In this document: positions 1-64,000 of the stretch, in pieces | Position numbering within the stretch: position 1 is the stretch's first letter | How the letters are laid out: each line of letters begins with the position of its first letter | DNA from: an uncultured Acidobacteriota bacterium | Lineage (GTDB): Bacteria > Acidobacteriota > Polarisedimenticolia > Polarisedimenticolales > JAIQFR01 | Assembly: GCA_937864465.1 (NCBI GenBank) | Contig: CALMJU010000044.1 | Span: 935 to 64,934 of the forward strand | DNA: 64,000 nt | Direction: 5' to 3' | Notes under the pieces: model-generated | The model's input: the letters and a program-made list of their open reading frames with translations, nothing else | What the model was told of the DNA's origin: nothing | Database searches by the model: none | Program-made: the position numbers and the translations under genes

Positions 1-311
1 ACCGTCCCCACCGCGGCGACGACGGACGGGAGCCGCGCCGAGAGGGACGTCACCGCGCCCCACGGGAGCGAGAGCAGCGCGATCAGCCAGAAGAAGAGCG
101 GCGGCTTGTCGGTCGTGACCTCGCCGCCGACGTGGGGAACGATCCAGCGGCCGTCGGCGACCATCTCGCGCGCGCCCTCGCCGAAGTACGGCTCGTCCGG
201 CGCCCACAGGTCGTAGCCCCACACGTTCCAGACGGCGAGGATCGCCGCGAGGAGCAGAACCGCCGCCTCCGCCCTCGCGGCACGGCCTTCCCCAGCGCGG
301 GGCCCGGCCAC
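1..311 (-). CDS. GT39 / ArnT-PMT-like membrane glycosyltransferase, N-terminal fragment (continues past the window start)
   Basis: Absent from the ORF track because it runs off the window edge. The minus frame reads (V)AGPRAGEGRAARAEAAVLLLAAILAVWNVWGYDLWAPDEPYFGEGAREMVADGRWIVPHVGGEVTTDKPPLFFWLIALLSLPWG. This matches the N-terminal DE.Y..AREM...PH..G....KPPLFYWL signature of family-39 glycosyltransferases. The GTG at 309-311 lies 2 nt after the TGA of the upstream gene. Confidence 0.6.
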   Translation of the reverse strand, partial: MAGPRAGEGRAARAEAAVLLLAAILAVWNVWGYDLWAPDEPYFGEGAREMVADGRWIVPHVGGEVTTDKPPLFFWLIALLSLPWGAVTSLSARLPSVVAAVGT

Positions 312-313
312 GC

Positions 314-3300
314 TCAGTAGAACCACGTCAGTCCCGTCGCGACCTCCTCGGCTCGCGATCGCTCGGGCGCTGCCGCCCGGGCCGCCTCCACGACCCGCCC
401 GACGGCCTCGATCCCTCGGGGGACGCCGACCGGAGCGAACTCCGCGACGCCGACCGCCGCGAGGTCGCCCTCCGCCAGGAGGGAAGAGGGCAGATCCTCG
501 CGAACCGGCCCGGCCATCGGGAACACGGCGAGGAGCTTCCCCTTCATCCGGCGATCGCGAGCGAGAGCCCGAAGGCGCGCGCCCAGAATCCCCGGTGCCT
601 CGCCGCTCACGAGGACGACGAGGTCCGGGACCCCGTCCGCCGGCAGGCTCGGGGCGGGAGCGACTCCCGGGCAGGCGCGGGCCACGGCGTCCCGCATCGG
701 AGCCGACGGGCCGGGAAACGCGTCTTCGGGAAGCAGGAGCAGCGGCGACCCGGAAGCGGCGGGGGCGCTCTCCCACCTTCCCGGGGACAGGCGCGCGTCG
801 GTGGAGACGACGACGGCCGGGGCCGCTCCGGGCGACGGCGCCCCGGCCGACCACCATCGGCCGATCGCGGCTGCGATCCGGACGGCGTTCTCCTCCCCCG
901 GGACCGGCGTCCTCGGGCCGACCCAGGGGGGCGCCGCCGCCCCGGGAGGCATCGCCACCATGAGCGATCGGGCCCCTCCGAGCACCTTTTCCGGAGGGGT
1001 GAGCCCCTGCAGCGGCTTGCCCGCGGAGAGATCGAGATCCGGCCCGAGAAGGAGGCGCTGCAAGAGCGCCCGGGGAAACCCGGCTTCGAGCGCGGCCCTG
1101 CCCGGCAGGCGGAGCCGGAGGCCGATGACGGGCGGATCCGCCCCGGGATCCTGCTCGGGCGAGGAGCCCTGCGGGCCCATCACCTCGATCATCGCGATGC
1201 CTTCGGGCAGCCGGTCGGCGGCGGCTTCCTCGACCGGCGGGCGGTCCTGGACCGCCGCGGGCGGCGCCCCGCCCGGCGCCTCCGCCAGCGGCAGGGCATC
1301 GAGACCGTCGGGCCGGCGCTCCATGGCGTAGCGGAGGAAGCGGAGACCCTCGACGCGCTCGAACGCCCGGGCGCGTCCGTCGGCGTCGAGGATCGAGCGC
1401 CGGCTCCTCACCTCGGTTCCGTCCGGATCCTGCACGACCAGCACCCAGGCCCCTCCCTCGGACGAGCCCTTCCAGGATCCCCTGCGGATCCATCCCCACG
1501 CGAACTCGCGGGCGGGCGAACGCCGCGAGGCGCCGACGCCGTGGTCCGGCATCTCGAACGACGGCGGCGCCTCGGGGACCCCGGCGGCGTCGCCCGCGAT
1601 CGGCAGCGGGGAGGAAGCGGCCGGGGGCGCTCCGCCCGCGGGGCCCGCTCCCGGTCCCAGCCGCGCGTCGCCCGCGAGCGCCCGGTCGATCGCCTGGTCC
1701 ATGCCGAGGTCGATACCGCCGATCCCGACGCTGAAGATGCGCGGTTTCCCCTCGGCGGCCGCCCGGGCCTCGATCCGCGCCCGGTCTCCCGAGCCCAGCG
1801 CCCGGAGCACGAGGTGGTGCATGAAGAGCCGCTCGGCCCGGTAGGCGAGGAAGTCCAAGGTCTCGTCGTCGAGCGCCCCTGGATCCGCCGAGGCGACCTC
1901 GCGCGCCAGCGCCGCATGATCGGGCTGTCGAGGATCCAGCATCGCGAGCGCCCGCGCGAGCCGCCGTCTCGGCGGCAGATCCCCTCCTTCGGCGGGCCGG
2001 AGCCGCTCCAGCGCCGCCCCGACGACCGCGCGATCGAGCACGTCGACCGCGCCGCTCGCCCCGGCCGGGGGGAGGACGTTGTGGGCCAGGAGCTGCGGGA
2101 ACGTCCGGGGAGTCGGCACCGCGGGGAGCGGGGCGTCGAGGAGCGAGTCCAGATCGGGAAGTGGATGGCCCGCGGCCCCCGCCCGCCGCAGCCACGTGAA
2201 GAGCGTCAGGAGCCGAGCCGTCTCGTCGAGATCGGCGAGCTCCGAGAGGCTCCGCGCGAGGGCATCGTAGTTGGCGTTGATCCAGCCCACCGTCTCCCGC
2301 GTCCACGGCGGCTCCTCGCCGCTCGCCGCCTCGGCCGCCTCTCCGAGCCGCTCGGAGGCCGCCGCCATCCTGGCCCGCCGGAGGACCAGCACGTCCCCCT
2401 GGGCCGAAAGCGTGACGTCGACCGCATCGGGGTAGAACCAGAGGCGCGTTTGCTGGCTCATCAGCCCCTGCGTCCTCGGATCCGCCGCGAACCTCTCCAG
2501 GTGGGTCCGGAAGCCGGGAACCGCCTCGACGAGGCGCCCGCGCACGTCCCGGCCCTCCGCGACGTCGATTCCCAGGCTGAACGTCTTGAAGCGGATGTCG
2601 CTCCGGAGGCTGACGAGCCCGAGCGCCGTGTCCTGCAGCCGCCCGCCGAAGTTGACGTTCGACACGTCGGGCGCGTCGCCGCGGTCGAGGCTCATGTAGG
2701 GCTCTGCGGCGCCGCCCCGGAACACGGCTCGGTAGGCGACCGCGAAGTCGGAGAGGGTGAGGGGCCGCCCGAGGAGGGAGGGAGGCCTCCGCGCCGGGCT
2801 CCCGAGGAGACGCACCGCCCCGTCCGGGTCGAGACGCCCCCCCTCGAGGGAGAGGCCCCGGTCGAGGAACGCCTGCCACGCCGCGAGGTCGAGGGGCCGC
2901 GTGCCCGGCCACGCGGAGGTGTCGTCGACGCGCACCCGGTGAGCGCCGAACCCGAGCCGGAAGCGCGTGGACTCCGGACGGTGGACGTAGGCGTGAACCT
3001 CGACCTGGACGACGGGACGCTCCGAGGGTGCGCCCCCGCTCCTCGCCAGCCGCAGCCTTTCCGAAGCGATGACGTGACGGAGCACCGGCCACGCCGCTTC
3101 CCACGCCGCCCGCGCGGCCTCTCCCGCGGAGGCTTCCCGCTCCCCGGGGCGGCCGCCGTCCCAGGGCAGGAACACGCGCATCTTCCCGGCACCATCGCTC
3201 TCGACGACGTACCGCCGCGCGCGGAGGAGCTCCGCCCACGCCGGCTGCGCCTCGCCCGGCCGCCACAGCCCCCCGACCTCCACCATCGGGGGGTTCGGAG

Positions 3301-3658
3301 CCGCCTCGAGCGCGTCGAGCGCGTCGGGGAGCACGAAGGCGTACGGCTCGAGGAGCGGGTCGAGCAGCCGGTGGACGGCCGCGTCGCCGGGTCGCTCTCC
3401 GGGGGGCGGGAACGATCTCCCCTCGAGGCGGGCGAGAAGCGACCCGATCGTCTGGCCGGAATGGCTGACGCGGCGGAGATCGACGAGGGGGCCGTAGCGC
3501 ACGTCGACCCATCCGGTCGCGGTGGGCGCCGCGAAGCCGGAGCCCGCCGGTTCGACCGCGGCGCCGAAGCCTCCGCCCGCCGCGACCGTCGCCAGAAGAA
3601 CGAGGCCGGCGACGCCGCATCCGAGCGCCGACCCGACGAACCCGAATCTCGACCGCAT
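314..3658 (-). CDS. large (1114 aa) secreted or membrane-anchored hypothetical protein with no recognisable domain
   Basis: ORF 314..3745. I trimmed it to the internal ATG at 3658, where the signal-peptide-like [29 protein letters not shown] begins. GC3-rich codon pattern and normal amino-acid composition (D/E/L/A). No motif that I recognise. Confidence 0.7.
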
Positions 3659-3816
3659 GTCGCTCTCCGCCGCCGTCCGCGGTTCCGGCGCCTCCGGCTC
3701 CGCGCGGCCTCTCCAGTCTAGCGCCCCGAGCGCGGCACCCTGCAAGGATCCGGCGCCATCCTCGCCTTTGCGAAATCTGGACTATCGTGGTACTCTTTCT
3801 GCCGGAGGACTTCTTC

Positions 3817-4317
3817 ATGATCCGGATCACGAGACAGACCGACTACGGGATCGTCCTCCTGGCCTATCTCGCCGGCTGCCCCCCGGAACGCATCCTCACG
3901 GCCCGCGACGCCGCCCGCGAGTGCCGGCTACCGGTTCCGATGGTCAGCAAGATCCTGAAGACGCTCGCGAGGGAGGGGATCCTCCGCTCGCATCGAGGCG
4001 TCAAGGGAGGGTACGGCCTCGCGAGGAATCCGAGGGAGGTCACCATCGGGAGCGTGATCGGAGCGCTCGAGGGGCCGATCGGCATGACGGCCTGCTCGAC
4101 CCGCCCAGGCAGCTGCGAACAGGAGCCGCTCTGCCCGGTCCGCATCAACTGGCAGAAGATCAGCCGGGCCGTCCGGGGCACTCTCGAAAGGATCCCCCTG
4201 TCGGAGATGGTCGGGGCGCCTTGCCCGTCGGTCGCGGGCGCTCCCCCGCCCTCGGATCCGTCCTCCGGCGCCGCGCGCGGCCCGGCGGGCCCCCGGGCGG
4301 TCGCGGGAAAGCCATGA
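3817..4317 (+). CDS. Rrf2-family transcriptional regulator (IscR/NsrR-like), probable suf operon regulator
   Basis: [19 protein letters not shown]...[28 protein letters not shown] is a typical Rrf2 wHTH. A Cys cluster (C..C.....C: [18 protein letters not shown]) could ligate Fe-S. GGAGGA lies 7 nt before the ATG at 3817. The stop overlaps the sufB ATG (ATGA). Confidence 0.85.
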
Positions 4318-5759
4318 AGCCCGACGCGACGCCGCTCGACGATCTCGCGAACCGCGAGTACAAGTACGGCTTCGTCACGCCGATCGAATCCGAGACCTTC
4401 CCGCCCGGGCTCGACGAGGAGGTCGTCCGCGGCATCTCGGCGAGGAAGGGCGAGCCGGAGTGGATGCTCGACTGGCGGCTCCGCGCGTTCCGCCACTGGT
4501 CGGGGATGCGGGAGCCTCGCTGGGCGAACCTGAAGTTCCCGCGCATCGACTACGGAGCGATCATCTACTTCGCCGCCCCGCGGACGAGGAGCCGACCCGG
4601 GAGCCTGGACGAGGTCGACCCCGAGCTGCGCAGGACGTACGAGAAGCTCGGCATCCCTCTTCGCGAGCAGGAGGCCCTGGCGGGAGTCGCCGTGGACGCC
4701 GTCTTCGACAGCGTCTCGGTCGCGACGACGTTCCAGGACAAGCTGTCGGAGCTCGGGATCGTCTTCTGCTCCTTCTCCCGGGCGGTCCGGGAGCACCCGG
4801 AGCTCGTCCGGAGGTATCTCGGCTCCGTCGTTCCGCCCACGGACAACTTCTTCGCCGCCCTCAACTCCGCCGTCTTCAGCGACGGCTCGTTCTGCTTCGT
4901 GCCCCGGGGCGTCCGCTGCCCGATGGAGCTGTCCACCTACTTCCGCATCAACGCCGCGAACACCGGCCAGTTCGAGCGGACGCTGATCGTCGTGGAGGAA
5001 GGCGCTCACGTCAGCTACCTCGAGGGGTGCACCGCGCCGATCCGGGACGAGAACCAGCTCCATGCGGCCGTGGTCGAGCTCGTCGCCCTCGACGACGCGA
5101 GCATCCGGTACTCGACGGTGCAGAACTGGTACCCGGGGGACCGGGAGGGCCGCGGGGGGATCTACAACTTCGTGACGAAGCGCGGGAAGTGCGCGGGGCG
5201 CCGATCGAAGATCTCCTGGACGCAGGTGGAGACCGGATCGGCGATCACCTGGAAGTACCCGAGCTGCATCCTGCTCGGGGACGAGTCGGTCGGCGAGTTC
5301 CACTCGGTCGCGCTGACCGCGAACCGGCAGCAGGCCGACACGGGGACGAAGATGATCCACGTCGGCCGGAACACCCGGAGCACGATCGTGTCCAAGGGGA
5401 TCTCCGCGGGGCTGGGACAGAACACGTACCGCGGCGCAGTGAAGGTCCTCCGGGGCGCCGCGGGAGCGCGGAACCATTCCCGTTGCGACTCGATGCTGAT
5501 CGGCGACCGCTGCGGGGCCCACACCTTCCCGTACATCGACGTCGCCAACGCGACGTCGACGGTGGAGCACGAGGCCTCGGTCTCCAAGATCGGCGAGGAC
5601 CAGATCTTCTACTGCAGGCAGCGCGGGATCTCGCCGGAGGATGCGGTCTCGATGATCGTCCACGGCTTCTGCACGGAGGTCTTCCGCGAGCTTCCGATGG
5701 AGTTCGCCGTCGAGGCGCAGAAGCTCCTCCAGGTCAGCCTGGAGGGATCGGTCGGCTGA
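4314..5759 (+). CDS. sufB: Fe-S cluster assembly protein SufB
   Basis: [27 protein letters not shown]...VQNWYPGD...[11 protein letters not shown]...[12 protein letters not shown]...[22 protein letters not shown], the canonical SufB sequence. It is the inner start within ORF 3522..5759. Confidence 0.95.
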
Positions 5760-5780
5760 GCGACGGGAGAGGAATCGTCC

Positions 5781-6551
5781 ATGCTCGAGATCCGCAATCT
5801 TCACGCGAGCGTCCAGGGGAACGAGATCCTGCGGGGTCTCGATCTCGCCGTCGGGGCGGGGGAAGTGCACGCCATCATGGGCCCGAACGGCTCGGGCAAG
5901 AGCACCCTCGCGGGAGTGCTGGCGGGGCGCGACTCGTACGAGATCCGCGCGGGGTCGGTGTCGTACCTCGGCCGCGACCTCCTCGCGATGGCGCCCGAGG
6001 AGAGGGCGAGGGAAGGGGTCTTCCTCGCGTTCCAGTATCCGGTCGAGATCCCCGGGGTGCGCAACGTCCACTTCCTGAAGGCGGCGCTGAACGCGATCCG
6101 GAAGCACCGGGGCCTCGAGGAGCTCGACGCGCTCGACTTCCTCTCGCTCCTCCGGGAGAAGATGAAGGTCGTCGAGATGGACGAGGCGCTCCTCCAGCGG
6201 CCGGTCAACGAGGGCTTCTCCGGAGGCGAGAAGAAGCGGAACGAGATCCTCCAGATGGCCGTCCTGGACCCCAGGCTCGCGATCCTCGACGAGACGGACT
6301 CGGGCCTCGACATCGACGCGCTCCGGGTCGTGGCCTCCGGCGTCAACGCGCTCCGCGCGCCGGATCGCTCGATTCTCGTCGTCACCCACTACCAGCGGTT
6401 GCTCGACTACATCGTCCCGGATCGCGTCCACGTGCTGCTCGACGGCCGCATCGTCCGGTCGGGCGGCCGGGAGCTCGCGCTCGAGCTCGAGGCCAGAGGA
6501 TACGGATGGATCGAGGGCCCCTCCGGCGCGAAGCCGCCGGCGGGGCATTGA
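5781..6551 (+). CDS. sufC: Fe-S cluster assembly ATPase SufC
   Basis: Walker A GPNGSGKST, ABC signature FSGGEKKRNEILQ, Walker B AILDETDSGLD. Located directly after sufB. Confidence 0.95.
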   Translation: MLEIRNLHASVQGNEILRGLDLAVGAGEVHAIMGPNGSGKSTLAGVLAGRDSYEIRAGSVSYLGRDLLAMAPEERAREGVFLAFQYPVEIPGVRNVHFLKAALNAIRKHRGLEELDALDFLSLLREKMKVVEMDEALLQRPVNEGFSGGEKKRNEILQMAVLDPRLAILDETDSGLDIDALRVVASGVNALRAPDRSILVVTHYQRLLDYIVPDRVHVLLDGRIVRSGGRELALELEARGYGWIEGPSGAKPPAGH

Positions 6552-6564
6552 GCGGGAGGCGCCG

Positions 6565-7902
6565 ATGACCGGGGCCGCCGCCGGAACCGAGACGTACCGG
6601 AGCGACTTCGCGCGGGCCGAGCGGGACGTCCTGCCCACGCTCCCCGCGTGGATCGCGGCGCTCCGGCGAGAGAACTGGGAGCGCTTCGAGACGCTCGGAT
6701 TCCCGGAGGCAAGCGACGAGGACTGGAGAGGAACGCCGGTCGCGAGGATCGCGCGCGCGCCGTTCCGCGCCGCCGGTCCCGCCGGACCGGCGAAGGCCTC
6801 GGCGCTCGCCGGCAATCCGCTCGCCGATCTCGGAGCGACCCGCCTCGTCTTCGCCAATGGGCGATTCGTCCCCTCGCTCTCGTCGCCCGCGAACGGGGGA
6901 GGGGTCTTCGCGGGGCCCCTCGGAGAGGCGCTCGCCTCCCGGGGCGAAGCCGTCGAGGAGAGGCTCGGGAGGATCGCCCCTCGCGCGGACCGCGCGTTCG
7001 CCGCTCTCAACGCCGCCCTCGCGGACGACGTTGCGGTGGTGGTCTTCGAGGCCGGGGCGCGCCCCGAGGCTCCGGTCCACGTCGTCCACCTGGCCCTTCC
7101 CGACGGGGAATCCGGCGCGACCTACCCCAGGACGCTCATCGTCGCAGCGCCGGGGAGCCGCGCGAGCGTGATCGAGACGTACCTCGGGGATGCCGCGGCG
7201 CTCCATCTCACGTGCGCGGCGACCGAGGTCGACGTCGCCGAGGACGCCTCGGTGGAGCACGCCCGCGTCCAGGCCGAGGCGCCGGCGGCGCTCCACCTGG
7301 GCACGGTCGACGCGCGTCTCGGGCGGGGGGCCGGGCTCGTCTCCCACAACGTGTCGCTCGGATCCGCTCTCGCGCGCGTCGAGCTCGGCGCGGTGCTGGG
7401 CGGCGAGGGCTCGGACTGCTCGCTGAACGGCCTGTACCTGGCGGACGCCTCGCGCCACGTGGACCAGCGCACGACGGTCGAGCACGCGGTTCCGCGCTCG
7501 GTGAGCCGGCAGACCTACCGCGGGATCCTGGGAGGCGAGGCCCGGGCGGTGTTCCGAGGCCGGATCCGGGTCGCTCCCGGCGCGCAGAGGACCGACGCGT
7601 TCCAGTCGAATCACAATCTCCTGCTGTCCGACGGCGCGCTCGTGTCCTCGAGGCCCCAGCTCGAAATCTACGCCGACGACGTCCGCTGCACGCACGGCGC
7701 GACCGTCGGGCAGCTCGACGCGGACGCCCTGTTCTACCTCCGGTCCCGGGGCATCGGCGCCGGGGAGGCCAGGAGGCTGCTGACCGAGGCGTTCGGCGGA
7801 GAGATCGTGCGCCGGATCGGCTTCGTCCCTCTCCGGGAACGGCTCGCCGCGGAGGCGTCGGCGCGCAGCGCCGCGGCCGCGGGCGATGGAGGTGCGCGAT
7901 GA
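6565..7902 (+). CDS. sufD: Fe-S cluster assembly protein SufD
   Basis: Position between sufC and sufS. The C-terminal beta-helix segment ...RQTYRGILGGEARAVFRGRIRVAPGAQRTDAFQSNHNLLLSD...PQLEIYADDVRCTHGATVGQLD is typical of SufD. Confidence 0.9.
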   Translation: MTGAAAGTETYRSDFARAERDVLPTLPAWIAALRRENWERFETLGFPEASDEDWRGTPVARIARAPFRAAGPAGPAKASALAGNPLADLGATRLVFANGRFVPSLSSPANGGGVFAGPLGEALASRGEAVEERLGRIAPRADRAFAALNAALADDVAVVVFEAGARPEAPVHVVHLALPDGESGATYPRTLIVAAPGSRASVIETYLGDAAALHLTCAATEVDVAEDASVEHARVQAEAPAALHLGTVDARLGRGAGLVSHNVSLGSALARVELGAVLGGEGSDCSLNGLYLADASRHVDQRTTVEHAVPRSVSRQTYRGILGGEARAVFRGRIRVAPGAQRTDAFQSNHNLLLSDGALVSSRPQLEIYADDVRCTHGATVGQLDADALFYLRSRGIGAGEARRLLTEAFGGEIVRRIGFVPLRERLAAEASARSAAAAGDGGAR

Positions 7903-9155
7903 GCGCCGCCGACGAGTCTCTCGCGACGCGGAAGGCCCCCTTCGACGTGGCGCGGATCCGGGAGGACTTCCCGATCCTCAAGCGGCTCGTCCACGGGAAG
8001 CCGCTCGTGTACCTGGACAACTCCGCCAGCACGCAGAAGCCGCAGGCGGTCATCGACGCGATGGCCAGGTTCTACGCCGACGGCTACTCGAACGTCCACC
8101 GCGGCGTCTACCTGCTGAGCGAGGAGGCGACCCGCTCGTTCGAGGAAGCCCGGGACAAGGTGCGCGCCTTCCTGGGCGCTCGCGAGACCCGCGAGATCGT
8201 GTTCGTCCGCGGCACCACCGAGGCGATCAACCTCGTCGCCCACACCTGGGGCCGGCGTCACGTCGGCGAGGGGGACGAGGTCCTCGTGTCCGGGCTCGAG
8301 CATCATTCCAACATCGTCCCCTGGCAGCTTCTCTGCGAGGAGAAGGGGGGCCGCCTCCGCGTTCTTCCGATCGACGACCGCGGCGAGCTCATGCTCGACC
8401 GGCTCGACGAGCTGCTGACCCCGCGAACCCGGATCCTGGCGGTGGCGCACATCTCGAACGCCCTCGGGACGGTCAACCCGATCCGCCGGATCGTGGAGGC
8501 GGCCCATCGGCGCGGCGTGAAGGTCCTCGTGGACGGGGCGCAGGCGGTGGCCCACCACGCGGTGGACGTCCGCGACCTGGGCTGCGACTTCTACGCCTTC
8601 TCCGGGCACAAGGTGTACGGGCCGACCGGCGTCGGCGTGCTGTACGGGCGGGCCGAGCTCCTCGAGGCGATGCCTCCCTACCAGGGAGGAGGGGACATGA
8701 TCCGGAGCGTCTCCTTCGAGAAGACGACGTTCGGGGAGATCCCCCACAAGTTCGAGGCCGGGACCCCCGACATAGGCGGCGCGGTCGTGCTCGGCAGGGC
8801 GATCGACTACGTCACGGCGATCGGGCTCGAGGCGATCGCCGCCCACGAGACGGACCTCCTGGCGCGCGCGACCGAGGCGATCCGGGACCTTCCCGGCGTC
8901 CGGCTGATCGGGACGGCGAGGGAGAAGGCCTCGGTGCTCTCCTTCGTAATCCAGGGCATCCATGCGCACGACATCGGGACCGTGCTCGACGCCGACGGGA
9001 TCGCCGTGCGCGCCGGGCACCTCTGCGCGCAGCCGGTGATGGAGAGGTTCGGGATCCCCGCCACGGTGCGGGCCTCCTTCGGAATGTACAATACGCGCGA
9101 GGAGATCGAGGCCTTCGCGAGGGCGGTCCGCAAGGTTCTCGAGATGTTTCGCTGA
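7899..9155 (+). CDS. sufS: cysteine desulfurase SufS (class II aminotransferase V)
   Basis: FPIL...VYLDNSASTQKP...; PLP-lysine motif FSGHKVYGPTGVGVLYG; active-site region RAGHLCAQP. ATGA overlap with the sufD stop. Confidence 0.95.
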   Translation: MSAADESLATRKAPFDVARIREDFPILKRLVHGKPLVYLDNSASTQKPQAVIDAMARFYADGYSNVHRGVYLLSEEATRSFEEARDKVRAFLGARETREIVFVRGTTEAINLVAHTWGRRHVGEGDEVLVSGLEHHSNIVPWQLLCEEKGGRLRVLPIDDRGELMLDRLDELLTPRTRILAVAHISNALGTVNPIRRIVEAAHRRGVKVLVDGAQAVAHHAVDVRDLGCDFYAFSGHKVYGPTGVGVLYGRAELLEAMPPYQGGGDMIRSVSFEKTTFGEIPHKFEAGTPDIGGAVVLGRAIDYVTAIGLEAIAAHETDLLARATEAIRDLPGVRLIGTAREKASVLSFVIQGIHAHDIGTVLDADGIAVRAGHLCAQPVMERFGIPATVRASFGMYNTREEIEAFARAVRKVLEMFR

Positions 9156-9607
9156 TGCCGGAACTCCGCGACCTGTACCAGGAGCTCGTCCTCGACCACG
9201 GGAAGCGTCCGAGGAACCGTCGGATTCCCCCCGACGCCAACCGCCGCGCCGACGGCTTCAACCCGCTCTGCGGCGACAGGATCTCGGTCTTCGTCGCGCT
9301 CCGGAACGACGTCGTCGTGGACATCGGATTCCAGGGCTCGGGATGCGCGATCTCGACCGCCTCCGCCTCCCTCATGACGGAGTCGCTCAAGGGAAAGACC
9401 GTCGCCGAGGCGGACGCCCTCTTCGGCAAGTTCCACGCGCTCGTCGCCGGCGGGGAGGGACCGGCCTCGCCGTCTCCCGAGCTCGGAAAGCTCGGCGTCT
9501 TCGCGGGCGTCCGGGAATTCCCGATGCGGGTGAAATGCGCGACGCTCCCCTGGCACACCCTGCGCTCCGCGCTCCACGGGGACGGCCGGGCCGCGCCGTC
9601 GGACTAG
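9155..9607 (+). CDS. sufU: SUF-system NifU/SufU-type Fe-S scaffold / sulfur acceptor
   Basis: LYQELVLDHGKRPRN...NPLCGDRISV...GSGCAISTASASLMTE...VKCATLPW, carrying the three conserved Cys of SufU/IscU. The start overlaps the sufS stop (TGATG). Confidence 0.85.
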   Translation: MPELRDLYQELVLDHGKRPRNRRIPPDANRRADGFNPLCGDRISVFVALRNDVVVDIGFQGSGCAISTASASLMTESLKGKTVAEADALFGKFHALVAGGEGPASPSPELGKLGVFAGVREFPMRVKCATLPWHTLRSALHGDGRAAPSD

Positions 9608-9692
9608 CTCCGCGGCAGGTGGAGGGTGCCGACCGACTCCGGTGCGCGCCGGCTCTCGCCGGGCATTGCAGCGGCCGGATGCCCCGTTTCCG

Positions 9693-9726
9693 TTGAAGAT
9701 TTCAAAAGCCAAGTTGAAGTTTTCAA
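9693..9726. promoter_or_regulatory. two 13-bp palindromes, TTGAAGATTTCAA (9693-9705) and TTGAAGTTTTCAA (9714-9726), with centres 21 bp apart; candidate operator or enhancer (UAS) pair
   Basis: Read directly from the sequence. The sites lie in an unusually AT-rich non-coding gap of about 320-380 bp (9608..9986), between the suf operon and the redox cluster. They are nested in a longer inverted repeat, CCGTTGAA...TTCAACGG. Confidence 0.35.
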
Positions 9727-9986
9727 CGGGACCACAACCAATTGCGGTTCAAGATGTTACGCCGAATTCTCGGCGATCGCCTCCTCGTCTCCCTCTCTTA
9801 TCTCAACACCCGCCCAGGAAGATCTCGATTAACTCCCCTACGCGACGGCGCGCCGGAACGTTGTATTTGTATGCCAGTGTTGGACTTTACGAGAAAACCG
9901 CAAAAAGACCATAAAGGAATCCAACGATGGCCCGGCTCTTGCCTATAGAGGGCGCGGAGACAGCAAGCAAGGAGAGGAGGCCCGTC

Positions 9987-10682
9987 ATGGTTGCCCTGTT
10001 CGTCCTGCTCACGATCATCACCCTGCTTTCGATCGACTACTTCGTCCAGAGAGCCCAGTTGAGGAAGGCGAAGGCGCTCGGCGTCGTCCCCGAGAGCGCC
10101 CCGGCCTCTGCCGCCGTGCGGCCGATCACGGCGATCGACGAAGTCCCGGCCGGCGTCTTCCTGGATCCCGGCCACGTGTGGGCGCAGCTCGAGCCCTCCG
10201 GCGCGCTCCGAATCGGCGTCGACCGGATGCCGCTCGCCATCCTCGGCCGGCCCGATCGGATCGAGGTCCGCACCGAGGGAACGACGCTCCGCGCTGGCGA
10301 TCCGCTCGTCACGTTGTTCCGCGGGAATCGAAAGGTCGTGCTCCGATCCCCGGCGGACGGCGTCGTGGCCCGGGTCAACGCGGAGGCGAACCCCGAGCAG
10401 CTCGACCGGGACCCCTACGGGCGCGGCTGGCTCTACTGGCTCTCCCCACGGGACGTCTCCCCCGCCCTGAAGCGGATGCTCGTGGCGGACGAGGCGAAGG
10501 CCTGGGCCCGCGCGCAGCTCGCGCGGCTCAAGGAGTTCCTGGCCACGGGCGGAGCGGAGACCCAGCTGGTCGGCGCCACCGTCCAGGACGGCGGGGCTCT
10601 CGTAGAAGGGCTCTCGGACCATCTCGACGACGAGAAGTGGCAGCGCTTGGTCAACGAGTTCTTTCCGGCGACGGCGCGGTAG
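9987..10682 (+). CDS. membrane-anchored GcvH-like (glycine-cleavage H fold) protein, probably not lipoylated
   Basis: ORF 9927..10682. I prefer the ATG at 9987 because AGGAGG lies 6 nt upstream. N-terminal TM helix MVALFVLLTIITLLSIDYFV. GcvH-like core GHVWAQLEPSGALRIGVD....SPADGVVARVN....DPYGRGWLYWL. Confidence 0.7.
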   Translation: MVALFVLLTIITLLSIDYFVQRAQLRKAKALGVVPESAPASAAVRPITAIDEVPAGVFLDPGHVWAQLEPSGALRIGVDRMPLAILGRPDRIEVRTEGTTLRAGDPLVTLFRGNRKVVLRSPADGVVARVNAEANPEQLDRDPYGRGWLYWLSPRDVSPALKRMLVADEAKAWARAQLARLKEFLATGGAETQLVGATVQDGGALVEGLSDHLDDEKWQRLVNEFFPATAR

Positions 10683-10751
10683 ACTTCCTGCCGACGAGGC
10701 AGGTCGGTCCCGGATGCCGGGCCGGTGAACTCGCGAGCGGAGGCGATTGCC

Positions 10752-11528
10752 ATGAAGGTGGGGATTCTGACGGATCTTACGAAGTGCGTCGGATGCGAGG
10801 CATGCGTCTGGGCCTGCAAGGAAATCAACGAGCTACCCCGAGAGGACGGCGCCGCTAGGCTCTCGGGGACGACCTGGACCGCGATCGAGCGCCACGGGAA
10901 CGTCAACGTGAGGCGGCAGTGCATGCACTGCGAGGAGCCCGCCTGCGCGTCCGTGTGCCCCGTCGCGGCGTTCCAGAAGACCCCCGAGGGGCCGGTCATC
11001 TATCTCCCCGATCGATGCATGGGCTGCCGCTACTGCATGATCGGGTGCCCGTTCGGCATGCCCAAGTACGAATGGGACAAGCCGCTCCCCCTCGTTCGCA
11101 AGTGCATCCTCTGCTACGAGACCCGGGTCAAGAACGGCGGCCAGCCCGCTTGCACGGCGGCCTGCCCGGCGGGCGCCACGATCTTCGGCGAGCGGGACGC
11201 CCTGATCCGGGAGGCCCGCCGCCGGATCGAGGCCGAGCCGGGCCGGTACGTCGATCACGTCTACGGGATCTCGGAAGCCGGCGGTACGTCGGTGCTCTAC
11301 CTCTCCGGAGTGCCGTTCGAGAAGCTGGGCTTCCGCGTAGACGTGCGGGAAGATCCGTACCCGAAGCTCACCTGGGACATTCTCTCGAAGCTCCCGAGCG
11401 TGATCAGCGTGTGGGGCGTGAGCCTGCTCGGGATCTGGTGGATCACTCACCGCCGCGACGACGTCGCCGAGGCGGAATCGCACGGGCACGGTGGAAGTGC
11501 GGCGGGCCCGGACAAGGATCGGCACTGA
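10752..11528 (+). CDS. four-cluster 4Fe-4S ferredoxin subunit (HybA/DmsB/NrfC-like) with a C-terminal TM anchor
   Basis: Four Cys groups: CVGCEACVWAC, CMHCEEPACASVCP, CMGCRYCMIGCP, CILC...CTAACP. C-terminal helix LPSVISVWGVSLLGIWWI. GGAGG lies about 9 nt before the ATG at 10752 (alternative start 10725). No RR twin-arginine motif at either start. Confidence 0.85.
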   Translation: MKVGILTDLTKCVGCEACVWACKEINELPREDGAARLSGTTWTAIERHGNVNVRRQCMHCEEPACASVCPVAAFQKTPEGPVIYLPDRCMGCRYCMIGCPFGMPKYEWDKPLPLVRKCILCYETRVKNGGQPACTAACPAGATIFGERDALIREARRRIEAEPGRYVDHVYGISEAGGTSVLYLSGVPFEKLGFRVDVREDPYPKLTWDILSKLPSVISVWGVSLLGIWWITHRRDDVAEAESHGHGGSAAGPDKDRH

Positions 11529-11529
11529 C

Positions 11530-13167
11530 ATGGGGGCCCGGAACATGACGACGGGGGCGGCGAAGATGGAGCGATGGTTCGGGAAATTCACCTTCTGGAA
11601 GGCCCTGCTGGGCGTGACGATCGCGATCGCGCTCTACGCGGCGTACGTCCGCTTCTTCCACGGGCTCGGCGCGTCCACGAACCTGTCCGACCAGTTCCCG
11701 TGGGGCCTCTGGATCGGATTCGACATGCTGGTCGGCGTGGCGCTCGCGGCGGGCGGCTTCGTCATCGCGGCGACCGTCCACGTCTTCCGGATCGAGAAGT
11801 ACGAGGAGATCGCGCGGCCGACGATCCTCACCGCCTTCCTCGGCTACCTGCTCGTGATCGTCGCGCTCCTGTTCGACCTCGGACGGCCCTGGAACATCTG
11901 GCACCCGATCATCATGTGGAACCCGCACTCCGTGATGTTCGAGGTCGGATGGTGCGTCATGCTCTACACGACGGTGCTGGCCCTCGAGTTCAGCCCTCTC
12001 GTGTTCGAGCGGTTCGGCTGGAAGATGCCGCTCCGCCTCGTCCAGCGGATCTACACGCCGCTGGTCATCGCGGGCGTGCTCCTCTCGACGATGCACCAGT
12101 CGTCGCTCGGCACCCTCTACGTGATCGCCGCGGGCAAGCTCCACCCCCTGTGGTACTCGCCGTGGCTCCCGGTCTACTTCTTCCTGACGGCGATCGCCGG
12201 GGGCCTGGCCATGACGATCTTCGAGTCGTACATGAGCTTCAGGGCCTTCGGGAAGCGCCTGGAGGCGGACCTCCTCCAGAATCTCGGGCGCTGCGCCGTC
12301 GTGGTCCTGGCCGTGTACGCCATGTGGAAGGCCCAGGACCTGCTCTCGCGGGACCAGTTCGCGACCATCTTCCAGGTCACGCCGGAAAGCGTGATGTTCT
12401 GGGGAGAGATCGGGCTCGGCGTCCTCCTCCCCATGGTGCTCTTCGCGACGCCGCGCGTCCGCAGGAACGAGAACGGCCTGTTCTTCGCGGCGACGCTGAC
12501 GATCCTCGGTCTCATCGTCAACCGCCTGAACGTCGCGATCACGGGCATGAGCGCGTCCTCGGGCACCTCCTACTTCCCCTCGTTTCTCGAGATCGTCGTG
12601 ACGGCTTCCATCGTGGGGGCCGGCTTCACGGTGTTCGCGCTCGCGGTGAAGTTCTTCCCGGTCTTCCCGGAGGCCCACGCACCGGCCGCCGCCGCGCTGC
12701 CCGCCGCCCAGAAGCCGGAAGGGGCCGCTGCGGCGCTCGCCCGCTCCCGCCCCGCGTTCGGCAAGGCGGTGCTCGCGGGTCTCTGGGTGCTCCTGATCGT
12801 CGGGTTCGTCGTGGTCGCCGCCACCCGCGGCGAGGGCAGGATCGACACCACGACCGCGGAAGATCTCCTGGATCCGAAGGTCGCGGCCCGCGCCGCCGAC
12901 CTGCGCCTTCCCGAGGACTACACGTTCCCGCAGGCCGAGTCGAGCCCCGGCCCGGTCACGTTCAGCCACGAGACGCACGTGGATGGGTCTCAGCCGCGGT
13001 GCGCGACCTGCCACAACGGCACCTTCCGCCTGCAGGAGGCCGGCACTCCGCTCCGGGGAGGGCTGACCGAGGAAAGGATCCACCGAGGGGATCTCTGCGC
13101 GTCGTGCCACAACGGGAAGGACGCCTTCGGAATCGACGACGACAACTGCTCGACCTGCCACCGGTGA
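11530..13167 (+). CDS. NrfD/PsrC-family integral membrane (quinone-interacting) subunit fused to a C-terminal triheme cytochrome c7-type domain
   Basis: The polytopic part (FWKALLGVTIAIALYAAYVRFFHGLGASTNLSDQFPWGLWIGFDMLVGVALAAGGF...) is NrfD-like. The C-terminal ~90 aa carry three CXXCH motifs: CATCH 13000-13014, CASCH, and CSTCH 13147-13161. Their context, VTFSHETH...CATCHNG.F...CASCHNGKDAF....C.TCH, is typical of c7 triheme domains. The start is ambiguous (ATG at 11530, 11545 or 11566). Confidence 0.85.
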   Translation: MGARNMTTGAAKMERWFGKFTFWKALLGVTIAIALYAAYVRFFHGLGASTNLSDQFPWGLWIGFDMLVGVALAAGGFVIAATVHVFRIEKYEEIARPTILTAFLGYLLVIVALLFDLGRPWNIWHPIIMWNPHSVMFEVGWCVMLYTTVLALEFSPLVFERFGWKMPLRLVQRIYTPLVIAGVLLSTMHQSSLGTLYVIAAGKLHPLWYSPWLPVYFFLTAIAGGLAMTIFESYMSFRAFGKRLEADLLQNLGRCAVVVLAVYAMWKAQDLLSRDQFATIFQVTPESVMFWGEIGLGVLLPMVLFATPRVRRNENGLFFAATLTILGLIVNRLNVAITGMSASSGTSYFPSFLEIVVTASIVGAGFTVFALAVKFFPVFPEAHAPAAAALPAAQKPEGAAAALARSRPAFGKAVLAGLWVLLIVGFVVVAATRGEGRIDTTTAEDLLDPKVAARAADLRLPEDYTFPQAESSPGPVTFSHETHVDGSQPRCATCHNGTFRLQEAGTPLRGGLTEERIHRGDLCASCHNGKDAFGIDDDNCSTCHR

Positions 13168-13195
13168 CGGTGGGATGTCTCGGGGAGGGAACGCC

Positions 13196-13948
13196 ATGCA
13201 TTCGCGCGACAGGAACGGCCCCCCGAGAAACCTGATCCCGGACGACTCCTATCCGTGCGTCTGGATGACCGCCGGGCAGGTGGCCTACAAGCTCTGCGAC
13301 CGGGATTTCCGCTGCGAGGACTGCCCTCTCGACGCCGCGCTCCGGGGCCAGGCGCTCCCGCGCCCGGCGGAGCCGATCCCCGCCCTGCCCGAGGCTCCCA
13401 CCCGGGAGTTCCCGGAGGACCGGCTGTACGGCCCGGGACACACGTGGGCCGGAGTGCTCGACGACGGGCACGTCCGCGTCGGGCTCGACGGGTTCGCCGC
13501 CGGGCTGCTCCAGCACGCCTCCGGCGTCATCCTCCCGGCCCCGGGCAGCGCCTTGGAGCAGGGGCGCGCGGCGTTCTGGGTCACCGACGGGACCTTCACG
13601 GTGGCGCTCCGGAGCCCGGTGGCGGGGATCGTCGTGCGCCGGAACCACCGCCTTCGCGACCACCCGGCCCTGGCGGCGGAATCGCCCTACTCCGAAGGCT
13701 GGCTCGTGGAGCTGGAGTGCGACGACGTCGGGAGCGCGGTGTCGCGCCTGGAGGGAGCCGTCGCGGCGCAGGAGCGCGCGGGCGCCGACCACGCGAGGCT
13801 CCGCGACGCCGCCCTCGAGGAAGCGCGAAAGGACTCGGGCGCAGCCGTCGGGCCCACGCTCCAGGACGGGGGCGAGCCCTCCCAGGACCTCCGGACCGTC
13901 CTGCAGCCGGCGCGCTACTACGGCCTCGTGAGCCGCATCCTCGGCTGA
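13196..13948 (+). CDS. GcvH-like protein with an N-terminal Cys-rich motif, lacking the lipoyl lysine
   Basis: ORF 13175..13948. ATG 13196 is preceded by GGGGAGGG. N-terminal C-X12-C-X5-C-X2-C motif (YPCVWMTAGQVAYKLCDRDFRCEDCP, 13256-13324). GcvH-like core GHTWAGVLDDGHVRVGLDGF...RSPVAGIVVRRN...SPYSEGWLVELE. Confidence 0.7.
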   Translation: MHSRDRNGPPRNLIPDDSYPCVWMTAGQVAYKLCDRDFRCEDCPLDAALRGQALPRPAEPIPALPEAPTREFPEDRLYGPGHTWAGVLDDGHVRVGLDGFAAGLLQHASGVILPAPGSALEQGRAAFWVTDGTFTVALRSPVAGIVVRRNHRLRDHPALAAESPYSEGWLVELECDDVGSAVSRLEGAVAAQERAGADHARLRDAALEEARKDSGAAVGPTLQDGGEPSQDLRTVLQPARYYGLVSRILG

Positions 13949-14038
13949 CCGGAGGGGGCCCGGTCCGGCCCGCCTCTTCCTGCGCGCGGGCGTCCTGTGC
14001 CAGAATGCTCGCCGAGAGGTGCGGGGACACCGACGAGC

Positions 14039-15703
14039 ATGGCGGAAGAAGAGAAGGGCGTCGTACGGCAGCACTGGCTGTCGCGGGTATTCCGTTCGGT
14101 GAGCCTTCGTCTGTTCCTGATCCTGTTCGGAGTCGTGTCGGCGGTCTTCGCCCTCCAGGCATACGTCAATCTGCGCTCCGCTTCCCGCGAGTGGTCGGCC
14201 GTGCTCGAGCAGTCCGCGAGCCGGACGAGCGAGCTGATCAAGAGCGGCACGCACTACGGCATGCTCTTGAACCGCAAGGACGAGGTCCACCAGAACATCA
14301 TCCGGATCGCCCAGGCCCCCGGCGTCGCGGGGGTCCGCATCTACGACAAGCAGGGCACGATCATCTTCTCCGCCGACCCGGCGGAGATCGGGCGCCGCGT
14401 GGACATGCAGGCGGAAGCCTGCGTCGTCTGTCACGACCGCTCCGCGCCGCTGCGGTCGGTGCCCGCGTCGAACCGCGTGCGGATCTACCTGTCCCCGAGC
14501 GGGAGCCGCGTGCTCGGCGTGATCAGCTCGATCAACAATCAGTCGGAGTGCTCGAGCGCCCCCTGTCACGCGCATTCGCCGAGCCAGACGGTGCTGGGGG
14601 TCCTCGACGTCATGATGTCGCTCGAGGGGGCCGACCAGCAGCTCGCCGACATGAAGCGCCAGACCGTCCTCTGGACGCTGCTGATGGTCGGAATCGTCGG
14701 CCTGACCACCGCCATATTCATCTACCGGGTCGTCCGGGTCCCGGTGAGCCGCCTCATCGCGGGGACCGAGCGCGTCGCCCGGGGAGACCTCGACACCAGG
14801 ATCCACATCGGGACCCGCAACCAGATCGGGCTCCTCGCGGAGAGCTTCAACCGGATGACGGAGGACCTCGGCCGGGCGCGGAAAGAGCTGACGGAGTGGT
14901 CCGAGAAGCTCGAGAGGAAGGTCGTCGAGAAGACGGAGGAGCTCGGCCAGGCGCACCGGCAGATCGTCCACATGGAGAAGATGGCCTCCCTCGGGAAGCT
15001 GTCGGCGACGGTGGCGCACGAGCTGAACAACCCGCTGGCCGGGATCCTGAACTACTCCAAGCTCGTGGGGCGCTGTCTTCAGGACGACGGCCCGACCTCC
15101 GACGAGCGCCCGGAGGTCATGCGCTATCTCGACCTGATCCAGAAGGAATCCCGCCGCTGCGGGGACATCGTGCGCAACCTCCTGCTGTTCGCCAGGCCGG
15201 CCGGAGGCGAGTTCGCCCTCCAGCACGTCAACCCGATCCTCGAGCGGGCGGCGATGCTCGTGCACCACCACACCCAGATCGCCGGGATCCGGATGGAGAC
15301 CGAGCCCCTCGCCGGAGACGATCAGGTCGTCTGCGACGCCGACCAGCTCCAGCAGGCCCTGGTCGCGCTCCTCGTCAACGCGGTGGAGGCGATGCCGCAT
15401 GGCGGCTCGCTGATGCTCAAGGGAGAGGCGGACGACGGCGTCGTCCGCATCAGCGTCACGGACACCGGCGTGGGGATGTCGCCGGAAGTGCAGGCGCGGA
15501 TCTTCGAGCCCTTCTTCTCCACCAAGGACGGGAAGACCGGAGTGGGGCTCGGGCTCGCCGTCGTGTACGGCATCGTCCAGCGCCACGGCGGAAGGATCGA
15601 CGTCGAGTCGGCCGTGGGCCGGGGCACGACGTTCACCGTGCGGCTTCCCCGTCAGCCCGGTCCGGGGCTCGCCGAGCGGCGACCCGCCGCGGGCGCATCG
15701 TGA
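14039..15703 (+). CDS. sensor histidine kinase (2 TM, periplasmic loop with heme-c motifs, HAMP, HisKA, HATPase)
   Basis: TM1 LRLFLILFGVVSAVFALQAYV; TM2 VLWTLLMVGIVGLTTAIFIY; HAMP (...GLLAESFNRMTEDL); H-box ATVAHELNNPLAGI; N/G boxes (LLVNAVEAM, TDTGVGM, GVGLGLAVV). The start could instead be GTG 13997. Confidence 0.85.
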   Translation: MAEEEKGVVRQHWLSRVFRSVSLRLFLILFGVVSAVFALQAYVNLRSASREWSAVLEQSASRTSELIKSGTHYGMLLNRKDEVHQNIIRIAQAPGVAGVRIYDKQGTIIFSADPAEIGRRVDMQAEACVVCHDRSAPLRSVPASNRVRIYLSPSGSRVLGVISSINNQSECSSAPCHAHSPSQTVLGVLDVMMSLEGADQQLADMKRQTVLWTLLMVGIVGLTTAIFIYRVVRVPVSRLIAGTERVARGDLDTRIHIGTRNQIGLLAESFNRMTEDLGRARKELTEWSEKLERKVVEKTEELGQAHRQIVHMEKMASLGKLSATVAHELNNPLAGILNYSKLVGRCLQDDGPTSDERPEVMRYLDLIQKESRRCGDIVRNLLLFARPAGGEFALQHVNPILERAAMLVHHHTQIAGIRMETEPLAGDDQVVCDADQLQQALVALLVNAVEAMPHGGSLMLKGEADDGVVRISVTDTGVGMSPEVQARIFEPFFSTKDGKTGVGLGLAVVYGIVQRHGGRIDVESAVGRGTTFTVRLPRQPGPGLAERRPAAGAS

Positions 15704-15812
15704 CGGCGCCCCCCGCAGCGGCTCGGGTCCCCGCACGGCGGCAGGCTCCCGCGGAACGGTCCTCCGCCGCAACGTCCCGGTGCGAGCACCGGAAGGGTCG
15801 AGGTTCGCAGGA

Positions 15813-17156
<1,344 letters not shown>

Positions 17157-17162
17157 CTCCCG

Positions 17163-17696
17163 ATGCCGCCGATCCTCGTGGTGCCGATCTACTTCGAGGG
17201 ACGGCACGCCTTGCTCGACTCGCTGGGGCTCCGCCTGCGGAGAACGTTCGGGCTCGAGCCCCGGATCCGCCAACCCTGGTTCGATCCGGAGATCCCGTTC
17301 CAGCCGGCCAGAAGCCAGTACAACTCGACCCTCCTCCTGGCCCAGCTCCTCCGGGACCGTGAGGACGAGGCCGAGAGGGTGATCGGGGTCACCGCCGTGG
17401 ACCTCTTCATCCCCGTCCTCACCTTCGTGTTCGGGGAGGCCCAGCTGGGAGGGCGGGCGGCGGTCGTCTCCATCCATCGCCTGCGCAGCGAGGCGTACGG
17501 GCTCCCCTCCGACGAGAGGCTCCTGGCCGGGCGCCTCGACAAGGAGGCCGTGCACGAGCTCGGACACACCTACGGTCTCGTGCACTGCGACGTGCCGGAC
17601 TGCGTCATGCGCTCCTCGACCTACGTCGAGGAGATCGACTTCAAGTCGGCGGAGTTCTGCCCCGCCTGCCTGGCCGAGGTCCGGGCCGCGCGCTGA
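17163..17696 (+). CDS. amzA: archaemetzincin-like zinc metallopeptidase (M54)
   Basis: HELGHTYGLVHC zinc motif, followed by CVM....C..C Cys pairs (DVPDCVMRSS...EFCPACL), as in archaemetzincins. Begins 6 nt after the regulator stop. Confidence 0.85.
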   Translation: MPPILVVPIYFEGRHALLDSLGLRLRRTFGLEPRIRQPWFDPEIPFQPARSQYNSTLLLAQLLRDREDEAERVIGVTAVDLFIPVLTFVFGEAQLGGRAAVVSIHRLRSEAYGLPSDERLLAGRLDKEAVHELGHTYGLVHCDVPDCVMRSSTYVEEIDFKSAEFCPACLAEVRAAR

Positions 17697-17845
17697 GCGC
17701 CGGCCGGCGGCGTCCCCCGGCCCCCCCTTGGCCCTGAAATCCGGTCTTCCGCCGGAACCTTCCCGGGGGAGTGGCCGTTCTCTACGGCGAGGGGAACAGG
17801 TCGCCGGGCCGGCGACAGGCCGCGCGGGCGGCGGAAGGAGATGCC

Positions 17846-18421
17846 ATGAAGCGATGGATGATCCTGGCGGGGATGGGAATGGCCCTCGCGGCCGGAGCGG
17901 CGGCGACGGTCCGCGCGGCCGAGGCCCAGCCGTGGCTGCACGTTTACGTGACCGAGTCCGGCGAGCGGGGCGAGACCGTGCGCGTCAACGTGCCGATCGA
18001 GCTCGTCGAAAAGGTACTGCCTCTCGTCCGCCACGAGCGCTTTCGCGAGGGCAAGGTCCGGATCGAGATGGGAGACTCCGACTTCTCCGCGGCGGATCTC
18101 CGCGCGGTCTGGCAGGCCGTGCGCGCCTCGCGGGACGCGGAGTACGTGACGGTCGAGGGACCCGACGAGAAGGTGCGGGTCGCGAAGCGGGGCGACGAGA
18201 TCCTGGTGCTCGTCGACGGCTCCGCCGAGAAGGCGGAGAAGGTCGAGGCGAGGATTCCGCTCGACGTCCTCGACGCGCTGTTCTCCGGCTCGGAGGAGGA
18301 GCTCGACGTCCAGGCCGCCCTGCAGGTTCTCGCACGGAAGGGGTCCGGCGACATCGTCACGGTCCAGGACGGCGACACTCGGGTGCGCGTGTGGATCGAC
18401 TCGAGCGAAGAAGGGCGGTGA
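17846..18421 (+). CDS. secreted hypothetical protein
   Basis: ORF 17771..18421, trimmed to ATG 17846 (GGAAGGAG 5 nt upstream). Signal peptide MKRWMILAGMGMALAAGAAATVRA. Acidic and E/V-rich, with internal repeats of an E.VRV..P.. motif. Confidence 0.6.
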   Translation: MKRWMILAGMGMALAAGAAATVRAAEAQPWLHVYVTESGERGETVRVNVPIELVEKVLPLVRHERFREGKVRIEMGDSDFSAADLRAVWQAVRASRDAEYVTVEGPDEKVRVAKRGDEILVLVDGSAEKAEKVEARIPLDVLDALFSGSEEELDVQAALQVLARKGSGDIVTVQDGDTRVRVWIDSSEEGR

Positions 18422-18443
18422 CTCGCACCGACGGGAGGACGCC

Positions 18444-18887
18444 GTGAGACTCTTCAGCAGGATCCTGGCGATCGTGGGCGCGCTGGTCCTCGTCACGGCC
18501 GTCTCGCTCGCGGCAGTCGTCTCCTACTACTGGATCCACGACGGCACGATCGAGGTCCGGGTCCGGCCCAAGCAGGCGGGGGGGGATGACGTTTCGATCC
18601 GATGCCCCGCGTTCCTCGCCCGGGCCGGCCTGGCCCTCGTCCCTGCGTCCCGGCTCCGGCTCGGAGAGGAAGCCCGCTCCGCGCTCTCCGCCGCCGGGGA
18701 GATGGTTTCCCAGCTCCGGCGATGCCCGGACGCGACCTTCGTGGAGGTCCTCTCGCGCGAGGAGAGCGTCCGGGTCTCGAAGCGGGATGGCCGGCTCGTC
18801 ATCGAGGCCGACACCCCCGGCGAGACGGTCTCCTTGGCGGTCCCCTTGGCCACGGCGGAAGTCGCGCTCCGCGCGATCCGGGATTGA
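18444..18887 (+). CDS. membrane-anchored hypothetical protein, distant paralogue of the preceding gene
   Basis: GTG start with GGGAGGA upstream. N-terminal TM ILAIVGALVLVTAVSLAAVV. The segment FVEVLSREESVRVSKRDGRLVIEAD...VSLAVPLATAEVAL resembles VTVEGPDEKVRVAKRGDEILVLVD...VEARIPLDVLDAL of the upstream protein. Confidence 0.55.
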   Translation: MRLFSRILAIVGALVLVTAVSLAAVVSYYWIHDGTIEVRVRPKQAGGDDVSIRCPAFLARAGLALVPASRLRLGEEARSALSAAGEMVSQLRRCPDATFVEVLSREESVRVSKRDGRLVIEADTPGETVSLAVPLATAEVALRAIRD

Positions 18888-18918
18888 CGCCCGCCCTTGC
18901 GTCGGGAGACGCGCTCGA

Positions 18919-20052
18919 TCAGAGAGCGGGGGCCGGCCCCGCGGCGGAGGCTGGGCGAGGAAGCGAGGGGGGAAGCACCCGCACGAAGACCGTCGCCCGC
19001 TCCGATCCGAGGATCACCGTCACTCGTCCTTGCCGCGGGGAGGCGCCGGCCTCCCCTTCCGTCCAGGTGATCTCGAGACGGAAGCTCCTCGGTCCGAGCG
19101 GAGACGTCCGAACCGAGAAGGGAGTGGGCTCGGCGGTCACCCGCAGGGCGGTCGGGTCCAGGTCCCAGCGAACCGTGAGGATCGTGGAGCCCGAAGCCGG
19201 CTGCCCCGGTTGAGGAGCGTCGAGAACGATGCTCGGCGCCGAGACCGCCAGCGCGGGCATCGTGCGCACGCTCACCCAAACGGCCGCCTCGGGCTCTCGC
19301 GCGAGGCCGGTCTTGAACCGGACCCCGACCGAGGAGGGGGACGGCGGCGCGTCGCCGACGAGCCTCGCCTCGATGAGCCAGTCCCCGGGCTCCGCGGGAG
19401 GAAGTCCGGGTTCGACCGCCCCGGCCTCCCCGATCTTTCGCGCCGTGGCCGAGAGCCACGGCACGGTCGAGGCGATCTCCGAGATCTCCAGCGTCCCCGT
19501 CTCGGACTCGTCCTTCCGAACCAGGGTCCGGACGACGTTCTCGTCGCTCCGGCCGACGGAAAGGACCAGGTTGCGTCCGGGATAGAAGTTGACGCTCGCC
19601 ACCACGGTCGCCCGCAGCGTCAGCGTCACGGACGGGTGGGCCGGATCGTTCGTCCGGACGGCGATCGTCTTGCTGATGGGGCCGGAGTATCCGTCGGTAC
19701 GGATCGAAGCCGTCACCTTCCCTGCCTGCCCGGGCAGGATGGCCTCGTCGAACGAGGCCACCGCGCACCCTCAGCCGGGCTTCGCGGACAGGATCCGGAG
19801 CACGTCCGAGCCGAGGTTCCGGAGCGTGAAGCTCCCCTCGGCGGGAGTCCCCCGCGTCACCGCTCCGAGATCGATCGCGTCCCGCTCGACCTCGAGCCGG
19901 GGGCCGGTCGCCGGGGAGGTCTCCGCGGGCGCGGGCGGCGGCTGGGTCGGGGAAGGAGCCGGCGCCACGGACTCGCTCGCGGGAGCCCCGCCGGCGAGCG
20001 CCGCGACGAGCAAGCTCGCCACGAGGGCCATCGCTCCGATCGGCAACCGCAT
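18919..20052 (-). CDS. secreted DUF1573-domain protein containing an in-frame TGA (19771-19773): candidate selenocysteine codon, or else a pseudogene
   Basis: ORFs 19771..20094 and 18919..19761 share one frame and are separated only by the TGA. Joined, they read: signal peptide MRLPIGAMALVASLLVAALAGG, P-rich linker, then IDLGAVTRGTPAEGSFTLRNLGSDVLRILSAKPG-*-GCAVASFDEAILPGQAGKVTASIRTDGYSGPISKTIAVRTND. This is the DUF1573 pattern with the stop at the first Cys of C-G-C. GGAGA lies 6 nt before the ATG at 20052. Confidence 0.55.
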
Positions 20053-20138
20053 GCTCATTCTCCGGGAAGCGCTCCGGAAATCGCGGGGAAGCATACCGCG
20101 GCCGGGCGGCCGGCGCGAGGACGCTCCGCCGGGCCCTC

Positions 20139-20181
20139 GAAAAGAGCGGCGTCCCGCCCGCGGGGGAGCGGACGGGACGCC
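20139..20181 (-). terminator. rho-independent terminator after the DUF4382 gene
   Basis: The minus-strand RNA GGCGUCCCGUCCGC-UCCCCC-GCGGGCGGGACGCC forms a 14-bp stem with one G-U pair, followed by GCUCUUUUCG. Confidence 0.55.
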
Positions 20182-20206
20182 GGGAGGGAAGGAGGCCTCG
20201 TGACGC

Positions 20207-20806
20207 TTACGGGGCCACTCGGACGCTGTCGGTCACGATCGTCGGCGTGAAGGCCACGCCGGCGGTGGCGAGCCGGAACGACGGCTCGACGGGGAAATCG
20301 AGGACGACGACCTGGGGCTGTCCGGTAAGGCACCGGAACCCCACCGGATGCTCGACGCCGACACCCGGGCTGGGAAGCGGCACGTCGCGGGACACGCCGT
20401 TCGCGTCGACGACGCGCGCGGCCGAGATGTCCACGCGCAACGCGTCGTACGAGCCGGCGGGAACCTCGGCCTCGGCCAAAACGAGAGTGCGGCCCCGGAC
20501 GAGAGTGAGGAGGTCCACCGTCACCTCGCCGGGCCCTTCGATCGCGATCCAGCCGCCGCCCGCGACGCGGGCCGACACGCCGGTGAAGGTCACCCACGCC
20601 TCGCGAATCGAGGGAGCGGGCGCATCGTGGACGGCCACGGTGAGGTTCACGGCCTCCGGCTGGGTGGCCGGAGCCACCGCGACCGGCGCGGGCGGAATGC
20701 CGATCTCGCTTCCGGGGACGAACGTGGAGCTGTCGGAACAGGCGGTGCCCGAGATCAGGATCAGGCCGAGCGTGAGGAGTCCTGCGGTCTCGCGAAGATG
20801 GTGCAT
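20207..20806 (-). CDS. DUF4382-like lipoprotein
   Basis: ORF 20207..20857, trimmed to ATG 20806 (G-rich RBS upstream). Signal plus Cys: MHHLRETAGLLTLGLILISGTAC. The body ...AWVTFTGVSARVAGGGWIAIEG.GEVTVDLLTL..G.T..LAEAEVPAGSYDALRVDIS resembles DUF4382. Confidence 0.65.
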   Translation of the reverse strand: MHHLRETAGLLTLGLILISGTACSDSSTFVPGSEIGIPPAPVAVAPATQPEAVNLTVAVHDAPAPSIREAWVTFTGVSARVAGGGWIAIEGPGEVTVDLLTLVRGRTLVLAEAEVPAGSYDALRVDISAARVVDANGVSRDVPLPSPGVGVEHPVGFRCLTGQPQVVVLDFPVEPSFRLATAGVAFTPTIVTDSVRVAP

Positions 20807-21095
20807 CGTGCTTCCCCCCTGAGATGCTTGTCTCGCCGGGAACGGTCCGGCTCGCACGATCCGGGGAGCAACGAGCGTGCCTCGGCCGGCCCGCTCCCCT
20901 CTCGGCCCGGCCCCGGGTCCGGATTCCCCCTCGATTCGGCCCGATTCCCGAGATCGGCCGCCGTTCCTTCCGGCGTCGCGTGCGCCCCGCGACGGTTACG
21001 GTTCCGGAGCGCGCCGTTACGCTTCCGGAATCGAGGCGGCCGGCGCCGCGATATAGTCCCGGTGCGCGCCGCCACGGCCGCCGACGGAGGTGACC

Positions 21096-22166
21096 ATGCC
21101 GCTCGACCTGCTCAAGGACTACCAGATTCCGGGGACGTCGCCCGGTACGCTGACCGCCGCGGAGGGCGAGAGCGGGCCGGCGCGGATCTTCCTCACGAGC
21201 TACACGCCGGGGCGGCTCGAGACGCGCGAGGTCGCCGACGCGGAGGCGCTCCGCGGCCTCGCCGCCGGGGAGGGGGTTCACTGGGTCCAGGTGATCGGAC
21301 TCGGGGACGTCTCGACGATCGGCCGGATCGGCGACGTCTTCGGCCTTCATCCCCTCGCGCTCGAGGACGTCGTTCACCTCGGGCAGCGGCCGAAGGTGGA
21401 GGATTACGAAAACGTCGTCTTCGCCACCTGCCAGATCCTCGAGGCGGAAACCGGGTCGGTCGGGAAGTTCCAGGTCTCGCTGTTCCTGGGACCGGGTTTC
21501 GTGGTCACCTTCCAGGAGTCGGGCGAGGACCGTCTCGCCCCGATCCGGTCGAGACTCGAGGTCCCGCAGGGAAGGCTTCGCAACCGCGGCCCAGGATACC
21601 TCGCCTACGCGATCCTCGACCGCGTCGTCGACTCCGCCTTCCCCGCGCTCGAGTCCATCGGAGAGCGTCTCGAGGATCTGGACGACCGCATCCTGGAGAG
21701 GCCGGACCGCGAGTCGATGGAGCGCCTGCAAGAGATCCGGAAGGACCTCCTGCGGCTCCGGCAGGTCCTCTGGCCCCAGCGCGAGGTGCTGGCGAGGCTC
21801 GCACGCGACGAGCACGACCTTCTCGGCAACGACACGCGGCTCTACCTCCGCGACTGCCACGACCACGCGGTGCAGGCGCTCGAGGTCTCGGAGAACTATC
21901 GCGAGATGGCCTCGGGGTTGCTCGACATCTACCTGTCGAGCCTGAGCAACCGGCTCGGCGACGTGATGCGCGTGCTGACGATCATCTCGACCGTGTTCAT
22001 CCCCCTCGGCTTCCTGGCCGGCGTGTACGGCATGAACTTCGACACCGGCGGCGGCTGGAACATGCCGGAGCTCGGATGGAAGTACGGCTACCTGGCGTTC
22101 TGGGCCTGCTGCATCGCGGCGGCCTCGGGAATGCTGTACCTGTTCCGGCGGAAGGGCTGGCTCTGA
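21096..22166 (+). CDS. corA: CorA-family Mg2+/Co2+ transporter
   Basis: C-terminal TM pair with the YGMNF signature (LAGVYGMNFDTGGGWNMPEL). GGAGG lies 5 nt before ATG 21096 (the ORF-track start GTG 21090 is less likely). Confidence 0.9.
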   Translation: MPLDLLKDYQIPGTSPGTLTAAEGESGPARIFLTSYTPGRLETREVADAEALRGLAAGEGVHWVQVIGLGDVSTIGRIGDVFGLHPLALEDVVHLGQRPKVEDYENVVFATCQILEAETGSVGKFQVSLFLGPGFVVTFQESGEDRLAPIRSRLEVPQGRLRNRGPGYLAYAILDRVVDSAFPALESIGERLEDLDDRILERPDRESMERLQEIRKDLLRLRQVLWPQREVLARLARDEHDLLGNDTRLYLRDCHDHAVQALEVSENYREMASGLLDIYLSSLSNRLGDVMRVLTIISTVFIPLGFLAGVYGMNFDTGGGWNMPELGWKYGYLAFWACCIAAASGMLYLFRRKGWL

Positions 22167-22190
22167 CGCCGCGGCCTCGAGGGAGAGCCG

Positions 22191-23456
22191 TCAGATCCCC
22201 GGACCGGCCGGGAGGAAGCTCGTCACGATCATCAGGGCCGTGAGCGCGACGAGCACGCAGGTCGTGACCCAGACGACCGTGTTGTAGGCCGGTCCGTTCA
22301 CGAACGTTCCCATGATCGCCCGGTCGTTGACGAGGCGCACCATGAAGACGAGCACGACGGGGAGCAGGACGCCGTTCAGGATCTGCGAGACGAGGATGAT
22401 CTTCAGGAGCGGCAGCCCCGGCAGGAGAACCGCGCCGGCGCTGATCGCTACGATGGCGGTGTAGAGGCTGTAGAACTCCGGCGCCTCGCTGAACTTCCGG
22501 TTGACGCCGGCCTCGAGCCCCAGCCCCTCGCAGACGCTGTAGGCGGTCGCGAGGGGGAGGATCGAGGCGGCGAAGAGGCAGGCGTTCGCGAGGCCGAAGG
22601 CGAAGAGCGTCTCCGCGTACCTGCCCGCCAGGGGAGCGAGGGCACGGGCCGCCTCCGCGGCAGACCCGATCGCGAGGACGCCGGCCTCGTGGAGGGTCGC
22701 CGCGCAGGCGACGATGATGAAAAACGCCACGACGACCGCCATGACGGAGCCGAGAACGACGTCGAGCCTCGACTTCGCGTAGTCGGCGATCCGGACCTCC
22801 TTCTCGACGACCGAGGACTGGAGGTAGAACTGCATCCACGGGGCGATCGTCGTCCCCACGATGCCGACCATCATCGCGATCCCGGCGAGATCGAACGGGA
22901 CCGTCGGGACCACCGCCCCGTGGGCGGCCGCCCCCCAGTCCGGCTTGGCCAGGAACCCCGAGATCGGATAGGCGAGATAGAACAGGCAGGCGATCAGGAA
23001 CGCCTTCTCGACCGTCTTGTAGGTGCCGAACACGACGAGCCACCACACGAACACGGCCCCCAGCGGAACCGACACGTAGCGGCTGACGCCGTACAGCTCG
23101 AGCGCGGAGGCGAGGCCCGCGAACTCCGCGACGGCGTTCCCGAGATTCGTGAAGAGCACCGCCATCATGAGGAGGAACGTGACGCGGAGGCCGAACTCCT
23201 CGCGGATCAGGTCCGCCAGCCCCTTGCCGGTGACGGTCCCCATCCGGGAGCACATCTCCTGGACGACGATCAGGGCGAGCAGCACCGGCACCAGGATCCA
23301 GAGCAGGCGGTACCCGTACTGCGCTCCGCACAGGGAGTACGTGTAGATCCCGCCCGCGTCGTTGTCCACGTTGCTCGTGATGACGCCGGGCCCCATGAAG
23401 GCGACGAGGAGGGCGATCCGCCCGCCGACTCCCCGCAGCTTCGCCAAGAGCGCCAC
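22191..23456 (-). CDS. Nramp-family transporter with non-canonical metal-site motifs (Nramp-related Mg2+ transporter-like)
   Basis: Nramp fold signature GPGVITSNVDNDAGGIYTYS...QEMCSRMGTVTGKGLADLIRE... TM1 has D-A-G-G (23349-23360) instead of DPGN. TM6 has GTTIAPWMQ (22830-22856) instead of GA.VMPHN. The GTG start lies 3 nt after the upstream stop. Confidence 0.85.
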   Translation of the reverse strand: MALLAKLRGVGGRIALLVAFMGPGVITSNVDNDAGGIYTYSLCGAQYGYRLLWILVPVLLALIVVQEMCSRMGTVTGKGLADLIREEFGLRVTFLLMMAVLFTNLGNAVAEFAGLASALELYGVSRYVSVPLGAVFVWWLVVFGTYKTVEKAFLIACLFYLAYPISGFLAKPDWGAAAHGAVVPTVPFDLAGIAMMVGIVGTTIAPWMQFYLQSSVVEKEVRIADYAKSRLDVVLGSVMAVVVAFFIIVACAATLHEAGVLAIGSAAEAARALAPLAGRYAETLFAFGLANACLFAASILPLATAYSVCEGLGLEAGVNRKFSEAPEFYSLYTAIVAISAGAVLLPGLPLLKIILVSQILNGVLLPVVLVFMVRLVNDRAIMGTFVNGPAYNTVVWVTTCVLVALTALMIVTSFLPAGPGI

Positions 23457-23459
23457 CGC

Positions 23460-24686
23460 TCACTCCCCCGTCACGACCCGGCTGAAGACGTCCTCGATGT
23501 TGATCAGGCCGACGAGACGCCCGAACTCGTCCGTGACCGCGAGGGCCCGGAGGTGGTACTTCTCGAAGCGCTCGACGACCTCGGCGAACGGCGTGGCGGG
23601 GGTCACCGCCCTCGCCTCCCGGCGCATGTACTCGGTCACCCGGCCGCTCTCGGGGGCCCGGACGAGCCGGACCAGGGGCACGACGCCGACGAGGCTCTCG
23701 TCCGCCTCGACGACCGGCACCTCGTCGAGCTCGCCGAGGAGGTCCGAATCCACCTCCCGCAGGGAAGCGAGGGCCTGCCCGACGGTCCAGTCGGCGCGGG
23801 CGAAGAAGAAATCCGTCGTCATCAGACCGCCCGCGGAGTCGTCACGGAACTGGAGCAGCTCCCGCACCTCCTCCGCCTCTTCCTCCTCCATGGCCGCGAG
23901 CACCGCCTTCGACCGCTCCTCCGGCAGGTCTCCCAGGATGTCCGCTGCCTCGTCCGGCTGCATCTCCTCGAGGAGGTCGGCGGCGCGCTCCACGTGGATC
24001 GCCTCGACCACGGCCGCCTGAACGCTGGGCTCGGCCTCGGAGAGCGCCTGCGCCGCCGTTTCGGGGTCGAGCGCGGAGAGGATCTCGCGCCGCTCGACCC
24101 GCCCGAGGTCTTCGAGGATGTCGGCCAGATCCGCGGGGTGCATCTTGGCGAGCTGCTGGTGCACCTTGAGCCGGATGCGGGAGCCCGCCTCGACGAGGCC
24201 GACGTAGTCCCAGGGGATCGACTGCGCCGTCAGCCCGTCGGCGATCCGCCTCACAATCCCCGGGCGGACGATCCCCGCGAGGAGGCGCCGGACCGCTCCC
24301 GCGAGACCGACCTCCACGCGCCGCAGGGCGAGATGCCCCCCCGCCGGCTCGAGGAGGATGTCGTTGACCTTGACCACCTTGCGGCCCCGGATATCGATGA
24401 TCTGCCGGTCGAGCACGTCCCGCTTGAGGTGGAGCGTCTCTCCTCCCGGCTCCGCCCCCGGCCCCCTCCCGAGCCCGGCCTTCTCCGCGAGCACGACGCG
24501 CCGGGTCTCCGGCGAGAACGTCTCGACCGATTCCCAGGCGACCGAGGAGCGCTCGCGGCCGGAGCGGACCACGATCCTCGCGACGAGCCCCCGCGACGAG
24601 TCGACGAGGAGATCGTCGAGGCGGCCGATCTTCGTCCCCGTCTCGTCGAAGACGGGCAGGTTCAGCGCTTCCGAGAGATGCGGCAT
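23460..24686 (-). CDS. soluble PRC-barrel + MgtE N-terminal domain + tandem CBS protein (no membrane domain)
   Basis: Inner ATG at 24686 within ORF 23460..25958 (GGAGG 8 nt upstream). PRC-like N-terminus (LNLPVFDETGTKIGRLDDLLVD). MgtE_N-like acidic helices (HPADLADILEDLGRVERREILSALDPETAAQALSEAEP...AADLLEEMQPDEAADILGDLPEERSKAVLAAME). CBS pair (...VPVVEADESLVGVVPLVRLV...ALAVTDEFGRLVGLINIEDV). Confidence 0.8.
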   Translation of the reverse strand: MPHLSEALNLPVFDETGTKIGRLDDLLVDSSRGLVARIVVRSGRERSSVAWESVETFSPETRRVVLAEKAGLGRGPGAEPGGETLHLKRDVLDRQIIDIRGRKVVKVNDILLEPAGGHLALRRVEVGLAGAVRRLLAGIVRPGIVRRIADGLTAQSIPWDYVGLVEAGSRIRLKVHQQLAKMHPADLADILEDLGRVERREILSALDPETAAQALSEAEPSVQAAVVEAIHVERAADLLEEMQPDEAADILGDLPEERSKAVLAAMEEEEAEEVRELLQFRDDSAGGLMTTDFFFARADWTVGQALASLREVDSDLLGELDEVPVVEADESLVGVVPLVRLVRAPESGRVTEYMRREARAVTPATPFAEVVERFEKYHLRALAVTDEFGRLVGLINIEDVFSRVVTGE

Positions 24687-24894
24687 CGGATCCGCCTCCG
24701 TACCGGGGTCCGCCGGCGCGACGCCCGCGGCGCGAGACGCCAAGCGGCGCGGGCCGATCCGACCTCGGTCCGCCCCATTATCCGACCCAGCCCGCCCTCC
24801 GGGAAGCCCGTGACGCCCAGGGTCGTGCATAATCCGGGGGAAAGAGGCACGCCCGGGGCGGCGAGCAGGCCGCGCCGGGAGCGGGAGAGGCCCG

Positions 24895-26331
24895 ATGGAC
24901 GCGAGACCGTTCTTCGTGGGAGGGCGCGAGACGCCCCGCCGTCCGGGCCTCGGCGTCGCGAGCCCGTTCGACGGCGGGAGGGTCGCCGAGGTCGGCCGGG
25001 CGAGCCCCGGCGACGTCGAGGCCGCACTCCAAGCCGCGGAGCGCGGGTTCCGGGCGATCCGCGGCACGCCCGCGTGGAAGCGCGCCGAGATCCTCTCCGC
25101 GGTGGCTTCCCGCCTCGCGGCCGAGAGGGAGCGCTTCGCGAGGACCATCGCCCTCGAGGCGGGGAAGCCGATCGCGCAGGCGCGCGCGGAGACCGAGCGC
25201 GCGGCCCTGACGTTCCGCACGGCGGCGGAGGAGGCGCTCCGGATCGGGGGGGAGGTTCTCCCTCTCGACGTGCTTCCCGGACACGAGGGGCGCTTCGCGC
25301 TGACCAGGAGGTTCCCGGTCGGGCCGGTCGCCTGCATCACCCCGTTCAATTTCCCGCTGAACCTGGTCGCCCACAAGGTCGCCCCCGCGATCGCGGCGGG
25401 CTGCTCCTTCGTCCTGAAGCCGGCCTCGAAGACTCCCCTCTCCGCGCTCGACCTGGCGAAGGTCCTCCTGGACGCCGGCACGCCGCCGGAGGCCGTCTCG
25501 GTCCTCCCGCTCGCGGGGGCCGAGGCCTCCCCTCTCGTCGAGGACCCAAGGATCCGGGCGGTTTCCTTCACGGGATCGCCCCAGGTCGGATGGGAGGTGC
25601 GGCGCCTCGCGCACAGGAAGAGGGTCGTCCTGGAGCTCGGAGGGAACGCCGGACTCGTGGTCGACCGCGGGGCCGACCTCGACGCGGCCTCGGCCCGCGC
25701 CGCGGCGGGCGCGTTCTGGCAGGCCGGCCAGAGCTGCATCTCCGTGCAGCGGATCTTCGCCCACGAGGCGGTCTTCGAGCCGTTCCTGGAGAAGCTCCTC
25801 TCCCACGTCGACGCCCTTGTCGTCGGGGACCCCCTCGACGAGCGGACGACCGTCGGGCCGGTGGTCGCCGAGGAGGACGCCGCCCGCATCGAGTCGTGGA
25901 TCGACGAGGCCCGCTCGGGCGGCGCACAGGTGCTGCGCGGAGGGAGTCGGCGCGGCACCCTCGTCGAGCCGACCGTGCTGACCGGGACCCGGGAGACGAT
26001 GCGAGTCCGGGCCCTCGAGGTGTTCGGGCCCGTCGTGGCCGTCGAGCCGGTCCGGTCGGCCCTCGAGGGAATCGAGGCGGTCGACCGCTCCGACTACGGC
26101 CTCCAGGCGGGCATCTTCACGAGCGACCTGGCCGTGGCGATCGCCGCTTTCGAGAGGATCGAGGCCGGCGCGGTCGTCGTCAACGACGTCCCCACCTATC
26201 GGGTGGACACGATGCCCTACGGCGGCGTGAAGGCCTCGGGCTCGGGACGCGAAGGGCCGCGCTGGGCGATCGAGGACTACACCGAGATGCGAACGCTCGT
26301 CGTGAACGCGGGAACGACCGCCCGGACGTAG
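24895..26331 (+). CDS. NAD(P)+-dependent aldehyde dehydrogenase family protein
   Basis: FTGSPQVGWEV, VVLELGGNAG (catalytic Glu), GQSCISVQR (catalytic Cys), and the C-terminal PYGGVKASGSGREG motif. Confidence 0.9.
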   Translation: MDARPFFVGGRETPRRPGLGVASPFDGGRVAEVGRASPGDVEAALQAAERGFRAIRGTPAWKRAEILSAVASRLAAERERFARTIALEAGKPIAQARAETERAALTFRTAAEEALRIGGEVLPLDVLPGHEGRFALTRRFPVGPVACITPFNFPLNLVAHKVAPAIAAGCSFVLKPASKTPLSALDLAKVLLDAGTPPEAVSVLPLAGAEASPLVEDPRIRAVSFTGSPQVGWEVRRLAHRKRVVLELGGNAGLVVDRGADLDAASARAAAGAFWQAGQSCISVQRIFAHEAVFEPFLEKLLSHVDALVVGDPLDERTTVGPVVAEEDAARIESWIDEARSGGAQVLRGGSRRGTLVEPTVLTGTRETMRVRALEVFGPVVAVEPVRSALEGIEAVDRSDYGLQAGIFTSDLAVAIAAFERIEAGAVVVNDVPTYRVDTMPYGGVKASGSGREGPRWAIEDYTEMRTLVVNAGTTART

Positions 26332-26399
26332 CGCGCCGGAGCGGACGGCGGCCGCGAGAGAGGACGAGCGGGCGACGAGCGCGGGCCGCGCCGTGAGGA

Positions 26400-28640
26400 T
26401 CACTTCGCCGCGCCGAGCCCCTCCAGCATCTCGCGCGCGGCGGGCACGAGCTTCGGATCGGCGCCTGGCTGGGCGAGGAACTCCCGGAGCGCCTCGGCGG
26501 CTCCCGCCCGATCCCCGGAGGCGAGCCGCACTTCCGCCAGCCGGACTCGCGCGGACGGATGGTCCGGCTGCCCTGCCACCAGCCGTTCGAGGCTCCCCAC
26601 GGCGGCCTCGCGGTCTCCGAGCTTCGCGCACATGGACGCATGATCGAGAAGGGCAGCCGCGTCGCCGGGGGCGACGGCGAGGGCCCGATCGAGGGCCTGC
26701 CGGGCCTCCGCGAGCTTCCCCTCCCGAGCCCGGAGCCACCCGAGCTGCTTCCAGGCCTCCGCCAGGATCCTCGGATCCGCTCCGGCCGCCCTCGCCAGGT
26801 CGCGCTCCGCCCCCGCCGCGTCCCCCCCCGCGATCCGGGCCAGGCCGAGGGCCGCCCACGCGGGGGGCTCGTCGTACCCGAGACGGATCGCCTCGGCGTA
26901 TTCCCGGATCGCCGCCTGCGGATCGCGGAGGGCGTACAGCGCCTTGCCGAGACCGTAATGGGCGTCCGCCGCGGACGGACGGATGGCGATCGCGGCCCTG
27001 TAGGCCCGGGCCGACTCCTCGAGACGGCCGGCGTTGCGGAGCTGGGCCGCGGCGTTCCTCTGGATCTCGTAGACCCCCGGCGCCGCTTGGGCCGCCGCCT
27101 GCAGACGCCGCAGCCCCCCCGGCACGTCCCCCTCCTCGACCAGGAGCGCGCCGAGACTCGACAGCGCCAGCGGATTGCGCGGGTCCTCCGCCAGCAGCCT
27201 CTCCAGCTTCTCCCGGGCCTCGTCGTTGCGGCCGCGCGCGACGAGGGACCGCGCCTCGAAGAACAGATCGTGCAGAGCGACCCGGCGCTTCGAATCCGGC
27301 AGCGGGCCGTCCCCCGTCGCGGGCGGCGCCCCGCCGGCCACGTAGCCTAGGCTCTCGAGCATCCTGCGACGCTCGTCGCTCACCGGCTGCCGGGCGGAGG
27401 GGTCGGCCTCCCCCATCCCGGCGAGGAGCGCGGCGAGCTTCTCCCGGAAGGCCGCGACGTCGCCGGCTCGCGCGGAGGCGAGGTTCCGCGTCTCGCCGGG
27501 GTCGGCCCGGAGGTCGTAGATCTCCGGCTCGGGCGCATCGACGAACTCGAGGCTCCCCTCGCGGAGCGAGCGCAGGGCCGCCCAGCCGTACGACCGCTCC
27601 CCGTACAGCGATTCGGAGTAGGCCGGCGCCGGAGCGGGGGCGCTCCGGGAGCCCGTGAGCGCCGCGGCGAAGCTCCTCCCCTGCGCTCTCCGCATCGGAG
27701 GCATGCCGAGCAGATCGAGGATCGTCGGAGCCAGATCGACCTGCGAAACGGGCTCCCGCCAGCGAACGGGAGCCCGGACCCGGTCGGGAAATCGGAGGAT
27801 CAGAGGCACCCGGATCGTCGCGTCGTACACGAGGAGGCCGTGCGTCCTCTCGCCGTGATCGCCGAGCGCCTCCCCGTGGTCTCCCACGGCGACGACCAGG
27901 GTCTCGCGCAAACGGCCCCGTCCGGCCATCCCGTCGAGCAGCCGTCCGATCTCCGCGTCCATGAACGCGATCTCCCCGTCGTAGGGCCGCCCGGCGAAAC
28001 GGTGCGACCAGGGCGGGGGCGGCCGGTACTCGACGTGCGGATCGAAGTAGTGAACCCACAGGAAGAACGGCCCGGATGGAGCTCGATCGAGCGCCGCCAG
28101 CGCCGCGTCGGTCACCTCGGAGGCGGTGCGCTCCGCCTCCGCCGCGTAGAGCACCCCGGCCGCGGCCCGGGCCGCCGAGGCCGGGGCGGCGCGCGGCTCG
28201 TCGTAGGTCCGGAATCCCTGGGCGAGCCCCTGCGACGACGAGAGCACGGCCGAGCCCACGACGGCGATCGTCGCGTAGCCCCGGCTCCCCAGATGCTCGG
28301 CCAGGGTCGTTTCCCGGTCGGGGAGGCGGAAATCGCCGTTGTCTCGGACCCCGTGTCTCGGCGGATAGAGCCCGGTCAGGATCGACGCGTGGGCCGGGAG
28401 CGTCAGCGGGGCCACGGCGGCCGCGGCCTCGAGAACGGCTCCTTCGGAGGCCAGCCGGTCGAGCCGCGGCGTTTCCCCCCGATCGTACCCGTAGCATCCC
28501 AGCCGGTCCGCTCTCGTCGTGTCGAGCGTGATGAGGAGAAGGCTCGGGGAACGCCCGGCGGCCGGAGCTCCCGCGGACCGGCCTCCCGCCGTCCCGGCCA
28601 GCACCGCGATCGCGAGCGCGGCGGCCGAGCGTCGGATCAC
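26400..28640 (-). CDS. alkaline-phosphatase-superfamily 'sulfatase-like' domain fused to C-terminal TPR repeats
   Basis: Inner GTG at 28640 (GTGA overlap with the upstream stop) within ORF 26400..30233. Signal-like N-terminus, then LLLITLDTTRADRLGCYGY...APLTLPAHASILTGLYPPRHGVRDN...GDHGE...THG. The C-terminal half consists of TPR units (A..Y..A....P....A...LG). Confidence 0.8.
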   Translation of the reverse strand: MIRRSAAALAIAVLAGTAGGRSAGAPAAGRSPSLLLITLDTTRADRLGCYGYDRGETPRLDRLASEGAVLEAAAAVAPLTLPAHASILTGLYPPRHGVRDNGDFRLPDRETTLAEHLGSRGYATIAVVGSAVLSSSQGLAQGFRTYDEPRAAPASAARAAAGVLYAAEAERTASEVTDAALAALDRAPSGPFFLWVHYFDPHVEYRPPPPWSHRFAGRPYDGEIAFMDAEIGRLLDGMAGRGRLRETLVVAVGDHGEALGDHGERTHGLLVYDATIRVPLILRFPDRVRAPVRWREPVSQVDLAPTILDLLGMPPMRRAQGRSFAAALTGSRSAPAPAPAYSESLYGERSYGWAALRSLREGSLEFVDAPEPEIYDLRADPGETRNLASARAGDVAAFREKLAALLAGMGEADPSARQPVSDERRRMLESLGYVAGGAPPATGDGPLPDSKRRVALHDLFFEARSLVARGRNDEAREKLERLLAEDPRNPLALSSLGALLVEEGDVPGGLRRLQAAAQAAPGVYEIQRNAAAQLRNAGRLEESARAYRAAIAIRPSAADAHYGLGKALYALRDPQAAIREYAEAIRLGYDEPPAWAALGLARIAGGDAAGAERDLARAAGADPRILAEAWKQLGWLRAREGKLAEARQALDRALAVAPGDAAALLDHASMCAKLGDREAAVGSLERLVAGQPDHPSARVRLAEVRLASGDRAGAAEALREFLAQPGADPKLVPAAREMLEGLGAAK

Positions 28641-30898
28641 GGCGCCGTCCCCCCGAGCTTCTCCCGCGCCTCCGCTACGAGCCTCGGGTCCGCGCCGGGC
28701 TGCGCGACGAACTCCCGCAGGAGCGCCCGCGCCCTCTCCGCGTCCCCCGAGCTCTCGAGGATGCTCGCCAGGAGGAACCGCGCGGCCGGATGGGACGCCT
28801 CCCCGGCCAGGAGCCTCTCGCCGCTCGCGCGCGCGGCCGCGAGATCGCCCAGCCGGAGGCACGCCTTCGCGTGGTTGAAAAGCAGCCCCGCGTCGCCGGG
28901 ACGTGCCTCGAGGCCGCCTTCGTATGCGGCCCTCGCCTCCGCGAGACGGCCTCGCTTCTCCTCGAGCACACCGAGGCGGTTCCACGCCTCGAAGAATCCG
29001 GGGTCCGCCGCGACGGCCTCGCGGAGCGACGCCAGGGCGGCCTCCGCGTCGCCGCCCCTCTCGTACGCGACGCCGAGGGCCGCGAGGGCCGGCGCCCAGC
29101 CGGGATCGAGCCTCAGGGCCTCCCGGTACGAGGCGATCGCACCCGGATCGTCGCGCTTCGCGAACAGGACGTTGCCGAGCGCGAAGCGCGCCTCTGCGGA
29201 CTCCGGCTGGATCCCGAGGGCCGCGCGCCACGCCTCCGCAGCCTCGTCGAGACGGCCCGCGGTGTGGTACGCGTCGGCCAGGTTCCGGACGTTCTCGTAG
29301 ACGCCGGGGGCGGCGCGCACCGCCCGCTCGAGGCGAGCGATCCCCTCCTCCCGGCGCCCGAGCGAGAACCGGATCGCTCCGTCGAGCGCGAGCGCCGCGG
29401 GGTTCCCGGGATCGGCCGCGAGCACCCGGCGCAGCATCTTCTCCGCCTCCTCGAGGCGGCCGAGCGACAGCAGTCGCCTCGCGTCGAGGTACGCATCCGC
29501 CGCCGCCATGAGGCGATTGGGGTTCGGCCGGTCGCGCCTCCCGGCCGCCGGGCCGCCCGCCGAGACGTAGCCGAGGCTCTCGAGGAGGGCCCGGCGATCC
29601 GCGTCCATCCCCGCGGGGGACCCGTACGTTTCGGGGCCGATCTCCGCGATGAGATCCCGAAGCCTTTCCCTCCGCTCGCGCACCTCGCCGGCGGAGGCCG
29701 GGGCGAGGTCGTGCTTCTCGGCAGGATCCTCCGCGAGGTCGTAGAGCTCCGGCTCCGGGGCGTCCAGGAGCTTGACCGTCCCCTCGCGCAGCGCGAGGAG
29801 CCGCGCCCAGCCGAAGGCGTGCTCGCCGTAAAGGGATTCCGAGTACAGCGGCCCCCGCGGCCGAAGTTCCCCCCCTCGGGCCCCCGCGGCGAAGCTCCGG
29901 CCCTGGGCCCCATCCATCGGTGGAAACCCGAGGAGATCGAGGATCGTCGGGGCCAGGTCGACCCCGGAGGCCGGCTCCCTCACGCGCGTGCCCGGGGGGA
30001 TCCGTCCCGGCCAGCGCAGGAGAAGGGGGACGCGGAGGGTCGCGTCGTAGAGCAGCACCCCGTGCGTGGTCTCGCCGTGCTCTCCGAGCCCCTCCCCATG
30101 GTCGGCGACGACCGCCACGAGCATGTCGGACGACCGCCCCCGCGCCTCCAGCCGATCGAGAAGCCTGCCGATCTCCGCGTCGGTGTAGGCGATCTCCCCG
30201 TCGTACGGACGGGACGCGAACCGCTCGCTCCACGGCTGCGGGGGATCGTAGTCGCTGTGGGGGTCGAAGTAATGCACCCAGAGGAAGAACGGCCGGTCGC
30301 CGGACCGCTCGACCGCGCGGAGCGCGGCGTCCGTGACCTCGGCCGCGCGCCGCTCCCCGATCCGGCGAAACGCGAACTTCACGCCCCGCGGAACCGGCAT
30401 GGGACGGGCGCTGGGCTCGTCATACACGTCGAAGCCCCGGTCCAGGCCCTGGGACGAGGCCAGGACGAGCGATCCGACGGCGGCGGCCGTGAAGTACCCC
30501 CGCTCCCGGAAGCGCTCCGCGAGCGTCACCCCGGATGCCCCCAGCCGGAAGTCGGCGTTGTCCCGCACTCCGTGACGCGGCGGGTACAGCCCCGTCAGGA
30601 TCGAGGTGTGGGAGGGCAGAGTGAGCGGCGCGACGGCGATCGCCTGATCCATCCGCAACCCCTCGGCCGCGATGCGGTCGAGGAACGGCGTCGTCCCGCC
30701 CGTGTATCCGTAGCAGCCCAGGCGATCGGCGCGCACGGTGTCGAGCGTCACGAGCAGGACGTCGGGAGGCCGGGCGGCTCGTTCGCCGCCGCCGCAGGCC
30801 GCCAGGAACGCGGCGCACGCCACCGCGGCCGCCGGGCCGGCGAAACGCCCCCCCCTCGATGCCGCGCAACCCGGGGAGGCACTGGTCCGCCGAAGCAT
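28637..30898 (-). CDS. paralogous sulfatase-like + TPR lipoprotein
   Basis: Inner ATG at 30898 within ORF 28637..31933. Lipobox FLAAC. LLVTLDTVRADRLGCYGY...APLTLPSHTSILTGLYPPRHGVRDN...ADHGE. Same architecture as the downstream paralogue. Confidence 0.8.
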   Translation of the reverse strand: MLRRTSASPGCAASRGGRFAGPAAAVACAAFLAACGGGERAARPPDVLLVTLDTVRADRLGCYGYTGGTTPFLDRIAAEGLRMDQAIAVAPLTLPSHTSILTGLYPPRHGVRDNADFRLGASGVTLAERFRERGYFTAAAVGSLVLASSQGLDRGFDVYDEPSARPMPVPRGVKFAFRRIGERRAAEVTDAALRAVERSGDRPFFLWVHYFDPHSDYDPPQPWSERFASRPYDGEIAYTDAEIGRLLDRLEARGRSSDMLVAVVADHGEGLGEHGETTHGVLLYDATLRVPLLLRWPGRIPPGTRVREPASGVDLAPTILDLLGFPPMDGAQGRSFAAGARGGELRPRGPLYSESLYGEHAFGWARLLALREGTVKLLDAPEPELYDLAEDPAEKHDLAPASAGEVRERRERLRDLIAEIGPETYGSPAGMDADRRALLESLGYVSAGGPAAGRRDRPNPNRLMAAADAYLDARRLLSLGRLEEAEKMLRRVLAADPGNPAALALDGAIRFSLGRREEGIARLERAVRAAPGVYENVRNLADAYHTAGRLDEAAEAWRAALGIQPESAEARFALGNVLFAKRDDPGAIASYREALRLDPGWAPALAALGVAYERGGDAEAALASLREAVAADPGFFEAWNRLGVLEEKRGRLAEARAAYEGGLEARPGDAGLLFNHAKACLRLGDLAAARASGERLLAGEASHPAARFLLASILESSGDAERARALLREFVAQPGADPRLVAEAREKLGGTAP

Positions 30899-30958
30899 GG
30901 CCCCCAGGATAGGGCGAAAGCAGCCGCCCGGCCAACATCGCCGGCCTATACTTTCGGG

Positions 30959-31768
30959 GTGGCGAGTCACGAGGAAGGTCCCGCGGCCGGGCGGCCCCTC
31001 GACGCCGAGCGCGGGCGCAGGGCGAGCGCGGCCGAGCTCCGGGAGCGTCTCCCCCAGGCGCCCCCGGCCTACCTCGAGGGGGCGTGGGAGAATCCGGAGC
31101 TCGGGAAGGAGGCGCTCGCGCTCCTGCTCCGAAACCGGGCCGCCCCCGCGGCGCTCCTCTCCCGGGTCGCGGGCGACCGACGATTCGCGATGCTCCAAGA
31201 GGTCCGGCTCGCCCTCGTCGTCCACCCTCGGACCCCGCAGCCGCTCGCGCAGTCTCTCGCCTCGCACCTGAGGTGGAAAGAGCTCTGCGAAGTGGCGGAC
31301 GACGTCCGGGTCCCCCCGCCGGTCCGCCGCAAGGCGGAGGATCTGCTCCGCGTCCGGCTCGAGGAGCTGGCCGTCGGCGAGCGGATCGCCCTCGCGCGCC
31401 GGGCGAGCCGCGGCGTGATCGCCGCGCTCCGCCAGGACCCCGACGGCCGTGTCCTCGAGGCCCTCCTGGGGAACCCGAAGCTCCTCGAGGCGGAGGCCGC
31501 GGCCCTCGCTCGGTCCGGCTCCACCCCTCCCGCCGCGCTCGCGGCCCTCTCGGGCCACCCGAGGTGGGGCGGCCGCCGCGCCGTGCGTCTCGCCCTCGCG
31601 CGGAACGCGAGGACGCCCGTGCGCTCGGCGCTCAGGGCTCTCGAGGGCCTCTCGCGGTCCGACCTCCTGCGGCTCGTCCGGGACGACGAGGCTCCGCGAA
31701 TCGTGCGGGTCGTCGCGGAGAGGACCCTCGGCGCCGGAGCTCCGGGCGATCGGACTCCCGAAGGTTGA
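30959..31768 (+). CDS. helical-repeat (HEAT/LRV-like) hypothetical protein
   Basis: 3' part of ORF 28790..31768. The first in-frame start after the divergent gene is GTG 30959. GC3-rich codons. Repeating ...LL.NP.(T/L)P......L... units (ALLGNPKLLEAEAAAL, LALARNARTPVRSAL). Confidence 0.5.
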   Translation: MASHEEGPAAGRPLDAERGRRASAAELRERLPQAPPAYLEGAWENPELGKEALALLLRNRAAPAALLSRVAGDRRFAMLQEVRLALVVHPRTPQPLAQSLASHLRWKELCEVADDVRVPPPVRRKAEDLLRVRLEELAVGERIALARRASRGVIAALRQDPDGRVLEALLGNPKLLEAEAAALARSGSTPPAALAALSGHPRWGGRRAVRLALARNARTPVRSALRALEGLSRSDLLRLVRDDEAPRIVRVVAERTLGAGAPGDRTPEG

Positions 31769-31847
31769 CAGCCACTTTCGGCGGTCCCTAGAATCTTCCT
31801 TCGGCCGATGGTTTCCCGCTCGGGTCCGGCCCACCCGGGGGGCCCGT

Positions 31848-32597
31848 ATGTCTTCCTTCGGAGAGAGTCTCAAGCGCGAGCGCGAGTTGCGCCAGATTCC
31901 GCTCCGCGAGATCGCGGAGGCGACGAAGATCAACCTGCGCTACCTCGAGGCGCTGGAGCGGAACGACTTCCGCCATCTTCCGGGAGGGGTGTTCAACAAG
32001 GGGTTCGTCCGGGCCTACGCGCAGCACATCGGGATCGACCCCGAGGCGATGGTGGACGCTTATCTCGAGGAGATCCGCGAGCAGGAGATGCGAGGCCAGG
32101 CCCGGGAGCGCGAGCGCCGGGTCGCGGCCCGCTCCTCGGCCCCCGCGCAGGGCGAGCAGACGGAAGGCGGCGGCTCGAGGCCGGCCGGCCGCCGGGCCCT
32201 CGCGGGGATCGCCGTGATCGCGATCCTGGCGCTCCTCGGCGCCGCGGGGTGGGCAGGCTGGCGCTTCGTTCGGAAGCCGAGACCGGCGGAGGGCGCGGCG
32301 GAGACGCCGGCGGCCCGGCCGGCCGTGGTCCGGATCGTCGTCGACGCTCCGGTGGACGGCACGATCTCGTGCGACGGCGAAGCGATCGTGTCCCTCCGCG
32401 ATCTCGAGATCGGCGTCCCGCGCGACGTCTCGTGCCGCGGGGCGCTCGTCCTCCGCGCGACGGACGGTGGCGCCGTTCGCGTCGGCGCCGGGGGAGCCGA
32501 GCCGGCTCCCGCGGGCGCCGCCGGCGTCCCACTCTCCGGGCTCTCGCTCCAGGCGGCGCCGGAGACGCCGGGACGCAGTCCGGGTGCGCGGCCTTGA
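31848..32597 (+). CDS. RodZ-like HTH (XRE-type) protein with a single TM helix
   Basis: MSSFGESLKRERELRQIPLREIAEATKINLRYLEALERNDFRHLPGGVFNKGFVRAYAQHIGIDPE is the RodZ/HTH_25 N-terminal pattern. TM helix LAGIAVIAILALLGAAGWAGW. Confidence 0.75.
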   Translation: MSSFGESLKRERELRQIPLREIAEATKINLRYLEALERNDFRHLPGGVFNKGFVRAYAQHIGIDPEAMVDAYLEEIREQEMRGQARERERRVAARSSAPAQGEQTEGGGSRPAGRRALAGIAVIAILALLGAAGWAGWRFVRKPRPAEGAAETPAARPAVVRIVVDAPVDGTISCDGEAIVSLRDLEIGVPRDVSCRGALVLRATDGGAVRVGAGGAEPAPAGAAGVPLSGLSLQAAPETPGRSPGARP

Positions 32598-33712
32598 GCG
32601 AGCCCTCGCCGACGGAGGCGCTCGTCCGGAGGATCCTGGACGGCAACGCGCCCGCGGCGCTCCGCGCGGCGGCGGCGAAAGGGGCCCTGCCGCTCTCCCG
32701 CCACGTCCTCGCCAGGCTCCAGCTGTTCCTGCGGGAGGACCCCGACGAATCGGTGCGCCGCGACGCCGAGCAGAGCCTCGCCGCGATCCCGAAGGACGCG
32801 CTGCGCGAGATCCTGGCGGACCCGGGCAGCGCTCCGGAGCTGCTCCTCCATTTTGCGGCCGTCGCCGCGCGCGACGAGGGGATCGCGGAGGCGATCGCGT
32901 TCCACCCCGCGACTCCGGATGCGGCGATCGAGATCCTCGCAGCGCAGGGCGGCGCCTCGGTCCTCGATCTGATCCTCACCAACCAGGAGCGCCTCCTCCG
33001 CTCCCCCACCCTTCTCGACCGGATGTCCGAGAACCCGGCCCTGCGCCCCGAGCAGCGAGGCCGGATCGTCGACCTGCTCGCCCGCTTCTTCGACGCGACG
33101 AAGAAGGAAGAGGGGCGCCCCCGGCGCGACGCAGCAGCCCCCGAGATGTCCGTGGACGATCTCGTGGACCCGCAGGTCGCGGCGCGCATCCTGGAGGTGG
33201 ACGTCGGCGAGCTGTTCGCCGCGAGCGAGATCCTCGGCGGCGAGGAGTTCGAGAGCGCCCCGGATCCGGCGATGCGGAGCGTCTACCGGAAGATCCTGAC
33301 CCTCTCGACGGCGCAGAAAGCGCTCCTCGCGCTCAAGGGAGGCCGGGAGGAGCGCACGATCCTCATCCGGGACACGAACAAGGTCGTGGCGCTCTCCGTG
33401 CTCAAGAACCCCCGCCTGAACGAGCAGGAGGTCGAGTCCATGGCGGCGATGCGCAACGTCTCCGACGAGGTCCTCCGCGCCATCGGCTCGAACCGCGAGT
33501 GGTCGAAGACCTACCAGGTCGCCGCGGCTCTCGTCCGCAATCCGAGGACCCCGCCCGGCATCTCCACGAACTTCATCCCGCGCATGACCGACCGCGACCT
33601 GAAGTTCCTGGCGAAGGACAAGAACGTGCCGGAGATCGTCCGCCGCAACGCCAAGCGGATCCACGAGCAGAGGAACGCGAAGTCCGCGCACGGAACGATC
33701 AGGAAGGGCTAG
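32594..33712 (+). CDS. helical-repeat hypothetical protein (related repeat type to 30959..31768)
   Basis: 3' part of ORF 31808..33712. The in-frame TTG at 32594 overlaps the upstream TGA (TTGA). Repeats such as VLKNPRLNEQEVESMA and ALVRNPRTPPGISTNF. The TTG start is an inference. Confidence 0.6.
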   Translation: MSEPSPTEALVRRILDGNAPAALRAAAAKGALPLSRHVLARLQLFLREDPDESVRRDAEQSLAAIPKDALREILADPGSAPELLLHFAAVAARDEGIAEAIAFHPATPDAAIEILAAQGGASVLDLILTNQERLLRSPTLLDRMSENPALRPEQRGRIVDLLARFFDATKKEEGRPRRDAAAPEMSVDDLVDPQVAARILEVDVGELFAASEILGGEEFESAPDPAMRSVYRKILTLSTAQKALLALKGGREERTILIRDTNKVVALSVLKNPRLNEQEVESMAAMRNVSDEVLRAIGSNREWSKTYQVAAALVRNPRTPPGISTNFIPRMTDRDLKFLAKDKNVPEIVRRNAKRIHEQRNAKSAHGTIRKG

Positions 33713-33730
33713 CCTCCGGGAGACCGCCCG

Positions 33731-34702
33731 ATGCGACTGCTGCGAGAGATCCTGAACCTCACGGGGAACTACCACGTGAAGTCCGGGATCTACCACTACT
33801 ACCGCAACGAGTACAAGCAGGCGGTGGACTTCTTCCGCAAGGCTCTCAAGGACGAGCCGAGCCTGGCCGACGGCGATCGCCGGCTCGCCCGCTACTACCT
33901 CGCCGAGACGTTTCTCAGCTCGGCGGAGCGCCTGGAGCAGAAGGGGGACATCGAGGCGGCGGAGCGCGACTACGCCCGCGCCGCGGAGGTCAGCCCGGAT
34001 TACCCCGACATCCGCTTCCAGCACGGCCGCGTCCTCGAGCGGCTCGACCGGACCGACGAGGCGATCGAGGAGTACCGAGCCGCCCTCGCCTCCCAGCAGG
34101 GGTTCATCGAAGCCCGCGTCGCGATGGGCTTCGCCCTCGTGGCGGCCGGAAGGGAGGAGGAGGCCGCCGAGGCGTTCGCGCGGGCCCTCGACATCAAGGT
34201 GCGGCAGATCCGGGACCCGTTCGAGAAGGGGATGCGGCGCCTCCAGGAGGGGATGGCCGACGAGGCCCGGGAGTACCTCCGCGAGGCGTTCTACGCCGCG
34301 CCGGACCGGTTCGACCATCACTTCCGGAGCGCGATCCGCTTCATCAAGGCCGGCAATCACGAGCGGGCGGTCGAGCACCTCGACGAGGCGCTCGGGATCA
34401 ACCCGAAATACGCCGACCTCCACAACTACCGGGGGATCTCGCTGTGCGAGCTCGGCCGCGTCGACGAGGCGGTCGGCGCCTTCCGGCGGTCGGCCGCGCT
34501 CAACCCCGACTACGTCGAGGCCCGGCTCAACCTGGCCTTCGCGCAGATCCGCCTCGGCCAGTTCAAGGAGGCCGAGGCGCAGCTGGAGGCGGTGCTGGCG
34601 CTCGATCCGGCCCAGACCGCCGCGGCGGTCAAGCTCGAGGAGCTGAGGACCGGCCGGGCGGCCGAGGCGCGGCGCGCGGCGTCGCGCGGGGGCGCGCGAT
34701 GA
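33731..34702 (+). CDS. TPR-repeat protein
   Basis: Multiple 34-aa TPR units (A..F..AL...P.Y.DA....G..L). Intact ORF with an ATG start. Confidence 0.8.
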   Translation: MRLLREILNLTGNYHVKSGIYHYYRNEYKQAVDFFRKALKDEPSLADGDRRLARYYLAETFLSSAERLEQKGDIEAAERDYARAAEVSPDYPDIRFQHGRVLERLDRTDEAIEEYRAALASQQGFIEARVAMGFALVAAGREEEAAEAFARALDIKVRQIRDPFEKGMRRLQEGMADEAREYLREAFYAAPDRFDHHFRSAIRFIKAGNHERAVEHLDEALGINPKYADLHNYRGISLCELGRVDEAVGAFRRSAALNPDYVEARLNLAFAQIRLGQFKEAEAQLEAVLALDPAQTAAAVKLEELRTGRAAEARRAASRGGAR

Positions 34703-35460
34703 GGTGGCGCGCCTGGGGCGTCACCGACGTGGGCCGGCGCCGCGACAAGAACGAGGACGCCCTGCTCGTCGCCCCGGCCCTCGGGGCGTATGCCGTCGCC
34801 GACGGAATGGGCGGCCACGCCGCAGGCGAGGTCGCCTCCGGCCTCGCGATCGAGGCGCTCCGGGAGGCCCTGGAGACGAACGGCTCTCCAGAGCCCGAGG
34901 ACGAGGGCGTCGTGCTGCGACGGCTCGAGTCGGCGGTTCACGAGGCGAACCGCCGGATCTGGGAGTCGATCGAGCGGCACGAGGACCGCCGCGGCATGGG
35001 CACGACGCTCGTCGCGATGCTCGTGCTCGGCAGCCGGGCCGTTCTCGCGCACGTCGGGGACAGCCGGGCATACGTCCTGCGCTCCGGCGGGCTGGCGCGC
35101 CTGACGAGCGACCACTCGTGGGTGGCCGAGCAGGTGAAGCTGGGCCTCCTGAGCGACGACGACGCCCGGCGCCATCCGATGCGCAACATCGTCACCCGCG
35201 CGCTCGGCAGCCGTCCCGACATCGCGATGGATACCGCCGTGCTGGGCTTCCGGGAAGGAGACGTGGTGCTCCTGTGCTCGGACGGGCTGAACTCGATGCT
35301 GACGGACGCCGAGATCGCGGAGATCCTGGGGACTCCCGGCGCCGGCCCGGAGGCGATCTGCCGCCGCCTGGTGGCGGAGGCCAACGCCCGGGGAGGGGAC
35401 GACAACATCACCGTCGTCGTCCTGCTCGCCGAGGAGCGTCCCGAGGACGCATCTTCCTGA
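34699..35460 (+). CDS. PP2C-family Ser/Thr protein phosphatase (Stp1-like)
   Basis: TDVGRRRDKNEDA, AVADGMGGHAAGEVAS, GTTLVA, VGDSRAY, LCSDGL, DDNITVVV: the complete PPM motif set. ATGA overlap with the TPR gene stop. Confidence 0.9.
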   Translation: MRWRAWGVTDVGRRRDKNEDALLVAPALGAYAVADGMGGHAAGEVASGLAIEALREALETNGSPEPEDEGVVLRRLESAVHEANRRIWESIERHEDRRGMGTTLVAMLVLGSRAVLAHVGDSRAYVLRSGGLARLTSDHSWVAEQVKLGLLSDDDARRHPMRNIVTRALGSRPDIAMDTAVLGFREGDVVLLCSDGLNSMLTDAEIAEILGTPGAGPEAICRRLVAEANARGGDDNITVVVLLAEERPEDASS

Positions 35461-35544
35461 TTCGTTTGACCGTTGCGCGGTCTCATCCTATATTCATGGT
35501 TTCGGGGTCGGTCTGCCCGACGGACGGGCCGGCCGGGAGGTCCG

Positions 35545-37230
35545 GTGCCGACGAGGGGTCGTAACCGCATCGCAGGCCTCGCGATCTGCTGCCTGGTGCC
35601 GCTCGCTGCCGCGGCCTCGGGACGCTCGGCGACCGCCGAGGCCCCCCCGAGCCCGCGCGAGGTCCTTCGGGCCCAGGCGGTAGAGACGCTCGCCGGAGGC
35701 GAGCCCTCGCTCGCCTGCCTGACCCCGCTCCTGCAGACCCTGCGGCAGGATCCTTCCCGCGCCCCGGCGGCGACCCGAAAGGCCTTCTTCCAGCTGCAGT
35801 CCGAGCTCACGCTCCCGGGCGACCGCAGATTCGTGGGGCGCGACGGGACGGTCGTGCGCGACCCCTTCGAGGGCGCTTCCGGCCGCCCCTTCCCGCAAGG
35901 GGACGTGGGAGAGGAGACGGAGGCCATCGACGCGGTCCTGCTCGGGATCGCCGATGCGCGGAAGCTGCTCGGAGAGGAGATCGGCCTCCCCGCTCCCGCT
36001 CCGCTCGAAGTCGTGCTGGAGCGCCTGGGACCGGGCCTCGACGGGTACCTGCTGCCGACCCTGCGGCGGGACGGGCGCGCGATCGCCGTCCTCGACGCGA
36101 CCCCCGGCAAGGACCTTCCGGCGCTCCGCCGGGCCGCGGCACACCAGTATGCGCACGCGGTCGCGCTCGCCGCCGGTCCGGAATTGACCCCCGCGTTCGG
36201 AGAGGCGCTCGCCGCCTGGACGTCGCTCCGGCTGGCCGGAGGCCCCGACGCCGCGGCGGCCGTGACGCTCTCCGCGCGGCTCGGGCGGCTCGGAGAAGGG
36301 CTGGCCGTCGACGACCCGCGGCTCGCCGCCGGCAACGCCGCGTTCCTCGCCTTTCTCGACGAGGCCTACGGGCCGACCGCCGTCGGGTTGGCGGTGCAGG
36401 AACTCGCGACGGGAGCGCCGGTTCCCCTCGCCCTCGACCGGGCGATGCGGCGGGGAGCCGGCACGACCTTGGCCGACGCCTTCCGGAGCTACCAGATCTG
36501 GTGCCACTTCGTCGGCGAGCGGTCCGACGGCCTGCACTTCTCGTTCGCAGACCGGCTCGCCGCGCCGCCGATCCCGATGCGCTTCGACGGCCTGCCGGCC
36601 CTGTCCGTCCTCGAGGAGCCTCCCGTCGGTCCCCTGGGCGCCGCCTCGATCCTCCTGCACCCGGACCGCGAGGACGGCGGCATGATCGTCCGCGTCGAGG
36701 GCGACCCCTCGGGGAGCTGGGAGGCGGACCTGCTGCTCTTCGACGACGCGCGCCGCGCGCGCCGCGTTCCGATCGCCCTCGCGAGCGACGGGACCGGGGA
36801 GACCACGGTCCCGCTCCAGTCGGTCTCCGAGGCGGTGCTCTTCGTCCGCAACTTGGGTGCGGAGGACGGCGCGCCGCTCCGCTACTCCTGGTCGGCCTTC
36901 CTCGATCGCGCGTTCCCGTTCGAGGTCGGGACGGCAGGGGCCCGGCGGATCCCCGGAGGCGGCGTGCTCGTGTCGTGGGAGACGCTGTCGGAGCGTTCGC
37001 TGGTCGGCTTCCGCGTGCTGCGGCGGGAGGAGACGGCAGCGGGCTGGAGTCGCGTGAGCCCGGTCTGGATCCCCCCGATGGGGGACGGCGCCACGCCTGC
37101 GTCGTACGGCTTCATCGACGCGACCGCTCCCGAAGACGCCCCCCTCCTGTACCGGATCGAAGGGGTCACGTCCGACGGGCTGTCCGGCTTCTCCGACCCC
37201 TTCGCGATCGCGGCGCAGGAACGCCCTTAG
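35545..37230 (+). CDS. secreted hypothetical protein, possibly an MA-clan peptidase-like fold with a degenerate HExxH
   Basis: ORF 35473..37230. I prefer GTG 35545, just after GGGAGG, which gives (V)PTRGRNRIAGLAICCLVPLAAAASG as a signal peptide. Contains AAHQYAHAV (36142-36156). Confidence 0.6.
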   Translation: MPTRGRNRIAGLAICCLVPLAAAASGRSATAEAPPSPREVLRAQAVETLAGGEPSLACLTPLLQTLRQDPSRAPAATRKAFFQLQSELTLPGDRRFVGRDGTVVRDPFEGASGRPFPQGDVGEETEAIDAVLLGIADARKLLGEEIGLPAPAPLEVVLERLGPGLDGYLLPTLRRDGRAIAVLDATPGKDLPALRRAAAHQYAHAVALAAGPELTPAFGEALAAWTSLRLAGGPDAAAAVTLSARLGRLGEGLAVDDPRLAAGNAAFLAFLDEAYGPTAVGLAVQELATGAPVPLALDRAMRRGAGTTLADAFRSYQIWCHFVGERSDGLHFSFADRLAAPPIPMRFDGLPALSVLEEPPVGPLGAASILLHPDREDGGMIVRVEGDPSGSWEADLLLFDDARRARRVPIALASDGTGETTVPLQSVSEAVLFVRNLGAEDGAPLRYSWSAFLDRAFPFEVGTAGARRIPGGGVLVSWETLSERSLVGFRVLRREETAAGWSRVSPVWIPPMGDGATPASYGFIDATAPEDAPLLYRIEGVTSDGLSGFSDPFAIAAQERP

Positions 37231-37301
37231 CCGGCGCCGCCTCCTCGCGGCGCGGCCTTTCCCGGTTGTATAGTCGGGCGCGAGCCGCCGGAGGGAGAGC
37301 T

Positions 37302-39293
37302 TTGGACGATTTCTCGCCCGAGAGATCCTTCGAGGAAGGCGTCCGGCGCGCCGCGCGGGATGCGCTGGGCGTCGACCCGGCGGCGATCCCGCTGACCTGG
37401 CCTCCCTCCGCCTCGCACGGCGACCTCGCCACCCCCCTCTGCTTCGAGCTCGCGCGGGCGGCGCGGAAGCCGCCCCGCGCTCTCGCGGAGGCGCTCGTCG
37501 CCCGGTACGAGCCCGCGGGCGGCGTCGCACGGGTCGAGGTGGCGGGGGGCGGGTACGTCAACGCCTTCTTCGACCGGGATGCCTGCCTCTCGCGCTGGCT
37601 GCTCGGGCCGCCGGTCCCCGCCTCCCCCGCCGGCGGGCCCAAGACGATCGTCGAGCACACGAACATCAACCCGAACAAGGCGGCCCACATCGGGCACCTG
37701 CGGAACGCGGTCCTCGGCGACACGCTCGTCCGCTGCCTGAAGCGGCTCGGCGAGCGGGTCGAGGTCCAGAACTACATCGACGACACCGGCGTGCAGGTCG
37801 CGGACCTCGTCGTGGGCTTCCGCGTCCTCCGGAACGAGGAGATCGCCGACGTCCTCGACCGGTACTCCGAGGAGCGGCTTCACGAGCGGGGGGATCGGTT
37901 CGATTACGTGGCGTGGAACCTGTACGCGGAGGTCACGCGCTTCTTCGAGGAGGATTCCTCGCGCCTCTCGCACCGCTCCGACACCCTCCACGCGATGGAG
38001 CGGGGGGACAATCCCGTCGCGGACCTGGCGGCCCACCTGGCGCGGCGGATGGTGCGGCACCATCTCGCGACGATGGAACGGATCGGGGTGCGCTACGACG
38101 TCCTCCCGAGGGAGAGCGACATCCTGGCGATGCGGTTCTGGGAGGATGCGTTCCGCCAGCTCCGTGAGGCGGGAGCGGTCCGGAGGATCGAGGAGGGCAG
38201 GAACGCCGGTTGCTGGGTGATGGACCTCCCCGGCGTGGAGGAGGGCTCGGGAGAGGACCAGAAGATCATCGTGCGCTCGAACGGGACGGTGACCTACGTC
38301 GGCAAGGACATCGCGTACCAGCTGTGGAAGTTCGGCCTGCTCGCGAGAGACTTCCGCTACGAGCCGTTCGACTGGTCCCCCGGCCCGGCGATCTACGAGG
38401 TCTGGTCCACGACCCGAGGCCCGGACGCGTCTTCCCGTCCCGCGTTCGGGCGCGGCGATCGCGTCTACAACGTGATCGATGCGCGGCAGTCCTACCTGCA
38501 GCGGGTCGTCGCCCACGGGCTCCGGAGCCTCGGCCACGAGCGGGAAGCGGGCCGCTCGGTCCACTTCTCGTACGAGATGGTGGCGCTGACGCCGGCGGCC
38601 GTGGCCGCCCTCTTCCCGGACCACCCGCTCTCGGACGCCGAGCGGGCCAGGCCGTACCTCGAGATGTCGGGCCGCCGCGGCCTCGGGGTCCGAGCGGACG
38701 ACCTCGTGGACGCCCTGATCCGGCGGGCCGCGGACGAGGTGCGGAAGCGGAACCCCGGCCTCGACGGCGCGCGCGTGCAGGAGACCGCCCGGCGCATCGC
38801 GGTCGGCGCCCTCCGCTACTACATGCTCCGCTTCTCGCGCAACCGCGTGGTCGCCTTCGACCTCGACGATGCGCTGGCCTTCGAGGGGGAGACCGGCCCG
38901 TACCTCCAGTACTCGGTCGTTCGCGCGCGCAACATCCTCGCGAAGATGGAAGAGAGGCTCGGGGAGAGCGGGACCGGCGGAGGTCTCCCGCCTTCCGCCG
39001 GCTTCGGGACGCTCGAGCCGGGAACGGCCGACGAGCACTGGAACCTCGCGCTCCTGCTCTCGCGGGTCCCGGGCGTCCTGCGGCAGGCGGTCGACTCCCT
39101 CGAGCTTTCCGGGGTCGCGAAGCACGCGTACGTGCTCGCCCAGGCGTTCAACTCGTTCTACCACCGCTACCCCGTGGTCCAGGAGCCGGACGAGCGCCGC
39201 CGGGCCACCCGGGCGGCGCTCGCGCACCTGTACCACGACGGGATGGTCCGGCTGCTCGGCACCATGGGGATCGAGGTCCCGGACAGGATGTAG
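37302..39293 (+). CDS. argS: arginine--tRNA ligase
   Basis: Class I HIGH motif (NPNKAAHIGHLRNAVLGD). Body ...YIDDTGVQVADLV...; anticodon-binding C-terminus ...ALRYYMLRFSRN.....FD.D.AL.FEGETGPYLQY...R. Inferred TTG start at 37302 after GAGGGAG; it is the inner part of ORF 36501..39293. Confidence 0.9.
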   Translation: MDDFSPERSFEEGVRRAARDALGVDPAAIPLTWPPSASHGDLATPLCFELARAARKPPRALAEALVARYEPAGGVARVEVAGGGYVNAFFDRDACLSRWLLGPPVPASPAGGPKTIVEHTNINPNKAAHIGHLRNAVLGDTLVRCLKRLGERVEVQNYIDDTGVQVADLVVGFRVLRNEEIADVLDRYSEERLHERGDRFDYVAWNLYAEVTRFFEEDSSRLSHRSDTLHAMERGDNPVADLAAHLARRMVRHHLATMERIGVRYDVLPRESDILAMRFWEDAFRQLREAGAVRRIEEGRNAGCWVMDLPGVEEGSGEDQKIIVRSNGTVTYVGKDIAYQLWKFGLLARDFRYEPFDWSPGPAIYEVWSTTRGPDASSRPAFGRGDRVYNVIDARQSYLQRVVAHGLRSLGHEREAGRSVHFSYEMVALTPAAVAALFPDHPLSDAERARPYLEMSGRRGLGVRADDLVDALIRRAADEVRKRNPGLDGARVQETARRIAVGALRYYMLRFSRNRVVAFDLDDALAFEGETGPYLQYSVVRARNILAKMEERLGESGTGGGLPPSAGFGTLEPGTADEHWNLALLLSRVPGVLRQAVDSLELSGVAKHAYVLAQAFNSFYHRYPVVQEPDERRRATRAALAHLYHDGMVRLLGTMGIEVPDRM

Positions 39294-39316
39294 CCTCCGG
39301 AGAGGGAGGGGGTTCC

Positions 39317-40180
39317 GTGAACGTTCGCGTCGTCGCGTTCGGCCGGATCGACGACCGGCTCCGGGAGGAGCTCCGAGCCCTCGGAGACGCGGTGGAGGTC
39401 CGGATGGCGTCCGCGGAGGATGAGCCCGCCGAGCTGGTGGCGGCGCTCCGCCCCCACCTGATCGCCCTCGGCGAGGATCCCCCCGTCGATGCCGCGTCGC
39501 TCGCCGGGCTCGAGCCCCTCCTGGGGCCCGTGCCGATCCTGTCGGTGCGCGACGAGCCGGGTGCGGACGTCGTGCTGGGCGCCGACCTCCCGAGCCGCCC
39601 CCGTGCCCTCGCCACCGCGAGAAAGCTGGCGCGGCTGCGCGAAGGGCTGTGGAGCGCGAGGGAGGACGAGGCCGCGCGCCTGCTGCGGCGACTCGACCAC
39701 GAATTCGTCCGCGCGTCCCGCTACCGGCACCCGCTGGCCCTTGCCGTCGTGGGGGTCGACCGCATCGACGAGCTCGCGGGCCTCCACGGCGAGCGCGCGG
39801 TCGACGCCTTCCTGGACTCGCTCGCCGAGGCCGCGCGCCGAGGGGTCCGAGAGGTCGACGTCGTCTACCGGCCGGCCCGGGGCGAGGTCTGGGCGATCCT
39901 CCCGGAGACCGAGCCCTCCGGCGCCCGGTCGGTCGCGGAGCGTCTCCGGACGCTGTCGGGGAAGATCCTGTTCAAGCCGCCGGCGGGGACCTCCCGGCAT
40001 CCTCTCCCGCTCAAGGCCACCGCGAGCGTCGGGCTCGCCACCTGCCCGTCCGAGCGGGTCCGCTCGGGCGCGGAGCTCCTGTCCCACGCGCGGGCCGCGC
40101 TCGAGACCGCCCGCCTCGAGGGAGGCGACCGGGTCGTCTCGTCCCCCTCCGAGCGGCGGAGCGAAGAGGCGCCCGAGTAG
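39317..40180 (+). CDS. degenerate GGDEF-domain protein with a receiver-like N-terminus
   Basis: GTG 39317 after GGGAGGGGG. GGDEF-fold pattern RASRYRHPLALAVVGVDRIDEL.G.HGERAVDAFL....A.....REVDVVYRPARGEVWAILPET.....A...AERLR....., but the GG(D/E)EF position reads ARGEVW. Confidence 0.6.
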   Translation: MNVRVVAFGRIDDRLREELRALGDAVEVRMASAEDEPAELVAALRPHLIALGEDPPVDAASLAGLEPLLGPVPILSVRDEPGADVVLGADLPSRPRALATARKLARLREGLWSAREDEAARLLRRLDHEFVRASRYRHPLALAVVGVDRIDELAGLHGERAVDAFLDSLAEAARRGVREVDVVYRPARGEVWAILPETEPSGARSVAERLRTLSGKILFKPPAGTSRHPLPLKATASVGLATCPSERVRSGAELLSHARAALETARLEGGDRVVSSPSERRSEEAPE

Positions 40181-40290
40181 GGGCCCGCACGCGGGGAAAG
40201 AGCCGCACCGCCTCCCGAACGGGCCGCAGCGGCGTGGTATTCTTCTCGGGACGGCGTGTCGAACCGAACCGCGCCGGCTCCCGGGAGGCC

Positions 40291-42078
40291 ATGAAGAAGG
40301 CGCTCGCTTCGATCCTGGCCGCGCTGGCGCTCGGCTCCACGGCAACGGCCGTCGCGCCTCCCGTGCTCCCGTTCGACCAGGTCCGCCCCGGCATGAAGGG
40401 GATCGGCAAGACCGTGTTCTCGGGGACCGAGGTCCGCGAGTTCGAGGTCGAGATCCTCGGCACCCTGCCGAACGTCGGCCCGGGCCGGAACCTGATCCTG
40501 GGCCGCTGCTCGGGGGGACCGCTGGCCACCACCGGCGTGCTCGCCGGCATGAGCGGCAGCCCGGTGTTTGTGGACGGCAAGCTGGCGGGCGCCGTGGCCT
40601 TCAGCTGGGGCTTCTCCAAGGAAGCGATCGCCGGCATCACGCCGATCGAGGAGATGCTGTCCGCCGCGGCGCGCCTCGACGCGCCGGCCGCCCGCTCGAC
40701 GGGCGGGAAGAGCGGACCGTCAGGGTCGATCGACCGGCTCCGGTTCCCCGAGAGCCTGGAATCCTCGTTTCCCGACGCCCTGCTCGCCCTCCTGCCGTCT
40801 CCCTCGGAGCTGGCGCCGATCTCGGTGCCGGTCTCCTTGTCCGGGATCGGAGCGGAAGGCTTCCGGAAGATCGAGCCCTGGCTCTCCCGCGCCGGGTTCC
40901 TGCCCATGCAGGGGTCGGGCGCGGGGGCCGCGCCGTCCCCCTCGCCCGACCTCGTTCCCGGCTCCGCCATCGGGCTCAAGCTCGCCCGGGGGGACATCGA
41001 CATCACGGCGACCGGGACCGTCACCTGGGTGGACGGCGACCGCGTGCTCGCGTTCGGCCACCCTCTCTACGGTCTCGGTCCGGTCGATTTCCCGCTGACC
41101 GGCGCGCGCTCGGAGGCGCTGATCCCCAGCCTCCAGCAGTCCGCCCGCATCGCGGTTCCGCTCTCGGAGATCGGCGCGTTCCGGCAGGACCTCTCCTCCG
41201 GGATCTTCGGCAGGCTCGGCGCGACCCCGCGCATGATCCCGGTTCGCGTGCAGCTCCTCTCGCGCGAGGGCACGTCGGAGTCGTTCGCGTTCGACGTCGC
41301 TTCCGATCCGCTCCTCGCTCCCCTCCTGCTCTACGCCGGCCTGAACGGCATCCTCGCGAGCCGGGAGCGGACGCTGGGCGACGTCACGATCCGCGTGCGG
41401 CAAGGATCGGTCGTCCGGCTCGAGAACTCGGACGACATCGCGCTCGACAACCTCTGGGTCGGCCCCGAGGCTCCCTTCTACGCGACCGGCATCCCCGCAT
41501 ACGTTCTCCACCTCCTGCTCAACAACGAGTGGTCCCCCCCGGCAGTCTCGGGCGTCAATCTCATCCTCGAGTACGACGCGGAGCCGCGGTCGGGGCGGAT
41601 CCGCAGGGTCACGCTCGACCGGTACCACGCGCGCCCGGGAGACACCGTCGAGGCGACGATCGTCGTCGCGCCGTACCGGGGCGCGGATCGCGTCGTGCGG
41701 CGCGAGATCGCCATCCCTCCGGAGACCCCCCCCGGAAGGCTGCTCTTCTTCGTGGGAGACGCCGGGAGCCTCAACCGGGTCGGCGACGAGGGCGAGGACC
41801 TCGTGCCGAGGGATCTCGAGCAGCTGGTGCGCAGGATCAACACGCTCCGGCGCAACGACCGGATCCACGTGCTCGGCGTGCGGGAGGACGCGGGGATCCT
41901 GATGGGCGGCGAGCGGTTCCCCAGCTTGCCCCCGTCGGCGCTGAGCCTCCTGACGAGGCCGCGGAGCCAGGGCAACGTCGCGGTCGCCCAGCGCAGGGCG
42001 ATCCTGGAATCGGAGATCCCGGTGGAATTCGCGGTTTCGGGGTTCGCTCGCGTCCCGGTCGAGGTCGAAGGCCGATGA
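40291..42078 (+). CDS. secreted SpoIVB-like (S55) serine peptidase domain protein
   Basis: Signal peptide MKKALASILAALALGSTATAVA. MKGIGKTVFSGTEVREFEVEILG...; catalytic-Ser motif TTGVLAGMSGSPVFVDGKLAGAV. GGGAGG RBS. Confidence 0.7.
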   Translation: MKKALASILAALALGSTATAVAPPVLPFDQVRPGMKGIGKTVFSGTEVREFEVEILGTLPNVGPGRNLILGRCSGGPLATTGVLAGMSGSPVFVDGKLAGAVAFSWGFSKEAIAGITPIEEMLSAAARLDAPAARSTGGKSGPSGSIDRLRFPESLESSFPDALLALLPSPSELAPISVPVSLSGIGAEGFRKIEPWLSRAGFLPMQGSGAGAAPSPSPDLVPGSAIGLKLARGDIDITATGTVTWVDGDRVLAFGHPLYGLGPVDFPLTGARSEALIPSLQQSARIAVPLSEIGAFRQDLSSGIFGRLGATPRMIPVRVQLLSREGTSESFAFDVASDPLLAPLLLYAGLNGILASRERTLGDVTIRVRQGSVVRLENSDDIALDNLWVGPEAPFYATGIPAYVLHLLLNNEWSPPAVSGVNLILEYDAEPRSGRIRRVTLDRYHARPGDTVEATIVVAPYRGADRVVRREIAIPPETPPGRLLFFVGDAGSLNRVGDEGEDLVPRDLEQLVRRINTLRRNDRIHVLGVREDAGILMGGERFPSLPPSALSLLTRPRSQGNVAVAQRRAILESEIPVEFAVSGFARVPVEVEGR

Positions 42079-44231
42079 GGGGCGCGCCTCGGATCGGTCG
42101 GATCCGGGCCGCCTGCGCGGCGGCGGTCCTCGCGCTCGCGGCGCCGCCGGCGGGAGCGGTCGAGACGCGGAGCGCGGCGCTGGACGCCGCGGATCTGATG
42201 CGGGGCGACGCGGACGGCGTCGCGATCACGGCGCGCGGGAGCCTGCTGCCCGCCCCGCGACTGGCGAGGCTCGGTGCGGGAACCGACCCGGAGCGGCCGG
42301 CGCAGGTGTGGAGCGCGCTGCCCGACGGCGCCGGGGGGCTCTTCCTCGGCACCGGTCCGGACGGCGCGATCCTCAAGGTGTCGCCCTCGGGCGAGAGCCG
42401 CCTGCTCTTCCGGACGGGCGCGCCGCTCGTGACGGCGCTGGCGATCCTGGCGGGCGGCGACCTCCTCGCCGGCACGTCGCCGGGCGGGAGCATCTACCGC
42501 GTGCGTCCGGACGGCACCGGATCGGTGTGGTGCGAAACGGGGGAGCGCTACGTGTGGGCCCTCGCGGCGCTCCCGGACGGCACCGTGTTCGCGGGAACGG
42601 GGGACCGGGGGATCGTCCTGAAGATCGGCGCGGCCGGATCCGCGGAGCCGTTCTTCGACAGCGACGAGGCCCACATCCTGTCGCTCGCTCCCCTTCGCGG
42701 CGGCGGGCTCCTCGCGGGAAGCGCGGGCCGCGGCCTCGTGTTCCGGATCCACCCCGGAGGGCGCGCGGAGGTGTTGCACGACGACGAGCTCCCGGAGATC
42801 CGGGCGGTGGCGCCCGCCCCCGGCGGCGAGATCTACGCGGCGGCGCTCGGCGAGCCCGAGACCGAGCCGCGCCCGCCGGCGGTGCGCATCCGGGTCGCGG
42901 GAGGCGAGGAGGTCGGCGCGGCCCCCGACCTGGCCCCCGCGGAGGAGGACCGTCGCGGCCAGGTGCTCGAGGGGATCATCGAGGGGCTCCCGCCTGCGGC
43001 GGAGGAGGCGGGGCGCCGGCTCCGCGGGCGGGTCGTCCGGATCGCGCCGGACGGCACGGCGAGCGAGATCTGGCGGTCGACGACCGAGGCGCCGTACTGC
43101 CTGTTCGTGGACCGGAAGGGACGGGCGGTCTTCGGCGTCGGCGAGCCCGGGAGGCTGTACCGCGCCGAGGCCGCCGACGAGGTCGCTCTCCTCGCGACGC
43201 TCGCGGAGGGACAGGTGACGGCCGTCACGGAATCGGGACGGGACCTGGCGGTGGCGACGAGCAACCCCGCGACCGCCTACCGGCTCGATCGCGAGACGGC
43301 GAGCCCCGGCGTCTTCGTCTCCCCGCCGTTCGACGCCGGCGCGCTGTCGCGTTGGGGCGCGGTGCGCTGGCGGGTCGAGGGGCCTCCGGGCCGGATCGAG
43401 ATCTTCACTCGAACCGGCAACACCGCGGAGCCCGACGAGACGTGGTCGGCCTGGAGTCCGGCGATGACCGACCCGGACTCGAGCCGGGTCCCGAACCCCG
43501 ACGGTCGCTTCGTCCAGTGGCGCGCGCGCGTCGCGGGGAACGAGGACGCCGGCGTCCGCATCTCCGGGGTGACGATCCACTACACGCCGTACAACCGCCC
43601 CCCGGCCGTCCGGGGCCTGGTCCTCGATGCCCCGCGCCCCTCGGTCGCCGCGAAGGCGGCCTTCCGCTTCGAGGCGTCGGACGAGGACGGGGATCCCGTC
43701 GACGTCGAGGTGCGGTATCGCGCGGTGGGAGCGTCCTCGTGGGCCGCCGCGGCCAGGCTCGACGCGCTCCCGACGACCGCCTCGTTCCCCGGCGGTTCCG
43801 GACGGGAGTGGAAGGCGGGCAAGGTCGTGTGGGAGACGGCGGCCGTCGCCGAGGGAGCCTACGACGTCCGCGCCGTGGCGAGCGATCGCGCCGTCAATCC
43901 CGCCGGAGAAGGGCTCGAGGGGACCTGCGACCTGGCCTTCCGGGTCACCGTCGACCGGTCGCCGCCGATCCTGGAAGCGGCCCGCGGCGCCGACGGCGCG
44001 ATCGAGATCCGGGTCCGCGACACGCTCTCTCCCGTGAGCCGGGTCGAGGTGCTGCGGAACGGCAGGCCGGCGTTCCTCGCGAGGCCGACCGACGGCGTCT
44101 GCGACTCCCCCGAGGAGTCGTTCCGGATCGCGCCGGGAGATCTCGAGGCTGCGGGAGCGCTCGAATCCGCGACGCTCCGGGCGCTCGACGACGCGGGCAA
44201 CGTCGCGGAGAGGCCGATCCCGGCCCGGTGA
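42075..44231 (+). CDS. secreted beta-propeller-repeat protein with C-terminal Ig-like modules
   Basis: ATGA overlap with the S55 gene. Signal peptide (RIRAACAAAVLALAAPPAGA). Repeated blades of the form G(T/S).P.G.I(Y/L)(R/K)(V/I).P.G. Confidence 0.65.
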   Translation: MRGAPRIGRIRAACAAAVLALAAPPAGAVETRSAALDAADLMRGDADGVAITARGSLLPAPRLARLGAGTDPERPAQVWSALPDGAGGLFLGTGPDGAILKVSPSGESRLLFRTGAPLVTALAILAGGDLLAGTSPGGSIYRVRPDGTGSVWCETGERYVWALAALPDGTVFAGTGDRGIVLKIGAAGSAEPFFDSDEAHILSLAPLRGGGLLAGSAGRGLVFRIHPGGRAEVLHDDELPEIRAVAPAPGGEIYAAALGEPETEPRPPAVRIRVAGGEEVGAAPDLAPAEEDRRGQVLEGIIEGLPPAAEEAGRRLRGRVVRIAPDGTASEIWRSTTEAPYCLFVDRKGRAVFGVGEPGRLYRAEAADEVALLATLAEGQVTAVTESGRDLAVATSNPATAYRLDRETASPGVFVSPPFDAGALSRWGAVRWRVEGPPGRIEIFTRTGNTAEPDETWSAWSPAMTDPDSSRVPNPDGRFVQWRARVAGNEDAGVRISGVTIHYTPYNRPPAVRGLVLDAPRPSVAAKAAFRFEASDEDGDPVDVEVRYRAVGASSWAAAARLDALPTTASFPGGSGREWKAGKVVWETAAVAEGAYDVRAVASDRAVNPAGEGLEGTCDLAFRVTVDRSPPILEAARGADGAIEIRVRDTLSPVSRVEVLRNGRPAFLARPTDGVCDSPEESFRIAPGDLEAAGALESATLRALDDAGNVAERPIPAR

Positions 44232-44263
44232 GACGCCGGGCCGGCAGGGAGCGGGAGGTCCGG

Positions 44264-45931
44264 ATGAGGGCTCGCGCGGCCGATCGAATCGATGGAACCC
44301 GCGGCTCCCTCCGGAAGGCCGCTGCCCTTCCTCGGCCTCGCCCCCGGGCGACGCTCGCGGCCGCCGCGGCGGCGCTCCTCGTCCTCGCCGTCGCGTGCGG
44401 CGAGACTGCGAGGCGCGACGAGGCGGTCCGGGACGACGTGCGCGCGGCCATGGCGGCCTTCCCCACGTCGCTGTCGCTGATCGGGAAGACCGATACGAAC
44501 TCCGAGATCATCGCGCGGCTGGTGACGGACAGCCTGGTCCAGTACGACGCGACGCTCGCGCCCAGGCCGCGCCTCGCGGAGTCCTGGGATCTCGCCGCGG
44601 ACGGGCGGGAAGTGACGTTCCATCTCCGGAAGGGGGTGCTCTGGCACGACGGGACCGAGGTGACGGCGAGCGACGTCGTCTTCACCGTCCGGAAGGTCCG
44701 CGAGCCCGCGACGGAGGCGCGCTCGGCGATCGGCCAGTTCGAGAGCGTGGAGTCGATCGAGGCCCCCGACCCGGCGACGGTCCGGGTCCGCTTCAAGGAG
44801 CCGTGCGCGGACCCTCTCGACCCCTTCACGCTTCCGATCGTGCCCGAGCACGTGGCGGGGAAGGACCCGGACATCCTGACCGGGAGGTTCGCCGAGCACC
44901 CGGTCGGGTGCGGCCCCTTTCGCTTCGTGAGGGCGGTCCCCGGGCGGGAGATCGTCCTCGAAGCGAACCCTGCCTACTGGGACGGCGCGCCCTCGCTGCG
45001 GCGCATCACGTTCACGGTCCTCCCGGACGAGCGGACCGCCTACGGGGCGCTGCTCCGCGGCGATCTCGACCTCCTCGGCGTCACGCCGGACGTCTTCCGC
45101 GACGCCGCGACGAACCCGCAGGCGGCGCGCCTGCGCCGATTCCATTACTTCATGATGTCCACGTGGTACGTCGGCTGGAACGGGGACGGGTCGAACCCGT
45201 TCTTCACCGATCCTTCGGTCCGGCGCGCGATCGTCCTCGCGCTCGACCGCCCGGCCTTCATCGGGGCCGTGCTGGGGGGCCTCGCGCGGCCGGCGGTCGG
45301 CACGTACCACCCCGATTCCGCGTGGGCGAACCGGTCCCTCGAGCCCTGGGCCTACGATCCGGCCGAGGCGGCGCGGCTCCTGGACGCCGCCGGGTGGAGG
45401 ATGCGTCCGGGCGGAACGAGGGCCCGGGACGGGGTCCCCTTCTCCTTCACGCTGACCGTTCCGGCCGGGAGCCAGGAGATCACCGACCGGATCGCCGCCT
45501 GGTTCCAGGAGTCCGTCCGGAAGATCGGGGTCGAGGTCTCGATCGAGAAGCTCGAGTGGCGCACGTTCCTCGATCGCCGCCGGGCCGGGAAGTTCGATGC
45601 GGTGATGGCCCGCCTCAACCTCTCGCCCTCGCCGGACCAGTTCGAGCTCTACCACTCCTCCTCCCGGGGCCGCGGCATGAACTTCATGGGATTGGCGGAC
45701 GCCGAGACCGACCGCCTGCTCGAGGAGGGCCGCCGCACCGTGGACCCCGCGGCGCGGAGGAAGATCTACGACCGCCTCCAGGTCCGCCTCCACGAGCTCG
45801 AGCCGCTCTCGTGCCTCTTCGGCTTCGCGGCTCCCGTGCTCGTCGACCGGCGGCTGGAAGGCGTGGAGCCGTCCCCGCTCGGCCTCTGGACGGTCCTGCC
45901 GGGGCCGCGCGCCTGGCGCTGGAGGCGCTGA
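44264..45931 (+). CDS. ABC transporter substrate-binding protein, family 5 (peptide/nickel type), lipoprotein
   Basis: Lipobox LAVAC. LVQYDATLAPRPRLAESWDLAADGREVTFHLRKGVLWHDGTEVTASDVVFT is a typical SBP_bac_5 pattern. GGGAGG RBS. Confidence 0.85.
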   Translation: MRARAADRIDGTRGSLRKAAALPRPRPRATLAAAAAALLVLAVACGETARRDEAVRDDVRAAMAAFPTSLSLIGKTDTNSEIIARLVTDSLVQYDATLAPRPRLAESWDLAADGREVTFHLRKGVLWHDGTEVTASDVVFTVRKVREPATEARSAIGQFESVESIEAPDPATVRVRFKEPCADPLDPFTLPIVPEHVAGKDPDILTGRFAEHPVGCGPFRFVRAVPGREIVLEANPAYWDGAPSLRRITFTVLPDERTAYGALLRGDLDLLGVTPDVFRDAATNPQAARLRRFHYFMMSTWYVGWNGDGSNPFFTDPSVRRAIVLALDRPAFIGAVLGGLARPAVGTYHPDSAWANRSLEPWAYDPAEAARLLDAAGWRMRPGGTRARDGVPFSFTLTVPAGSQEITDRIAAWFQESVRKIGVEVSIEKLEWRTFLDRRRAGKFDAVMARLNLSPSPDQFELYHSSSRGRGMNFMGLADAETDRLLEEGRRTVDPAARRKIYDRLQVRLHELEPLSCLFGFAAPVLVDRRLEGVEPSPLGLWTVLPGPRAWRWRR

Positions 45932-45934
45932 GCG

Positions 45935-46909
45935 TTGGTTCGCGCGATCGCCCGCCGCCTCGCCACGGGAGCGGTGACGCTCCTCCTGGTCACGGCGATC
46001 GTGTTCGCCCTCGCGGCGATGTCCACGGGGTCGTCGCTTCCGGGCGAGTCCGTCGAGGACACCTCCCCGCTCACCCCGGAGCAGCGCGCCGAGATCCGGG
46101 CCCTGTACCACTTCGACGAGCCGCTGCACGTCCGCTACGGGATGTGGCTGCAGGACCTGCTCCGCGGAGACCTCGGCCGATCCTTCCACGACCGGAGGCC
46201 GGTGGCGGCGAAGATCGCGGAGCGGCTCCCTGCGACGCTGGCGCTGAACGCCGCCGCGCTCCTCCTGATGATCCTGGTCTCCGTGCCCCTCGGCGCGCTG
46301 GCGGCCTCGAGTCCCGGGTCGCTCCTCGACCGGGCGGCGGGATCGGCGACCTACGCTCTCTACTCGATCCCGGTGTTCTGGGCGGCGCTCCTGCTCCAGC
46401 TGGCGTTTGCGATCCGGCTCGGCTGGCTCCCTCTCTACGGAACGCAGACGTCGGGAATGGAGGCGGCGCCGCTCGTCGCTCGGCTCCACGACCGGCTTGC
46501 GCACTTCGTGCTCCCGACCGTGTGCCTCGCCTATCCCGGCTTCGCCTATCTCTCGCGCTTCGTGCGCGGGATCCTCGTGGACAACGCGGCGGCCGAATCG
46601 GCGCGCGCCGCGCGGGCCCGCGGCCTCGCCCCGAGCGCCGTCGTGATCCGCCACGGCTTCCGCCAGGCCGCCGTCCCGCTTCTCACGCTCGCGGGCTTCC
46701 TCCTGCCGAGGCTCGTCGGCGGGTCGGTCATCGTGGAGACGATCTTCGCGATCCCCGGTCTCGGCCACCTCTTCGTCGGCGCGATGTTCCAGAGGGACAT
46801 CCCGGTCGTCATGGGGCTGACGCTCCTCTCCGGCGCGGCGACCCTCGGCGGCGTCGTGGCGGCGGACCTCCTGTATGCGGTCGCCGACCCCAGGGTGCGC
46901 CGTGCCTAG
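45935..46909 (+). CDS. ABC transporter permease (DppB/OppB-like)
   Basis: TTG start 3 nt after the SBP stop. Six TM helices and the EAA-type loop (...ARARGLAPSAVVIRHGFRQAAVPLLT...). Confidence 0.85.
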   Translation: MVRAIARRLATGAVTLLLVTAIVFALAAMSTGSSLPGESVEDTSPLTPEQRAEIRALYHFDEPLHVRYGMWLQDLLRGDLGRSFHDRRPVAAKIAERLPATLALNAAALLLMILVSVPLGALAASSPGSLLDRAAGSATYALYSIPVFWAALLLQLAFAIRLGWLPLYGTQTSGMEAAPLVARLHDRLAHFVLPTVCLAYPGFAYLSRFVRGILVDNAAAESARAARARGLAPSAVVIRHGFRQAAVPLLTLAGFLLPRLVGGSVIVETIFAIPGLGHLFVGAMFQRDIPVVMGLTLLSGAATLGGVVAADLLYAVADPRVRRA

Positions 46910-47864
46910 GCGGGGACACCTGCCGCGGGGACTGGTCGCCGGGGGCGCCCTGATCGGGATCCTCGCCTTCTTCGGGATCGCGGCCCCGTTCGTGGCCACC
47001 GATCGCCCGCTCCTCGCCCGCGGGCCGGACGGATGGTCCTCTCCCGCCGCCAGGTCCGCCTTCGGCCTCCCCGATGCGCCCGCGGGACGATCGGCGACGG
47101 CCGTGGTGATGGCGCCGATCCCGAGGGCCCCCGAGACGATCCAGCTCGACTCGGTGCTCGCCCCTCCCGGGCCCGGCCACTGGCTCGGAACGGACGGCCT
47201 CGGCCGGGACGTCGGCTCCAGGCTCGTCCACGGAGCGAGGGTGTCCCTGGCGGTGGGGTTCCTCTCGGCGGCCCTCGCCCTGCTCGTGGGGCTTCCCCTC
47301 GGGGCCCTCGCCGGGTGGAGCCGGGGGCCGATCGATGCGGCGGTGTCGAGGGGCGTCGAGGCGATGCTGTGCTTCCCGTCGCTCCTTCTGGCCCTCGCGC
47401 TCCTGGCCTCGTCCCCGCCGTGGCTCTCGGCCCTTCCGGACAGCGTCCGTCTCGCCCTCGTGCTCGGAATCACGGGGTGGACGCCCGCCGCCCGCTACGT
47501 CCGGGCGGAGTTCCTCAAGCTCGGCGGCTCCGCCCTCGTCGACTCGGCCCGCGCATCCGGCGCCGGGTCGCTCCGGATCGCCGTCCGGCACGTCCTCCCC
47601 CACGCGGCGGCGCCGGTCCTCGTGACCGCGTCGTTCTCGGTCGGGAGCGCGATCCTCCTCGAGGCCTCCCTGTCGTTCCTCGGACTCGGCGTCCGCCCGC
47701 CGACCCCCACGTGGGGGGGGCTCCTGACCGAGGCGGCGGCGCACCTCGAGCGAGGGTGGTGGCTCGCCCTCCTGCCGGGCGCGGCACTCTTCCTTTCCGT
47801 GCTCGGCTGCAACCTGGCCGGCGAAGGGCTCCGGGACCGGCTGGACCCGCGGTCGCGGCCGTGA
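46902..47864 (+). CDS. ABC transporter permease (DppC/OppC-like)
   Basis: HWLGTDGLGRDVGSRLVHGARVSL and SARASGAGSLRIAVRHVLPHAAAP motifs. Start is GTG 46902 (overlapping the upstream end) or ATG 46875. Confidence 0.8.
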   Translation: MPRRGHLPRGLVAGGALIGILAFFGIAAPFVATDRPLLARGPDGWSSPAARSAFGLPDAPAGRSATAVVMAPIPRAPETIQLDSVLAPPGPGHWLGTDGLGRDVGSRLVHGARVSLAVGFLSAALALLVGLPLGALAGWSRGPIDAAVSRGVEAMLCFPSLLLALALLASSPPWLSALPDSVRLALVLGITGWTPAARYVRAEFLKLGGSALVDSARASGAGSLRIAVRHVLPHAAAPVLVTASFSVGSAILLEASLSFLGLGVRPPTPTWGGLLTEAAAHLERGWWLALLPGAALFLSVLGCNLAGEGLRDRLDPRSRP

Positions 47865-48340
47865 GGACCGGCGGAGGGGCAGCCGCAGCCTCGCCTGCGC
47901 GCGCTTCCTGCTGGGCGTCTCCGGAGGCTCGGTTCGTCGCCGAGGCCTTCGCTGCACTTGCGCTCGCCCTGGTTGCAGTCTGGGGGGTCACGACGTGGGT
48001 CGCGATCCCCTGGTCGGTCGAGGGGGACTCCATGGCGCCCACGCTCGAGCCGGGTGACCGGGTTCTCGTCGATCTCGGGGCCTATCGGCGAAAGGATCCC
48101 GAGCGGGGCGACGTGGCGCTCGTCCTAGGTCCGGACGGCGTCCCGCTGGCCAAGAGGGTCGCCGAGCGCGCGACGGCGAAGCGGGCCCCCCAGGCCTCCG
48201 GCCCCCTCTTCCTCGTCCTGGGGGACAACCCGGCGAGAAGCATGGACAGCCGCACTTTTGGCCCGCTTTCGCGTGACCGGTTCCGGGGAAGAATCGTGTG
48301 GCGGTTCTGGCCGCCGTCGAGGATGGGCAGGGTCCGCTAG
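47861..48340 (+). CDS. lepB: signal peptidase I (S26, short form)
   Basis: Catalytic Ser box VEGDSMAPTLEPGDRVLV. Lys box region VALVLGPDGVPLAKRV. GDN box VLGDNPARSMDSRTFGP. GTGA overlap with the permease stop. Confidence 0.8.
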   Translation: MRTGGGAAAASPARASCWASPEARFVAEAFAALALALVAVWGVTTWVAIPWSVEGDSMAPTLEPGDRVLVDLGAYRRKDPERGDVALVLGPDGVPLAKRVAERATAKRAPQASGPLFLVLGDNPARSMDSRTFGPLSRDRFRGRIVWRFWPPSRMGRVR

Positions 48341-48353
48341 AACGGAACGGGGT

Positions 48354-49184
48354 TCAGGGCTTTCGGACGGCAGAGGGCGGGTTCAGGCTGCCGCGGCGAT
48401 ACCCCTCGAGGTCCAGCGCGACGAAGCGGAACCCGGCAGAGCGGGCGGCGGCGACCACCCTCGCCCGCACGCTCCGATCCAGGACCCGGTCCAAGCCGTC
48501 GTCGTCGAGCTCGACGCGCGCCACCTCTCCATGGTGGCGGACCCTCACGACGCCGAAGCCGAGGCGCGCCAGGGCCTCCTCGGCCGTTTCGACCTGCCGG
48601 AGCCGGTCCGCCGTGATCTCGGTTCCGAACGGGATGCGGGTCGAGAGGCAGCCCCCGGCCGGTTTGTCCCACCGATCCAGCCCACACTCCCGGGCCAGCG
48701 CCCGGACCTCCTCCTTCGTGATCCCCGCATCCGCCATCGGCGCCTCGACCCCCTCCTGGCGGGCGGCCTCCATCCCGGGCCGGAAATCGCCGACATCGTC
48801 GGCGATGGCGCCGTAGACCGTGTGCCCGAATCCCTGTTTCTCGGCTATCTCCTTCAGGGAGCGGAACATCGTCCTCCGGCAGTGGTAGCACCGATCCGGG
48901 TCGTTCCTCCGGTAGGCCGGGTCGTCGAGCTCCCCAGTCCGCAGCTCGAGGTGCCGGACGCCGAGGCCGCGAGCCAACTTTCGCGCGTCTTTTGCGTCAC
49001 GCTCGGAGAGCGACGCCGAAACCGCCGTGACCGCCAGCACCGGTTCCCTTCCGAGAGCCTCGACGGCGAGGGCGAGGAGCACGGCGCTGTCGACCCCGCC
49101 GGACACCGCGACGACGACGCGGCCCAGCTGCCGGAGCCTCCCGGAAACGTCTTCCCGCTTGCCCCGAAGGACCCCCTCGTCCAC
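48354..49184 (-). CDS. larE: LarE-family PP-loop ATP pyrophosphatase / sulfur transferase
   Basis: PP-loop VAVSGGVDSAVL. CYHCRR (CxxC) and GGCLSTRIP Cys motifs. C-terminal ...RVRHHGEVARVE... is typical of the LarE/TIGR00268 family. Confidence 0.85.
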   Translation of the reverse strand: MDEGVLRGKREDVSGRLRQLGRVVVAVSGGVDSAVLLALAVEALGREPVLAVTAVSASLSERDAKDARKLARGLGVRHLELRTGELDDPAYRRNDPDRCYHCRRTMFRSLKEIAEKQGFGHTVYGAIADDVGDFRPGMEAARQEGVEAPMADAGITKEEVRALARECGLDRWDKPAGGCLSTRIPFGTEITADRLRQVETAEEALARLGFGVVRVRHHGEVARVELDDDGLDRVLDRSVRARVVAAARSAGFRFVALDLEGYRRGSLNPPSAVRKP

Positions 49185-49278
49185 GCCGCGACCCTCCCCT
49201 TGGGCGACCCCATCGTAGCACCCGAAAAGGGCGGCCGCGGTGCGGTTTCCCGAACCGCAGAACGCGCGATTCCCAGCC

Positions 49279-49307
49279 TTGACAACACCCCCCGATCACC
49301 GTACATG
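49279..49307 (+). promoter_or_regulatory. candidate sigma-70 promoter of the giant protease gene (TTGACA-N17-TACATG)
   Basis: Perfect -35 hexamer TTGACA at 49279-49284, in a locally AT-richer intergenic stretch. The -10 is weak (3/6 match). Confidence 0.25.
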
Positions 49308-49391
49308 AACGGAGCCCCAAAAGGGGGAACCGTGTATCGGGTAAACTTTCTAACTCGTTACGTCCCAACCACCATCACTCAGGAGGAGGGT

Positions 49392-52300
49392 ATGCGCAGT
49401 CGTTTTGTCGCTGGCTGGAAGGGCCTCGTCCTGGCCGCAGCGATGGCGAGCTTGGCGTTGCTCCCGGTCGGCACTTTCGCCGCGTCGGGGCCCACGGCTG
49501 TCGTGGGCAGCGACTCGGGGTTCAGTGCCGCTCCCGCGGAGAATCAGCCGCTCAAGCAGCTCCCGCTGTACGCCAGGTCCAACTACACGTGGCCGTTCGC
49601 CGCCGGTCCGACGTACGGAACGGTGGACGAATCGCTGTGGAGTGCTAGGGGGGTGCTCCACTTCGCCGTCGGCTCGTTCGACACGAGCCGCGGGCTCCCC
49701 AACTTCCCGGCCGAGCTGCGGACGGGCGTGAAGCTCGACAAGCTTCCCGCGCAGTACTTCGTCCTCCAGCTCGATCCCCAAGCGCTCGCGGGCGGCTCGT
49801 ACGAAGCCCTCCGTGACGCCGTCGACTCGAACGGCGGCGCGATCGTCTCGAATCTCGCGGTGGTCGGCTTCATCGCCAGGTTGACCCCGGCCGCGTACGC
49901 CGCGGTCCAGGGGGTGCCCGGCCTCATCTTCGTCGAGCCGTATCACCCGGCGCTGAAGCTCTCCCCCACGATCGGACGAGCCCCGCTCACCGATCCCGTG
50001 AAGGCGCTGTCGAGCGTGTACTCGCTCGTCGTGAAGCCGTTCGCGGGCGAGGATCCCAACGCGGTGGCCCAGCAGATCGCGGCCATCGGCGGCACCGTCA
50101 CGGCCGTCTGGGCGGACGCGATCAAGGTCGACCTCGGCCGCGAGAAGCTCGCGCAGCTCGCCGCGATCGAGGCGGTCGAGATCGTGTTCGAGGACGTGCC
50201 CAACTATCCGCACGGCGAAGAGACCACGACGACCGTGCAGACCGGCCAGTGGAACGGCGGGGCGATCCCGTATCACGACGTCGGCATCACCGGCGGCGGC
50301 CTCGACGGCGCCTCCCCGCAGATGGTGATGGTGCTCGACTCGGGCATCCAGCTCGACGGCGGGGACCTGTCGAACACGAAGACGGACGCCGGCACGCCGG
50401 GCGCCCTCCACAGGAAGGTCCGCGACTACAAGACCACGACGGGCTTCGGCGGATCGGGCGACCTCTTCGGTTGCGACGCTCCGGTGGCGGGCGGGTTCAC
50501 GCACGGGCACGTGGTGTCCGGCACGGCGCTCGGCAACGCGACGGCGACGCCGACTTCGTACGGCGGCAGCTGGGTGGCCTACCTGCCGGTGTACAGCATG
50601 AGCAACTGGAAGCTGGACGGCGTGGCGCCGAGGGCCAAGCTCGTCGCCTACGACGCCAACATCACGTCGACGACGACTTCCTGCGAGGATCCCGCGGTGA
50701 GCGGGATCTACCCCGGCAACCTCTACACGGCCGGCTCCCTCTGCGGCGCCCCGACGTCGGGCTCGCTGTCGGATGCGTACTGCTCCTATGCGGCCCGGCT
50801 CTTCAACTTCTCGTGGGGCCAGCTGACCGCCGGCGTGTACTCCGCAGACTCCTCGGACGTCGACGAGTTCATGGCTGCGGCCGGAGACGCGGTGGTGTTC
50901 ATCTCCGCGGGCAACAGCGCGCAGGACCTGAACGGCGACGGACGGCCGGACCCGGGATCGATCGGGTCTCCGGCGACGGCGAAGAACGGCGTCGTGGTCG
51001 GCGCCAGCGGCAACGCGAACGACGGCGGCGCGCCGTACCAGACCCTCCGCGCGTACTTCTCGAGCGTGGGGCCGGCGACGACGACCTCGAACCGCGTGGC
51101 GCCGCTCCTGATGGCGCCCGGCTACGATCCCGGCGCCCTCGGGCTCCCCTCGGAGTTCGTCTGCCGCACGAGCGACAACGACCAGTCGAACCCGGTCGAG
51201 TGCGACATCTCGATCGGCAGCGCCGGGACGAGCTTCGCGGCCCCGGCGGCCGCCGGCGCGGGCGCCCTGATTCGCGACTACTTCGCGCAGGGCTTCTACC
51301 CCGACGGCACGGCGTCGAACCCCTCGAACAGCCTCGACCAGGTTCCGAACCTCTCGGCCGCCCTCGTGAAGGCGATCCTGATCGACTCGGCCGAGTTCCT
51401 GGATTACCCCGGTCCCGGCCTGATTCCCAGCTCTCGGAACCCGACCCAGTACCGCTTCAACAATGAGCAGGGGTACGGGCGCATCCAACTCAACAAGGCC
51501 CTTCCGCTCCAGACGTACGCGAGCCCCGTCGGCCTGATCGTGGCGGACGGCGGCATCGTCGGGGGCAAGAACAACACGTCGCTCTCGGGAGCGGCGATAG
51601 CCGGGGCGGACGAGACCTACGCGTTCACGATCTCCGACACGACGCAGGAGCTGCGCGTGGCGCTGGCGTGGATGGACCCGGTCGGCGATACGCTCGTCAA
51701 CAACCTGGACCTCGAGCTGGTCTCGCCGACGGGCAAGGTCTACTACGGCAACTACTTCACGGACGACAACGACCGAGACCGGCAGTGCGACGTCGCGGAG
51801 GATTGCGGCGACGGGATCTGGACGCTCGCGGGCTACACCGACAACTCGCGCTGGAGCCTTCCGACCTGCGCGGGCTCGGTGCGCGACACCCAGAACCCGA
51901 CGGAAGCGATCTTCCTGTCGCCCGATCCGATGTTCAACGGGGATCCGGCGAAGAACCAGATCGAGGCCGGGACCTGGACGCTGCACGTCAAGGGCACGAC
52001 CGTCACCGGGACCCAGCCGTACGCGGTGGCGATCGCCGGCCCGGTCCAGCTGGGCTCTTCGGCACAGCTGGAGGTCTTCCGGGGCGGGGAGCAGGTCGTC
52101 GACATCCCCTCCTGCAACGACACGGTTCGCGCGGTCGTCGACGAGCTCAACGAGGCGACCGACCCGACGCCGAGCGCGGCGGAGGTTTCCTCCCGCGCGA
52201 CGATCGAGGTCTACGACGCGACGAACGCCCTGGTGGACTGGGAGAGCGGTCTCTCGTTCACGCAGGTCGGGACCTCGCTCCGCTTCGAGACTTCCCTCCT

Positions 52301-55300
52301 CATCCTCACCGACGGGACCGCGCGCGATCCCGGGAACCGGGCGCTCGACATCCGGCACGGCGACACCATCAAGGTCGTCTACCGCGACGAGACGAGCGGA
52401 GTGGCCGATCCCAACAAGGTGCGGACGAACCAGAAGAAGGTCGACTGCCAGGCGTCCATCGCGTTCGGCGGCACGAAGTTCTGGATGTTCGGCAAGGACG
52501 CCGCGGTGTACGTCAGCGGCGGCTGCGAGAGGGACGCGCGCAACCAGTTCTACTGGGACGCTCCCGATCAGTATATGGACGAGGCGGAGCTCATCGACTT
52601 CCGGATGGCGATCAGCACGAGCGACACCCTGGACCTCGAGGACGCGGAGGCGACGCTCACCGCCGTGTACCCGGACGACGACAGCCCGGTGACCTGCCTG
52701 CCGAACTCGACCTCCTGTGCGGATCCCAACCGTGAGAACAACGCGCCGATTCCGGAGTCCATCCTGACGGTTCTCGACTCGCCGAAGACGATCGGTTTCA
52801 TCCCGTCCTCGGTGAAGTCGCTCCCGAACTCGGCAGCCGTCGCGCCCGCACTGACCGTGAACTTCACGATCCAGATGGGCGCCGACATCACGGGCATCAT
52901 CCCCGCGGAGATGATCCTGGGGATCTCCGCCCGCAAGTCCGGCAGGCCGGTCGCAGGCCTGGCCGTCTACCGCACGTCCCTCAACGCCGACGAGTCCGCG
53001 ATCAACTTCTCGACGGACTTCCCGACGGGCGGAACGCAGCTGTACGACTGGAACAACAACGAGAGCATCGAGAACCCGACGCGGTTCCTCGGCGACGTCA
53101 ACTTCCAGTACGACTACCGGTTCGAGACCGTCACGTGGGGCGACCTGACCGCGGGCGGAACTCGCAACACGTCGATTTCCGCGCCGTGGAACTTCGACTC
53201 GAACAACGGCGGCTTCCGGAGCGGCATCGTCGGAAAGACCAACGCCAACATCGCGACCGCGATCGCGCTCTGGGGCGAGGACAAGAACTTCAACAACCTC
53301 CTCGACTCCGGTGAGGATCGCGACCCCTCGAACGGCGTGCTCGACCAGAACTGGGGCCTCCTCGGAGGCTGCGGCTGGCAGACGAAGGGCACGAACCCGA
53401 CCTACGGCGGCGTCTGGCACACGGGCCGGATCTCCGCCACGACCAACGCCCAGTGCCTCGTGACCGGATCGACGACGGGACAATGCCAGGCGACCGAGAC
53501 CTATCCCGGCACCACGGGTCAGAGCTACTGGTGGGAGGTCCTCGAGACGCCCAAGGTCAAGAAGGTTCGGGTCTGCACGACCGGGACCGAGGCCGGCTGC
53601 GACGGGCGCATCGACGTCGAGAGCGATCCGGTCTACAAGGTCCAGTTCACGAACTGGGCCTGGAACATGCTGATCGACATGCCGGACACTTACATGGCGA
53701 TCACTTGGGAGCTCGACACCGACGCGGACAAGCTGGCCCCCGTCTCGCTGGAGACCGATGAATCGATCTTCAACATCCTGACCGGAAACTACGGCGCCGT
53801 GTCCGCGGGCAACGACCCGCTGACCAACGGCTTCCCCGTGTTCGCCGACTTCGCGGGCACCGGAGCCGCAGCGTCCAAGAACGGCACGATCGGCGGGAAC
53901 CGCGAAGGCGACAACGGCTGCTTCTTCGAGTCGTCCAAGGACCGCACGCCGAATTACGGCTTCGCGCTCCCGAAGGATGACGACCTGCGAAACGGCTGGT
54001 GCTACAAGGTGGGCGACCCGACCGACAAGCAGAACCCCTGCACCATCGCGACGGCGGCGACGGACTGCCCGACGCCGGAATTCAACGGCACGTGCGTCCT
54101 CGACCCGGCGGCGTCGACCGACCTGTACGTCTACAAGAACGGGCCTCTGCGCAACATGAACCTCGAGCACGTCAACGGCTGGATCGACGGCCGCTTCTAC
54201 ACGCTCGAGGACATCTACGGCGACTCCGGGAGCACTTTCCAGGGCGCGGTCGGCCTGATCGCGTACGAAGGAACCACCACGGCGCCGGCCTCCGGGTTCG
54301 GCGTGTCCATCGACGACATGGTGCTCGAGTGGAAGGAATCCACCGTCATCGCGGATCCGGGCGCCTGCGCGGCCGTGCCCGGGAACTGCGCCACGATCGC
54401 GACGGAGGCGGGGAGCTTCTTCTCCGGCCTCGCGGTCCTGACGATCACCGTGACCGACTCCTCGACCGCCACCACCGCCAACGACTGCGATCACGACGGG
54501 CTCTACACCGGGCTGGAGGACGACTGGGACTGCAACGACAACGGGATCAACGACGTCGTCGTGTGGGCCTTCAACGAGAACGAGCCCACGGGCGAGTACG
54601 TCGTGCTCGACGAGACGACCCAAGCGGGCGTGTTCCAGGGAACGCTCCCGGTTTCGCTCGCGTACAACTCCCCCGGGACGCTGTTCATCCAGAAGTCCGG
54701 GACCCAGGACCCCTACGTCAACGTCCAGTACATGGACCTCGACGACGGGACCGGCACGATCTGCAAGAACAACCCGGACCCGACGAAGTGGGGGTACATC
54801 ACCACGTACGCCGACTTCCCGCTGCAGAGCGGCTCGGTGATCATCACGGCATCCCGGATCGCGAACGTCTACGGCGACGGTGACGGATTCGCCGACACCA
54901 ACGAGACCGTGGACATGTACATCACCGTCTCGAACAAGACGGGCGCCGACATCACGAACGTCGTCGCTCGCATGGCTGCGAACGATCCGAAGATCGACTG
55001 CATCATCCAGCCGATCGTCATCGTCGGCACGGTGCCGAAGGGGTCGAGCGTCGAGTCCGCCACGGCGTTCCGGTTCAAGGTCGCAGGCGACGCGAACCGG
55101 ACGGCGATCAGCGACGACTACTACGCGGAGCTCGCGATCACGATCTCGGCCGATCAGTTCGACGCGACGGTCCAGCCTCAGACGGTCATCCAGGACCTCG
55201 ACCTCAACTTCAGCGGCGGCGGCACCGCCCAGACGTTCACCGAGAGCTTCGAGTCCGGGACCTCGTTCGGGTCGTTCACGACGATGTCCCTCGACTTGAA

Positions 55301-56960
55301 CATCGCCGACAACACGCTGTCGGACGGCATGCGCTGCCAGTACAACGACCCGGACTACGAGAACTCGGCGTCGTACAACGAGAAGTTCTGCTACCTCGGG
55401 TTCGCCAAGGAGGACAACAACACCTACGACTGGCACGTGCACACGACGACGTCCCCCGACGGCGGCCGCGCCTACGTCGGCAGCCAGTCCCTGCACTGGG
55501 GCTATCACCGGAATCTCGCCGACGCGGACGAGGACTGCACCAAGTTCTCGCAGATGGACGCCATCCGGCTGAACAACCCCGTCTACCTCGGTTACGCCCC
55601 GGTGACCCCGGGCACGCCCGAGCTGTCGTTCAAGCACCAGGCGGCCTTCATGGACTACCGGACCGTGAACGCGCTGTTCATGCAGGCCCCCGATCGAGGC
55701 ATCGTGGCCCTGCAGCTCGCGGACAGCGCCGGGTCCGCGGTCGGCGATTGGAAGAAGCTCTACCCCTACGAGAACATGTACGACATCCAGCACTCGAACA
55801 ACTACATCAACTGCTGCTTCGACCCGATCGACGACGGGAACACCGAGGACGATTACTTCCTTCCGGAGGACCCCGACCGATGGCTCGGGCCGTCCTCGAT
55901 GTGCTTCCCGGAGTTCAACTTCGGCTCGATCGGAGACACCGACTACCGCAATGCCTACATCCCGGGGAGCGTCCAGCGGGCGTCCGACGATCTCATCGGC
56001 CTGAGGGGCTCGATCGACCGCGGCACGTGGATCCAATCGAAGTTCAACATCGAGCGGTTCCGCGGCCGTCCGGCCCGAATCCGGTTCGTCACGTCGACGA
56101 TCAAGGTGAGCGACACCGTCGACTGGATCTCGCTCGGGTTCGAGTATCCGAATCCGCTCGCCAACGGGTGGTACATCGACGACATCATCATCACGAACAC
56201 GATGAGCGCGCCCGCGACGGCTTCGGTCGACGGCACGGACAACAGCGGCCTGCCGGCCTGCCCGGCCAACTGCACGGTCGTGACGGCTCAGGTGAGCGCA
56301 ACGCCGTCGACGCTCGCCGCGCCCGGACAGGTCACCACGGTTGACGCCTCCACGTCGTACGCGGACGCCTGCATCGACGGCGTCCTCCAGTACCAGTTCT
56401 GGGTCGACGGAGACCTGGACGGAACGGCCGGAACCGTCGGAGACACGCTCCTGCGCGACTGGTCGGACAACGCGATCTTCGTGGACGCGCCGAGCGCGAC
56501 GACCCAGTACGCCGTCGCCGTGCGGTGCTCTCAGGCGCTCACTTGCGTCGGCAGCTCCGCGACGCTCGTGACCGTCAACTGCCCGGCCTCCGGCAATCTG
56601 TCGTGGGTCGGACCCCTGCTCGTCGGGAAGACCGGCGGACTGCTCATCGCAGAGCCCGACCAGAACCTGACGCTGTCCTGGGCGACGAGCCAGGCTACCG
56701 ACGTCATCCGCGGTAACCTCATCGGCGTCCGTTCCACCGCGACCTTCACCAACACGGTGCAGGCCTGCATCCTCAACGACAGCACCGCGACCTCCGTCGC
56801 GGACTCGACCGCCATCACGGCGGGCCAGGCGCTGTACTTCCTGGCCCGGATGCCCGCCGGCCTGTACTGCAACATCCTGAGCACGTACAGCAGCGGCGCG
56901 GCGAAGGAGAGGGCGGGTCGCGACACGCAGATCGCGGCCGACCCGAACCGCTGCCCGTAA
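49392..56960 (+). CDS. giant (2522 aa) secreted subtilisin-family (S8) serine peptidase with a C-terminal extension of about 1600 aa
   Basis: ATG 49392 sits right after AGGAGGAGGG. Signal peptide MRSRFVAGWKGLVLAAAMASLALLPVGTFAA. Catalytic triad motifs: VMVLDSG (Asp, 50337-50339), FTHGHVVSGTA (His, 50502-50504), GTSFAAPAAAGAGALI (Ser, 51231-51233). P-domain-like segment LRVALAWMDP.GD.LVNNLDLELVSPTG.VYYGN. The ORF-track start at 48258 is an upstream read-through antisense to larE. Confidence 0.85.
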   Translation: MRSRFVAGWKGLVLAAAMASLALLPVGTFAASGPTAVVGSDSGFSAAPAENQPLKQLPLYARSNYTWPFAAGPTYGTVDESLWSARGVLHFAVGSFDTSRGLPNFPAELRTGVKLDKLPAQYFVLQLDPQALAGGSYEALRDAVDSNGGAIVSNLAVVGFIARLTPAAYAAVQGVPGLIFVEPYHPALKLSPTIGRAPLTDPVKALSSVYSLVVKPFAGEDPNAVAQQIAAIGGTVTAVWADAIKVDLGREKLAQLAAIEAVEIVFEDVPNYPHGEETTTTVQTGQWNGGAIPYHDVGITGGGLDGASPQMVMVLDSGIQLDGGDLSNTKTDAGTPGALHRKVRDYKTTTGFGGSGDLFGCDAPVAGGFTHGHVVSGTALGNATATPTSYGGSWVAYLPVYSMSNWKLDGVAPRAKLVAYDANITSTTTSCEDPAVSGIYPGNLYTAGSLCGAPTSGSLSDAYCSYAARLFNFSWGQLTAGVYSADSSDVDEFMAAAGDAVVFISAGNSAQDLNGDGRPDPGSIGSPATAKNGVVVGASGNANDGGAPYQTLRAYFSSVGPATTTSNRVAPLLMAPGYDPGALGLPSEFVCRTSDNDQSNPVECDISIGSAGTSFAAPAAAGAGALIRDYFAQGFYPDGTASNPSNSLDQVPNLSAALVKAILIDSAEFLDYPGPGLIPSSRNPTQYRFNNEQGYGRIQLNKALPLQTYASPVGLIVADGGIVGGKNNTSLSGAAIAGADETYAFTISDTTQELRVALAWMDPVGDTLVNNLDLELVSPTGKVYYGNYFTDDNDRDRQCDVAEDCGDGIWTLAGYTDNSRWSLPTCAGSVRDTQNPTEAIFLSPDPMFNGDPAKNQIEAGTWTLHVKGTTVTGTQPYAVAIAGPVQLGSSAQLEVFRGGEQVVDIPSCNDTVRAVVDELNEATDPTPSAAEVSSRATIEVYDATNALVDWESGLSFTQVGTSLRFETSLLILTDGTARDPGNRALDIRHGDTIKVVYRDETSGVADPNKVRTNQKKVDCQASIAFGGTKFWMFGKDAAVYVSGGCERDARNQFYWDAPDQYMDEAELIDFRMAISTSDTLDLEDAEATLTAVYPDDDSPVTCLPNSTSCADPNRENNAPIPESILTVLDSPKTIGFIPSSVKSLPNSAAVAPALTVNFTIQMGADITGIIPAEMILGISARKSGRPVAGLAVYRTSLNADESAINFSTDFPTGGTQLYDWNNNESIENPTRFLGDVNFQYDYRFETVTWGDLTAGGTRNTSISAPWNFDSNNGGFRSGIVGKTNANIATAIALWGEDKNFNNLLDSGEDRDPSNGVLDQNWGLLGGCGWQTKGTNPTYGGVWHTGRISATTNAQCLVTGSTTGQCQATETYPGTTGQSYWWEVLETPKVKKVRVCTTGTEAGCDGRIDVESDPVYKVQFTNWAWNMLIDMPDTYMAITWELDTDADKLAPVSLETDESIFNILTGNYGAVSAGNDPLTNGFPVFADFAGTGAAASKNGTIGGNREGDNGCFFESSKDRTPNYGFALPKDDDLRNGWCYKVGDPTDKQNPCTIATAATDCPTPEFNGTCVLDPAASTDLYVYKNGPLRNMNLEHVNGWIDGRFYTLEDIYGDSGSTFQGAVGLIAYEGTTTAPASGFGVSIDDMVLEWKESTVIADPGACAAVPGNCATIATEAGSFFSGLAVLTITVTDSSTATTANDCDHDGLYTGLEDDWDCNDNGINDVVVWAFNENEPTGEYVVLDETTQAGVFQGTLPVSLAYNSPGTLFIQKSGTQDPYVNVQYMDLDDGTGTICKNNPDPTKWGYITTYADFPLQSGSVIITASRIANVYGDGDGFADTNETVDMYITVSNKTGADITNVVARMAANDPKIDCIIQPIVIVGTVPKGSSVESATAFRFKVAGDANRTAISDDYYAELAITISADQFDATVQPQTVIQDLDLNFSGGGTAQTFTESFESGTSFGSFTTMSLDLNIADNTLSDGMRCQYNDPDYENSASYNEKFCYLGFAKEDNNTYDWHVHTTTSPDGGRAYVGSQSLHWGYHRNLADADEDCTKFSQMDAIRLNNPVYLGYAPVTPGTPELSFKHQAAFMDYRTVNALFMQAPDRGIVALQLADSAGSAVGDWKKLYPYENMYDIQHSNNYINCCFDPIDDGNTEDDYFLPEDPDRWLGPSSMCFPEFNFGSIGDTDYRNAYIPGSVQRASDDLIGLRGSIDRGTWIQSKFNIERFRGRPARIRFVTSTIKVSDTVDWISLGFEYPNPLANGWYIDDIIITNTMSAPATASVDGTDNSGLPACPANCTVVTAQVSATPSTLAAPGQVTTVDASTSYADACIDGVLQYQFWVDGDLDGTAGTVGDTLLRDWSDNAIFVDAPSATTQYAVAVRCSQALTCVGSSATLVTVNCPASGNLSWVGPLLVGKTGGLLIAEPDQNLTLSWATSQATDVIRGNLIGVRSTATFTNTVQACILNDSTATSVADSTAITAGQALYFLARMPAGLYCNILSTYSSGAAKERAGRDTQIAADPNRCP

Positions 56961-56987
56961 GGCCGGTCGACAGCGCTCGAACCTCGA

Positions 56988-57018
56988 GGGGAGGGACTTC
57001 GGTCCCTCCCCTTTTTTT
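56988..57018 (+). terminator. rho-independent terminator of the giant protease gene
   Basis: GGGGAGGGAC-TTCG-GTCCCTCCCC forms a perfect 10-bp stem, followed by TTTTTTT, 28 nt after the stop codon. Confidence 0.85.
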
Positions 57019-57083
57019 CCCCCACGGTGGCCGCGACATCTCCGGGTTGCCCCGGGAGCGCGGAACCGGCCCGGGGCGTACGA

Positions 57084-58103
57084 TCAGAAGAGAGATCCGG
57101 ACGACGAGCCGCCGGGCCCCCGGAGGTGCTCCCGCGCCAGGCGCGTGACGCGGCGGCCCCGCGGCGTCCGGTCCAGAAAGCCGATCTGCAGCAGGTACGG
57201 CTCGTAGATCTCCTCGAGCGTGCCGGGATCCTCTCCGATCGCAGCCGCGAGGGTGCCGAGGCCGACCGGCCCTCCGTCGAATTTCTCGAGGACCACCGAG
57301 AGCAGGCGCCGGTCCACCTCGTCCAGGCCGAAGCGGTCCACGCGCAGCCGCTCCAGCGCCTCCGCCGCGGCCCGGGCGCTGATCGCGTCCTCCCCCGCCA
57401 CCTGCACGAAATCCCTCACTCTGCGGAGCAGCCGGTTGGCGACCCTAGGCGTGCCCCGCGAGCGCCTCGCGATCTCGACCGCGCCGCCCGGCTCGAGGCG
57501 CGCGCCAAGGATGCCCGCGGAGCGCCGGGCGATCGTCGTCAGATCGTCCAGCCCGTAGTAGTCGAGGTGGTGGACGATGCCGAACCGATCCCGCAGGGGC
57601 CCGGAGAGCAGCCCGCTCCTCGTGGTGGCGCCCACGAGGGTGAACCGCGGCAGGTCGAGCCGAACCGTCCGGGCGGCGGGCCCTGAGCCGATCACGAGGT
57701 CGAGCGCGAAGTCTTCCATCGCCGGGTAGAGGACCTCCTCCAGGACTCGCCCCAGCCGGTGGATCTCGTCGATGAACAGGACGTCCCCGTCGTGGAGGTT
57801 CGTCAGGATCGCCGCCAGGTCGCCGGCGCGCTCGATCGAGGGCCCCGACGTGACGCGGATCTCGACCCCCATCTCGTTCGCGATGACGTGCGCCAGAGTC
57901 GTCTTCCCGAGCCCGGGCGGGCCGTAGACGAGGACGTGGTCCAAGGGCTCCCTGCGCTGCCGAGCGGCCTGCAGGAAGACCGCGAGGTTCTCCTTGACGG
58001 GCGCCTGTCCGACGTACTCCGCGAGGGTCCTGGGGCGCAGGGACGAGTCGAGGCCCGCGTCCTCCCCGTCGGGCTCCGCGCGGACCAGGCGGTCGTCGGC
58101 CAC
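57084..58103 (-). CDS. ruvB: Holliday junction branch migration helicase RuvB
   Basis: [12 protein letters not shown]; Walker [12 protein letters not shown]; Walker [10 protein letters not shown]; [15 protein letters not shown]. Confidence 0.95.
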
Positions 58104-58115
58104 CGAACCGCCCCC

Positions 58116-58742
58116 CTACCGGACCAGCCCGCGAAGCGCGTCGCGAAGAACGCCCCCGAGCGTCGTATCCGGCCCCATGCGGCGAAGGGCCTCGTCCACG
58201 GCTCGAGAGGCCGCGTCTCCCGGGTAACCGAGGTTCCGGAGGGCCGACACGGCGTCGCCCCGGACCCCGGATTCCTCGGGCTCCGCGCTCGGCGGGAGTC
58301 CCGCCGCGCCCCGCCGGCGCCCGCGAGCTCCTCCCTCGCCCTCGATGCGGTCCCGCAGCTCGAGGATGACCCGCTCCGCCGTCTTCCGGCCGATGCCCGG
58401 AATCCTCTCCAGCTTCGCCCGGTCGGACGCCAGGACGGCCCGCTCCAGATCCGCCACGCCGATCCCCGAGAGAACCGCGAGCGCGGTCCGCGGCCCCACT
58501 CCGGAGACCGCGATCAGCTTCTCGAAAGCGGCCAGCTCCCCGGCGGTCGAGAACCCGAAGAGCTGGAGCGCGTCCTCGCGCACGTGCGTGTGCACGAAGA
58601 GCGTCGCGGCACCGTTCCCTCCCTGCTGGAGGGCGTAGAACGTGCTCAGGGGGATCTGCAGGCGGTAGCCGACCCCGCCGACGTCGAGGAGCACCGAGCC
58701 TGGCGTGCACTCGGCGACGAGTCCCGTGAGCCTTCCGATCAT
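58116..58742 (-). CDS. ruvA: Holliday junction DNA-binding protein RuvA
   Basis: MIGRLTGLV....GSVLLDVGGVGYRLQIP; HhH motifs (LIAVSGVGPRTALAVLS, RIPGIGRKTAERVILEL). Confidence 0.9.
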   Translation of the reverse strand: MIGRLTGLVAECTPGSVLLDVGGVGYRLQIPLSTFYALQQGGNGAATLFVHTHVREDALQLFGFSTAGELAAFEKLIAVSGVGPRTALAVLSGIGVADLERAVLASDRAKLERIPGIGRKTAERVILELRDRIEGEGGARGRRRGAAGLPPSAEPEESGVRGDAVSALRNLGYPGDAASRAVDEALRRMGPDTTLGGVLRDALRGLVR

Positions 58743-58776
58743 CCGCGTGCGCGCTCCGGTCGGGCCCTGCGCCGCA

Positions 58777-59337
58777 TCATAGCACGCGTCGGGACGGCTT
58801 CCGGGCGAGCGCGTCCGCGACGCGGTCCCGAACCCCGCGCCCCGTCAGATGGCAGAGAGCGACCGCGAGGGCGTCCGCCTCGTCGGTGCTCTCTGGCGCC
58901 CTGGGCAGGTCCAGCAGCCGCCCGACCATCGCCTGCACCTGGGCCTTCTCCGCGGAGCCATGGCCCGTGACCGCCTTCTTGACGCTCGCGGGGGCGTATT
59001 CCGCGACCGGAACGCCCGCTCCCCCCAGCGCCGCGAGCACGACGCCGCGCGCGTGGGCGAGCTGCAGGGCGGCCCTCGAGTTCGGTCCGTGGAACGGAGC
59101 CTCGACCGCGGCCTCGGCGGGCCGGAGGCGGAGGAGGAGATCCTCGAACGCGCACCGCAGGCGGTGCAGCCGCTCGGGGAACGGGAGGCGCGCCGCCACG
59201 CGGATCACCCCGGACTCGACGATCACCGGACGAGCTCCGCTCCCCCCGACGAGCCCCCAGCCGGTCGCGAACGAGCCCGGGTCTACCCCCAGGATCCGGC
59301 CCCCTTCCGGCGCCGCCGGTCGTTCCCGCGTTCGCAT
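58777..59337 (-). CDS. ruvC: crossover junction endodeoxyribonuclease RuvC
   Basis: ILGVDPGS..TGWGLV, EAPFHG.N...AL.L.HARGV, KKAVTG.G.A.K.QV, D.ADALAVALCH. Confidence 0.9.
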   Translation of the reverse strand: MRTRERPAAPEGGRILGVDPGSFATGWGLVGGSGARPVIVESGVIRVAARLPFPERLHRLRCAFEDLLLRLRPAEAAVEAPFHGPNSRAALQLAHARGVVLAALGGAGVPVAEYAPASVKKAVTGHGSAEKAQVQAMVGRLLDLPRAPESTDEADALAVALCHLTGRGVRDRVADALARKPSRRVL

Positions 59338-59374
59338 CGCTCGGGGCTCCGCCGTTCGGGGCGCGGGACGCTCC

Positions 59375-60124
59375 TCAGGAAGCCTCCGCCTCGAGATCGG
59401 CCTCGTCGAACTCCAGGTTGGCGTAAACGTGCTGGACGTCCTCGTGATCCTCGAGCGCCTCGAGGAGCTTCATGCACTGCTGGGCCCGCTTCCCGTCCAC
59501 GTGGACGACGTTCTGCGGGGCCATCACCACCGCCGCCTCGGCGGTCGGCACGCCCTCCCGCTCGAGGGACTCCCGCACGGTGCTGAAGGAAGCGGGCGAG
59601 CTCGTGATCTCGTAGTGCTCCTCCGTCGCCTGCAGATCCTCCGCCCCCGCCTCGAGGACGATCTCCATGAGCCTGCTCTCGTCCGCCGCCCCGATCGGGA
59701 CCGTGATCTGCCCCTTCTTCTCGAACATCCACGCCACGCTGTTCGGCTGCCCGAGATCGCCTCCGTGCTTCGTGAACAGGTGCCGGATCTCCGGGGTCGT
59801 GCGCATCTTGTTGTCGGTCAGCACCTCCACCAGGACCGCGACACCCCCGGGGCCGTACCCCTCGTAGGAGACCTCCTCATAGCTGACGCCGGGGAGCTCG
59901 CCGGTGCCCTTCTGGATCGCCCGCTTGATGTTGTCGGCCGGCATGTTCGCGGCCTTCGCGTCGGCGATCGCCGTGCGGAGCCTGGGGTTCCCGGCCGGAT
60001 CGCCCCCGCCGAACCGTGCGGCGACCGTCAGCTCCTTGATGAGCCGCGTGAAGATCTTGCCGCGCTTGGCGTCCGCGGCAGCCTTCTTGTGCTTGATCGT
60101 GCTCCACTTGGAATGTCCGGACAT
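59375..60124 (-). CDS. yebC: YebC/PmpR-family DNA-binding transcriptional regulator
   Basis: MSGHSKWSTIKHKKAAADAKRGKIFTRLIKELTVAAR.GGGDP..NPRLR.AI..AKA.NMP is the canonical YebC N-terminus. Confidence 0.9.
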   Translation of the reverse strand: MSGHSKWSTIKHKKAAADAKRGKIFTRLIKELTVAARFGGGDPAGNPRLRTAIADAKAANMPADNIKRAIQKGTGELPGVSYEEVSYEGYGPGGVAVLVEVLTDNKMRTTPEIRHLFTKHGGDLGQPNSVAWMFEKKGQITVPIGAADESRLMEIVLEAGAEDLQATEEHYEITSSPASFSTVRESLEREGVPTAEAAVVMAPQNVVHVDGKRAQQCMKLLEALEDHEDVQHVYANLEFDEADLEAEAS

Positions 60125-60251
60125 GCCTCACCTCGCCCTGCGATGGGCGCATCTTACCACACGGGCATCCAGCCGCCCGCAGACACGCGGCCCCCCCGGC
60201 CCGCGGCGACCGGGCGTCCTCTTCGGCCTCTTCGAGAATCGGCGGGCCGCC

Positions 60252-61460
60252 TCAGAACGTGTAGCGGAACCCGATCTGGAGCGTCGCTCCTCCGTACTTG
60301 AGGCTCCCGCCCTTCACGTAGTACAGGCCGGGGTCCGCGACGCCGTCCGGCGAGACCGGCACGAACCCGTCCACGTCGGCGTACTGCGCGTTGTAGTCGT
60401 CCATCTCGCCGTTCAGGAGGAACACGCACGCCGACGTCGGCACGGGAACGGGATTCGTCGCCGGAAGCGTGCCGCACAGCCCCGGCATCGCCTCGACGAT
60501 CTGCCCCGAATCGTAGAACGACACCGGGTTCACGAGGACGCCTCCGTCCACGAGCCCGCCCTGCGGGATGTACCACGGGCCGTACTGGGCGGTCACCACC
60601 GGGTCCCCCACCGTCGCTTGCCGGGCCGGGACCGAGATCCCGAGGCTGGACGAGTCGTTGAAGCCGATGAAGAACTTGCGGTTCGCGCTCTCGTAGCGGA
60701 GGTCGGCGTACACGGACCACTTCCGCTTCACCGAGTACTCGAACCCTCCGATCACGTGCCACTCGAGGTAGCTCGGCGCTTCGACCCTCGCCCCGGACAT
60801 GCCCTCGTACGCGGTGGGGATGATCGGGGCCACGTTGAGGTAGTCCTGCAGCAGCGTCTGGGTGCCGCTGAGGCTGCTCATGATCGAGGAAATCTGGTCG
60901 AGATCGGCGCTCGGCTCGAACCCGACGACGGTGTAGCCGCCGCCGATGCCGAGGTACGGGTTGAACGCCGCTTTCGGGCGGAAGCGGATGATCCCGGACA
61001 CCTGCATCGGGACCGACTGCATCTCCCCCGCCATCAAGCTGTAGGCCACGTACTTGAACCGCTCGGCGGGATCGATCTGCACCTGGTCGAACTGGGCCTG
61101 CATCTCGACGTGCCCGACGTCCCCCCGCTGGTACCCGAGAGACGCTTCCACGAGGAAGAAGCGGTTCACGGCGTATTGCCCGGTCACGCTCAGCCGATTG
61201 GCCACGCGCATCTGCAGCTGGCCCAGCGCGGCGTTGTCGTTCCTCGGATCCCAGTACTCGGTGACCCACTCATCGTTCTCGTCGACGACGGTGAGGACGT
61301 TCGCGGCATCGCTCTGCAGGGTGTCCCGGCTGTTGTGCTGGCCGAGGGAGACGCCGATCCGGAACCTCTTCTCGACTTCCTCGGCCGCCGCCGGCAGCGA
61401 CCCCAGGACCGCGACGACCAACGAGACCGCCAGCATCGGCCGGAAGCAAGGTCTCCTCAC
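60252..61460 (-). CDS. outer-membrane beta-barrel protein
   Basis: Signal peptide (MLAVSLVVAVLGSLPAAA). Alternating amphipathic beta-strand pattern. C-terminal LQIGFRYTF ends in Phe, a typical OMP terminus. Start is GTG 61460 or ATG 61436. Confidence 0.7.
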   Translation of the reverse strand: MRRPCFRPMLAVSLVVAVLGSLPAAAEEVEKRFRIGVSLGQHNSRDTLQSDAANVLTVVDENDEWVTEYWDPRNDNAALGQLQMRVANRLSVTGQYAVNRFFLVEASLGYQRGDVGHVEMQAQFDQVQIDPAERFKYVAYSLMAGEMQSVPMQVSGIIRFRPKAAFNPYLGIGGGYTVVGFEPSADLDQISSIMSSLSGTQTLLQDYLNVAPIIPTAYEGMSGARVEAPSYLEWHVIGGFEYSVKRKWSVYADLRYESANRKFFIGFNDSSSLGISVPARQATVGDPVVTAQYGPWYIPQGGLVDGGVLVNPVSFYDSGQIVEAMPGLCGTLPATNPVPVPTSACVFLLNGEMDDYNAQYADVDGFVPVSPDGVADPGLYYVKGGSLKYGGATLQIGFRYTF

Positions 61461-61535
61461 GTCGAACCTCTCCGCCTACCGGACGAACCCCCGCGCCAGG
61501 AGCGGCGCGGCACCGGGTCTCCGATCAAGTAGGGT

Positions 61536-61565
61536 TTTATACGACGGCGCCGCCCCGAGGGTCAA
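61536..61565 (-). promoter_or_regulatory. candidate sigma-70 promoter for the OMP gene (TTGACC-N18-TATAAA)
   Basis: On the minus strand the -35 TTGACC is at 61565-61560 and the -10 TATAAA at 61541-61536. Each is a 5/6 match, about 75 nt upstream of the start codon. Confidence 0.4.
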
Positions 61566-61620
61566 GGTCTCGGCCCTCGGGATGCTGCGAATCTTCCGCG
61601 CCGGAGCCGCCGGAACCCCG

Positions 61621-61652
61621 AAAACGAAGGGGCCCGCCTCGCGGCGGGCCCC
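61621..61652 (-). terminator. rho-independent terminator at the end of the rRNA operon
   Basis: The minus-strand RNA GGGGCCCGCC-GCGA-GGCGGGCCCC forms a 10-bp perfect stem, followed by UUCGUUUU, about 12 nt after the 5S 3' end. Confidence 0.6.
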
Positions 61653-61663
61653 TCCAAGAGCGA

Positions 61664-61781
<118 letters not shown>

Positions 61782-61839
61782 AAACCGAATCGTCAGATCC
61801 GCGCGACGAACGCGGGATGAAAGAATGAGGACAAAGTCT

Positions 61840-64000
<2,161 letters not shown>

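Follow-up and report, generated by a model that had tools for sequence, protein, structure and literature searches.

An in-frame UGA in a DUF1573 gene of an uncultured Acidobacteriota bacterium is very probably decoded as selenocysteine in an exported protein of the OS_HP2 type

The locus and its reading frame

The window, by which we mean the whole stretch of 64,000 nucleotides analysed here, is DNA of 71% G+C from an uncultured Acidobacteriota bacterium. On its minus strand, the ORFs 19771..20094 and 18919..19761 lie in a common frame, and the sole stop between them is the TGA at 19771-19773; the mRNA at this junction reads CTG TCC GCG AAG CCC GGC TGA GGG TGC GCG GTG GCC TCG TTC GAC GAG GCC. 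Re-reading the minus strand confirmed the frame and the stop as given in the original prediction, all of whose sequence statements were correct. A codon log-odds caller scored both half-ORFs as coding in this common frame. The features of the locus are as follows.

20207..20806, minus strand: DUF4382 gene (Pfam PF14321, E 2.3e-16), directly upstream, with a gap of 149 nt
20060..20063, minus strand: Shine-Dalgarno-like GGAG, 7 nt upstream of ATG 20052, read from the sequence and presumed to be functional
18919..20052, minus strand: predicted coding sequence of the selenoprotein, with 377 codons (Sec counted) followed by the stop TGA at 18919-18921; one open frame apart from the internal TGA
20052-20050, minus strand: ATG, most likely start codon (MRLPIG...)
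19987..20052, minus strand: predicted signal peptide of the Sec type, MRLPIGAMALVASLLVAALAGG, recognised from the sequence; no lipobox Cys
19603..19893, minus strand: DUF1573 Ig-like domain, spanning the TGA (matches to Pfam PF07610 and PF22544 and to NCBIfam NF041425)
19771..19773, minus strand: UGA, almost certainly read as Sec, U94 (numbered from MRL); TGA in 67/67 Sec-type orthologues, Cys in 9/9 homologues
19765..19767, minus strand: TGC for C96, the second motif residue, located after the UGA and before the GTG taken as a start by gene callers
19739..19761, minus strand: hairpin 1, 10-bp stem GUGGCCUCGU / ACGAGGCCAU with the loop UCG (or 9 bp with the loop UUCGA)
19721..19738, minus strand: hairpin 2, 6-bp stem CCYGCC / GGCRGG with the loop C-G-G-(G/U)-N-A, directly abutting hairpin 1
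18922..19602, minus strand: C-terminal region without a Pfam match, predicted to form two more Ig-like beta-sandwich domains
17771..18887, plus strand: pair of unannotated paralogues (products of 216 aa and 147 aa, each with an N-terminal hydrophobic segment), in convergent orientation to the selenoprotein gene

The choice of ATG 20052 as the start is suggested by the GGAG and by the signal-peptide-like N-terminus that follows; ATG 20058 and ATG 20094 are the other in-frame candidates. A scan of the window for further coding frames interrupted by TGA yielded gene boundaries and shadow ORFs only, and no second selenoprotein candidate.

The two genes at 17771..18887 are the most conserved neighbours, because this pair was found downstream on the opposite strand in 32/32 loci with at least 2.8 kb of flanking sequence. 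Their products are 31% identical to each other (E 4e-7), and neither belongs to a Pfam or NCBIfam family. The DUF4382 gene is possibly co-transcribed with the selenoprotein gene, but it lies upstream in only 6 loci and is thus not an obligate partner.

Conservation of the UGA codon

Related loci were searched for with an 8-sequence alignment as the query, and Sec-type orthologues were obtained from 16 Acidobacteriota genome contigs, 59 metagenome contigs, and further related contigs. Each of the 67 distinct Sec-type orthologue sequences has TGA at this codon; they come from Acidobacteriota MAGs and from soil and sediment metagenomes, and their amino-acid identities spread from 34 to 78%. One orthologue (L009) sits on a 2.2-Mb contig, CAVVHE010000004.1, of a Terriglobia MAG; other carriers are GCA_964590285.1, GCA_036706575.1, and Terriglobia MAGs with the contigs CAWGOF010000002.1 (1.0 Mb) and CAVOVZ010000013.1.

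The original prediction had itself named a recent TGC->TGA nonsense mutation in a Cys-type DUF1573 gene, or a base-call error, as the alternative to Sec, and it is true that one sequence by itself cannot separate a Sec codon from a nonsense mutation and that public gene calls break the locus into two ORFs. The conservation of TGA in all 67 sequences, across many independent assemblies, samples, and lineages, excludes these two explanations, and the divergence among the contigs rules out a single contaminated template. Purifying selection on both sides of the TGA and a conserved structured element downstream of it also speak against a pseudogene or an assembly error, to which we assign a negligible probability.

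Among the 67 sequences, variation of the coding type was seen on both flanks of the TGA, with conserved residues varying at third positions (CCC/CCT/CCG at P-2, AAA/AAG at K-3, GGC/GGG/GGT/GGA at G+1, and TGC/TGT at C+2). The C96 codon specifies Cys in every sequence, with synonymous TGC/TGT variation, indicating that the stretch after the UGA is translated in frame. This bears directly on the possibility that the locus consists of two separate genes, i.e., a small secreted protein of 93-107 aa ending at the TGA and a protein of 280 aa starting from GTG 19761, as the gene caller of the collection annotates every orthologue, the GTG being located 9 nt after the stop. These 9 nt encode G-C-x with the invariant Cys and synonymous third positions, as expected if they are translated in frame, and the GTG is replaced by GTC or GTT, which are non-start codons, in 20/67 sequences. 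Two genes would also cut the DUF1573 domain in the middle of its fold and leave the downstream half without a signal peptide, while the Cys homologues are single exported chains. We consider an arrangement of two genes very improbable.

The alignment of homologues also settles whether this column carries Cys or TGA, a check proposed along with the original prediction. In the Sec forms it is TGA throughout, and in the Cys forms it is Cys: all nine full-length Cys homologues have the first Cys of C-[G/S/N]-C opposite the TGA, in agreement with the earlier placement of the stop at the first Cys of a C-G-C motif. Two Cys-form orthologues carry TGC (L021) and TGT (L062) at the Sec codon. When loci were selected by a C-terminal search pattern that does not depend on the Sec region, 17 had TGA and 2 had Cys. 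Judging from this comparison of sequences, the TGA at 19771-19773 is almost certainly a genuine selenocysteine codon.

Two conserved hairpins downstream of the UGA

Hairpin 1 starts at a distance of 9 nt from the UGA, with a loop that falls from 18/19 to 23 nt after this codon. In the form GUGGCCUCG(U)-UCG-(A)CGAGGCCAU, it is present in the minimum-free-energy (MFE) fold of the window sequence and also in the RNAalifold consensus, with 98.7% of cells paired. Covariation was observed at pair 18:36 (GC 42, CG 17, UG 1), where the GC/CG swap is compensatory and located at synonymous third positions, and at pair 19:35 (GU 38, GC 24). Synonymous sites within the hairpin are frozen (GCC in 67/67, TCG in 66/67, and GAG in 64/67 sequences), while the third positions of conserved residues outside hairpin 1 vary at 42-46%.

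The original prediction had described a single hairpin after the UGA, which is borne out by the MFE fold, by conservation, and by covariation (the second point on which the homologue alignment was to be consulted), but it missed a second one. Hairpin 2 is likewise recovered in both the MFE fold and the consensus of RNAalifold, has 98.1% of cells paired, and covaries at pair 42:53 (GC 35, GU 21, AU 4, UA 1, UG 1) and at pair 41:54 (CG 52, UA 2, UG 2).

For both hairpins together, 98.5% of cells are paired over 62 distinct orthologue sequences, as against 25-58% when the partners are slid, and none of 500 shuffles matched the observed pairing or the covariation score. The folding energy is -28.2 kcal/mol for the 57 nt that extend from the UGA across the two hairpins. 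By itself, the hairpin of the window is modestly above chance for DNA of such a high G+C content (z = -2.1 to -2.2, with 3-7 of 200 shuffles folding equally well); nevertheless, the extent of pairing and the compensatory changes put it far beyond chance. The hairpins are missing from the Cys forms, for which z was +1.96 and +1.19 vs. -2.16 for the Sec form. The core of the original prediction, i.e., a UGA read as Sec in a U-G-C motif with a SECIS-like hairpin downstream, is thus strongly supported by the 67 orthologues and by RNA covariation.

Architecture of the predicted protein

With C in place of the TGA residue, the joined protein covered positions 2-98 of the 98 in the PF07610 (DUF1573) profile with 63.6 bits against a cut-off of 26.1 bits (E 1.8e-17), and it also matched PF22544 (HYDIN/VesB-like Ig; E 8.8e-11). 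Because PF07610 is matched end to end, the DUF1573 domain straddles the stop, as had been anticipated from the joined translation. The region C-terminal to this domain gave no Pfam match even at E <= 1, and a search of PDB sequences with the domain returned nothing real, the top match being a ribosomal protein at E 0.5. We used the Cys-form orthologue P0013 as a structural proxy for the window protein. Its AlphaFold model (pLDDT 88.2) consists of three all-beta domains, and a Foldseek search of PDB folds gave generic tandem Ig/ASH proteins only, with no functional lead.

The product would accordingly be composed of the signal peptide, a Pro/Ala-rich linker, the DUF1573 domain, and two more Ig-like domains. 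Hydrophobic leaders are also found at the N-termini of homologues, and export of the protein to the periplasm or the cell surface is likely. U94 and C96 are the only Sec and Cys residues of the protein, in the context ...SAKPG-U-GCAVASFDEAILPGQAGK, with the motif G-U-G-C at residues 93-96. In the P0013 model, the counterparts of U94 and C96 fall in an inter-strand loop, so the only selenol and thiol of the window protein, U94-G-C96, would be placed in a short loop joining two beta-strands within its DUF1573 domain.

Taken together, we consider it very probable that 18919-20052 on the minus strand is a single gene, that it encodes an exported 377-residue selenoprotein, and that its UGA would be read as Sec by means of the mRNA element downstream.

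Decoding of the UGA and possible function

We propose that, instead of acting as a stop, the UGA at 19771-19773 is decoded by the standard bacterial mechanism, in which the mRNA structure just downstream would recruit SelB-GTP-Sec-tRNA(Sec) as the UGA enters the A site, and this complex would compete with RF2. The abutting hairpins at 19739-19761 and 19721-19738 would constitute the recoding element; the dependence on SelB is presumed, and so would be the identity of the hairpin that contacts SelB.

Searches of the 64-kb window, and of the 476 kb that it makes up together with related DNA, turned up no selA, selB, selD, or tRNA-Sec gene: the window and 34 related loci were free of tRNA genes according to ARAGORN, the SelA, SelB, and SelD proteins of E. 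coli had no tblastn matches in the 476 kb (the window and all related loci), and the Pfam annotation of 42 of the 44 gene calls of the window included no Sec machinery. These results are uninformative, because 476 kb covers far too small a share of each genome. Acidobacteria are, at the level of the phylum, documented users of selenoproteins.

A residue other than Sec might be inserted at the UGA, either Cys by a selC*-type tRNA(Cys) acting with SelB and the hairpin, or another residue by an opal-suppressor allo-tRNA. Acidobacteria have tRNAs with 8/4 and 9/3 structures that are possible nonsense suppressors, selC* tRNA(Cys) species mimicking tRNA-Sec have been reported (PMC5389517), and the Sec machinery was not seen within the 476 kb. 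On the other hand, selC* was described in Firmicutes, Thermodesulfobacteria, Nitrospirae, and Proteobacteria, not in Acidobacteria (PMC5389517), and Cys at a TGA would be odd, since TGC serves equally well, as L021 and L062 show. A general suppressor would not need a conserved local mRNA structure and would harm the 32 of 43 genes that end in TGA, and the family is catalogued as a selenoprotein. We therefore regard decoding as a residue other than Sec as improbable. Global reassignment of TGA is excluded, TGA being the majority stop among the gene calls of the window.

Alternatively, the UGA and the hairpins could act as a selenium-responsive or structure-dependent switch of termination, with the truncated product having a function of its own besides the full-length protein. 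Sec recoding in E. coli has to compete against RF2 and reaches only partial efficiency (PMC4513850), so that some truncated product is to be expected. However, this fragment, a signal peptide with half a beta-sandwich, would be unlikely to fold, and a separate function for it is not called for by any data; we give such regulated termination very little credence in comparison with Sec insertion yielding the full-length selenoprotein.

As to the function of this selenoprotein, in the periplasm or at the cell surface the U94/C96 pair may form a reversible selenylsulfide or bind a soft metal ion, with the Ig-like scaffold positioning the pair rather than catalysing. Since the fold search yielded scaffolds only, it is the U-x-C motif that suggests a redox or metal role. 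The literature on DUF1573 offered nothing on function, no catalytic role for any DUF1573 protein, and no experiments on DUF1573 selenoproteins. With a single Sec and a single Cys, located on an exposed Ig-like loop, as its only redox-active residues, the protein would make a clean system for studying what a periplasmic U-x-C centre does.

Fit to the bacterial SECIS consensus

For comparison, we used the consensus of the bSECISearch model as summarised in the legend of Fig. 2 of PMC13188914, in which a bacterial SECIS element has an apical loop of 3-9 nt, an upper stem of 4-16 bp, an MFE of <= -7.5 kcal/mol, a distance of 16-37 nt from the UGA to the apical loop, and a G within the first two loop positions. 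Both hairpins agree with it in loop size and stem length (3 or 5 nt and 10 or 9 bp for hairpin 1; 6 nt and 6 bp for hairpin 2), as does their combined energy. [quoted passage not shown] Hairpin 2 has a G-G loop that fits the G rule but lies 38 nt from the UGA, one nt beyond the range. Neither hairpin singly satisfies the loop-G rule and the spacing rule together. A covariance-model scan, which had also been proposed as a check, did not identify the element, because no SECIS or other Rfam family was matched in the whole window at the gathering score or in 19600-19900 at E <= 10.

As in the consensus SECIS, whose prototype is that of E. coli fdhF, a stable stem-loop is located inside the coding region right after the UGA; unlike the consensus, there are two conserved tandem hairpins here and not one. 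We tentatively suggest, as a minority reading, that the SECIS of this clade might form a class of its own, in which two abutting hairpins make up an obligate tandem. The proximal 10-bp hairpin may be a spacer or stacking platform, with the distal hairpin offering its G-G-(G/U) loop to SelB from 38 nt; or the acidobacterial SelB may recognise the non-consensus proximal (U)UCG(A) loop. The two-hairpin element with its clear covariation is a test case for SECIS recognition departing from the E. coli/bSECISearch consensus.

Family status and comparison with known systems

The gene was originally put forward as a candidate new selenoprotein, but the family is not new. The DUF1573 domain-containing protein (PF07610, motif UGC) is included in the tables of selenoprotein families given by PMC9312934 (2022) and PMC13188914 (2026), both of which cite Zhang and Gladyshev 2007 (PMC1976440), where it is family OS_HP2. 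Since OS_HP2 has been on record since 2007, the acidobacterial gene represents a new clade of a known family, and neither a new selenoprotein family nor a new recoding mechanism is added here. The top NCBIfam match of the window protein is NF041425, "OS_HP2 family (seleno)protein" (profile 7-97 of 98, 72.4 bits), and the U-G-C motif of that family is present within its G-U-G-C. The curated cut-off of 100 bits was missed by the window protein and by eight other members of the clade (70.6-84.7 bits), while the Cys homologue P0018 clears it with 105.4 bits; the clade falls outside the curated NF041425 subfamily, though NF041425 is its best match.

In public gene calls, the gene and its orthologues, at least 67 of them distinct, are each split into two ORFs taken as unrelated, a fragment of 83-93 aa and a "hypothetical protein" of 260-410 aa without a domain. 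NF041425 misses the clade by 15-30 bits, and a lower cut-off or a clade-specific model would mend this systematic error. The clade is also unusual in being predominantly of the Sec and not the Cys form in the unbiased subset described above. Given this predominance and the systematic splitting, soil Acidobacteriota may, on the minority reading given above, hold an overlooked and widespread exported selenoprotein tied to the conserved gene pair and to divalent-metal transporters, and a corrected annotation would raise estimates of selenium use in a dominant soil phylum.

The clade shares with the OS_HP2/DUF1573 selenoproteins the same Pfam domain, the replacement of the first Cys of C-G-C by Sec, and a stem-loop after the UGA. 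The founders of OS_HP2 came from marine deltaproteobacterial worm symbionts, while the present clade comes from soil and sediment Acidobacteriota, and its DUF1573 domain is followed by ~225 residues predicted to form two extra Ig-like domains without a family. Published examples of the OS_HP2 family include CAB1076174.1 and MDJ0815992.1.

The Cys-type PF07610 proteins (e.g., P0013 and P0017 of Thermoanaerobaculia; P0018 and P0021 of Planctomycetota) resemble the clade in their signal peptide, DUF1573 domain, C-terminal Ig-like domains, and motif position. They differ in having TGC or TGT for Sec and no hairpin after this codon, and the peptide after the motif is FDK, FDR, or YDP in them, compared with the hairpin-encoded SFDE(A/V)I in the Sec clade.

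Exported selenoproteins of the thiol/selenol oxidoreductase type, such as the DsbA-like and thioredoxin-like proteins of the same review tables, also combine predicted export with Sec and Cys a few residues apart, and an exported protein with such a nearby pair suggests selenylsulfide chemistry. Unlike them, the present protein is an Ig-like beta-sandwich, and its motif is U-x-C and not U-x-x-C.

A DUF1573 domain interrupted by an in-frame TGA

The gene at 18919-20052 (minus strand) had been proposed, from the sequence alone, to encode a candidate new selenoprotein with an in-frame TGA (19771-19773) in a DUF1573 Ig-like domain. The transcription on which this rested proved exact when checked on the minus strand (19721-19790), and translation of 18919-20094 on that strand gave one frame with the TGA as its sole internal stop. 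With Cys substituted at the TGA, the joined product matched profile positions 2-98 of 98 of PF07610, the Pfam DUF1573 model (63.6 bits, cut-off 26.1 bits, E 1.8e-17), indicating that the stop lies inside a complete domain; a related HYDIN/VesB-like Ig model also matched. A codon log-odds gene caller, with the clear genes of the window as its training set, gave both half-ORFs a coding score in the shared frame. The motif given in the original prediction was correct: in each of nine full-length Cys homologues, the stop aligned to the leading Cys of C-[G/S/N]-C, among them P0017 (Thermoanaerobaculia) and P0021 (Planctomycetota, annotated DUF1573 domain-containing), and the second Cys was invariant across the nine.

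Conservation of the TGA

The joined sequence, used as a protein query, found 24 relatives, 13 of which (259-408 aa, nearly all with no Pfam assignment) begin with M/VASFDE, the first start-like codon past the TGA, which suggested an identical interruption in all of them. The DNA of three truncated relatives was combined with 75 further loci from alignment-based scans of genome and metagenome collections. All 16 genome matches came from MAGs of Acidobacteriota (assigned to Terriglobia, to Candidatus Polarisedimenticolaceae, or left unclassified), with the nearest 74-78% identical, which points to an acidobacterial source for the window.

TGA occupied the aligned codon in 67/67 distinct junction sequences of the Sec type (TGA at the motif codon), and two orthologues were Cys forms, L021 with TGC and L062 with TGT. 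Since the Sec-linked peptide itself held one of the two search patterns, loci bearing the other, C-terminal and independent pattern were tallied apart; they comprised 17 TGA and 2 Cys. The upstream half is variable in protein sequence (e.g., SFTLRNLGSDVLRILSAKPG vs TFTYHNTGDAPLHILSAHPG), with the frame and the conserved residues of the domain kept, and third codon positions vary at conserved residues on both flanks of the TGA in the 67 sequences. The G-C-x codons, which separate the TGA from the GTG proposed as a start, look coding, with Cys in 67/67 as TGC or TGT, and the GTG position itself reads GTC or GTT in 20 of the 67 sequences.

TGA is also the usual stop at 32/43 gene calls in the window, which rules out reassignment of this codon. 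Taken together, TGA conservation, coding flanks, the Cys forms and TGA stop usage exclude three rival readings. A nonsense mutation in a pseudogene, which the original prediction had allowed for, is incompatible with a conserved TGA and coding-type flanks, and the base-call error that it had likewise considered is excluded by the presence of TGA in every Sec-type sequence. Two separate genes are excluded by the coding character of the G-C-x stretch and the loss of the GTG in 20 of 67 sequences.

A tandem hairpin after the UGA

The minimum-free-energy fold contained the predicted hairpin, GUGGCCUCGU-UCG-ACGAGGCCAU (hairpin 1, 19739-19761), directly abutted by a second one, CCUGCC-CGGGCA-GGCAGG (hairpin 2, 19721-19738). 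The single-sequence fold beats shuffles only modestly (z about -2.1) in this DNA of 71% G+C. The codons of hairpin 1 are near-frozen at synonymous sites (GCC 67/67, TCG 66/67, GAC 64/67, GAG 64/67, ATC 65/67), whereas third positions of conserved residues outside it vary 42-46% in the same 67 sequences.

For pairing, 62 distinct sequences of 72 nt were aligned without gaps. Of the cells in the two-hairpin structure, 98.5% were paired, against 25-58% for slid partners, and 0/500 column shuffles equalled the real alignment in pairing, in covariation score or in the number of double changes. The strongest covariation was at pair 18:36 (alignment columns), which joins two synonymous third positions (G-C 42, C-G 17, U-G 1, mismatch 2); pair 19:35 is G-U in some sequences and G-C in others. 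For hairpin 2, the counts at pair 42:53 are GC 35, GU 21, AU 4, UA 1 and UG 1, and pair 41:54 occurs as CG, UA and UG. RNAalifold independently yielded both hairpins. Hairpin 1 is conserved, with compensatory changes, in the TGA-bearing orthologues. The Cys-form orthologues have another peptide after the motif and no fold (z = +1.96 and +1.19); since the hairpins are absent from them, the structure is tied to the TGA, as a SECIS element would be.

We therefore consider it very probable that the UGA at 19771-19773 is recoded as Sec. Decoding by a suppressor-like allo-tRNA instead of Sec machinery is of low probability, although such tRNAs have been reported from Acidobacteria (PMC5389517). Sec machinery was absent from the window and from the 476 kb of window plus related loci, a small share of the carrier genomes; a 2006 survey listed three selenoprotein families and four proteins for Acidobacteria.

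Predicted protein product

The likeliest start is the ATG at 20052, with GGAG 7 nt upstream, which would give a 377-residue precursor whose N-terminus resembles a typical signal peptide without a lipobox, so that export is predicted. U94 and C96 are the sole Sec/Cys residues. A structure model of the full-length Cys orthologue P0013, used as a stand-in with a 19-sequence alignment, reached a mean pLDDT of 88.2. It consists of three all-beta domains, and a short loop joining two strands of the first holds the C-G-C. Against the PDB, Foldseek matched nothing but tandem Ig/ASH scaffolds (HYDIN-type ciliary proteins, cadherins, titin). For the C-terminal 225 residues there was no Pfam match with the threshold relaxed to E <= 1, and the literature yielded nothing on DUF1573 function. 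Motif, location and fold are consistent with an exported scaffold presenting one selenol/thiol pair, which may serve selenylsulfide exchange or soft-metal binding; we assign any particular biochemical role with low confidence.

In P0005 (408 aa; locus L005, 3422-4648) the middle Ig-like domain is internally duplicated, the segment WL.VTAR...GIP.AQPGDWILEAK...F.TGLT occurring twice, and C-terminal domain number therefore varies within the clade.

Genomic neighborhood

Features around the TGA-interrupted gene
314-3745, minus strand: ORF of about 1143 aa, coding-like composition, no Pfam/NCBIfam match at the thresholds used
3787-9607, plus strand: Rrf2-family regulator, then complete Suf Fe-S operon (SufB; SufC, ABC ATPase; SufD; SufS-type class-V aminotransferase; NifU_N scaffold)
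9987-13948, plus strand: four-gene cluster (GCV_H-like; 4Fe-4S dicluster, Fer4_11; NrfD-like membrane protein-cytochrome c7 fusion; second GCV_H-like)
Between the GCV_H cluster and peptidase M54: HisKA kinase and sigma-54 response regulator
Between the response regulator and the paralogous pair: peptidase M54
17771-18421 and 18444-18887, plus strand: two paralogous genes, each with an N-terminal hydrophobic segment
Between the TGA-interrupted gene and CorA: DUF4382 gene
21090-22166, plus strand: CorA
22191-23456, minus strand: Nramp
23460-25571, minus strand: 703-aa MgtE-like protein (PRC-barrel, MgtE_N, CBS domains)
26400-31558, minus strand: two tandem sulfatase-TPR fusions (746 and 973 aa), long TPR-repeat region
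Between these fusions and the giant ORF: housekeeping genes
49443-56960, plus strand: giant ORF of about 2505 aa, very strong coding signal
Between the giant ORF and the rRNA genes: RuvABC, YebC
61664-61780, minus strand: 5S rRNA
Up to 64000, minus strand: 3' 2.1 kb of 23S rRNA, continuing past the window end

The two paralogues (31% identity, E 4e-7; no Pfam or NCBIfam match) are the most faithful neighbors, convergent to the selenoprotein gene in 32/32 loci with enough flank. In the window, CorA, Nramp and the MgtE-like gene form a cluster for divalent-cation transport beside the selenoprotein gene. CorA is divergent and upstream in 20/42 loci, and 13 have Nramp, which is at most a hint that the gene is tied to divalent-metal handling. 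In L003 (Terriglobia MAG, 2.2-Mb contig) the place that CorA and DUF4382 take in the window is occupied by an IS110-family transposase (8136-9278), flanked by Nramp and the selenoprotein gene.

The four-gene cluster, conserved in L003 (15876-19876) and L005 (9550-13730), shows an unusual pairing of glycine-cleavage-H-like (lipoyl-type) proteins on either side of an NrfCD-like quinone module. The giant ORF probably encodes a large secreted or surface protein; among models other than Pfam, its sole family match, at a weak 24 bits, was a subtilase-like mycosin model.

Relation to known selenoproteins and the bacterial SECIS model

DUF1573 had been thought not to be an established selenoprotein family. 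It is one in fact (PMC9312934, PMC13188914), and the best match of the window protein is NCBIfam NF041425 (OS_HP2 family (seleno)protein). Two OS_HP2 selenoproteins were listed for the Olavius delta-1 and delta-4 symbionts (Zhang and Gladyshev, 2007; PMC1976440, Table 2), and the NCBIfam match and the order of entries in the tables of the two reviews suggest that OS_HP2 is a DUF1573 selenoprotein. Against the curated cut-off of 100 bits, which the Cys homologue P0018 passed (105.4), the window protein reached 72.4 bits and eight further members of the clade 70.6-84.7 bits; these scores therefore indicate a neighboring, mostly Sec-bearing acidobacterial clade and not a new family. The original prediction had correctly spotted what is very probably a real selenoprotein gene, which adds a member, and in effect a clade, to a known selenoprotein family.

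This clade is missed by current annotation. In public gene calls every examined orthologue, including the window gene and L001-L005, is divided into an 83-93-aa ORF, whose Pfam DUF1573 or HYDIN-like Ig match is faint at most, and a hypothetical protein of 279-408 aa that has no domain, a systematic error for a clade of a major soil phylum. We regard this mis-annotation, the putative tandem-hairpin SECIS and the invariably linked gene pair (17771-18887) as the points of note.

Rfam gave no match over the junction, SECIS or other. In the published bacterial SECIS model (PMC13188914) the loop has 3-9 nt and the upper stem 4-16 bp, a G occupies one or both of the first two loop positions, 16-37 nt separate the UGA from the loop, and the MFE does not exceed -7.5 kcal/mol. 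Hairpin 1 fits in size, energy and spacing (18-19 nt from the UGA), but its loop has no G at those two positions. The loop of hairpin 2, C-G-G-(G/U)-N-A, fits the G[G|U] pattern but lies 38 nt from the UGA. Neither hairpin alone satisfies all four rules, and some predicted bacterial SECIS elements lie outside the model (PMC13188914).
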